A stretch of DNA of 32,000 nt from Halomicrobium mukohataei DSM 12286 (GTDB taxonomy: Archaea; Halobacteriota; Halobacteria; Halobacteriales; Haloarculaceae): positions 2,910,001 to 2,942,000 of the forward strand of contig NC_013202.1 of assembly GCF_000023965.1 (NCBI RefSeq), in the 5' to 3' direction. The notes below the pieces were generated by a model. It worked only from the letters and a program-made list of their open reading frames with translations. It searched no databases and was not told where the DNA came from. The translations under genes were made by a program, and so were the position numbers. Below, one piece after another: positions 1 through 32,000 of the stretch (positions within the stretch are counted from its first letter, which is position 1; each line of letters begins with the position of its first letter).

Positions 1-91
1 TACGTGTGAGCGCCACGACCGCACAGCAGTACCCGGATCGGCGTTCGACGGGGGTGGTTTCTTTGTCGATGCGGTCGTCGGTGATCGCACG

Positions 92-328
92 ATGTCCTCG
101 CCCGATTCCGCCCCTCCGGACGCCCCCCGTTCACTCGGCCCGGTTCAGATACTCGAACGGTCGCTCACACGCCAGTTACTCGGCCTCGGACTCGCGTTGG
201 TGGGCATCTCGATCGTCAGCTGGGTGATCGAGAGCTCGCCGCCACTGTGGTCCGTGATTGCGCACACAGCTGTCGGTTCGTTTGCCGTCTTCAACGGGCT
301 CTACCTCGGAGGCGTTCGGTTCCGATAG
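92..328 (+). CDS. hypothetical small membrane protein (78 aa)
   Basis: ORF track 92..328 with an ATG start. Two hydrophobic stretches (LLGLGLALVGISIVSWVI and AHTAVGSFAVFNGLYLGG). No family recognised. Competing ORFs in other frames are Arg/Pro-rich shadows. Confidence 0.35.
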   Translation: MSSPDSAPPDAPRSLGPVQILERSLTRQLLGLGLALVGISIVSWVIESSPPLWSVIAHTAVGSFAVFNGLYLGGVRFR

Positions 329-354
329 CCCCACAGACCGACCGCGTGCGGGAC

Positions 355-360
355 TTTTTA
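355..360 (+). promoter_or_regulatory. TATA-like hexamer (TTTTTA) for the ABC transporter operon
   Basis: The only A/T run in a GC-rich spacer, 25-30 nt upstream of ATG 385. This spacing is typical of leaderless haloarchaeal transcripts. Confidence 0.4.
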
Positions 361-384
361 CTCTCCCATCACCTATAGAGGGCA

Positions 385-1401
385 ATGAAAACCCAGGAGC
401 GACCGCAGACGAGCGCCGACGCGGCCGCGACCGACGACCCGCCCGACGACGCCGCCCTCGTCGTCGAGGGGCTCTCCAAGCGGTTCGCCAGCGGCGACGC
501 CGCGGTCACCGCCGTCGACGACGTGTCCTTCAGCGTCGGCCGTGGCTCCGTCGTCGGGCTGCTCGGTCCCAACGGCGCGGGCAAGACGACGACGATCAAA
601 GCGATCCTCGGCATGGTGTTGCCCGACGCCGGCTCGGTTCGGATCGACGGGATCGACGTGTACGAACAGCCGAGTGCCGCCTACGCCAACGTCGACGCGA
701 TGCTGGAGGGCGCGCGCAACGACTACTGGCGGCTGACCGTCCGGGAGAACCTCCGGTACTTCGCGACGATCGGCGGCGTCGATCCCGACTCCGTAGCGGA
801 TCGCCACGAGCGCCTGCTCGACCAGCTCGATCTCGCCGAGAAGGCCGACGAGGCGGTTCGAGACCTCTCGCGGGGGATGAAACAGAAGGTGTCCCTCGCC
901 AGCGTGCTGGCGACCGACGCCGACGTGGTCTTTCTCGACGAGCCGACGCTCGGACTGGACGTGGAGAGTTCGCTGACGCTGCGACGCGAACTGCGCCGGA
1001 TCGTCGACGAGCGGGCGCTGACCGTCGTGCTCTGTAGCCACGACATGGACGTGATCGAAGCGGTCTGTGACCGCGTCGTGATCATGAACGACGGGCGCGT
1101 GATCGCGGACGACACCGTCGAGCGCCTCCTGTCGGGCGACGGCACTCAGCGGTTCGCCGTCGCCAGTTCGGACATCGACGAGGCGCTGCTCGCGCGCATC
1201 CGCGACGGCTTCGAGGTGACCGAGGTGACGACCGACGGCGAGCGAACGCGCGTCGAGGTGGCGACCGACAGCGAGGGGTTCTACGACCTGGCGGACCAGC
1301 TACGGGCCGCCGACGTGGCGCTGGACAGCGTCAACACGGCCCGGCCCGACCTCGAAGACGTGTTCCTCGGGCTGACCGACGAGGGCGAGGGCCGTCGATG
1401 A
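385..1401 (+). CDS. ABC transporter ATP-binding protein
   Basis: Walker A GPNGAGKTT, ABC signature LSRGMKQKVSLA, Walker B VVFLDEPTLGLD, H-loop CSHDM. Its stop overlaps the next start (ATGA at 1398-1401). Confidence 0.92.
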   Translation: MKTQERPQTSADAAATDDPPDDAALVVEGLSKRFASGDAAVTAVDDVSFSVGRGSVVGLLGPNGAGKTTTIKAILGMVLPDAGSVRIDGIDVYEQPSAAYANVDAMLEGARNDYWRLTVRENLRYFATIGGVDPDSVADRHERLLDQLDLAEKADEAVRDLSRGMKQKVSLASVLATDADVVFLDEPTLGLDVESSLTLRRELRRIVDERALTVVLCSHDMDVIEAVCDRVVIMNDGRVIADDTVERLLSGDGTQRFAVASSDIDEALLARIRDGFEVTEVTTDGERTRVEVATDSEGFYDLADQLRAADVALDSVNTARPDLEDVFLGLTDEGEGRR

Positions 1402-2222
1402 CGGGACAGCCAGCCAGTGAGACGCCGAGCGGCGGGGAGACGCCCCGTCGGGCTTCCTACTACCACCTCGCGAGGGCCGTCCTCGTCCGTGAGTTCCTGC
1501 TGTTCGTGCGCTACCCGGCCAACGCCCTCGGCGGGATCGTCGTCTCGCTTTTCTTCTTCGGGCTGCTGTTCTACGGCGGGCGGATGATCGCCGGACAGGC
1601 GCTGACCGACTCGCTGGAGGGGATCGTCGTCGGCTACTTCCTGTGGACGCTCGCGGTCGGTGCCTACTCCTCGATCTCGAACGACATCGGCAGCGAGGTC
1701 CAGTGGGGGACCCTGGAGCGCCACATCATGACGCCCTTCGGTTTCGCGCCGGTCGCGCTGTTGAAAGGCGTCGCGAAGGTCGTCCGGACCTTCCTCACGT
1801 CGGCGGTGATCCTCGCGGTCATGCTCCTGCTCACCGATACCACCCTCCAGTTGCCGGTCGTCACGATCACGGTCGTCGCCGCGCTAGCGGTCGCCTCCGT
1901 GCTGGGACTTGGCTTCGCGGCCGGCGGCGTCGCCGTCCTCTACAAGCGCATCGGCAACTGGCTGAACCTCCTTCAGTTCGGATTCATTCTGCTGATCTCG
2001 GCCCCGGCGTTCGACCTCGGGTGGACGAAGTTCCTCCCGCTGGCACAGGGCAGCGCGCTCCTCCAGCGGGCGATGATCGACGGGACGCGGCTGTGGGAGT
2101 TTCCCGCCGTCGACCTGCTGGTCCTCGTCGGCGTCGCCGTGGGCTACGTCGTGCTCGGCTACGCCGCCTTCGAGGCCGCGACGCGGCGAGCCCGACGGCT
2201 CGGGGTGCTTGGCGACTACTGA
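1398..2222 (+). CDS. ABC-2 type transporter permease
   Basis: 274 aa with about 6 hydrophobic helices. Translationally coupled to the ATPase by a 4-nt ATGA overlap. Size and topology are typical of the ABC-2 exporter family. Confidence 0.8.
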   Translation: MTGQPASETPSGGETPRRASYYHLARAVLVREFLLFVRYPANALGGIVVSLFFFGLLFYGGRMIAGQALTDSLEGIVVGYFLWTLAVGAYSSISNDIGSEVQWGTLERHIMTPFGFAPVALLKGVAKVVRTFLTSAVILAVMLLLTDTTLQLPVVTITVVAALAVASVLGLGFAAGGVAVLYKRIGNWLNLLQFGFILLISAPAFDLGWTKFLPLAQGSALLQRAMIDGTRLWEFPAVDLLVLVGVAVGYVVLGYAAFEAATRRARRLGVLGDY

Positions 2223-2223
2223 G

Positions 2224-2373
2224 ACTGTCGGCTGTCCCTTCGCGACGAGACGTGCCACCTCGGGATGGCGAAATCGTTCCCAGACGGACAGCCGACAGTG
2301 TGACACGGCGACGACGGTCCTACCAGACGGACAGCCGACAGTGTGACACGGCGACGACGGTCCTACCAGACGG
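2224..2373. repeat. intergenic repeat cluster: perfect 43-bp tandem repeat (2.16 copies, 2281-2373) plus a 14-bp inverted arm (2224-2237)
   Basis: The unit CAGACGGACAGCCGACAGTGTGACACGGCGACGACGGTCCTAC occurs at 2281-2323 and 2324-2366, followed by the first 7 nt again. ACTGTCGGCTGTCC (2224-2237) is the exact reverse complement of GGACAGCCGACAGT inside each unit (2286-2299 and 2329-2342). The cluster lies between convergent stops at 2222 and 2422. Confidence 0.9.
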
Positions 2374-2421
2374 TCGCTGTCGCCGTCGTGCGGTCGACCG
2401 GGCAAACGGCGAGGATCCGTC

Positions 2422-3081
2422 TCAGGTCCGGCAGATGTCGTGGAGGTCCGACAGCGAGTCGATGTCCCACGTCGGCCAGACGTTGAGCTCCCAGTCCGTG
2501 CGGTGTGGGCGGCGGATGAACGCCGAGTCGATGCCCGCGTTCTCAGCGGCGCGGATGTCTGACTCGTTGTCGCCGACGAACAGCGCGGAGTCGGCGTCGA
2601 GGTCGGCCAGCGCGCGGTCGAGGTAGTGGCTGTTTGGCTTGCGCCGGTCGAGGCTCTGGATCGTCGGCTCGCGGCCGTAGGCGGTGCCGAAGTGATCGCG
2701 CACCGAGAAGTGATCCAGGAGGAAGTCGACCGTCGCCTGCTGGTTCGAGCTGACGATACCTTTCGCGGCGTCTAAGCCGTCGAGCGTGTCGATGTCGTCG
2801 TACGGGCGCTTGCGCCCGGCGCGGGCCTCTTCCTGCTGGGCCTCGACCATCTTCTCTTCGCGAGCGCGCCAGAACTCCTCTCGTGGGAGGTCGTACTGGC
2901 CACAGATCGTCGCTACCTGGTGTGGGGTCGCTCCCACTGTCATGTTTTCGACGTGGTTGGGGTCCGGATCGGTCACACCGAACGCTTCGAACGTCTCCTG
3001 GGTCGCGTCCTGAAGAACGTCGAAGGCGGTCCGACCGACGAGGACACCGTCGTTGTCGAACACGACGGTATCGTAGGTCAT
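2422..3081 (-). CDS. HAD-superfamily hydrolase (phosphatase-like)
   Basis: Motif I VVFDNDGVLV (DxDG) at the N-terminus and motif IV VGDNESDIRAAENAG near the C-terminus. 219 aa. Confidence 0.85.
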   Translation of the reverse strand: MTYDTVVFDNDGVLVGRTAFDVLQDATQETFEAFGVTDPDPNHVENMTVGATPHQVATICGQYDLPREEFWRAREEKMVEAQQEEARAGRKRPYDDIDTLDGLDAAKGIVSSNQQATVDFLLDHFSVRDHFGTAYGREPTIQSLDRRKPNSHYLDRALADLDADSALFVGDNESDIRAAENAGIDSAFIRRPHRTDWELNVWPTWDIDSLSDLHDICRT

Positions 3082-3104
3082 ACGCCAGGTACGTCGGAGG
3101 GCGG

Positions 3105-3110
3105 TATAAG
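3105..3110 (-). promoter_or_regulatory. TATA-like element (CTTATA on the minus strand) for the HAD hydrolase gene
   Basis: TATAAG at 3105-3110, 24-29 nt upstream of the minus-strand ATG at 3081. Confidence 0.4.
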
Positions 3111-3390
3111 TGTTTCACCACCGCGGCTGGCGGCTACGCTTCGTCCAGTCGGCAGGATCACGAACGCAGAGGTCGAGAAACGAGTGACGGCGACGGATGA
3201 ATGCGAACGCGAGGCGGCACGTTCGACCGGCGGTTTTTCCCGCCGATCTAGTCGCCCCCAGCGCGGCGTCGAGCCACGCCGCGAGCGACGAGGTTATCGC
3301 GGGAGTCTAACCCCCGTTCCGACTTCTAACCACGAATGTGCCGCCTCACGGCGGCTCTGTACAGGGCAGTACAGCCCACAGAGTCCACGG

Positions 3391-3398
3391 TTTAAAAT
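3391..3398 (+). promoter_or_regulatory. TATA box (TTTAAAAT) for the 388-aa orphan gene
   Basis: Strong A/T octamer 30-37 nt upstream of ATG 3428. It lies inside the N-terminal extension of track ORF 3338..4594, which argues for the internal ATG start. Confidence 0.5.
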
Positions 3399-3427
3399 AC
3401 CCCTGCTCGCAAATAAAGCTTGAGACG

Positions 3428-4594
3428 ATGGGGATCTACGAGGGGACGATCACCGAGACGACACAGGCGTTCTATCTGGAGCGACTGTTCGACCGGTCCG
3501 AGCTACGGCCGGCCGTCCGGAACAGGTCGGAGAGTCTCGTCACCGACGGCGATCACGACGCGAAGACGGTCGCAGTCGACGCCGTCGGCACCTTCGACGG
3601 TGGGTGGGCGTTCTGGGATCACCTCCAGTACCCGGAGCGACGCAACAACTTCGAGTTCCGGCCGCTGTTTTGCGTCCCCAGCTACGAGTTCACGCTTCCC
3701 GGCTGGACGTTCGGTCGGTACGATCTGGTGAACCTCGACGTGACGGCCCGAGTCCTCTACTACCCGTTCGGTCTGGCCGTCGCCCGGTTTCGAGTGTACT
3801 TCGAGAGTTCGCGGCCCCTCGATCTCACTGATTTCATCGCGTTCCAGCGGACCGTTCGCCAGGAGCTCCGCGTCGACGGAGCCCCTCCCTCGTGGGCCGA
3901 CGACAGTGGCCCGCTCGTCCAGGAGATATTCCGACCGATCGATCGGTGGCTCTTCGGAGCGAACGTGCCCGACACGTACGTCGGCCGGATCGGCGAACGG
4001 CCAGTTGCCACGATCTCGTTTCTCTACGACGCCGACGCGCTCAGCGAGCGAGAACGGGGACAGCTGATCCGCCGCGACGACCGGCCGCTGGACGAAGAGA
4101 CGCTCAACAGCCACGCGAAGCCGTACATCGGCCGCTTCGACACGGACGCGATCTCGGTTGCCCGACCGGGAGCGGTGATCCAGACCGGCGCGTTCGACGA
4201 ACACCGTCACTGGAGTCGCCGCTGGAAGCGACTACAGCTGCTCAACAACCTCTACCTGGCGTACGATTTCGCGCTGCTGGAAGACCAGCACCTGACGCGG
4301 ATCCGGGACCGTCTCGGTGCGACCCTTGACGACCTCGACAGCGTTTCCGCCGCTCGGAAACCACTGACCCCACGGGCGCTCCAGATCACGGACGATCTGT
4401 TGCGTTTCGGTGGCCAGCTCCGGGGCACCCGCGGGCAGGTCTACGAACAGCTCGAACCCACAGACGTGAAAGAGTCCGCGAATCCGGTCGTCGACGACTA
4501 CATAGACCGGCTGTTGAGCCACGAGACGGTTTTGCAACAGACCGCCGGTGGGCTCCCGGCCACGCTCCTGAAGTACATCCCGTTCGCGGGCTGA
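3428..4594 (+). CDS. hypothetical protein (388 aa), no recognisable domain
   Basis: Long ORF with strong G/C third-position bias. Start chosen at ATG 3428 (MGIYEGTITE...) because of the upstream TATA. No TM segment and no catalytic or nucleotide-binding motif recognised. Confidence 0.7.
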   Translation: MGIYEGTITETTQAFYLERLFDRSELRPAVRNRSESLVTDGDHDAKTVAVDAVGTFDGGWAFWDHLQYPERRNNFEFRPLFCVPSYEFTLPGWTFGRYDLVNLDVTARVLYYPFGLAVARFRVYFESSRPLDLTDFIAFQRTVRQELRVDGAPPSWADDSGPLVQEIFRPIDRWLFGANVPDTYVGRIGERPVATISFLYDADALSERERGQLIRRDDRPLDEETLNSHAKPYIGRFDTDAISVARPGAVIQTGAFDEHRHWSRRWKRLQLLNNLYLAYDFALLEDQHLTRIRDRLGATLDDLDSVSAARKPLTPRALQITDDLLRFGGQLRGTRGQVYEQLEPTDVKESANPVVDDYIDRLLSHETVLQQTAGGLPATLLKYIPFAG

Positions 4595-4624
4595 GCGGTC
4601 GACTCCGATCCCGACCAGACACCG

Positions 4625-4629
4625 TTTTA
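4625..4629 (+). promoter_or_regulatory. TATA-like element (TTTTA) for the radical SAM gene
   Basis: A/T pentamer 25-29 nt upstream of ATG 4654. Confidence 0.35.
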
Positions 4630-4653
4630 GGCGTCGAGCCGGTAACGACGGAC

Positions 4654-6372
4654 ATGACTACAGACCCCGCCGACCTCTCGGTGACGATCGTCGACGGCTA
4701 CGTCGACGAGCCGGCCCACTTCGGGGTCCCGCCGTACATCTCGACGTATCCGCGCTACACCGCCGGAGCGCTCGTCGACGCCGGTGTCCCTCGGCGACAG
4801 ATCACGTACCACACGATCGACGCGCTGCGCGAGGACAGCGCCCGCTGGCAGGACGTAGAGCAGGCCGACCTGCTGGTCTACGTCGGCGGGATGACCGTCC
4901 CCGGCAAGTACGTCGGCGGGACGCCGGCAGAGCCCGACGAGGTCCGCAAGCTGGCCTGGACTGCAGGAGGCACGTCGATGATGGGCGGGCCCGTCCGCTT
5001 CGGCGTCGGCGAGGCCAACGAAGGGGCCAGCGAGACCGCACGCGACGATCTGGACTTCGACTTCCTCGCGATGGCCGACGTGGAAGCGGCGGCCTACGAT
5101 CTCGTCGACAACGGGCTCGAAGGGTTCGAAGACCGCTACCGCGGCGTCCCCGAAGAGACCCGCTGGGCGCGCCAGGGTGCCTTCGTCGTCGAGCAACACC
5201 CCAACCATCCGGACTACCTCATCGCCGAGTTAGAGACCTCGCGTGGGTGTCCCTACCGCTGTTCGTTCTGTACGGAACCGATGTACGGCGACCCCGACTT
5301 CCGGCCGCCCGAGAGCGTCGTCGACGAGGTCGACGCGCTCTCCGATCGCGGCGTGGCGAACTTCCGACTGGGTCGTCAGGCGGACATCCTCGCCTACGGC
5401 GGCGACGGCAAGTCACCGAACCCCGACGCGCTCCGCGATCTCTACGGCGGCATCAGGTCGGTCGCGCCGGACCTGGAGACGCTGCACCTCGACAACATGA
5501 ACCCCATCACGGTCGTCGAGTGGCCCGAGAAGGCCCGCGAGGGGATCCGCGTCATCGCCGAGCACAACACGCCCGGCGACACGGCGGCGTTCGGGCTGGA
5601 GTCGGCCGATCCGCTCGTCCAGGAGGAGAACAACCTCAACGTCTCCGCCGAAGAGTGTTTCCAGGCCGTCCGGATCGTCAACGAGGTCGCGGGCGTCCGG
5701 CCGGGCGAGGAGCCCGGCAGCGGCCCCAGTACGGGCAGTGACGCTCCCAACCGGCTCCCGAAACTCCTGCCGGGGATCAACCTCGTCCACGGACTGAAGG
5801 GCGAACGCCGGGAGAGCTTCGAACACAACAAGCGGTTCCTCCAGCGCGTCTACGACGAGGGGTACATGCTGCGCCGGATCAACATTCGGCAGGTCATGGC
5901 CTTCGAGGGGACCGACATGGCCGACACCGGCGCGGAGATCGCCAAGGACCACAAGCAGCTGTTCAAGCAGTACAAGCAGGAGGTCCGCGAGACGATCGAC
6001 AATCCGATGCTCAAGCGGGTCGCGCCGGTCGGGACCGTGCTCCCGAACGTGACCCTGGAGTACCACCAGGACGGGAAGACCTTCGGCCGCCAGCTGGGGA
6101 CCTATCCGCTGTTGGTTGGGATTCCCGGCGAACGCGAGCTCGGCCGGACCATCGACGTGGCGATCACCGACCACGGCTATCGATCGGTGACCGGCGTCCC
6201 CTACCCGCTCGACCCCAACGCCGCCTCGATGGACGAGCTGCGGGCGATTCCGGGTATCGGGCGCTCGACGGCCGGCGACATCGTCGTCGACAGGCCCTAC
6301 GACTCCGTCGAAGAGATCGACGACGCGCTGACCCAGTTCGTCGCCGCCGAACGTCGACAGGGAGCGGACTGA
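4654..6372 (+). CDS. radical SAM protein with a C-terminal helix-hairpin-helix
   Basis: CxxxCxxC cluster motif in SRGCPYRCSFCTEP (Cys199/203/206, nt 5248-5271). C-terminal LRAIPGIGRSTAGDIV is an HhH-like motif. 572 aa. Confidence 0.85.
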   Translation: MTTDPADLSVTIVDGYVDEPAHFGVPPYISTYPRYTAGALVDAGVPRRQITYHTIDALREDSARWQDVEQADLLVYVGGMTVPGKYVGGTPAEPDEVRKLAWTAGGTSMMGGPVRFGVGEANEGASETARDDLDFDFLAMADVEAAAYDLVDNGLEGFEDRYRGVPEETRWARQGAFVVEQHPNHPDYLIAELETSRGCPYRCSFCTEPMYGDPDFRPPESVVDEVDALSDRGVANFRLGRQADILAYGGDGKSPNPDALRDLYGGIRSVAPDLETLHLDNMNPITVVEWPEKAREGIRVIAEHNTPGDTAAFGLESADPLVQEENNLNVSAEECFQAVRIVNEVAGVRPGEEPGSGPSTGSDAPNRLPKLLPGINLVHGLKGERRESFEHNKRFLQRVYDEGYMLRRINIRQVMAFEGTDMADTGAEIAKDHKQLFKQYKQEVRETIDNPMLKRVAPVGTVLPNVTLEYHQDGKTFGRQLGTYPLLVGIPGERELGRTIDVAITDHGYRSVTGVPYPLDPNAASMDELRAIPGIGRSTAGDIVVDRPYDSVEEIDDALTQFVAAERRQGAD

Positions 6373-6460
6373 CGGCCGGCGTCGAGGGTGTCGCGACGGA
6401 TGGAGTGTCGACGGTCGTCCCGAGGTGACGACCGGCTGGGCTCGTCGGCCGAACAGAAGG

Positions 6461-6467
6461 TACTTTT
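6461..6467 (+). promoter_or_regulatory. TATA-like element (TACTTTT) for the GT2-fusion gene
   Basis: A/T-rich heptamer 25-31 nt upstream of ATG 6492. Confidence 0.35.
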
Positions 6468-6491
6468 CGGTCGCTCGCGCACGGTGACACA

Positions 6492-8333
6492 ATGAGCGAC
6501 GTGGAAGTCAGCGTCGTCCTGCCGGCCTACAACGAGGCCGCGACCATCGAGGAGACGGTCGAGACGACGCTGTCGACGCTTGCAGCCTTCCTGCCAGCGG
6601 GGAGCTTCGAAGTGATCGTCGCGGAGGACGGCTGTGAGGACCGCACACCGGAGATCGCGACCCGGATGGCCGACGCCGACGAGCGCGTACGCCACGTCCA
6701 CTCCGACGAGCGACTCGGACGAGGCGGGGCGCTGTCCTACGCTTTCCGGCAGGCGGAGGGCGAGACGCTGGTGTACTTCGATACGGATCTGGCGACGGAC
6801 ATGCGCCACCTCGAAGAGCTGGTCGAGTCGGTCCGTTCGGGCGAGTACGACGTGGCCACGGGATCGCGCTGGCTCCCCGAGAACCGGGCCGATCGCCCCG
6901 CGAAACGAGGGGTGCCGAGTCTCGGCTACAACACCCTCGTGCGGCTGTTCCTGCGATCGGATCTGCAGGACCACCAGTGTGGCTTCAAAGCGTTCGATCG
7001 GGCGGCGGCGCTCGATCTCCTCGACGAAGTCGAAGACGAACACTGGTTCTGGGACACGGAGCTGCTGGTCCGCGCCCAGCGCGAGGGCTACCGCGTCAAG
7101 GAGTTCCCGGTCGACTGGACGCCGAAGGGCGACTCGAAGGTCGATCTCGTGCGGGACGTGTTCGGGATGGGGAGCCAGATCGTCCGAACATGGTGGCAGC
7201 TGTCGGTGAGCCCACGGATCACGCGGAAGGTGAGCATGACTGCCGGGTCGCTGCTGGTGATCGCCGCGCTCGTGCTCGCGGTGACGGTCGTCTTCGATCC
7301 GGCGGCCGTCCTGGACGCGATTAGCGGGGCGGACGGCGTCGTCGTCGCGTTCTCTGGCGTGGTGTACCTGCTGTCGTGGCCGCTGCGCGGACAGCGCTAT
7401 CGGGACATCCTCGCTCGGCTGGGCCACGACAGCGACACGTGGTTCCTCACGGGCGCGATCTTCATCAGTCAGACGGGGAACCTCGTCTTTCCCGCCAGAC
7501 TCGGCGACGGCGTCCGGGCGTACGTCGTCAAGGCCCGCCGGCAGATCCCGTATCCGACCGGGTTCGCCTCGCTGGCCGTCGAACGCGTCTTCGACCTGCT
7601 CGCGATCACGGTCCTGGCCGGGAGCGTCCTCGTCGGTCTCGTCGTCACCGGCGGGACCGATCAGGTCGCCCAGGCGATCGCGGCCGACGTACCCCCGGTG
7701 ACGATCGGAGACGACACGCTCGATCCCGCCGCGGCGGCGCGGACGGCGCTCCGGGTCGCCGCCGTCGTCGGAGCAGCAGCGATTGCCGGCGTCGCCGTGA
7801 TCGTCGTCAGCGCCCGCCGGGACAGCGACCTCGTCCACCGTGCGGTCACCGCGCTCAGCAACGACTCCTACGCCCAGTACGTCTCCGGGATCGTCGAGCA
7901 GTTCGTCGGCGACGTCGAGACCGTCGTCGCCGACCGGGGGGCCTTCCTCCGGGTCGGTGTCGGCAGCCTCGTCATCTGGATCGTCGACGTGTTGACGGCG
8001 GTCGTCGTCTTCGCTGCCTTCCCCAGCATCGAGCTCTCGCCGTCGCTGGTGGCAGCCGCGTTCTTCGCGGTCAGCGTCGGTAACCTCGCGAAGATCCTCC
8101 CGCTGTCGCCGGGCGGGATCGGCCTCTACGAGGGTGCCTTTACCCTCATCGTCGTCGGGCTGACGACCGTTACGGGGCCGGTCGCACTCGCGATCTCGAT
8201 CGTCGATCACGCCGTCAAAAACGCCGTCACGATCGTCGGCGGCCTGGGATCGATGGCCTGGCTCAACGTCTCGCTGACGACCGCGGTCGAAGAGTCCCAG
8301 CAGTCCGGCGAAATCGAGCCGGAGGCCGACTAG
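6492..8333 (+). CDS. glycosyltransferase family 2 (dolichyl-phosphate hexose synthase-like) fused to a polytopic flippase-like membrane domain; AglD-like architecture
   Basis: The N-terminal ~230 aa form a GT-A domain (VVLPAYNEA, EDGCEDRT, DxD in YFDTDLATD, QCGFKAF). The C-terminal ~380 aa contain many TM helices resembling lysyl-PG-synthase/flippase-like domains. From memory, not checkable here, this architecture and the neighbourhood resemble Haloferax volcanii AglD. Confidence 0.8.
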   Translation: MSDVEVSVVLPAYNEAATIEETVETTLSTLAAFLPAGSFEVIVAEDGCEDRTPEIATRMADADERVRHVHSDERLGRGGALSYAFRQAEGETLVYFDTDLATDMRHLEELVESVRSGEYDVATGSRWLPENRADRPAKRGVPSLGYNTLVRLFLRSDLQDHQCGFKAFDRAAALDLLDEVEDEHWFWDTELLVRAQREGYRVKEFPVDWTPKGDSKVDLVRDVFGMGSQIVRTWWQLSVSPRITRKVSMTAGSLLVIAALVLAVTVVFDPAAVLDAISGADGVVVAFSGVVYLLSWPLRGQRYRDILARLGHDSDTWFLTGAIFISQTGNLVFPARLGDGVRAYVVKARRQIPYPTGFASLAVERVFDLLAITVLAGSVLVGLVVTGGTDQVAQAIAADVPPVTIGDDTLDPAAAARTALRVAAVVGAAAIAGVAVIVVSARRDSDLVHRAVTALSNDSYAQYVSGIVEQFVGDVETVVADRGAFLRVGVGSLVIWIVDVLTAVVVFAAFPSIELSPSLVAAAFFAVSVGNLAKILPLSPGGIGLYEGAFTLIVVGLTTVTGPVALAISIVDHAVKNAVTIVGGLGSMAWLNVSLTTAVEESQQSGEIEPEAD

Positions 8334-8590
8334 TACGTACCAACTGTTGGCCAGACCCTATTTGAACGGGTGCGTCAAACTCTCTCAAACACCACGCTCG
8401 CACCGTTCACACCGGTTTCGACTTCCGAGATTCGATAGATTTAAATGAGTTTCGAAGGCACTGTGTTGGTACCAATCGAGCGTCCGGGATCGTCGATGAC
8501 GGACCGGAATCGTCGCCGTTCGTCGCCTGGCATGGGACGACACCAGTCGTTCTCGGCACCGATACCCCGGATAGCGCCCGCATTCGTACA

Positions 8591-9574
8591 ATGAGCGATT
8601 CGAACACCAGAACGCGAGCGAGAACGCGCACGACGACCGACGAGGAACAGACAGAAGAAGAGAGCGAGACGACATCGACCGCGTGCCCGGAGTGTTCGGG
8701 CACGCTGGTCGTCGACGACGAGCACGGCGAGACGGTCTGTGAGGACTGCGGGCTCGTCGTCGAGACCGACGAGATCGACCGCGGACCGGAGTGGCGAGCG
8801 TTCGACTCCAGCGAGAAAGACGAGAAGTCCCGCGTCGGCGCACCGACGACCAACATGATGCACGACAAGGGGCTGTCGACCAACATCGACTGGCGCGACA
8901 AGGACGCCTACGGCAACTCCCTGTCGGGCAAGCAACGCCAGAAGATGCAGCGCCTGCGCAAGTGGAACGAGCGGTTCCGCACCCGTGACTCCAAGGAGCG
9001 CAACCTCAAGCAGGCACTGGGCGAGATCGACCGGATGGCCTCCGCCGTCGGCCTCCCGGAGAACGTCCGCGAGACCGCGAGCGTCATCTACCGCCGTGCG
9101 CTGGACGAGAACCTCCTGCCCGGTCGCTCCATCGAGGGCGTCTCGACGGCCTCCGTCTACGCCGCCGCTCGTCAGGCCGGCGTCCCCCGGAGCTTGGACG
9201 AGATCGACGAGGTCTCCCGCGTCGAGAAGAGCGAGATCGCACGCACGTACCGCTACGTCGTCCGCGAACTCGGCCTCGAAGTCGCGCCGGCCGACCCCGA
9301 GAGCTACGTCCCCCGCTTTGCCTCCTCGCTGGAACTGTCGGACGAGGCCGAGCATCGCGCCCGCCAGCTGCTCCAGAACGCCAAAGAGCAGGGCGTCCAC
9401 TCCGGCAAGTCCCCGGTCGGACTGGCCGCAGCGGCCGTGTACGCCGCCGCACTGCTGACCAACGAGAAGACGACCCAGGCCGCCGTCAGCGAGGTCGCCG
9501 ACATCTCCGAGGTGACGATCCGCAACCGCTACCACGAGCTGCTGGAGGCCGAGCAGGGCCTCCCGATGGCCTGA
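8591..9574 (+). CDS. tfb: transcription initiation factor IIB (TFB)
   Basis: N-terminal Zn ribbon CPECSG...CEDCG followed by two cyclin-like repeats (ALGEIDRMA..., RSIEGVSTASVYAAAR, KSPVGLAAAAVYAAALL, TIRNRYHEL). 327 aa. Confidence 0.95.
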   Translation: MSDSNTRTRARTRTTTDEEQTEEESETTSTACPECSGTLVVDDEHGETVCEDCGLVVETDEIDRGPEWRAFDSSEKDEKSRVGAPTTNMMHDKGLSTNIDWRDKDAYGNSLSGKQRQKMQRLRKWNERFRTRDSKERNLKQALGEIDRMASAVGLPENVRETASVIYRRALDENLLPGRSIEGVSTASVYAAARQAGVPRSLDEIDEVSRVEKSEIARTYRYVVRELGLEVAPADPESYVPRFASSLELSDEAEHRARQLLQNAKEQGVHSGKSPVGLAAAAVYAAALLTNEKTTQAAVSEVADISEVTIRNRYHELLEAEQGLPMA

Positions 9575-9661
9575 CCGGTCCCTCGTTTCCGTCCCCGGAG
9601 CGCGGGCCACCGATCCGTCGCCGGCGCTGGCGTAATCAACCCTGATAACTGAGAGGTCACG

Positions 9662-9668
9662 TTTAATT
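9662..9668 (+). promoter_or_regulatory. TATA box (TTTAATT) for the transducer gene
   Basis: A/T heptamer 24-30 nt upstream of ATG 9692. Confidence 0.45.
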
Positions 9669-9691
9669 CGGTCCCAGCCGCTGGTACCGCT

Positions 9692-10585
9692 ATGGATCAG
9701 GAACCAACGACCGATGGAGGCGTCGAGGCCTCGTCTGGTGGGTCTCTCGCTGGTGGCGAACTCGGGAGCGCGATCGACGAGTTGCTCCGGGCCTCCGAGG
9801 GCGTCTCGGAGAGTTCACAGCAGATCAGCGACCTCGCCAACGAGCAGTCCGAGAACATGCGAGAGGTCGCCAGCGAGGTGTCGAATCTCTCGGCGACCGT
9901 CGAGGAGGTCGCCTCCAGTGCCAGCCAGGTCAAACAGGTCAGCGACGACGCCCGCGATCTCGCCGCCGACGGCCGCGAGGCAGCCGACGACGCGATCGGA
10001 GCGATGGAGGCCGTCGACGAGGCAAACACCGACGTGTCGGCCGACGTCAAGCAACTGCGCGACCGCATCGACGAGATCGACGAGATCGTCGAGGTGATCA
10101 ACGACATCGCAGACCAGACGAACATGCTGGCCCTGAACGCCTCCATCGAGGCCGCGCGAGCGGGCGAGGCCGGCGAGGGATTCGCCGTCGTCGCCAACGA
10201 GGTCAAGAGCCTCGCCGAGGAGTCCCAGCAGAACGCGGCCGAGATCGAAGAGCTGGTCTCGAACATCAAGTCCGACACCGAAGAGACCGTCCAGAGCATC
10301 GACCACGCCAACGAGCAGGTCGAGGAGGGACTCACGCAGGTCGAGACGGCCGTCGACATCCTCCGGAAGATCGACGAGGCCGTCGAGGAGGCCGCGATGG
10401 GTGCCGAAGAGGTCGCCTCCGCGACGGACGAACAGGCCGCATCGACCGAGGAGGTCGCGAGCATGGTCGACACGACCGCCGAGAGCGCCGAGGAGGTCGC
10501 CACGGAGATCGAGCAGATCGCCGCGGCCAACGAGCAACAGGCCGCGAAGGTCAACGAGCTGCAGGACATGATCGAGCGCCGGTAG
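9692..10585 (+). CDS. soluble methyl-accepting chemotaxis (Htr-type) protein consisting only of the signalling domain
   Basis: Highly conserved MCP hairpin tip [40 protein letters not shown]. The whole 297 aa is an acidic coiled coil. No TM, HAMP or sensor domain is visible. Confidence 0.85.
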
Positions 10586-10631
10586 GGCGCGAACCAGAAG
10601 ACACGAGGGGATTCGTTTCGACTGCCGTTCT

Positions 10632-11690
10632 ATGGAGACGACTCACCGTGTAGTGACGGGTGACGCCCGCGAGTTGGCGCTGCCCGACGACAGCGTCGAC
10701 CTGGTCGTGACCTCGCCACCGTACCCGATGATCGAGATGTGGGACGACATCTTCGCAGCACTCGACCCCGCCGTCGAGGACGCGCTGGCGGACGAAGACG
10801 GCGAGCGCGCCTTCCAGTTGATGCACGACGTGCTCGATACCGTCTGGGCCGAAGTGGTCAGGGTGCTCCGGCCGGGCGGGATCGCCTGCATCAACGTCGG
10901 CGACGCCACCCGCTCGATCGGCGACGGCTTTCGGTCGTTCTCGAACCACGCGGAGATCACGACCCGCCTGACCGACCGAGGTCTCCGGGCGCTGCCCGAC
11001 ATCCTCTGGCGCAAGCCCTCGAACCGCGCGACGAAGTTCATGGGTTCGGGGATGCTCCCGCCCAACGCCTACCCGACGCTGGAACACGAACACGTCCTCG
11101 TCTTTCGCAACGGGCAACGGCGCACCTTCCCGCCCGGCGACGACGACCGCTACGAGAGCGCGTACTTCTGGGAGGAGCGAAACGTCTGGTTCTCGGACCT
11201 GTGGGAGCTGACGGGCGAGCGCCAGGCCGTCGAGGACGGTCTGCGCGAGCGGTCCGGTGCCTTCCCGCTGGAGCTACCCTACCGACTCGTCTCGATGTTC
11301 TCGACGTACGGCGACACCGTCCTCGATCCCTTCCTCGGTACCGGGACGACGACGATGGCCGCGCTCGTCGCCGGCCGCGACTCCGTGGGGTACGATCGGG
11401 ACGACGACCTCCTCGCTGCGCTCGACGACCGCGTCGAGGACGCCCCCGAGCGCTCACGGGAGATCGCCGAGCGGCGACTCGCCGACCACCGCGAGTGGGT
11501 CCAGCAGCGACGAGCCGAAGGGAACGAGCCGGGCTACGAAGCCGAGCACTACGACACCGCCGTCAACACCAAACAGGAACGCCGGATTCGCTTCTACGGC
11601 GTCGACGGCGTCGAACGGACAGACGAGGGGTATCGCGCGACCCACTCGCCGATCGAAGGGTGCCCCGACGGCGAGAGCGAACAGGCTTAG
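10632..11690 (+). CDS. zim: site-specific DNA methyltransferase, beta class (N4-cytosine/N6-adenine); Zim (CTAG m4C methylase)-like, orphan
   Basis: Catalytic motif IV VVTSPPYP lies N-terminal to SAM motif I DPFLGTGTT, which is the beta-class order. SPPY favours m4C. No nuclease gene is adjacent. CTAG is strongly depleted in the window. The symbol rests on my recollection of the haloarchaeal zim gene and its neighbourhood, so it is tentative. Confidence 0.8.
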   Translation: METTHRVVTGDARELALPDDSVDLVVTSPPYPMIEMWDDIFAALDPAVEDALADEDGERAFQLMHDVLDTVWAEVVRVLRPGGIACINVGDATRSIGDGFRSFSNHAEITTRLTDRGLRALPDILWRKPSNRATKFMGSGMLPPNAYPTLEHEHVLVFRNGQRRTFPPGDDDRYESAYFWEERNVWFSDLWELTGERQAVEDGLRERSGAFPLELPYRLVSMFSTYGDTVLDPFLGTGTTTMAALVAGRDSVGYDRDDDLLAALDDRVEDAPERSREIAERRLADHREWVQQRRAEGNEPGYEAEHYDTAVNTKQERRIRFYGVDGVERTDEGYRATHSPIEGCPDGESEQA

Positions 11691-11713
11691 TGCCCGTCGG
11701 AGCAAGCGACGGC

Positions 11714-12394
11714 ATGGACTTCGATTCGTTTACGCTGCTGGCAGCGGGCGCGGACCTCTCGGACGAGCCGGCCGCTCGCGAGGACGCCGACGGGATCGAG
11801 TTGCGGATGGACTTCGCGGACGACGCTCTGTCGATGCTCGACGACTACGAGGGTGACCTGCCCGTCCTGGTGACCAACCGCGTCGAGTGGGAGGGCGGCG
11901 AGGCCCCGGACGACGCCGCCCGACTCGATGCCCTCGAAACGGCCGTCGAGCACGACGCCGTCACGGCCGTCGACGTGGAGCTTGCTGCCCTCGAAGGCGA
12001 GGGAGCCTGCGACGCCGCTCGCGTCGTCTCGCACGCTCGCGACCACGGTGCAAGCGTCGTCGTCTCGACCCACGACTTCGAGGCGACGCCCGACGAAGCC
12101 GCCCTCGTCGACCGACTGGAGCGGGCCTGCGAGTACGGCGACGTGGGCAAGATCGCGACGACGGCACGGGACCGCGGTGACGTACTGGCGCTGCTCGAAG
12201 CGACCCACCGGCTGACCGAGACCGGTGAGACCGTTGCGACGATGGCGATGGGCGAGGCCGGCCGTCACTCGCGTCCCGTCGCGCCGCTGTACGGCTCTCG
12301 GATCGGCTACGCGCCCGTCGATCCCGCCGACGCCACGGCACCCGGACAGTACGATCTGGCGACGCTACGACGGCTGGTCGACCAGCTGTCCTGA
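11714..12394 (+). CDS. aroD: 3-dehydroquinate dehydratase, type I
   Basis: Internal ATG of track ORF 10739..12394. Motifs DGIELRMDF, VVVSTHDFEATP, GKIATTA (Schiff-base Lys region) and MAMGEAGRHSR. 226 aa. Begins 23 nt after the methylase stop. Confidence 0.9.
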   Translation: MDFDSFTLLAAGADLSDEPAAREDADGIELRMDFADDALSMLDDYEGDLPVLVTNRVEWEGGEAPDDAARLDALETAVEHDAVTAVDVELAALEGEGACDAARVVSHARDHGASVVVSTHDFEATPDEAALVDRLERACEYGDVGKIATTARDRGDVLALLEATHRLTETGETVATMAMGEAGRHSRPVAPLYGSRIGYAPVDPADATAPGQYDLATLRRLVDQLS

Positions 12395-12441
12395 CCTCGG
12401 AGAGCGACCGGCAACCACGTGAAGACAAGTCGGTGCGCAAG

Positions 12442-12447
12442 ATTAAC
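12442..12447 (+). promoter_or_regulatory. TATA-like element (ATTAAC)
   Basis: 29-34 nt upstream of ATG 12476. Supports the internal ATG rather than the GTG at 12419. Confidence 0.35.
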
Positions 12448-12475
12448 AACGATTGGCCCGGGAGTGGGGGGTATC

Positions 12476-12877
12476 ATGGTCGATGCAGACCAGAAACGGC
12501 CCCTGCTCGCCGCCGCCCTGGCGTTTCTCTCGCCCGGTCTCGGTCACCTCTACCTCCGTGAGTGGATCCGTGCGCTGCTGTGGTTCACCCTCGCGATGCT
12601 CGGCGTCAGTATCCTCGCGCCGGAGGCCACGCTTCCGGCGGCGACGACGCCGGAGGCGATCTGGACGGCGTCGGTCGAGATGACCCGCGCCCTCTCCTGG
12701 CAGGCCCGCGGCGCGTTGCTGGCCGTCTCGCTGTTGAGCGTGCTCGACGCCTACCGGATCGCGACCGAGATCAACGCCGCGGCCGCCATCGAGGAGGGCC
12801 AACAGTGCCCCTACTGCGGGCGGGAACGCGACGAGGACCTCGACTTCTGTCACTGGTGTACGGCCGAACTGGAGTGA
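12476..12877 (+). CDS. membrane protein with a C-terminal zinc ribbon (133 aa)
   Basis: TM segments LLAAALAFLSPGLGHLYL, LLWFTLAMLGVSILA and ALLAVSLLSVL. C-terminal CPYCG...CHWC. Confidence 0.7.
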   Translation: MVDADQKRPLLAAALAFLSPGLGHLYLREWIRALLWFTLAMLGVSILAPEATLPAATTPEAIWTASVEMTRALSWQARGALLAVSLLSVLDAYRIATEINAAAAIEEGQQCPYCGRERDEDLDFCHWCTAELE

Positions 12878-12894
12878 CGAGTGCCCACGGGGCG

Positions 12895-14061
12895 CTACTT
12901 CTCGATGATCGACTCTTCGACGGCCTCGCCGAAGTGACGGGCCTTGTCGTCGGTGTACAACAGGAGTTCGTCGCCGGGCTCGATGTCGGTGATCGCGGTC
13001 CGGCCCTCGGCGGTGTGCATCTTGATCGTCTCGGCGTTCTGGATCAGCGTCTCGATGCGGTCGCCGTCCTCAGTCTCTGCCTGGACGCGGAACATCGGCC
13101 GCTTCTCGATCTTGGCGCGGCCGACGATGGCCTCGCGGGTGTTGCCGTCGGTGTCGACGACCTGGACCTCGTCGCCGCTCTGGAGTTCCGAGAGGTACTT
13201 GGTCCCGCCGTCGGGCGTGCGGACGTAGGCGTGGACCGCACCGGCGTTGACCCGGAAGGGACGCGAGGCCACGTAGGGCGACTCGGCGGTCTCGGCGTGG
13301 ACGAAAAAGAGCCCGCGAGCCATCGAGCCGATCAGCATTCCCTCGTCCTCGGCCATCAGCGAGCCCGTATCGATGCAGACGCGGTCCGCCGACCCGGTCT
13401 GTTCGATGTCGGTGACCTCGGCCCAGGACAGCGAGAGCTGTTCGCGGCCGGCCTCGTCGCGGACTTCGACGGTGCGGCGGATCTCGTCGGGATCGTCCGT
13501 GTCGAGCAGGACGCCGTCGGCACCCAGTTCGAGCGTCTCGTAGGCGGTCTTTGCGTCCTCGGCAGTCTGGACGCCGGTGATCAGCTCCGTCTCGTCGCCG
13601 ACGCGGGCGATGAGGTTCTCCAGGGGAATGATCTGCCAGTCGTCGCCGATGACGATGGTGAAGGCCGCCTCCTCGGCGACGGCCTCGGCGAAGCCCTCGT
13701 ACTCCTTGGACCGGATGCGGACGTAGCCACCCTGTGGGGCCTCGCCGTCCTGGCGGAGCGCAGAGAGGTCGGCAGAGCCAGAGAAGTCAGAGGGCAGGTC
13801 AACGGTGCCGTCGCCCTCGCCGTCCTTGCCCACGACGTGGGCGTCGGGTTCGGCTTCCTCGCCCTCGGCGTCCATGACGGTGACGTCGCCACCGGCGAAG
13901 GCGGCGACGTTGACTTCACCGAGGTCCCGGACGCGGGCCACGTCGTGTTCGTCGACGAGCACCCAGTCGACGCCGGCTTCGAGGCCGGCGGTGATTCGGC
14001 GCTTTCGGGTCTCCCAGTCGCCGACCTCGCTGTCGGCCTTGAGCCACACGCTTCGTGTCAT
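12895..14061 (-). CDS. aroB': 3-dehydroquinate synthase II (archaeal type)
   Basis: 388 aa. The N-terminus VWLKAD...W..RKRRITAGLEAGVDWVLV and the overall length match my memory of archaeal DHQ synthase II. Sits next to ADH synthase. Confidence 0.85.
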   Translation of the reverse strand: MTRSVWLKADSEVGDWETRKRRITAGLEAGVDWVLVDEHDVARVRDLGEVNVAAFAGGDVTVMDAEGEEAEPDAHVVGKDGEGDGTVDLPSDFSGSADLSALRQDGEAPQGGYVRIRSKEYEGFAEAVAEEAAFTIVIGDDWQIIPLENLIARVGDETELITGVQTAEDAKTAYETLELGADGVLLDTDDPDEIRRTVEVRDEAGREQLSLSWAEVTDIEQTGSADRVCIDTGSLMAEDEGMLIGSMARGLFFVHAETAESPYVASRPFRVNAGAVHAYVRTPDGGTKYLSELQSGDEVQVVDTDGNTREAIVGRAKIEKRPMFRVQAETEDGDRIETLIQNAETIKMHTAEGRTAITDIEPGDELLLYTDDKARHFGEAVEESIIEK

Positions 14062-14192
14062 TGTCCCACCTCTCGAATCGGTCCCGCTTGAACGTGGCGA
14101 ATGCGGGCAATCGGCCCGGATAGAAGGATCACCGTCGCGCGTGACTGTCTCGTCGGTCAGACGTCGCCAGCGGTGGCCGCGTTCGGCGTTCG

Positions 14193-14999
14193 CTACGCCT
14201 CGACGGCGAGACCGGCCGCACGGAGCGCGTCGGCCGCCTCGCTGTCCTCGTGGACGACGCTGGCGACGGCGCGAGCGATCTTCTCGGGTTCCTCGTGCTG
14301 GAAGATCGAGCGCCCCATCGAGACGCCGGCCGCCCCGGCGTCCATCGCCCCGCGGACGATGTCGAGCGTCTCCTCGTCGGTGCCCTTCGAGCCGCCCGCG
14401 ATCAGGACGGGCAGTGCGGTCGACTCGACGACGCGTTCGAACGTCTCTGGCGTGCCGCTGTAGGCGGTCTTGACGAGATCGGCGTCGAGTTCCTCGGCCA
14501 GCCGGACCGCGTGGCCGAGGTCCTCGGCGAACAGCTCGGGGTCCTCGTCGCGAACGTCGTGGCCGCGAGCGTAGGCCATCGCCAGCACCGGCAGCCCGTA
14601 CTCGCGGGCCGCGCTGGTGACCTCGGAGAGCTGTGAGATCTGCTCCGGTTCGTGCTCGCTGCCGACGTTGATGTGAAAGGAGACGGCGTCGGCCCCGGCC
14701 CGGATGGCGTCCTCGACGGTGCCGGTCGGTCGTTTGTCGCTCTCGTCTGGCCCGATCGAAGTCGAGCCGTTGAGGTGGACGACGTAGCCCGCGTCGTTCG
14801 TGTTCTCGTGGACGCGGTCGGCGATCCCGCGCTGGGTGAGGACGGCGTCCGCGCCGCCCGTCGTGACCGCGTCGATCGTCGATTCGATGTCGACGAGGCC
14901 GTCGACGGCCCCGAGTGTGATACCGTGGTCCATGGGGACGATGACATGTCGCCCCCCTGTCCCGATCCGTGCCAGTCGTGCTGCTTTCCCTGCGCTCAT
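14193..14999 (-). CDS. aroA': 2-amino-3,7-dideoxy-D-threo-hept-6-ulosonate (ADH) synthase, DhnA-type class I aldolase family
   Basis: VIVPMDHGITLG and DLVKTAYSG (Schiff-base Lys region). 268 aa. Positioned between trpA and DHQ synthase II. Confidence 0.85.
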   Translation of the reverse strand: MSAGKAARLARIGTGGRHVIVPMDHGITLGAVDGLVDIESTIDAVTTGGADAVLTQRGIADRVHENTNDAGYVVHLNGSTSIGPDESDKRPTGTVEDAIRAGADAVSFHINVGSEHEPEQISQLSEVTSAAREYGLPVLAMAYARGHDVRDEDPELFAEDLGHAVRLAEELDADLVKTAYSGTPETFERVVESTALPVLIAGGSKGTDEETLDIVRGAMDAGAAGVSMGRSIFQHEEPEKIARAVASVVHEDSEAADALRAAGLAVEA

Positions 15000-15025
15000 G
15001 TTGTGCGAACGTGTGGCAAGTACGA

Positions 15026-15856
15026 TTATGTTCCTTCCGGTTGCGGCCGATTCTGTGCGCCCCGCAGCGCCCCCTCCTTCAGTTCGCGGGCCTTCTGTTC
15101 GAGGCGGGCCGCGACCTCGTCGGCGGGGTCGCCATTCTCGTGGCCCTCAGCGACGATGTCGACGAGCGCGGAGCCGACGATGATGCCGTCGGCACCGGCA
15201 GAGACGATCCGCTCGGCGTGGTCGCCGTTCTTGATGCCGAAGCCGACGGCCTTTGGCACGTCCCACTCCGCAATCCGGGCGAGGCTCTCCTCGGTCGCGT
15301 CGTCCACGTCGTCTTTCGCGCCGGTGACGCCCAGCCGCGCCTGCACGTAGACGTAGCCCGAGGTCTGATCCATCATCGACGCGAGCCGGTCGCCCTTCGT
15401 GGTCGGCGCGACGATGAAGATCAGATCGAGGCCGTACTCGTCACAGGCCGCCCGGAGCGGCCCGGCCTCTTCGGCGGGCAGGTCCGGCACGACGAACCCC
15501 TCGATACCGACCTCGGCGGCCTTCTCGACGAAGGGTTCTGGCCCTTGTCCGGAGCCATACTGGTAGATGAGGTTGTAGTAGGTCATACAGACCAGCGGCA
15601 CGTCCACGTCCAACTCTTCGACGAACTCGAAGAACCGATCCGGACTCATTCCGGCGTCCAGCGAGCGGACGACGGCCTCCTGGATCGTCGACCCCTCGGC
15701 GATGGGTTCGGAGAACGGAAGCCCGAGTTCGATCACGTCCGCACCCCCGCGAGCGAGCGCTTCGACGTACTCGATCGAGGCGTCGTAGTCCGGATCGCCC
15801 GCGGCGAGATACGGGACGAAGGCGGGTTCGTCGGCGAAGGCCCGTTCCAGTCCCAT
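15026..15856 (-). CDS. trpA: tryptophan synthase alpha chain
   Basis: [18 protein letters not shown] and GFGI...A.......[11 protein letters not shown] motifs. The start abuts the trpB stop (TAG then ATG). Confidence 0.95.
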
Positions 15857-17152
15857 CTAGATCCCGCCCCCGATCTCGTTGAAGATCGACATGTCCGGCG
15901 CGATGTCCAGATCGCGCTTCTGGGTCTCTTCGATGACGGTTTCGAGGTCCTTGTCCCCCCGGCCAGAGACGTTGACGATCACGGTGTCGCCCAGTTCGTC
16001 GTGGTGCTCATCTCGCGGCTCCGCCGCTCGATCGTCCGTGGCGGGTCCCGCCACGCGCTCCAGATAGCCGAACGCGTGGGCCGTCTCCAGCGCCGGGATG
16101 ATCCCCTCGTCCTGGGAGAGCCGGTGGAACGCTTCAAGTGCGGTGTCGTCGTCGACGTTGACCGGCGTCACGCGCCCCTCGTCGACGAGGTGGGCCAGTT
16201 CCGGACCGACGCCCGCGTAGTCGAGCCCCGCGGAGACGGAGTGTGACTCCATGATCTGGCCGTCAGAGTCCTGAAGGAGCTTCGTGCGCGCTCCGTGGAG
16301 TACCCCCTCGTCGCCGGTCGACAGCGACGCCGAGTTGGGCGCGACGCCTTCCTCCTCGTCGACCGACAGCGAGGAGCCGCCGGCCTCGACGGCGTAGAGG
16401 TCCACGTCGTCGTCCGGAACGAAGTGATGGAACGCGCCCATCGTGTTCGAGCCGCCACCCGCACAGGCCAGGACGGCGTCCGGGAGGCCGCCGGTCTGCT
16501 CCTGGATCTGCTCGCGGGCCTCCTCGCTGATGACCGACTGGAAGTCCCGGACCATCGCCGGGAACGGAGCCGGGCCGACGATCGACCCGATGACGTAGTG
16601 GGTCGTCTCGACGGTGGTCGCCCAGTCCCGCATCGTCTCGCTGATCGCCTCTTTGAGCGTCCCGCGGCCGGTCGTCACCGGATTCACCTCGGCGTCGTTG
16701 ATCCGCATCCGGAAGACGTTGGGCCGCTGGCGGGCGATGTCGGTCTCGCCCATGTAGATCTCGCAGGGCATGTCGAGGTGGGCCGCGGCCATCGCCGTCG
16801 CCGTGCCGTGTTGCCCGGCACCGGTCTCCGCGATGATACGCTCCTTGCCCATGTACTTCGCCAGGAGGACCTGCCCGAGCGCGTTGTTGAGCTTGTGAGC
16901 CCCGCCGTGGAGCAGGTCCTCTCGCTTGAGGTACACCTCGGTGTCGTAGCGCGCCGAGAGCTGGTCGGCCCGCTGTAAGGGCAGGGGTCGGCCGCCGAAG
17001 TCCGCCAGCCGCCGACGGAACTCGTCCATGAAGCCGTCCTCGTTGTCGATCACGTACCGCTCGTAGGCGTCGGTCAGCTCCTCGATGGCCGGCATCAACG
17101 CCTCGGGTACGAACTGTCCGCCGTAGTCGCCGAATTTGGATTCGCTACTCAT
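15857..17152 (-). CDS. trpB: tryptophan synthase beta chain
   Basis: PLP-lysine motif [13 protein letters not shown], plus [13 protein letters not shown] and GGGSN. Confidence 0.95.
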
Positions 17153-17948
17153 GTGTTGTCGTCGCTGTCGTCAGTCGTCGCGTGTTCGCTGTCACGTCCG
17201 TCTCCTCGGCCGGTGCGCCGTGGTCCATGATCGCAGAGCCGACGAGCAGGGCGTCGGCCCCGGCTCGGCGCATCCGGGCCACGTCGGCCGGGCTCTGGAT
17301 TCCGCTCTCGGCGACGAGGGTCACGCCCTCGGGGGCGTCCGGTGCGACCCGCTCGAAGGTGTCCAGATCCACCGCCAGTTTCGCCAGATCGCGGTTGTTG
17401 ACGCCGACGATCTCCGCGCCGGCCTCGACCGCTCGCGCGAGCTCGTCGGCCGTGTGCGTCTCGACGAGGACCTGGAACCCCCGCTCGCGGGCGGCCGAGA
17501 GCAGGTCCGCCAGATCGCCCGTGCCGGGCTCGTCGAGAAAGCGCACGATCAACAGGATCACGTCCGCCTCGACCACGTCTAACTGCTCCTCGTGGAGGAC
17601 GAAATCCTTGCGAAGGACCGGCACGTCGACGGCCTCGCGGATCCGAGCCAGCGTCGCTGCGGACCCGCCGAAGTGCTCGGGCTCGGTCAGCACGGACAGC
17701 GCCGCCGCCCCGCCCTCGACCATCTGCTCGGCCAGCGCGACCGGATCCTCCGTGCGTTCGCCCACCGCAGTCGGACTCGTCGGCTTTACCTCGGCGATCA
17801 CCGGGACGCGACCGTCCGCCTCGGCGTCCGCGAACGCGTCGGTCAACGACCGGGGCTCGACGTCGACGCGGCCGTCGGCACCGCCACGCTCGCGGGCCGT
17901 CGCCAGGATCGACTCGACCGCCGGTGCGATCTCCTCACTATCGCCCAT
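17145..17948 (-). CDS. trpC: indole-3-glycerol phosphate synthase
   Basis: [24 protein letters not shown] and VGVNNRDL motifs. Overlaps the trpB start by 8 nt. Confidence 0.9.
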
Positions 17949-17973
17949 TACTGTACACTAACGGACAGAGTTG

Positions 17974-17981
17974 CACATAAG
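17974..17981 (-). promoter_or_regulatory. TATA-like element (CTTATGTG on the minus strand) for the trpCBA operon
   Basis: 26-33 nt upstream of the trpC ATG at 17948. Confidence 0.4.
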
Positions 17982-18121
17982 ACTTGCCCTTGGCGACGAC
18001 GCCCTCGGCCCGGTTCGTTCGGTGGCCCTCGGCGGAGCGGCTTCGTCGGCGGAGACCCGTCGGCGTCCGGTCGTCGGTCGGGAGCCGAATCTTCAAGACG
18101 CGACCGGGCGAGTGATCGGAC

Positions 18122-18586
18122 ATGGCCAGCCCAGACGCGGGAATCTACGCGCGCGAGTTCGAGTTTCTCGACCGGTACGTCCAGCTCGGGGCGGCGGGCG
18201 AGAAGATCATCCAGCTGTCGTTCCCCGAGCAGCCGGCAGCGGAGAGTCGAACCGACCACGACCTCCTCGACCGGATCGAGGCGTATCTGAGCAACGAGAC
18301 GGACGATTTCCGTGACGTCGATGTCGGCCTGACCGTCTCGACCGAGCGCCGGAGCGTGCTCGAAGCGGTCCGGGAGATCCCCTACGGCGAGGAGGCCGGC
18401 GTCGACCAGCTCGTACGGATGACACCGGTGCTCGATCCGAACGACGACGAGAGCGCGCGGATCGTCAGGGAGGCCCTCGCGGACAACCCGGTCCCGCTGG
18501 TGATCCCCGACCATCGCGTCCGGGACGGCCCCAGCGGCGCGCCGCCGGCAGTCGAGCAGAAGCTCCGGAGCATCGAGGGGCTGTGA
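18122..18586 (+). CDS. MGMT-family (O6-alkylguanine-DNA alkyltransferase-like) protein lacking the acceptor cysteine
   Basis: The C-terminal domain aligns to the Ogt pattern (EIPYGE...NPVPLVIP-D-HRV). The canonical PCHR is PDHR here (Asp130, GAC at 18509-18511). Confidence 0.8.
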   Translation: MASPDAGIYAREFEFLDRYVQLGAAGEKIIQLSFPEQPAAESRTDHDLLDRIEAYLSNETDDFRDVDVGLTVSTERRSVLEAVREIPYGEEAGVDQLVRMTPVLDPNDDESARIVREALADNPVPLVIPDHRVRDGPSGAPPAVEQKLRSIEGL

Positions 18587-18641
18587 GACGCGTTCGGGCC
18601 GACGACCGCCCCCGGTCGGGCGCGAACCCGAGAGCCACACG

Positions 18642-18651
18642 CTTATGTAAT
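18642..18651 (+). promoter_or_regulatory. TATA-like element (CTTATGTAAT) for the toxin-antitoxin operon
   Basis: 22-31 nt upstream of ATG 18673. Confidence 0.45.
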
Positions 18652-18672
18652 ACGGCGTAGTTGAGCGCAAAC

Positions 18673-18975
18673 ATGCCGACGATCAGTGCGCGCCTCTCCG
18701 ACGAGGAGCAGACAGAGCTGGACGCCGTCGCAGAACTGCTCGCAGAGGACCGTTCGACGACGATCAGGAAGGCCCTCGACGAGGGGCTGGAGACCCTCCG
18801 GATCCGGGTCGCGGTCGAGCGCTACCAGTCCGGCGACGTGTCGGCCGCCGAGGCCGCACAGCTGGCCGATCTCTCGATCGCCGAGTGGCTCGACGTGGCT
18901 CGGGAACGCAACCTCACGACACAGCTCGCGCTGTCGGATCTGGAGCTCGACGCCGACACCGCGGCGGAGCTATGA
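18673..18975 (+). CDS. antitoxin: ribbon-helix-helix N-terminus fused to a UPF0175-like domain (100 aa)
   Basis: MPTISARLSDEEQTELDAVA...TIRKALDEGL is CopG/RHH-like. RVAVERYQSGDVSAAEAAQLADLSIAEWLDVARERN matches the UPF0175 pattern. The stop overlaps the next start (ATGA at 18972-18975). Confidence 0.75.
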   Translation: MPTISARLSDEEQTELDAVAELLAEDRSTTIRKALDEGLETLRIRVAVERYQSGDVSAAEAAQLADLSIAEWLDVARERNLTTQLALSDLELDADTAAEL

Positions 18976-19490
18976 GTCGGATCTACGTCGGTCCGACGGC
19001 GGTGTACAGCCTCGGGCAGGTCGGCGAACTCTCTTTGCTGACCTCGTTCGACGGCGACGTGGTCGTACCCAAGCCCGTCCGCGAGGCCTCGGCCGTCGAG
19101 CCGACGGTGACGAACCTCGACGAGTTGCTCGACGGCGACGACGTGCGAGCGGTCACCGAAGCCGACGCCGACATCGAGCGCGCGCAGCGACTCCTCGGCG
19201 AGAAGGACGTGGGGACGGCGGCGGCGGTGATCGCGGGGGTCCTGGCGCGTCGGGACTCCGACGACCGATCGGCCGTCGCGGTCGTCTCGGAGGATCGGAC
19301 CGTCCGCCAGATGTGTCGCGGACTCGGTGCCCAGGTCACCAGCAGCTTCGGCGTCGTCGTCCGGGCGACGCTGGAAGACAAGTACCTGAGCCCGCGACAG
19401 GCAAAGCGGATCGTCCGCCGGATCGACCAGCACGGGATGCATCTGACCGGCGAACTCCGCGAGCGCGCCGTCGGCGAGATCGGCGACTAG
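18972..19490 (+). CDS. DUF3368-type PIN-like putative toxin (172 aa)
   Basis: Internal ATG of track ORF 18885..19490. The C-terminal pattern SEDRTVRQMCRGLGAQVTSSFGVVVRA...LSPRQAKRIVRRI resembles DUF3368, the usual partner of UPF0175 antitoxins (recollection). Confidence 0.65.
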   Translation: MSRIYVGPTAVYSLGQVGELSLLTSFDGDVVVPKPVREASAVEPTVTNLDELLDGDDVRAVTEADADIERAQRLLGEKDVGTAAAVIAGVLARRDSDDRSAVAVVSEDRTVRQMCRGLGAQVTSSFGVVVRATLEDKYLSPRQAKRIVRRIDQHGMHLTGELRERAVGEIGD

Positions 19491-19714
19491 GGTTGTACCG
19501 CCTGTGAGGTCGACGGGTCCTCGCGGACGAGGATGTAGATCAGCAGTCCGATGACGCCGCCGACGAACGTGACGACGGCCCACAGCGTCGCGCTGTCCAT
19601 GCCGCGGTCGGTCGCGTCGTTGTACACCCAGTACGACACCCACACCCACAGCGCGGTGATTGCGAGGCCGAACAACAGAAAGACTAGGACGAATCCAGCC
19701 TGGAGGGGGACCAT
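19487..19714 (-). CDS. small two-TM membrane protein (75 aa)
   Basis: MVPLQAGFVLVFLLFGLAITALWVWVSYWVYNDATDRG...LWAVVTFVGGVIGLLIYILV. ATG 19714 is preferred over GTG 19744 because the TATA element sits at 19746-19754. Confidence 0.6.
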   Translation of the reverse strand: MVPLQAGFVLVFLLFGLAITALWVWVSYWVYNDATDRGMDSATLWAVVTFVGGVIGLLIYILVREDPSTSQAVQP

Positions 19715-19745
19715 TTGGAACACGCGTGGCTGGTGTCGTGGCACC

Positions 19746-19754
19746 GATAAAAAT
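19746..19754 (-). promoter_or_regulatory. TATA box (ATTTTTATC on the minus strand)
   Basis: GATAAAAAT at 19746-19754, 32-40 nt upstream of the minus-strand ATG at 19714. Confidence 0.45.
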
Positions 19755-19786
19755 CGTGTGGTAGCCGTCGAGAGCGTCGGCCAGAG

Positions 19787-20191
19787 CCGGTCGCTTTCGA
19801 GGACCGCTCACTTCGTTCGCGCCCCTCGCTCCCTACGGACTCAATCTCTGACGATCTCGCGGGAAGAGAGGAAGACGGTCCTGCGAGACTCACCCTGTTC
19901 GTCTCGCTGGCTCCCAGGTTTGTCGCTGCTCGCGTGTCGCTTCGCTCCCGCTCGCTTTCGAGGACCGCTCACTTCGTTCGCGCCCCTCGCCCCCTACGGA
20001 CTCAATCTCTGACGATCTCGCGGGAAGAGAGGAAGACAGTCCTGCGAGACTCACTCTGTTCGTCTCGCTGGCTCTCAGGTTTGTCGCTGCTCGCGTGTCG
20101 CTTCGCTCCCGCTCGCTTTCGAGGACCGCTCACTTCGTTCGCGCCCCTCGCCCCCTACGGACTCAATCTCTGACGATCTCGTGGGAAGAGA
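19787..20191. repeat. 161-bp tandem repeat array (about 2.5 copies) that includes the last 37 nt of aspS
   Basis: Full units at 19833-19993 and 19994-20154 differ at 3 positions. A partial unit at 19787-19832 matches the unit tail. The array ends in the genuine aspS 3' end (20155-20191, 1 mismatch). Each unit starts with CTACGGACTCAATCTCTGACGATCTCGCGGGAAGAGA, which is the reverse complement of ...[10 protein letters not shown]-stop. Confidence 0.92.
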
Positions 20192-21453
20192 ACGGCTTCG
20201 CGGATGTTGCCGAGACCGAGCATCGTCATGATGAGGCGTTCGCCGCCCAGGCCCCAGCCGGCGTGTGGGGGCATCCCGTACTTGAACATCTTCGTGTAGT
20301 AGTCGAAGGCTTCTGGATCGAGGCCCTGCTGTTCGAACCCGTCGACGAGGTGGTCGTAGCGGTGTTCACGCTGGCCGCCAGAGACCAGCTCCATCTCGGG
20401 GTGCATCATGTCGAAGCCGGTTGAGACCTCGTCGTCCTTGTCCATGATGTAGAACGGTTTGATCTCGCTGGGCCAGTCGGTGATGAAGTAGTGCTCGCCC
20501 ACGTCCTGGCCGAGCGCGTGTTCGCCCTCGGTCGGCAGGTCGTCGCCCCAGACGAGCGGCTCGTCGAGCTCGCCCGTGGCGTTGATGCGCTCGATGGCCT
20601 CCTCGTAGGTCAGGCGCGGGAAGTCGCCTTCGGGTGCCTCGAACTCGTCGGCCAGGTCCAGCGCAACGAGTTCGTCCTGACAGTTCTCTTCGACGGCCTC
20701 GTAAGCGGCCTTGACGACGGCCTCGCAGGCGTCCATCGCTTCGGTGTGATCGGCGAACGCCGACTCGAAGTCGATCGAGGTCGCCTCGTTGAGGTGTCGG
20801 GGCGTGTTGTGTTCCTCGGCGCGGAAGATCGGCCCGATCTCGAAGACCCGCTCCAGTCCGGAGCCGACCATCAGCTGCTTGAACAGCTGGGGGCTCTGGT
20901 TCATGAACGCTTCCTGGCCGAAGTATGTGATCGGGAACAGCTCGGTGCCGCCCTCGGTGCCGGTGGCGACGATCTTGGGCGTGTTGATCTCCGTGCAGCC
21001 GAGTTCGCGGAACTGCTCGCGCACCGCGCGCAGCACTTCCGCGCGGATCTCGAAGATCGCCTTGACCTCGTCCTTGCGGAGGTCCAGCGTGCGGTTGTCC
21101 AGTCGGGTCGACAGCTCGGCGTCGACCTTGCCGGAGGGGTCGAGTGGCAGTTCGGGGTCGGCCTCGCTGATCACGTCGACCGACGCGGGCGTGACCTCGA
21201 CGCCGGTCGGGGCGCGGGGCTCTTCTTCCACGTCGCCCGTCACGGAGATGACGGACTCGCGGTGGACGTTCAGACCCGTCTCCACGAGATCGTCGTCCAT
21301 CTCCTCGACCTCGAACTTGACCTGAATCTTGCCGGTCGTGTCTCGGAGGATGAGGAATGCGATGCCACCGAGGTCGCGCACCTCGTGGACCCAGCCGGCG
21401 ACGGTGACCGTGTCACCGGGCTCGGCGTCTGCCGTGTACGTTCGATCGTCCAT
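20155..21453 (-). CDS. aspS: aspartate--tRNA ligase (archaeal type)
   Basis: OB-fold N-terminus ([19 protein letters not shown]), class II motif 2 [14 protein letters not shown], motif 3 [11 protein letters not shown], and the C-terminus [12 protein letters not shown]. Confidence 0.95.
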
Positions 21454-21476
21454 GGGCGTTCGTTTGACGGGCGGGA

Positions 21477-21483
21477 CTTAAAC
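21477..21483 (-). promoter_or_regulatory. TATA-like element (GTTTAAG on the minus strand) for aspS
   Basis: 24-30 nt upstream of the aspS ATG at 21453, in the 35-nt gap after the upstream gene. Confidence 0.4.
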
Positions 21484-21488
21484 TCCGT

Positions 21489-22580
21489 TTATTCTCTCTC
21501 GTCGATGGCGTCCCGTGACAGCCCGCGGATCGTCTCGGGAGCCACGCCACAGCGATCCCAGGCCGGCAGTCGACGGTCCTCGCCGGGGTCGGCCACCCCA
21601 CGGACGTACTCCCGAACCTGCTCGCGTTCGCTGGCGGCGTCGTAGGTCAGTCCGTTGAACCGCGCGTCGGCGGCGTACTGGTCGACGAGCGCGTCGGCAG
21701 CGGTCGTGTACGCGTCCCGGAGGCGGTCGTACTCGACGGCGACGCCCTGGTCGTCGAGCACCCGGAAGAGCGCGCCACCGACCGCCTCGCACATATCGCC
21801 CAGTCCCGACGGGCCGCCGACCGAGCGGTGGTCGTGCTCGTGGGTCCCCAGGTCGACCTGTGCGCTGCCGGCGAAGCCCGCCGCGTCGTAGGCGTCCCCG
21901 AGCGTGCCGATCTCCAGCCCCCAGCCGGGCTGGGCACGGAGCGATCTGGCGACCGCGCTCGTCGCGGCGAACTCGCCGGCCAGCGCGTAGCGAAACGACA
22001 GGAGGTAGTCGATCACCGGATGATCGACCGTCTCGTCGAGGGCGCGCAAGAGCGGGCGGACGAACAGGCGAAACAGCCGCCCGTAGAGCCGCCCGTCCTC
22101 GACGCGGGCGTAGTAGCCCTTGGCGAAGCTGTGGTCTCCGGCCAGGGGTGCGAGCAGTTTCGGGACCTGCTCGGCCCCGTAGCTCGTGGCGTCGGCGTCG
22201 TGTACCACCACGTAGTCGTGGCGCGCGGCCACGCCCAGCGCGAGCCACACGTCTCGGCCCTTGCCGGCCTCGGCGACGAGGTCACGCTCGCGCAGGTGCT
22301 CCTCGACGCGGGGCGCGTTGCACCACAGCACCTCGGCGTCGAAGTCGAAGCCGTCGATCCACTCGGTCACCGCGGCCACCTCGCCCGGGCCGGCCCGCAA
22401 CGGGACGTACACCTGCTCGGGGTCGACCGACGCCAGCGTCGAGAAGACGTGCTCGGCGGCGAGGCTGGCGTGCTCGCGCTCGGTCATGGGGACGACGACC
22501 GCGGCCCGATCGGTCGGCGCGGCGGGGTTCGTGCCGTCGTAATCGTGTAGCGTAGCGATCCGTTCCTGGACGTACTCCAT
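21489..22580 (-). CDS. GT-A glycosyltransferase, glucosyl-/mannosyl-3-phosphoglycerate synthase-like (363 aa)
   Basis: Internal ATG (MEYVQERIATL...) of track ORF 21489..23645. VVVPMTERE, DxD in VVVHDADATSY, and GWGLEIGTLGDA, which resembles the GpgS G(Y/W)G(V/L)EIG motif from memory. Confidence 0.65.
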   Translation of the reverse strand: MEYVQERIATLHDYDGTNPAAPTDRAAVVVPMTEREHASLAAEHVFSTLASVDPEQVYVPLRAGPGEVAAVTEWIDGFDFDAEVLWCNAPRVEEHLRERDLVAEAGKGRDVWLALGVAARHDYVVVHDADATSYGAEQVPKLLAPLAGDHSFAKGYYARVEDGRLYGRLFRLFVRPLLRALDETVDHPVIDYLLSFRYALAGEFAATSAVARSLRAQPGWGLEIGTLGDAYDAAGFAGSAQVDLGTHEHDHRSVGGPSGLGDMCEAVGGALFRVLDDQGVAVEYDRLRDAYTTAADALVDQYAADARFNGLTYDAASEREQVREYVRGVADPGEDRRLPAWDRCGVAPETIRGLSRDAIDERE

Positions 22581-22605
22581 CACTCCCCACTTCGGTTCCG
22601 GCCTC

Positions 22606-22610
22606 AAAAA
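22606..22610 (-). terminator. oligo-T tract (T5 on the minus strand) after the MFS gene
   Basis: AAAAA at 22606-22610, 9-13 nt downstream of the MFS stop. Archaeal termination typically uses oligo-T. The tract could also act as the A/T element 26-30 nt upstream of ATG 22580. Confidence 0.3.
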
Positions 22611-22618
22611 CAGCGTGC

Positions 22619-23791
22619 CTACGCCCGTGCGCCGGTCGGAAGCTGGCCGTCGACGTACAGTCCCGTGAGCCCGAGCAACACCGCCGCGAGCACCGCCACC
22701 AGCCAGGTGAAGATCGTCTCGAAGGAGTAGCCGGCCGACGAGAGGCTGCCGACGATCGTACTTCCCGAGGCCTGGATGATCATCATCGTCCCGCTGTAGA
22801 CGGCGTAGGCGCTCCCGCGGTGGTGGTCCGGGAGCGAGCCCAGCAGGTACGTGTCGACCGCGGGAAAGAGGCTGTGGATCACGTAGCCGAGAACGGCGCT
22901 GAGGACCGCCAGCCCGAGATAGCCGGACAGCAGCGTCGTCGCGTAGACCGAGAGCAGGAACCCGCCGATGATCGAGAGGATGTAGGGCAACACCGGCAGT
23001 CGGTCGGCCAGCCGCCCGGAGACGAAGAAAGCCGGCACGCCAGCGCCGAACGCGATCGTCAGCAACTGGTTCGCCTGGGCACCGGTCAGCCCCTTCGCGA
23101 GGAAGTACTTCACGTAGAAGTTGAACAGGCCGTTCCAGACCAGCCCCGTGACGCCGATGACGGCCACGCCCGCGAGCACGATCCGCCACTGGTGGCGCGC
23201 GGCCGCCAGGAAGGCGGTGTCTTCCGCACCGGCGTCGGGCATCTCCGTCCGACGAGCGGTGAGGGCGAAGGCGATCCCGGAGACGACGGCGGCGACGGCC
23301 ATCGCTCGGAACACGGTGCGCCAGTCGCCGACGCCCAGAGCGGCAACGACGATCGCCGGTGCACTGACGGCGGCGAGCTGGCTGGCGGTGCCGTGGATAC
23401 CCAGGGTCGAGCCGACCCGGTCGGGGAACAGTTCGCTCGCCAGGGGATTGCCCGCGATGAAGTACGAGCCGCTGGCCAGTCCCATCAGGAAGGCCCCCAC
23501 CATCACGGCCGGGACGCTGTTGGCGAGCGACGTGGCGACGGCCGCGACCGCCAGGATTCCCGAGGACGCGAGGATGACGACGCTGCGAGAGATGTGCGTC
23601 AGGAGGTAGCCAGTCGGGATGCGAGGCAGTGCGCTCCCGAGCCACGCGAGCGTCGCGATGGTCCCCAGCGCGGCGTCGTTGGCGTCGAGCGCGGTACCGA
23701 GTGGCTCCAGCAGGGGCGCGAACACGACCCGTGCGAGGTTGACCAGGAAGACGAGCCCCAGCAACGACCCGAAGACCGTTCGACGAGACAC
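22619..23791 (-). CDS. MFS transporter
   Basis: 390 aa with about 12 hydrophobic helices, the N-terminal pattern LVNLARVVFAPLLEPL and a central loop. GTG start at 23791, with no in-frame ATG nearby. Confidence 0.85.
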   Translation of the reverse strand: MSRRTVFGSLLGLVFLVNLARVVFAPLLEPLGTALDANDAALGTIATLAWLGSALPRIPTGYLLTHISRSVVILASSGILAVAAVATSLANSVPAVMVGAFLMGLASGSYFIAGNPLASELFPDRVGSTLGIHGTASQLAAVSAPAIVVAALGVGDWRTVFRAMAVAAVVSGIAFALTARRTEMPDAGAEDTAFLAAARHQWRIVLAGVAVIGVTGLVWNGLFNFYVKYFLAKGLTGAQANQLLTIAFGAGVPAFFVSGRLADRLPVLPYILSIIGGFLLSVYATTLLSGYLGLAVLSAVLGYVIHSLFPAVDTYLLGSLPDHHRGSAYAVYSGTMMIIQASGSTIVGSLSSAGYSFETIFTWLVAVLAAVLLGLTGLYVDGQLPTGARA

Positions 23792-23842
23792 GCTAACTGG
23801 TCAGTCAGTCAACGGCACAAACCTTCCGGTCCGTCGCGAGCC

Positions 23843-23848
23843 TTTTTA
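23843..23848 (+). promoter_or_regulatory. TATA-like element (TTTTTA) for the Zn-finger microprotein
   Basis: 25-30 nt upstream of ATG 23873. Confidence 0.4.
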
Positions 23849-23872
23849 CGCTCGGCCGTTCCACCACCAGCT

Positions 23873-24040
23873 ATGGACTCAGTACGGTCCGGACTTCGGG
23901 CGGGGGATCTGGAGAAGGACAACTACGGGCGGCTCTCCTGTACCAGCTGTGGCAAGCAGCTGGGAACGGAGAACGACCCCGACGAGATCGGAAAGATCCG
24001 CGTCTGTCCCGGCTGTGAGAGCAAGTGGCAGGAGATGTAG
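23873..24040 (+). CDS. small zinc-finger protein (55 aa, two CxxC pairs)
   Basis: MDSVRSGLRAGDLEKDNYGRLSCTSCGKQLGTENDPDEIGKIRVCPGCESKWQEM. This is the 3' part of track ORF 22820..24040. It has its own TATA, and the upstream part of that ORF is antisense to the MFS gene. Confidence 0.6.
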   Translation: MDSVRSGLRAGDLEKDNYGRLSCTSCGKQLGTENDPDEIGKIRVCPGCESKWQEM

Positions 24041-25126
24041 CTACTCGAAGACGGCGTCGAACGCGCTCGCACCGAGTGGTTCGTACCGACCGGCCGCGAC
24101 GTTCTCGACGACGTGTTCGGGCGATCCCATCCCGACCAGTGCGGACGTGACGCCCGGCGGAGACCGGGCGAAGTTGATCGACCGCTGGACGCTGGTGTCG
24201 CCGTCTAGTCTGGCCGCGATATCGTCGGGCAGCCCCGTCGACAGCTCCCCTTGCATGATCGACGCGCTGGTAAACACCGACAGCTCGGCCTCGTGGGCGA
24301 ACCACAGCGCGGACTGGGTGCCCTCCGCGCCCTCGTGGGCCTCGACGGTGAAGGCGTCGGCCATCTGAACGTTGAACGGGAGCTGGACCCCGCGAAAGCC
24401 GGTCGTCTCGTTTTCCACCGTGGCGGCCGCCGACTGTGCACGACGCACGATCTCGGGCAGCGAGAGGTAGCTGTCGTGGTCCGCTGGCACCCGGAACGCG
24501 TCCCACGTCGCCACGCCGTAGTGTCTGATGTCTCCCGCCGCGCGGCGTCGCTCCAGGCGCTCGAAGGTCGCTTCGAGCTGGTCGTACACCGCCGCTCGCG
24601 AGTTCGCTTCGAGCTGTGTCTCCGGGTTGTGGACGTAGTAGAGGTCGATCGTGTCCACACCGAGGTTGTCCAGCGAGCGGTCGAGCTGGTCCTCGATGAA
24701 CGCCGGTGCGATGCAGTGGTGCCCGCGGACGAGGTCGTCGCTGTCGACGATGCCGGTGTCGAGATACTCCGACCCGACGTACGCGCCGGGATCGTCCGGG
24801 CGGTCCTCGTCGAAGGGGACGAATCCGCCTTTCGTCGCCACGAGGACCGACTCTCTGTCGACCGGCCCCGTCCGGACGACGTCGCCGACGACGCGCTCCG
24901 AGCGCTGGTGTCGGTAGTTGATCGCCGTGTCGACGACGTTGATTCCGGAGCGGAGCGCATCGGCGATCGCTTCCCGGTAGCGCTCGTCTTGCTCGTCGGT
25001 CGGATCGCCCAGGTAGGTGCCGACGCCGATGCTCGAGACGACACAGTCGCCGAACCGCCTGAAGTAAGTGCGGGCGAAGTCGTCGTGGTCGTCACGGTAG
25101 GCCCAGGTCGCCGACTGAGTTGCCAT
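24041..25126 (-). CDS. aldo/keto reductase
   Basis: VVDTAINYRHQRSERVVG, LYYVHNPE and a C-terminal ALVGMGSPEHV pattern. 361 aa. Confidence 0.9.
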   Translation of the reverse strand: MATQSATWAYRDDHDDFARTYFRRFGDCVVSSIGVGTYLGDPTDEQDERYREAIADALRSGINVVDTAINYRHQRSERVVGDVVRTGPVDRESVLVATKGGFVPFDEDRPDDPGAYVGSEYLDTGIVDSDDLVRGHHCIAPAFIEDQLDRSLDNLGVDTIDLYYVHNPETQLEANSRAAVYDQLEATFERLERRRAAGDIRHYGVATWDAFRVPADHDSYLSLPEIVRRAQSAAATVENETTGFRGVQLPFNVQMADAFTVEAHEGAEGTQSALWFAHEAELSVFTSASIMQGELSTGLPDDIAARLDGDTSVQRSINFARSPPGVTSALVGMGSPEHVVENVAAGRYEPLGASAFDAVFE

Positions 25127-25158
25127 AGTCGTCGTTGGCTCTCGACGGTCAAAAGCGG

Positions 25159-26328
25159 TCAGATGTCGCCGGCCATCGCGTCGAACAGGTGCCCCTTGAA
25201 GTCGGTCATCGCGACGCCGCTTCCCGGTCCGATCCCGTTCATGTGATCGATCGAGAGCTGGCCCCCGCCCATCCGGGCGTGGCCGCCCGCCGACCCCATC
25301 GGAATGTCGTCGACGACCGTCTGGAGGACGTTACCCATGTGGACGCGGTCGTCGCGCGAGCGCCCGGAGAGGTGCAGCGTGTCCTCTTTGCGCCCCATCA
25401 CGACGACCGCCGTCACGCCCTCCAGTCGGAGCAGTTCGTCGGCAGCCTGTGGAATCGCGTCCACGTTCGAGACCGCGCCCACGTCGCTGATCGCGAAGGC
25501 GTTCTTGATCTGGCGGTCGGTGATCGCACGGGCTTTCACGTCCAGGACCTCGGCGTCGACCTGTGGGTTCGCGATTCTGTCGAGCAGGTCTTCGTCGATC
25601 CCGTCGTAGAGGTACTCGGCCGCAGAGAACTCCGCGGACGAACACCCCTTCGTGAGCTGTTTCGTGTCTGACTGGATGCCGTATAGCAGCCCGGTCGCGA
25701 CCTGTTGGTCGATCTGGTTGTCGTCGGCCGTCGCGTCGCCGTCGGCCAGTTCCCAGTCGAGAGTCTCGAAGTACTCGGCGAAGATCGTCGCACAGGCACC
25801 GTAGCCGGTGCGAACGTCGGACAGCTCCGACCCCTCGCCGCCGCCGGGATGGTGGTCGATCACGGCGATCGGATCGATGCTCTCCGCGCCGGGGAACCCA
25901 CGCGCCTCGTTGTGATCGACCAGGACGACCTCGCTCTCTTGTAGCTGTCCGGCCTTCTCGATGCGATCGAAGTCCAGATCCAGAACGGTCTGAAACGCGC
26001 GGTTTTCCTGATGGCGAATCTGTCCGGGGTAGTACAGCGTCGGCGACGAACCGGCCTGCGTCGCCAGCCTGTCGACGGCCAGCGCACTCGACATCGCGTC
26101 CGGATCGGGATTCGGATGCATCAACACGGCGACCTCGTCGGTCGACGCCAGCAGTCGCTGGAAGCGTTCGGCCGGCGACCGGCGGAGTCTGTCGATCGCG
26201 AGGCGAACCCCGACGAGAAAGACGAGGATCCCGACGACCACGAGCGCGGCCACCAGCGGCGATTCACGCGCGAACACGGTGACGCTATCGACGACTCGCT
26301 GGAGGCCACCCACTTGCCAGATCGGCAT
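25159..26328 (-). CDS. DHH/DHHA1-family phosphoesterase with an N-terminal membrane anchor (389 aa)
   Basis: Start at ATG 26328 (MPIWQV...), supported by a TATA at 26354-26361. TM segment SPLVAALVVVGILVFLVGV. DHH motifs HPNPDPDAMSS, LVDHN and IDHHP. DHHA1 motif GGHARMGGG. Confidence 0.85.
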   Translation of the reverse strand: MPIWQVGGLQRVVDSVTVFARESPLVAALVVVGILVFLVGVRLAIDRLRRSPAERFQRLLASTDEVAVLMHPNPDPDAMSSALAVDRLATQAGSSPTLYYPGQIRHQENRAFQTVLDLDFDRIEKAGQLQESEVVLVDHNEARGFPGAESIDPIAVIDHHPGGGEGSELSDVRTGYGACATIFAEYFETLDWELADGDATADDNQIDQQVATGLLYGIQSDTKQLTKGCSSAEFSAAEYLYDGIDEDLLDRIANPQVDAEVLDVKARAITDRQIKNAFAISDVGAVSNVDAIPQAADELLRLEGVTAVVVMGRKEDTLHLSGRSRDDRVHMGNVLQTVVDDIPMGSAGGHARMGGGQLSIDHMNGIGPGSGVAMTDFKGHLFDAMAGDI

Positions 26329-26353
26329 ACGGACGCAGTTTTCAGCGTCACCG

Positions 26354-26361
26354 GATAAGAA
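26354..26361 (-). promoter_or_regulatory. TATA-like element (TTCTTATC on the minus strand) for the DHH gene
   Basis: 26-33 nt upstream of ATG 26328. It lies inside the N-terminal extension of track ORF 25159..26589, which argues against that extension. Confidence 0.4.
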
Positions 26362-26389
26362 GGTTCCCCTGACCTGATACGTGTGACGG

Positions 26390-27283
26390 TCAGTTCGCGG
26401 CCCGGTAGCGCTCGATCGCGTCGCGGTACCCCGACCGGAAGGTCGGATGGGCGAACTCGTAGCCCAGCGAGTGCAGTCGGTCGTTCGAGCAGCGCTTGCT
26501 CGTCTGGATCCGGCGACGCGCGGTCTCCGAGAGGTCGTCGTCCGCGAGGCGCTCGGCCGTGGTTCGTTTGGGTGGCTCCGCGACGCCACACTCGTCGGCC
26601 AGCCAGTCGGCGAAGGCCCACTTCGAGACCGGTTCGTCGTCGACGACCAGCACGGTCTCGTCCCGAGCCACTCCCTCGCGGAGGAGGAACGCGACCGCGC
26701 CCGCCGCGTCCGCGCGGTGAACCATGTTCAGGTACCCCTCGGTGACGGGGCCGTCGAGGTACCGCTCCAGGCGGTACCGGTCGGGGCCGTACAGTCCGGC
26801 AAAGCGGGCGACGGTCCCGTCGATGCCGCGGTCCAGTGCCCGCTCTCTGGCGATGCGCTCGGCCTCGGCGAGGACCCGCGTCTTGTCGGTCTGGGGGTCG
26901 AGCGGCGTCGTTTCGTCGACCCAGTCGCCGTCGTGGTCGCCGTACACGCCCGTACTGGACGTGTACACGAGCCGCGCTGGCGGATCGTCGCGCGCTCCGA
27001 AGTGGTCGATCACCGTCTGGAGGCCCTCGACGTACACCCGGCGCGCCGCGTCGGCTCCCCGCCCGCCGGAACTGGCAGCGAAGACGACCGCGTCTACGTC
27101 GGGGACGGCAGCGAGGTCGTCGGCGTCGGTCACGTCGGCCCGGACCGCCGTGCCACCGGCGTCCTCGATCGCCGCCGCGGCGTCTGGAGAGCGGCGCACA
27201 CCGACCACGTCGTGGCCCGCGTCGGTCAGCTGGCGACAGAGAGCCAGCCCGACGTAGCCACAGCCGAGGATGGCGACCCGCAT
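26390..27283 (-). CDS. NAD(P)-dependent SDR-family epimerase/dehydratase-like oxidoreductase
   Basis: N-terminal Rossmann motif MRVAILGCGYVGLAL. 297 aa. The start lies 3 nt after the upstream stop (TGA CCG ATG). Confidence 0.85.
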   Translation of the reverse strand: MRVAILGCGYVGLALCRQLTDAGHDVVGVRRSPDAAAAIEDAGGTAVRADVTDADDLAAVPDVDAVVFAASSGGRGADAARRVYVEGLQTVIDHFGARDDPPARLVYTSSTGVYGDHDGDWVDETTPLDPQTDKTRVLAEAERIARERALDRGIDGTVARFAGLYGPDRYRLERYLDGPVTEGYLNMVHRADAAGAVAFLLREGVARDETVLVVDDEPVSKWAFADWLADECGVAEPPKRTTAERLADDDLSETARRRIQTSKRCSNDRLHSLGYEFAHPTFRSGYRDAIERYRAAN

Positions 27284-27286
27284 CGG

Positions 27287-27721
27287 TCACCCCTCGCGCT
27301 GGGCGATGAACTGGTGGAGCAGGGCGTACTCCGCGACGGTCATCGGAAACCGGCCCTCGACCTTCTGCTGAATCTCCTTCGGTTCGAGCTGGCCGTCGAT
27401 ACCCGACGCGAGCGTTTCCACGTCGAGGACCGCCGTCGTCATCCCCATCAGGAGGATGTCCCGCGCGTCCGCGGCGATCGTGTCGGCGTGAGGACGGTCC
27501 TCGTCGAGCGCCAGGATCGCCGCGGCCTCGGTGAGTTCGATATCCGGGGAGGCACCGTCGAGCAACGCCGTGATCCGGTCTCGGTTCAGCGGCGTCTCGT
27601 CGACGGCCCGGTCGACGCCGACGGATTCGACGGTCTCGGACAGCCGCGTCTCGTAGGCCCGCCGGAGAGTCTCTGGTGACTGCTCGCCCGCGTCCTCGAA
27701 TTCGCCTCTGATCATACACAC
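27287..27721 (-). CDS. hypothetical acidic cytoplasmic protein (144 aa from GTG 27721, or 142 aa from ATG 27715)
   Basis: ORF with good G/C third-position bias and no TM segment (MIRGEFEDAGEQSPETLRRAYETRL...). No family securely recognised. Confidence 0.7.
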   Translation of the reverse strand: MCMIRGEFEDAGEQSPETLRRAYETRLSETVESVGVDRAVDETPLNRDRITALLDGASPDIELTEAAAILALDEDRPHADTIAADARDILLMGMTTAVLDVETLASGIDGQLEPKEIQQKVEGRFPMTVAEYALLHQFIAQREG

Positions 27722-27748
27722 CCTACAGGACGGGCCTACAAGTCAGTG

Positions 27749-30700
27749 TCACTCCGGCCCCGGATCGGGCCACCCCTCCGACTCCTCGATCGCGACGCCG
27801 TTGGTGTCGCCGACGCCGGTCTTGCCCGGCGGCACGACGACGAGGACCGTCGCCGTGGCCTCGAAGTCGACGCGGGTTGACCGGCCGATCCGCTCGGGAG
27901 ACCCGTCGTCGTCGACGTCGAGGCTGACGTTCTCGCCGTCCCTGGCGTAGACGAACTCGCCGCCGGGCGTCGTCGGCCGCCCCTGGGAGACGCGCACGCC
28001 GAAGCGGGCGTACTCGCCACGGACCGTGACGTGCCAGACGTTCGTCGTGGCGTACCACGAGCCGGGCACGGGTGCCAGCGGGAGTCCGGACGGCATCGCC
28101 TCGAACGTGTCGTTCACCACCGCGCCGTAGCCGCGCTTCGTGGCCCGTTCCGCACCGGCGGCAGCGGCCTCCCGAGCCAGCTCCCGCGCGACCGTCTGCG
28201 TGCGCGATCGGCTCGCGTCGACGGCGTCGGTGTCCGGTCGCCCGCCCGGCTCCCGTAACGCCGCGCGACGCGTGGCGTTCAGTCGAATGGCGAGCCGGTC
28301 GCGTGCAGCCACCGAGAGGTCGGTCCGCCGGCCGGCGAGAGCGACGAGTCGACGGCTGACCGAGCCGTTCGCCAGCGCCAGGGCCCGATCGTGGGTCGTC
28401 TGCCACGGCGCGAGCGCGTCTCGAAGCATCGCCTCGCGCTCGCTGGCACTGCCGGCGACGGCCCGTCGGGACAGCACCGACCGCTGGCCGTCGATCACGT
28501 GCTCGTTCGCCGACGCGACTTCTCGGCGGAGGGCGTCGCGTTCGCGGGTCAGCGCCGAGACGTTCTCGGCGTGGCGTTCGGGTCGGCGCGCGTCCGCCCG
28601 TCGAACCGCCTCGCCGTCCACAGCAGCGGCGTTCGCCTCGGCGAGGGTCGCGTTGGTCGCGTTCAACGTCCGGGCCGCCGTGTCGAGTCTGACCCCCGAT
28701 CGATCGCCGAACAGACCGTCGACCAGCGAGTCCGAGACGGTCTGGTGGGGTACGGTAAAGACGTTGACGTTGCGCGCGACCAGCGGACGAGAGCTGTTCT
28801 CGATCGCCGGGTCGTCGTCGTGGCTGAGCGAGGCCTGCGTGAGGTAGGCCGGTGCGCCGTCGGCCGTCAGCGCGACCGGCCCGCCGACACCGTCCAGCCG
28901 CGGCTGGCGGTCCGACGGTGGTCGCCCGCGAGCGTCGAGCCCCTCGCGCAGCGTCTCGATCGACGTACCGGCCTCGTCGAGCCGATCGCCGAACGCGTCG
29001 GCCCTGCCACGCCGGTCGTCTGCCCGCGCACGGAGGCGGGCCTGTACGCGATCGAGGTACGCGACCCGGACGGCGATCCGCGCCTTGGTCGCCGCGCCGT
29101 CGTAGCTGGACGGTGCGTCGATCAGCCGCGTCCGCTCTCGCTCGACGGCCCGTGCGAGCGCTGCCGGCGGGTTCGATTCGTACGACCCGACTCGTCCCTG
29201 CCGCACCTCGACGGCGACGGACCGGACCCGTTCTCGGACCCCCATCAGATCGCGATACGCCCACTCGGACGCGTTCGCGGGTACCTCTAGCTCGATCGTG
29301 TGAACGTCGGAGTTCGGCCCGCTGTGGACCGCGTATTCGAGGGCCGCGGACCGGCCGCCCTGGCTGTCGATCAGGCGCTCTCTGGCGCGTTCGCGAGCGT
29401 CGGCGAGGTTCGGTCCCTCCAGGGGGCCGGCACCGCGCTGGTGGGCCCGTCGGATCGGTCGAACGGGAGCCGGCGAGGTGCGGTCGTGACGACCGACGAC
29501 CGCGAGGGTGACGGTCTGTCGACTCGTGCCCGTCCTGTCGGTGGTCCTCCGCTGGACCTCGACGCTCCCGTTTGGCCCCGCGACCTGGCGCTCCCAGACC
29601 CCCACCGCTCGCTCCGTGACGACCGTCTCTCGCCCGTAGGTCTCGAACTCGTGCCAGCCGTCGGGGATCGGCGGCGGCGCGACGGACACGTTTCGGTGGC
29701 GGATCGATCGCTCACGGCGCTTGTCGACGCGCGTCCAGTTCGAGCCGGCGGGGCGCGGTGCCGACACGCCGACGTGGCGATCGCCCTCGACGCGGCCGAC
29801 AGTCCGGACCTCGACGCTGTAGGCGTCCCGTATCGTGCTGTCGATGGCACCGTCGTCGAGCACGTCGACGAACGCTCTGTCTGCCGTCTCGTTGACCGCG
29901 ACCTCGCGCCGCTCGTCGGGGCTCGACCGGCGCGGTGGCTCCAGTCCCTCGATGTCGCTCGCCGCTGGCTTCGTCGGTCCGCTCAGAACGGCGTCGGTCA
30001 CGCGCGAGTCGGTCCCTGTGGCGACGGTGAGATCCCGTGCCGCCGTCCGTGCCGCCGCGACCGCGAGCGTGCGACGGCCCCGTGGATCGGCGTGGCCGAT
30101 CGTCTCGCGCTGGAGGTCCAGCAGTGCCTCGTTGGTGACGACGCCCACGTGCTGGTTCGAGACGACGTTGCTGATCGGCACCTCGCCGTACTGGAGGTAG
30201 CCTCGCGACCACGCCAGCGCGTACAGCTGAGTCGTCAGTCGCTGGCTCAATCCTCGCTCCGTCACGCCGGCGTCGAGTCGCCGCTGGTAGGTGCTGACTC
30301 GATCGTGGGCCGCGAGCACCGGCGTCACGACGGTGACAGTCGGAGAGATCGTCGTCCGGGAGCGCACCTGCCCGCCACGGTGGGTACGGACCGTCACGTT
30401 CTCGACGGTCACCCGGATCGCGGTGCCGTCGTCGTCTGCCCGCTGGATTGTCACGCGGTCGATGGCGGCGCGGCGCTTGGCCCGCGTCTCCGTCGAGGGC
30501 AGCGAGACCGAGCCGGTGACCTCGCCACGACGGACCGCGACCCGAGAGAGGCGGTCGCGGGCCCGCAGGTAGATCCGGAGCCGGAGCGCGTCGCGAAACG
30601 CCGTCTCTTCGTCGAGAAGGCGACCGGCGGCGGTGTCTGCCGGATCGACGACGGGGTCCGCTGCGGCCGCCCGGCTGGCGGTCGTCACGGCCTCGCGCAG

Positions 30701-30856
30701 TTCCGTCTGTGCGGTCGCAGTCGTCCGTTCAGTGACCACCTCGGTCTCGCTGTCGGACGGAAGCGATCCCGGATCGATCGTCGTCGCCAGCGTCGCGCTG
30801 CTGACGAGCAGGAGGACGCCGATCAGTGCGAACGGCACGCGGCCGCGATCGTCCAT
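27749..30856 (-). CDS. large (1035 aa) N-terminally anchored, sequon-rich hypothetical protein
   Basis: ATG 30856 overlaps the upstream stop (TGATG); the alternative GTG at 30868 adds 4 aa. The N-terminus MDDRGRVPFALIGVLLLVSSATLATT is a short charged stretch followed by one hydrophobic helix. By my count 14 of about 26 Asn lie in N-x-S/T sequons. No enzymatic motif recognised. Strong G/C third-position bias, unlike the overlapping Arg/Gly/Pro-rich shadow ORFs. Confidence 0.75.
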   Translation of the reverse strand: MDDRGRVPFALIGVLLLVSSATLATTIDPGSLPSDSETEVVTERTTATAQTELREAVTTASRAAAADPVVDPADTAAGRLLDEETAFRDALRLRIYLRARDRLSRVAVRRGEVTGSVSLPSTETRAKRRAAIDRVTIQRADDDGTAIRVTVENVTVRTHRGGQVRSRTTISPTVTVVTPVLAAHDRVSTYQRRLDAGVTERGLSQRLTTQLYALAWSRGYLQYGEVPISNVVSNQHVGVVTNEALLDLQRETIGHADPRGRRTLAVAAARTAARDLTVATGTDSRVTDAVLSGPTKPAASDIEGLEPPRRSSPDERREVAVNETADRAFVDVLDDGAIDSTIRDAYSVEVRTVGRVEGDRHVGVSAPRPAGSNWTRVDKRRERSIRHRNVSVAPPPIPDGWHEFETYGRETVVTERAVGVWERQVAGPNGSVEVQRRTTDRTGTSRQTVTLAVVGRHDRTSPAPVRPIRRAHQRGAGPLEGPNLADARERARERLIDSQGGRSAALEYAVHSGPNSDVHTIELEVPANASEWAYRDLMGVRERVRSVAVEVRQGRVGSYESNPPAALARAVERERTRLIDAPSSYDGAATKARIAVRVAYLDRVQARLRARADDRRGRADAFGDRLDEAGTSIETLREGLDARGRPPSDRQPRLDGVGGPVALTADGAPAYLTQASLSHDDDPAIENSSRPLVARNVNVFTVPHQTVSDSLVDGLFGDRSGVRLDTAARTLNATNATLAEANAAAVDGEAVRRADARRPERHAENVSALTRERDALRREVASANEHVIDGQRSVLSRRAVAGSASEREAMLRDALAPWQTTHDRALALANGSVSRRLVALAGRRTDLSVAARDRLAIRLNATRRAALREPGGRPDTDAVDASRSRTQTVARELAREAAAAGAERATKRGYGAVVNDTFEAMPSGLPLAPVPGSWYATTNVWHVTVRGEYARFGVRVSQGRPTTPGGEFVYARDGENVSLDVDDDGSPERIGRSTRVDFEATATVLVVVPPGKTGVGDTNGVAIEESEGWPDPGPE

Positions 30857-31734
30857 CACGGCGACCACGTCCTGACGACGATTCGTACCTCGCCCGTCGA
30901 GACGGCGCGGGCCGTGGCCGCCGGTGTCTCGAACCGGTCGCGCATGTCGGCGGCGAACCGGTCGGCCAGCGCAGCCGTGAGCCGGGCGTTCGTCGCTTCA
31001 ACGGAGCCGTTCTCCAGGTCCAGAGCCGGTGCGTCGGTGAGCCTGGCGACGCGGCGGTAGCGGTGGGCCGCCAGCGTGTCGGCCGGCGCGTCCCCACGGA
31101 GCGCGACGCGGCTCTCGGCGGGCGAGAAGAACCCCTCGACGACCGCCGCCGCGACCACGCGCGCAACGCCGTCCGTGCCGTCGGTCCGGGCAGCCTCGCG
31201 TGCGCGTTCGTTCGCTGGCTCGATGCCGCTGTCGACGGTGAGTCGAGCCGCACGCACGTCGGCCCTCGCGGGCGGCGTCGGTCCGGCGTGGATGCGACCG
31301 CCCAGGGGCGCACCGTCGTAGGGTTCCCAGACGGCCGTGACGCCGACGGCGGTCGCGCGACGGTGGACGGCAGCGCGGGTCTCGTTGCGAACCGCTCGCT
31401 CGAATCCGCCGCCGGCAGGGGCGATTCGCTCGCCGTCGAGCGTCGCGGCGGTCCGCGTGGCTGCCGCGAGGAGCCCGGCGACCGTCCCGTGTGCCGTCCG
31501 GTCGAAGTCGGCGCTGTGGCCGTAGCTGACTCCGTCGCTGTGGTTGTTTCGCGGCGTCAGTGCGTAGTCGACGCCGACGGTGGTGGTCGCCAGCGAGGTC
31601 GCCGTCTCGTCGGCGTGGTCGTCCCCCGAGGGCGGCGCGTCGAGACCACCTGTCCCGGCGACGAGCGTCCCGACGGCACCCCCGAGCAGGAGGAGGAACA
31701 GCGTCGTATCGACGACGGTACTGATCGCTCTCAT
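30856..31734 (-). CDS. hypothetical N-terminally anchored protein (292 aa)
   Basis: Internal ATG 31734 of track ORF 30856..31848, overlapping the upstream stop (ATGA). The N-terminus MRAISTVVDTTLFLLLLGGAVGTLVAG is pilin-like or a signal anchor. 3 sequons. Confidence 0.7.
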   Translation of the reverse strand: MRAISTVVDTTLFLLLLGGAVGTLVAGTGGLDAPPSGDDHADETATSLATTTVGVDYALTPRNNHSDGVSYGHSADFDRTAHGTVAGLLAAATRTAATLDGERIAPAGGGFERAVRNETRAAVHRRATAVGVTAVWEPYDGAPLGGRIHAGPTPPARADVRAARLTVDSGIEPANERAREAARTDGTDGVARVVAAAVVEGFFSPAESRVALRGDAPADTLAAHRYRRVARLTDAPALDLENGSVEATNARLTAALADRFAADMRDRFETPAATARAVSTGEVRIVVRTWSP

Positions 31735-32000
31735 CGCCACACCGCCACCCGGAGACGGGCCGCGTCGACGTGGGCCGGCCTCGTCCGGACGCTCACCCGC
31801 TCGCTCGCGGTCCCAGCGTCGTCTGGGGCGACCGGTCCCGCCTGCCACTGCCGGCCGTCGGCGGTCACGCTCACGTTCGTGTGATAGCCCGACGGACCCG
31901 CGTCGACGGCGTCGGAGACTCGTCGGGGCTCGACGACGCCAGCGGGCGCGAGGTGATCGTCGACCGCGGCAAGTGTCGTCTCGGGCAGTTCTCGCTCGCG
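31731..32000 (-). CDS. 3' end (89 codons) of a further hypothetical gene in the same operon (partial; start lies outside the window)
   Basis: My own translation of the minus strand from 32000: RERELPETTLAAVDDHLAPAGVVEPRRVSDAVDAGPSGYHTNVSVTADGRQWQAGPVAPDDAGTASERVSVRTRPAHVDAARLRVAVWR-stop. It is an open frame with mostly G/C-ending codons, and the stop TGA at 31731-31733 overlaps the next ATG. Not in the ORF track because no start lies in the window. Confidence 0.45.
   Translation of the reverse strand, partial: RERELPETTLAAVDDHLAPAGVVEPRRVSDAVDAGPSGYHTNVSVTADGRQWQAGPVAPDDAGTASERVSVRTRPAHVDAARLRVAVWR

Follow-up and report, generated by a model that had tools for sequence, protein, structure and literature searches.

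The operon type to which our locus belongs has been described in three publications: as subclade 4F of the archaeal type IV pili-like systems (Makarova, Koonin & Albers 2016, PMC4858521), as the pilB2/C2 regulon beside cetZ2 (Brown & Duggin 2023, PMC9856176) and as subsystem 4F (Sivabalasarma & Albers 2026 preprint). The subclade 4F literature lists the same gene set, with pilin and surface-protein predictions; one paper places Haloferax volcanii PilB2 in clade 4C, whereas Table S4 labels every accessory gene 4F. At the 4F locus of Haloarcula hispanica (Table S4, PMC4858521), the coiled-coil arCOG07564, arCOG10216, the ATPase arCOG01818 and the 9-TM TadC arCOG01814 are followed by the predicted pilins arCOG04673, arCOG05166 and arCOG06291 (879 bp), and the locus ends with the surface protein arCOG02945 (3003 bp), arCOG04674 and an epimerase. 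Makarova et al. proposed arCOG10216 as the major filament subunit and called arCOG02945, flagged "SIGNAL" and not FlaFind-positive in their table, an "S-layer-like protein" (PMC4858521). We found no experimental function for the operon or its proteins in the literature, where a filament, cleavage, glycan or phenotype is reported for no member, and the inferred H. volcanii genes HVO_0747-0753 had no match in paper texts or supplements. According to the initial annotation, catalogues list clusters of this kind just as DUF families beside Tad-like genes, with no demonstrated function, and both Pfam and this literature agree.

The stretch of Halomicrobium mukohataei DNA analysed here (the window, 32,000 nucleotides) ends in three overlapping genes, followed downstream by a fourth:

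31731..32000, minus strand: DUF7285, C-terminal 89 codons (start beyond the window, full length ~129-132 aa; Pfam DUF7285 1.3e-24)
31731..31734, minus strand: ATGA overlap of the DUF7285 stop and the DUF7284 start (...GCG ATG A...)
30856-31734, minus strand: DUF7284 ORF, 292 aa, ATG at 31734 (Pfam DUF7284 2e-91)
30854..30858, minus strand: TGATG overlap of the DUF7284 stop and the DUF7286 ATG (...CCG TGA TGG...)
27749-30856, minus strand: DUF7286 ORF, 1035 aa (ATG start) or 1039 aa (alternative GTG start at 30868)
27287..27721, minus strand: DUF5791 (arCOG04674, predicted HTH protein), ~30 nt downstream of DUF7286 (Pfam DUF5791 2.8e-50)

The two overlaps had been noted from the sequence and were confirmed at these positions. 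They support the co-translation proposed at the time but do not show the fixed stoichiometry proposed with it. Across related loci, DUF7285 and DUF7284 overlap or directly adjoin in 80% of 76, and the DUF7284-DUF7286 distance has a median of 8 nt over 77, or -13 nt if counted to the first start codon available; here the overlap is 13 nt if DUF7286 starts at GTG 30868. As all three products match Pfam DUF families, the term "domain-less" applied to the largest of them holds merely in the sense that it contains no characterised domain. The suggested profile searches returned these DUF families, and the structure searches no PDB relatives of DUF7284 or DUF7286.

On the source contig, the operon continues upstream of the window with the complete DUF7285 gene (9606/9615-10004 of extract L001), DUF7283, a 9-TM PilC/TadC-like protein, a PilB/CpaF-type ATPase, DUF7311 and the coiled-coil DUF7310, beyond which lies the divergent tubulin gene cetZ2. 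Our three genes close an already catalogued eight-gene type IV pilus-like operon conserved in many haloarchaea, in the order DUF7310, DUF7311, PilB-type ATPase, PilC/TadC platform, DUF7283, DUF7285, DUF7284 and DUF7286. The ATPase matches T2SSE, has afGspE (9e-25), CpaF (1.6e-20) and FlaI (2e-15) as closest solved structures and carries four Cys within its first 48 residues, a 4F hallmark; the platform protein (564 aa, nine hydrophobic segments) gives a weak T2SSF match. These genes bear out the initial annotation, which had predicted the tail of a pilus- or Tad-like system with its motor genes beyond the window. Gene order, where the contig allows, is the same in nearly all 83 loci; counted over the 80 species genomes examined, in answer to the neighbourhood check proposed earlier, it is kept in nearly all. 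The cetZ2 gene adjoins the operon in 45 of the 83 loci, and in more where the contig allows; DUF5791, reported to travel with cetZ2 and not with pilus genes, is a neighbour in 73.

The H. hispanica locus has the same gene set, order and sizes, and subclade 4F also shares the neighbouring cetZ2 and an ATPase rich in Cys at its N-terminus. The Halomicrobium locus is another orthologous 4F instance, with no essential difference. By the arCOG-to-Pfam mapping, which is drawn from synteny and size instead of a direct alignment with the proteins of H. hispanica, DUF7285 and DUF7284 correspond in position to arCOG05166 and arCOG06291, both "predicted pilin" and FlaFind-positive in Table S4, and DUF7286 corresponds in position and size to arCOG02945. 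The position of arCOG10216 is occupied by DUF7311, a protein without a cleavable leader, and no obvious major pilin was found in the operon.

Other described systems are more distant. The operon shares with the bacterial Tad/Flp pilus (CpaF/TadA, TadB/TadC, Flp, TadE/F/G) a clearly CpaF-related ATPase, a platform protein of the weakly T2SSF-matching kind and a large pseudopilin-like last gene that recalls TadG, but it has one platform gene instead of TadB and TadC, lacks a Flp-type pilin (G|xxxxEY motif), secretin and TadZ, and its accessory proteins are unrelated DUFs. The Haloferax volcanii PilA1-6/PilB3C3 and Halobacterium salinarum pil-1/pil-2 systems are type IV pili of haloarchaea; PilB/PilC paralogues build them from N-glycosylated pilins that PibD has processed, and pil-2 is haloarchaea-restricted, co-transcribed and 8.5-fold induced in adherent cells. 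These, however, belong to clade 2 and subclade 4C with other pilin families, Hbt. pilC2 falls in arCOG01810 and not in arCOG01814, and no counterpart of DUF7284 or DUF7286 has been reported for them.

The DUF7286 reading frame is genuine, because its GC3 (0.86) is like that of nearby housekeeping genes and Pfam DUF7286 matches the product at E=0 over profile positions 1-1000 of 1000. Relatives are encoded in 289 species genomes, that of H. katesii being 98% identical. The unusual composition noted from the sequence was borne out: Arg makes up 13.7% and Lys 0.6% of the protein (pI 9.15), and 14 of its 26 Asn lie in N-x-S/T sequons against 3.7 expected, a count reached in 0 of 5000 shuffles (mean 3.68, sd 1.76). 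Sequon enrichment and basic pI are family-wide, which is new here, the medians being 15 sequons (3.9 expected) and pI 9.7 (above 7 in 36 of 45 proteins). Conserved sequon sites are N153 (36/45), N322 (32/45), N735 (33/45) and N830 (42/45), and this family-wide excess strengthens the predicted extracellular, N-glycosylated location. The protein sequence contains no Walker A motif, no HExxH and, by self-BLAST, no internal repeats, in agreement with what was first seen, and it has no Cys. Mean column identity of the alignment is 46%, and conserved domains of putative docking type stand against variable, sequon-marked ones. The C-terminal beta-sandwich domain is among the most conserved segments (0.67) and holds a loop that occurs once only in the protein and whose conservation is new here:

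27893..27919, minus strand: DxDxDGxxE loop, D-V-D-D-D-G-S-P-E, residues 980-988 of DUF7286

Within it D980 and D984 are invariant and D982, G985 and E988 reach at least 90%; the loop is a candidate Ca2+ site.

The structure models of DUF7284 (pLDDT 85.5, pTM 0.82) and DUF7286 (pLDDT 79.8) were confident and, as modelled, had no PDB structural relative, also a new observation; the best Foldseek match of DUF7284 in the PDB had an E of 0.28 and TM of at most 0.18, and DUF7286 had no relatives in PDB or BFVD. The DUF7284 model consists of an N-terminal helix, a Gly/Pro linker and a compact alpha/beta domain. In both models the helix leads into a low-confidence Gly/Pro-rich linker and not a continuous pilin alpha1, an arrangement as compatible with a membrane anchor as with a pilin.

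The N-termini of the two complete products, MRAISTVVDTTLFLLLLGGAVGTLVAG for DUF7284 and MDDRGRVPFALIGVLLLVSSATLATT for DUF7286, each contain the protein's single hydrophobic segment, with Arg-Ala or Arg-Gly just before it, as the initial annotation had described. The class III signal reading proposed there is good for DUF7285 and most DUF7284 and non-canonical for DUF7286. In 73 of 81 loci the N-terminus of DUF7285 reads M-S-R-S-S-x-R-[GA]-Q-[VT]-E-P, with a hydrophobic helix next, and this small pilin-like protein is the operon's best candidate for a class III signal. In DUF7284, R-A-I-S-T-V fits the FlaFind-type pattern, as do the N-termini in 46 of 77 loci, and D9 is invariant (36/36); about 25% of the family (Haloferacales type) is leaderless and starts directly with M-T-S-T-V-L-D. 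DUF7284 may be a pilin-like or a membrane-anchored accessory subunit. DUF7286 begins with a conserved motif that could be either a signal anchor or a pilin-like alpha1 helix:

30776..30847, minus strand: R-G-R-V-P-F-A-L-x-G-V-L-L-L-V..S-A-T-L-A, residues 4-27 of DUF7286

[KR][GA] precedes this helix in 74 of 81 loci and the Gly/Ala is missing altogether in some lineages; with Arg at +1, none of the 81 orthologues matches the strict class III pattern. P8 and F9 never vary, R4, R6, V7, A10, L11, G13, V14, L16 and S20 reach at least 90%, R6 is basic in 96%, and acidic residues are absent from the helix. DUF7286 keeps a conserved Arg where its three small partners keep a conserved acidic residue (D/E3 and D/E7 in 100% of DUF7283, E/D14 in 93% of DUF7285, D9 in 100% of DUF7284), again a new observation. 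The +1 Arg, the leaderless DUF7284 and the linker after the helix count against the minor-pilin and tip-protein reading that we favour below.

The same motif may be read as an ordinary Sec signal (n-region MDDRGR, h-region VPFALIGVLLLV, c-region SSATLA) cleaved by signal peptidase I, which would release DUF7286 as a soluble glycoprotein coating cell or fibre, the "S-layer-like protein" of Makarova et al. The hydrophobic core of ~13 residues and the small residues at -3 and -1 (A-T-L-A | T) suit such a signal, and PilY1 of bacteria carries one as well. The "SIGNAL" flag of arCOG02945, which is not FlaFind-positive (PMC4858521), points the same way. Cleaved signal peptides are, however, rarely conserved in sequence, yet two positions are invariant here and nine more of the first 20 reach at least 90%, against the 46% alignment mean; moreover, DUF7286 is basic and has neither a C-terminal anchor nor PGF-CTERM, unlike haloarchaeal S-layer glycoproteins. 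We consider this reading improbable.

The strong conservation of the helix rather suggests that it is retained, and with the linker and the non-canonical +1 Arg it argues for DUF7284 and DUF7286, perhaps with DUF7283 and DUF7311, being parts of the basal machine that stay anchored in the membrane permanently and occupy the gap between it and the S-layer. They would form a scaffold, stator or conduit comparable to ArlF/ArlG of the archaellum or bacterial PilN/PilO and GspL/GspM, and DUF7286, basic throughout its family, would fasten the machine to acidic lipids or the acidic S-layer. DUF7283 and DUF7311, like the Haloferacales DUF7284, are leaderless, and Makarova et al. placed arCOG10216 in the FlaG/FlaF/PilA family, COG03430 (PMC4858521). 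This arrangement nevertheless seems unlikely to us, as the leaders of DUF7285 and most DUF7284 are of textbook class III type, the order of small pilin-like genes and then one giant mirrors minor-pilin/tip-protein operons, the variable, sequon-heavy DUF7286 surfaces are more in keeping with an exposed adhesin than with a buried scaffold, and no ArlF/G or PilN/O similarity was detected.

The lack of an obvious major pilin, the conserved cetZ2 adjacency and a positive charge exceptional for a haloarchaeal exoprotein would also suit a type IV filament machine that is no adhesion pilus but has been repurposed for DNA uptake, protein secretion or contact between mating haloarchaeal cells, positioned by CetZ2 and using Arg-rich DUF7286 to bind nucleic acid or another cell's acidic surface; two published surveys call the biological role unknown. 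The 2026 CetZ2 paper makes no mention of pili, cetZ2 expression is reported to drop under mating conditions and no nucleic-acid-binding fold or motif was detected, and we regard such repurposing as very improbable.

The reading that we favour is a minor-pilin and large tip-protein complex. GspK and PilX lack Glu5 and PilY1 has a Ca site, on which the analogy is based. The resemblance to bacterial complexes (T2SS GspK-GspI-GspJ; T4aP FimU-PilVWX and PilY1) is one of working principle only: several small N-terminal-helix proteins are encoded in succession, with a very large one at the end; the acidic residue present near the start of the helix in the other members is absent from the largest; and the DUF7286 C-terminal domain has a conserved Ca-type DxDxDG loop. 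No similarity in sequence or fold was detected, no structural resemblance to any pilin, GspK or PilY1 turned up, the acidic residue lies at +3 or +6 and not +5, DUF7286 has no vWA or beta-propeller domain, and archaea lack both an outer membrane and a secretin.

On balance, the locus probably codes for a pilus-like machine, a type IV filament system specific to haloarchaea, of the subclade 4F or pilB2/C2 kind, which would work as follows. The cytoplasmic ATPase and 9-TM platform would pull the N-terminal helices of the small proteins out of the membrane, stacking them to build either a short fibre or a priming complex. PibD, the prepilin peptidase, probably cleaves DUF7285, whose leader is short, basic and canonical (R-[GA]|Q-x-E-P), and probably also DUF7284 in most lineages. 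DUF7286, outside the membrane and N-glycosylated by AglB, would be the large terminal or cap subunit in the role of GspK, PilX or PilY1, which fits a gene encoded last, after the small pilin-like genes, and an Arg without an acidic residue at the helix edge where DUF7283, DUF7285 and DUF7284 keep Asp/Glu. Its conserved C-terminal beta-sandwich with the DxDxDG loop may dock on the partners, while the variable, sequon-dense helical and beta regions would point outward as an adhesive surface, whose unusual positive charge would help it attach to the haloarchaeal envelope, which is very acidic, to other cells or to polyanions.

Three consecutive genes on the minus strand close the window, and they are near certain to belong to one operon:

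31731-32000, minus strand: DUF7285, partial; cut by the window end at 32000, with its stop at 31731
30856-31734, minus strand: DUF7284, the middle gene, 292 aa from the ATG at 31734
27749-30856, minus strand: DUF7286, the giant, 1035 aa from its ATG or 1039 aa from an in-frame GTG at 30868

The initial annotation had read overlapping stop and start codons at both junctions, and we confirmed their coordinates on the sequence: an ATGA at 31731-31734, in ...GCGATGAGA..., joins the DUF7285 stop to the DUF7284 start, and a TGATG at 30854-30858, in ...CCGTGATGGAC..., joins the DUF7284 stop to the DUF7286 start. DUF7284 and DUF7286 each have a short charged N-terminal peptide and one hydrophobic segment, with no second one. 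The Pfam profiles, each with a cut-off of 27, were matched over positions 1-1000 of 1000 by DUF7286 (E=0, 1093.7 bits), 1-278 of 278 by DUF7284 (2e-91, 307.2 bits) and 24-112 of 112 by DUF7285, whose gene is cut by the window end (1.3e-24, 87.5 bits). The next gene downstream of DUF7286 is a Pfam DUF5791, and no NCBIfam model matches any of the four proteins. The giant had been described as domain-less; this holds in the sense that it has no characterised domain, but Pfam DUF7286 covers its full length. As also noted then, the protein contains no Walker A motif, HExxH protease signature or internal repeat, and it contains no Cys.

The G+C content of window positions 27001-32000 is 0.71-0.74, compared with approximately 0.63-0.70 elsewhere in the window, and the excess lies wholly at codon position 2 (0.56-0.61 vs. 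0.38-0.51) because the encoded proteins are rich in Arg, Ala and Gly. The GC3 of the giant (0.86) equals that of its neighbors, the genes for AspRS, an aldo-keto reductase and an MFS protein, and GC2 alone is raised; the reading frame of the giant is therefore real. A wrong-frame artefact, Arg-rich off-frame ORFs being common in high-GC DNA and the giant lying in DNA of 72% G+C, was excluded by GC3 together with the conservation at the protein level, and horizontal transfer as the source of the raised G+C was excluded on the same GC3 and GC2 values. The locally higher G+C is a matter of amino-acid composition, without foreign origin. No DUF7286 relative was found in viral contigs, and a provirus or mobile-element origin is without support.

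In the rest of the window, positions 385-17152 carry ordinary chromosomal genes, among them an ABC ATPase, a radical SAM/HHH protein, a GT2-LPG_synthase_TM fusion (6492-8333), a TFIIB (8591-9574), a soluble MCP-signal-domain protein (9692-10585), an N6/N4 DNA methylase (10632-11690), a 3-dehydroquinate synthase II and a PLP enzyme. Two ORFs, 3338-4594 and 21489-22583, gave no Pfam match. We also observed two tandem repeats: a perfect 43-bp unit at 2280-2373 (2.2 copies, 100% identity) and a non-coding 161-bp unit at 19787-20191 (2.5 copies, 97% identity) just 3' of AspRS (20155-21453, minus strand), the latter containing no tRNA and no Rfam family.

Motor genes had been predicted to lie beyond the window, and a T2SSE ATPase and a nine-segment platform protein were indeed found upstream on the source contig. 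By exact protein match, the window lies on CP045142.1 (assembly GCA_009217585.1), in reverse complement to locus L001 from position 9735 onward. On this contig, DUF7285 is preceded on the same strand by DUF7283 (154 aa), the platform, the ATPase, DUF7311 (151 aa, with one N-terminal helix) and DUF7310 (194 aa, coiled coil at 4e-31), and a Tubulin/CetZ_C gene lies beyond DUF7310, divergent from the operon. The ATPase (617 aa) matches Pfam T2SSE at 9.6e-17, its nearest solved structures being Archaeoglobus fulgidus GspE (afGspE, 8.8e-25), the Tad ATPase CpaF (1.6e-20) and the archaellum ATPase FlaI (2e-15), and its N terminus carries Cys14, Cys16, Cys36 and Cys48 in MRGWFSRSTPAPDCGCTVRRGRNDTGETLLVDATDCPDGGRLAESPAC. 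The platform gene (564 aa) overlaps the stop of the ATPase gene, and its product has nine hydrophobic segments; its match to Pfam T2SSF is below threshold (E 0.0075, 16.7 bits vs. a cut-off of 25.2). Homology to T2SSF is thus weak, and topology and position are consistent with PilC/TadC (arCOG01814, 9 TM). No prepilin peptidase gene is present in the window and its 10-kb flanks.

This gene content corresponds to subclade 4F of the archaeal type IV pili-like systems, defined for Halobacteria by Makarova, Koonin and Albers in 2016 (PMC4858521): we found a VirB11/PilB-type ATPase with a Cys-rich N terminus, a TadC/PilC platform, a coiled-coil protein (arCOG07564), an FtsZ/CetZ gene and pilin-like proteins with a predicted class III signal. 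In the published description, the ATPase of 4F often has a Cys-rich N-terminal extension and is accompanied by TadC, the predicted pilins are of the euryarchaeal type, a unique coiled-coil protein, cytoplasmic and Halobacteria-specific, is present, an "S-layer-like" protein is frequent and an FtsZ-family gene is a neighbor (PMC4858521). The Haloarcula hispanica locus in Table S4 of that study agrees with ours in gene order and gene sizes; the arCOGs at the DUF7285 and DUF7284 positions are FlaFind-positive, and arCOG02945, at the position of DUF7286, is marked "SIGNAL" and is not FlaFind-positive. By contrast with the bacterial Tad/Flp pilus, only the ATPase of the operon is CpaF-like: by Pfam, the operon lacks the Flp, TadE and secretin families, and it has a single platform gene, with no paired TadB/TadC and no secretin RcpA. 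H. volcanii PilB2 has been placed in "clade 4C" (PMC6491452); the accessory arCOGs of the cetZ2-adjacent pilB2/C2 are all 4F in Table S4, where the ATPase arCOG01818 is "non_specific" (PMC4858521), and, following gene content, we assign the locus to 4F and not to 4C.

The initial annotation described such clusters as DUF families next to Tad-like genes, without a demonstrated function. This agrees with Pfam and with the literature: the pilB2/C2 regulon lies specifically beside cetZ2 in Haloferacales and Halobacteriales and its role is stated to be unknown, and arCOG04674 and an epimerase accompany cetZ2 whether or not pilus genes are present (Brown & Duggin 2023, PMC9856176). A 2026 preprint retains the block as subsystem 4F; it lists arCOG02945 as an "adhesin-like protein homolog" and gives co-localisation with CetZ2. 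A 2026 paper on CetZ2 does not mention pili. We found no experiments on the 4F operon in the literature searched, and the Pfam DUF names of these proteins in no paper; the haloarchaeal systems on which experiments exist (PilB3C3 and PilB1C1 in H. volcanii, pil-1 and pil-2 in Hbt. salinarum) belong to other clades. By synteny and locus-tag arithmetic, we infer that the H. volcanii counterparts are HVO_0746-0753, because cetZ2 is HVO_0745 and a small conserved gene 13 positions on is HVO_0758. No paper text was found to contain HVO_0748-0753, and HVO_0747-0753 are absent from the glycoproteomics and ArcPP supplementary tables searched. The operon type, the gene families and the "surface protein" label of the giant have been known since 2016 and as Pfam DUFs, and the operon is not new. 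What our analysis adds, as leads, are the family-wide sequon and charge signatures, two structural models without PDB relatives, an Arg vs. Asp/Glu pattern and a DxDxDG loop.

When each GTDB species was represented by one genome, 289 genomes encoded a relative of DUF7286. The named matches are all from Halobacteria, bar two MAG contigs whose bin labels are evidently wrong; the giant of Halomicrobium katesii is 98% identical to ours. We compared the 80 best loci by tblastn with twelve Halomicrobium proteins, gene counts being out of 83. Nearly all loci on long enough contigs retain the order DUF7310-DUF7311-PilB-PilC-DUF7283-DUF7285-DUF7284-DUF7286, in line with the neighborhood conservation that the initial annotation had proposed to check, and a Haloferax genome has a layout identical to the Halomicrobium locus. 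DUF7283, DUF7285 and DUF7286 were found in 83/83 loci, PilC and DUF7284 in 82/83 and PilB in 77/83, the six loci without PilB being truncated contigs; DUF7310 was found in 66/83 and CetZ2 upstream in 45/83, and DUF7286 is usually followed by DUF5791, an epimerase and a DHH protein. Across loci the junctions are overlaps or gaps of a few nucleotides, except for a conserved gap of approximately 34 nt before DUF7283 and a second gap after DUF7286, and translational coupling is therefore a trait of the whole operon family. The co-translation claimed from the two overlaps thus extends to the family, but the fixed stoichiometry claimed with it is not by itself proven by overlapping junctions.

A profile search of 1.84 billion representative sequences gave 563 relatives of the giant, and the best 150 listed are all full-length proteins of approximately 1000 aa, with neither an informative distant relative nor domain shuffling among them. 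Longer family members have no extra Pfam domain except for two DUF7286-DUF5791 fusions, the relatives P0307 and P0366, in which DUF5791 is C-terminal, its Met is kept and the spacer resembles translated intergenic sequence. We dropped these as Rosetta-stone evidence, as they are singletons from one metagenomic contig each and probably reflect stop-codon loss or assembly error; in the window, the DUF7286 and DUF5791 genes are in the same frame, 30 nt apart. A separate oddity is the DUF7283 orthologue of Haladaptatus litoreus (locus L018:8211-8693), a possible pseudogene with an in-frame stop inside the hydrophobic helix (MFDAPVDAWYV*LGV); pilC2 of Hbt. salinarum, from a different clade, is likewise reported with an in-frame stop.

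The initial count of 14 N-x-S/T sequons among 26 Asn in the giant was confirmed to be above chance, composition shuffling giving 3.68 ± 1.76 and none of 5000 shuffles reaching 14, and the same signal characterizes the family. A set of 45 diverse DUF7286 proteins has a median of 15 sequons where 3.9 are expected, approximately 48% of all Asn lie in sequons, and four sequon columns are conserved (N153 in 36/45, N322 in 32/45, N735 in 33/45 and N830 in 42/45). Enrichment in DUF7284 is approximately 3.3-fold, and the cytoplasmic neighbors CetZ2, DUF7310, epimerase and DHH protein show none. The pattern supports an extracellular, AglB-glycosylated location, and glycosylation of the giant is likely. 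The Arg richness noted initially is family-wide as well: the giant has 13.7% Arg, 0.6% Lys and a pI of 9.15, and the 45 proteins have a median pI of 9.7, above 7 in 36/45, compared with 4.2-5.1 for the neighboring soluble proteins. Such basic character is unusual for a haloarchaeal exoprotein, and two parts of the protein concentrate the positive charge, namely the first alpha/beta domain (+14) and the distal helical bundle (+8). Haloarchaeal S-layer and S-layer-like glycoproteins are acidic with a C-terminal anchor; the giant is basic, its hydrophobic segment is N-terminal only, and its C terminus, ...EESEGWPDPGPE, has no membrane or lipid anchor (TM or PGF-CTERM).

The N termini differ in how well they fit the class III signals proposed initially. 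DUF7285 orthologues start with M-S-R-S-S-x-R-[GA]-Q-[VT]-E-P followed by the hydrophobic helix, R-[GA] being present in 73/81 loci. The leader is short and basic, position -1 is Gly/Ala, +1 is Gln and +3 is a conserved acidic residue. This protein is the most convincing PibD substrate of the operon and is predicted to be cleaved. The FlaFind-type pattern, applied to positions +1 to +4, is [ALIFQMVED][ILMVTAS]x3. DUF7284 carries R-[AG]-[IVT]-S-T-V-[VL]-D with an invariant Asp and matches this pattern in 46/77 loci, and approximately a quarter of its sequences, of the Haloferacales type, start M-T-S-T-V-L-D with no leader. DUF7283 (M-F-D-x-P-x-D) and DUF7311 (M-I-x-R-V-V-L) also have no leader. 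The giant starts [DT]-R-[GA]-R-[VI]-P-F-A-L-x-G-V-L-L-L-V, with R-[GA] before the helix in 74/81 orthologues and R4 conserved in 93%, so that -2 is basic and -1 is Gly or Ala in these; the exceptions include lineages with V-T-x-R-V-P-F (such as V-T-V-R-V-P-F). Its +1 residue is Arg in 96% and +3/+4 are Pro-Phe, and the strict pattern matches in 0/81. The class III reading is thus sound for the small proteins, namely DUF7285 and most DUF7284, but uncertain for the giant.

Two other fates of these proteins have to be weighed. The giant could be cleaved by a Sec-type signal peptidase after A-T-L-A and released; its N-terminal conservation counts against this, and a plain cleaved Sec signal is unlikely. 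Mean column identity is 46%, and the first 20 residues lie far above it: P8 and F9 do not vary, and nine further positions reach at least 90%. The linker after each helix, the absent leaders and the +1 Arg of DUF7286 are equally consistent with permanently membrane-anchored scaffold or stator proteins resembling ArlF/G or PilN/O.

AlphaFold2 models built from family alignments were confident for both complete proteins. DUF7284 (pLDDT 85.5, pTM 0.82) is modeled as an N-terminal helix, a low-confidence Gly/Pro linker and a single compact alpha/beta domain, and DUF7286 (pLDDT 79.8, pTM 0.60) as the following parts, in order:

N-terminal helix and linker
long helix
residues 86-280: alpha/beta domain
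disordered stretch
residues 347-456: sheet of very long strands
helical and beta modules
residues 724-917: long helical bundle
residues 937-1025: C-terminal beta-sandwich

The structure searches gave no PDB relative for either the 292-aa or the 1035-aa protein: the best Foldseek match of DUF7284 (E 0.28, negligible TM-score) is noise, and DUF7286 reached E 0.039 with TM ≤0.06. Weak, local similarities of DUF7286 to beta-barrel OMPs, SecB and TolC (E ≥0.039, TM ≤0.06) were dropped as not significant, as were those in BFVD to levivirus maturation proteins, which act in pilus attachment (E 2e-3 to 8e-2, TM ~0.04, rmsd >50 Å); BFVD, too, gave no relative of the giant. Sequence profiles against PDB found no relative, with a best E of 0.55 (a phage fibre) for DUF7286 and 0.12-0.35 for DUF7285, DUF7283 and DUF7311. 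For DUF7311 the top match, not significant at E 0.35, is to a type IV pilin, in its N-terminal helix. The confident models of DUF7284 and DUF7286, without PDB relative, would make reasonable structural-biology targets. Profile-profile comparison of DUF7285 and DUF7284 showed no paralogy; the sole similarity is a 21-column "GPxPP" patch (hhalign probability 3%), W/V-x-x-G-P-x-P-P-x-x-A-D...V, at residues 94-114 of DUF7285 and 147-167 of DUF7284. Within the giant, the first alpha/beta domain and the C-terminal sandwich are the most conserved parts (0.67), and the distal helical bundle, where 6 of the 14 sequons lie, is the least conserved (0.41). The sandwich contains a D-x-D-x-D-G-x-x-E loop (residues 980-988, window 27893-27919), in which D980 and D984 are invariant, and an invariant GVGD motif (residues 1014-1017); together they suggest a candidate Ca2+ site.

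The charges at the N-terminal edges of the hydrophobic helices follow a pattern across the operon. Positions 3 and 7 of DUF7283 are Asp/Glu in 100% of sequences, DUF7285 has Glu/Asp at +3 in 93% and DUF7284 has Asp9 in 100%; DUF7286 has Arg6 in 96% and no acidic residue in the helix. In bacterial type IV pili and T2SS pseudopili, Glu5 of a subunit neutralises the N terminus of its neighbor, and the large tip subunit GspK/PilX lacks Glu5; the minor-pilin operon of P. aeruginosa ends in PilY1, a giant with a regulatory Ca2+ site. The likeness of DUF7286 to GspK, PilX and PilY1 is a functional analogy only, as no Pfam or PDB profile match to them was found and the Foldseek values are those of noise-level matches (best E 0.039, TM ≤0.06). 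On this analogy, the helices of DUF7283, DUF7285 and DUF7284 would hold these proteins together in a small complex, for priming or as a fibre, and DUF7286 would cap it, its conserved C-terminal and N-proximal domains docking on the partners and its variable, glycosylated, positively charged modules being exposed as a binding surface. PilB2/PilC2 would drive assembly, and DUF7310 and CetZ2 would regulate or position the system from the cytoplasm. We hold the cap role of DUF7286 with moderate confidence.

A machine that is no adhesion pilus, and acts in cell-cell contact or captures polyanions or DNA, is an unlikely alternative, permitted by the lack of an obvious major pilin, by the charge and by the CetZ2 link. 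A specific version, in which DUF7284 and DUF7286 would be two folds not seen before and would form with DUF7283 and DUF7285 a basic, heavily glycosylated cap that turns a Tad-like motor to a non-adhesion device, such as one that CetZ2 positions for contact or fusion between haloarchaeal cells or for the capture of DNA or polyanions, with the Arg of the giant pairing with the Asp/Glu of its partners, strikes us as improbable.

Several PilB/PilC paralogues occur in haloarchaea, and understanding is limited to the archaellum and the adhesion pili of PilA/PilB3C3. The 4F system is widespread, as the 289 GTDB species genomes with the giant attest, and it is linked to the tubulin-like CetZ2 cytoskeleton. 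Our results offer experimental handles on it: DUF7285 as a likely PibD substrate, the putative pairing of Arg with Asp/Glu, the candidate Ca2+ loop, four conserved glycosylation sites and, by synteny, the probable H. volcanii targets HVO_0746-0753.
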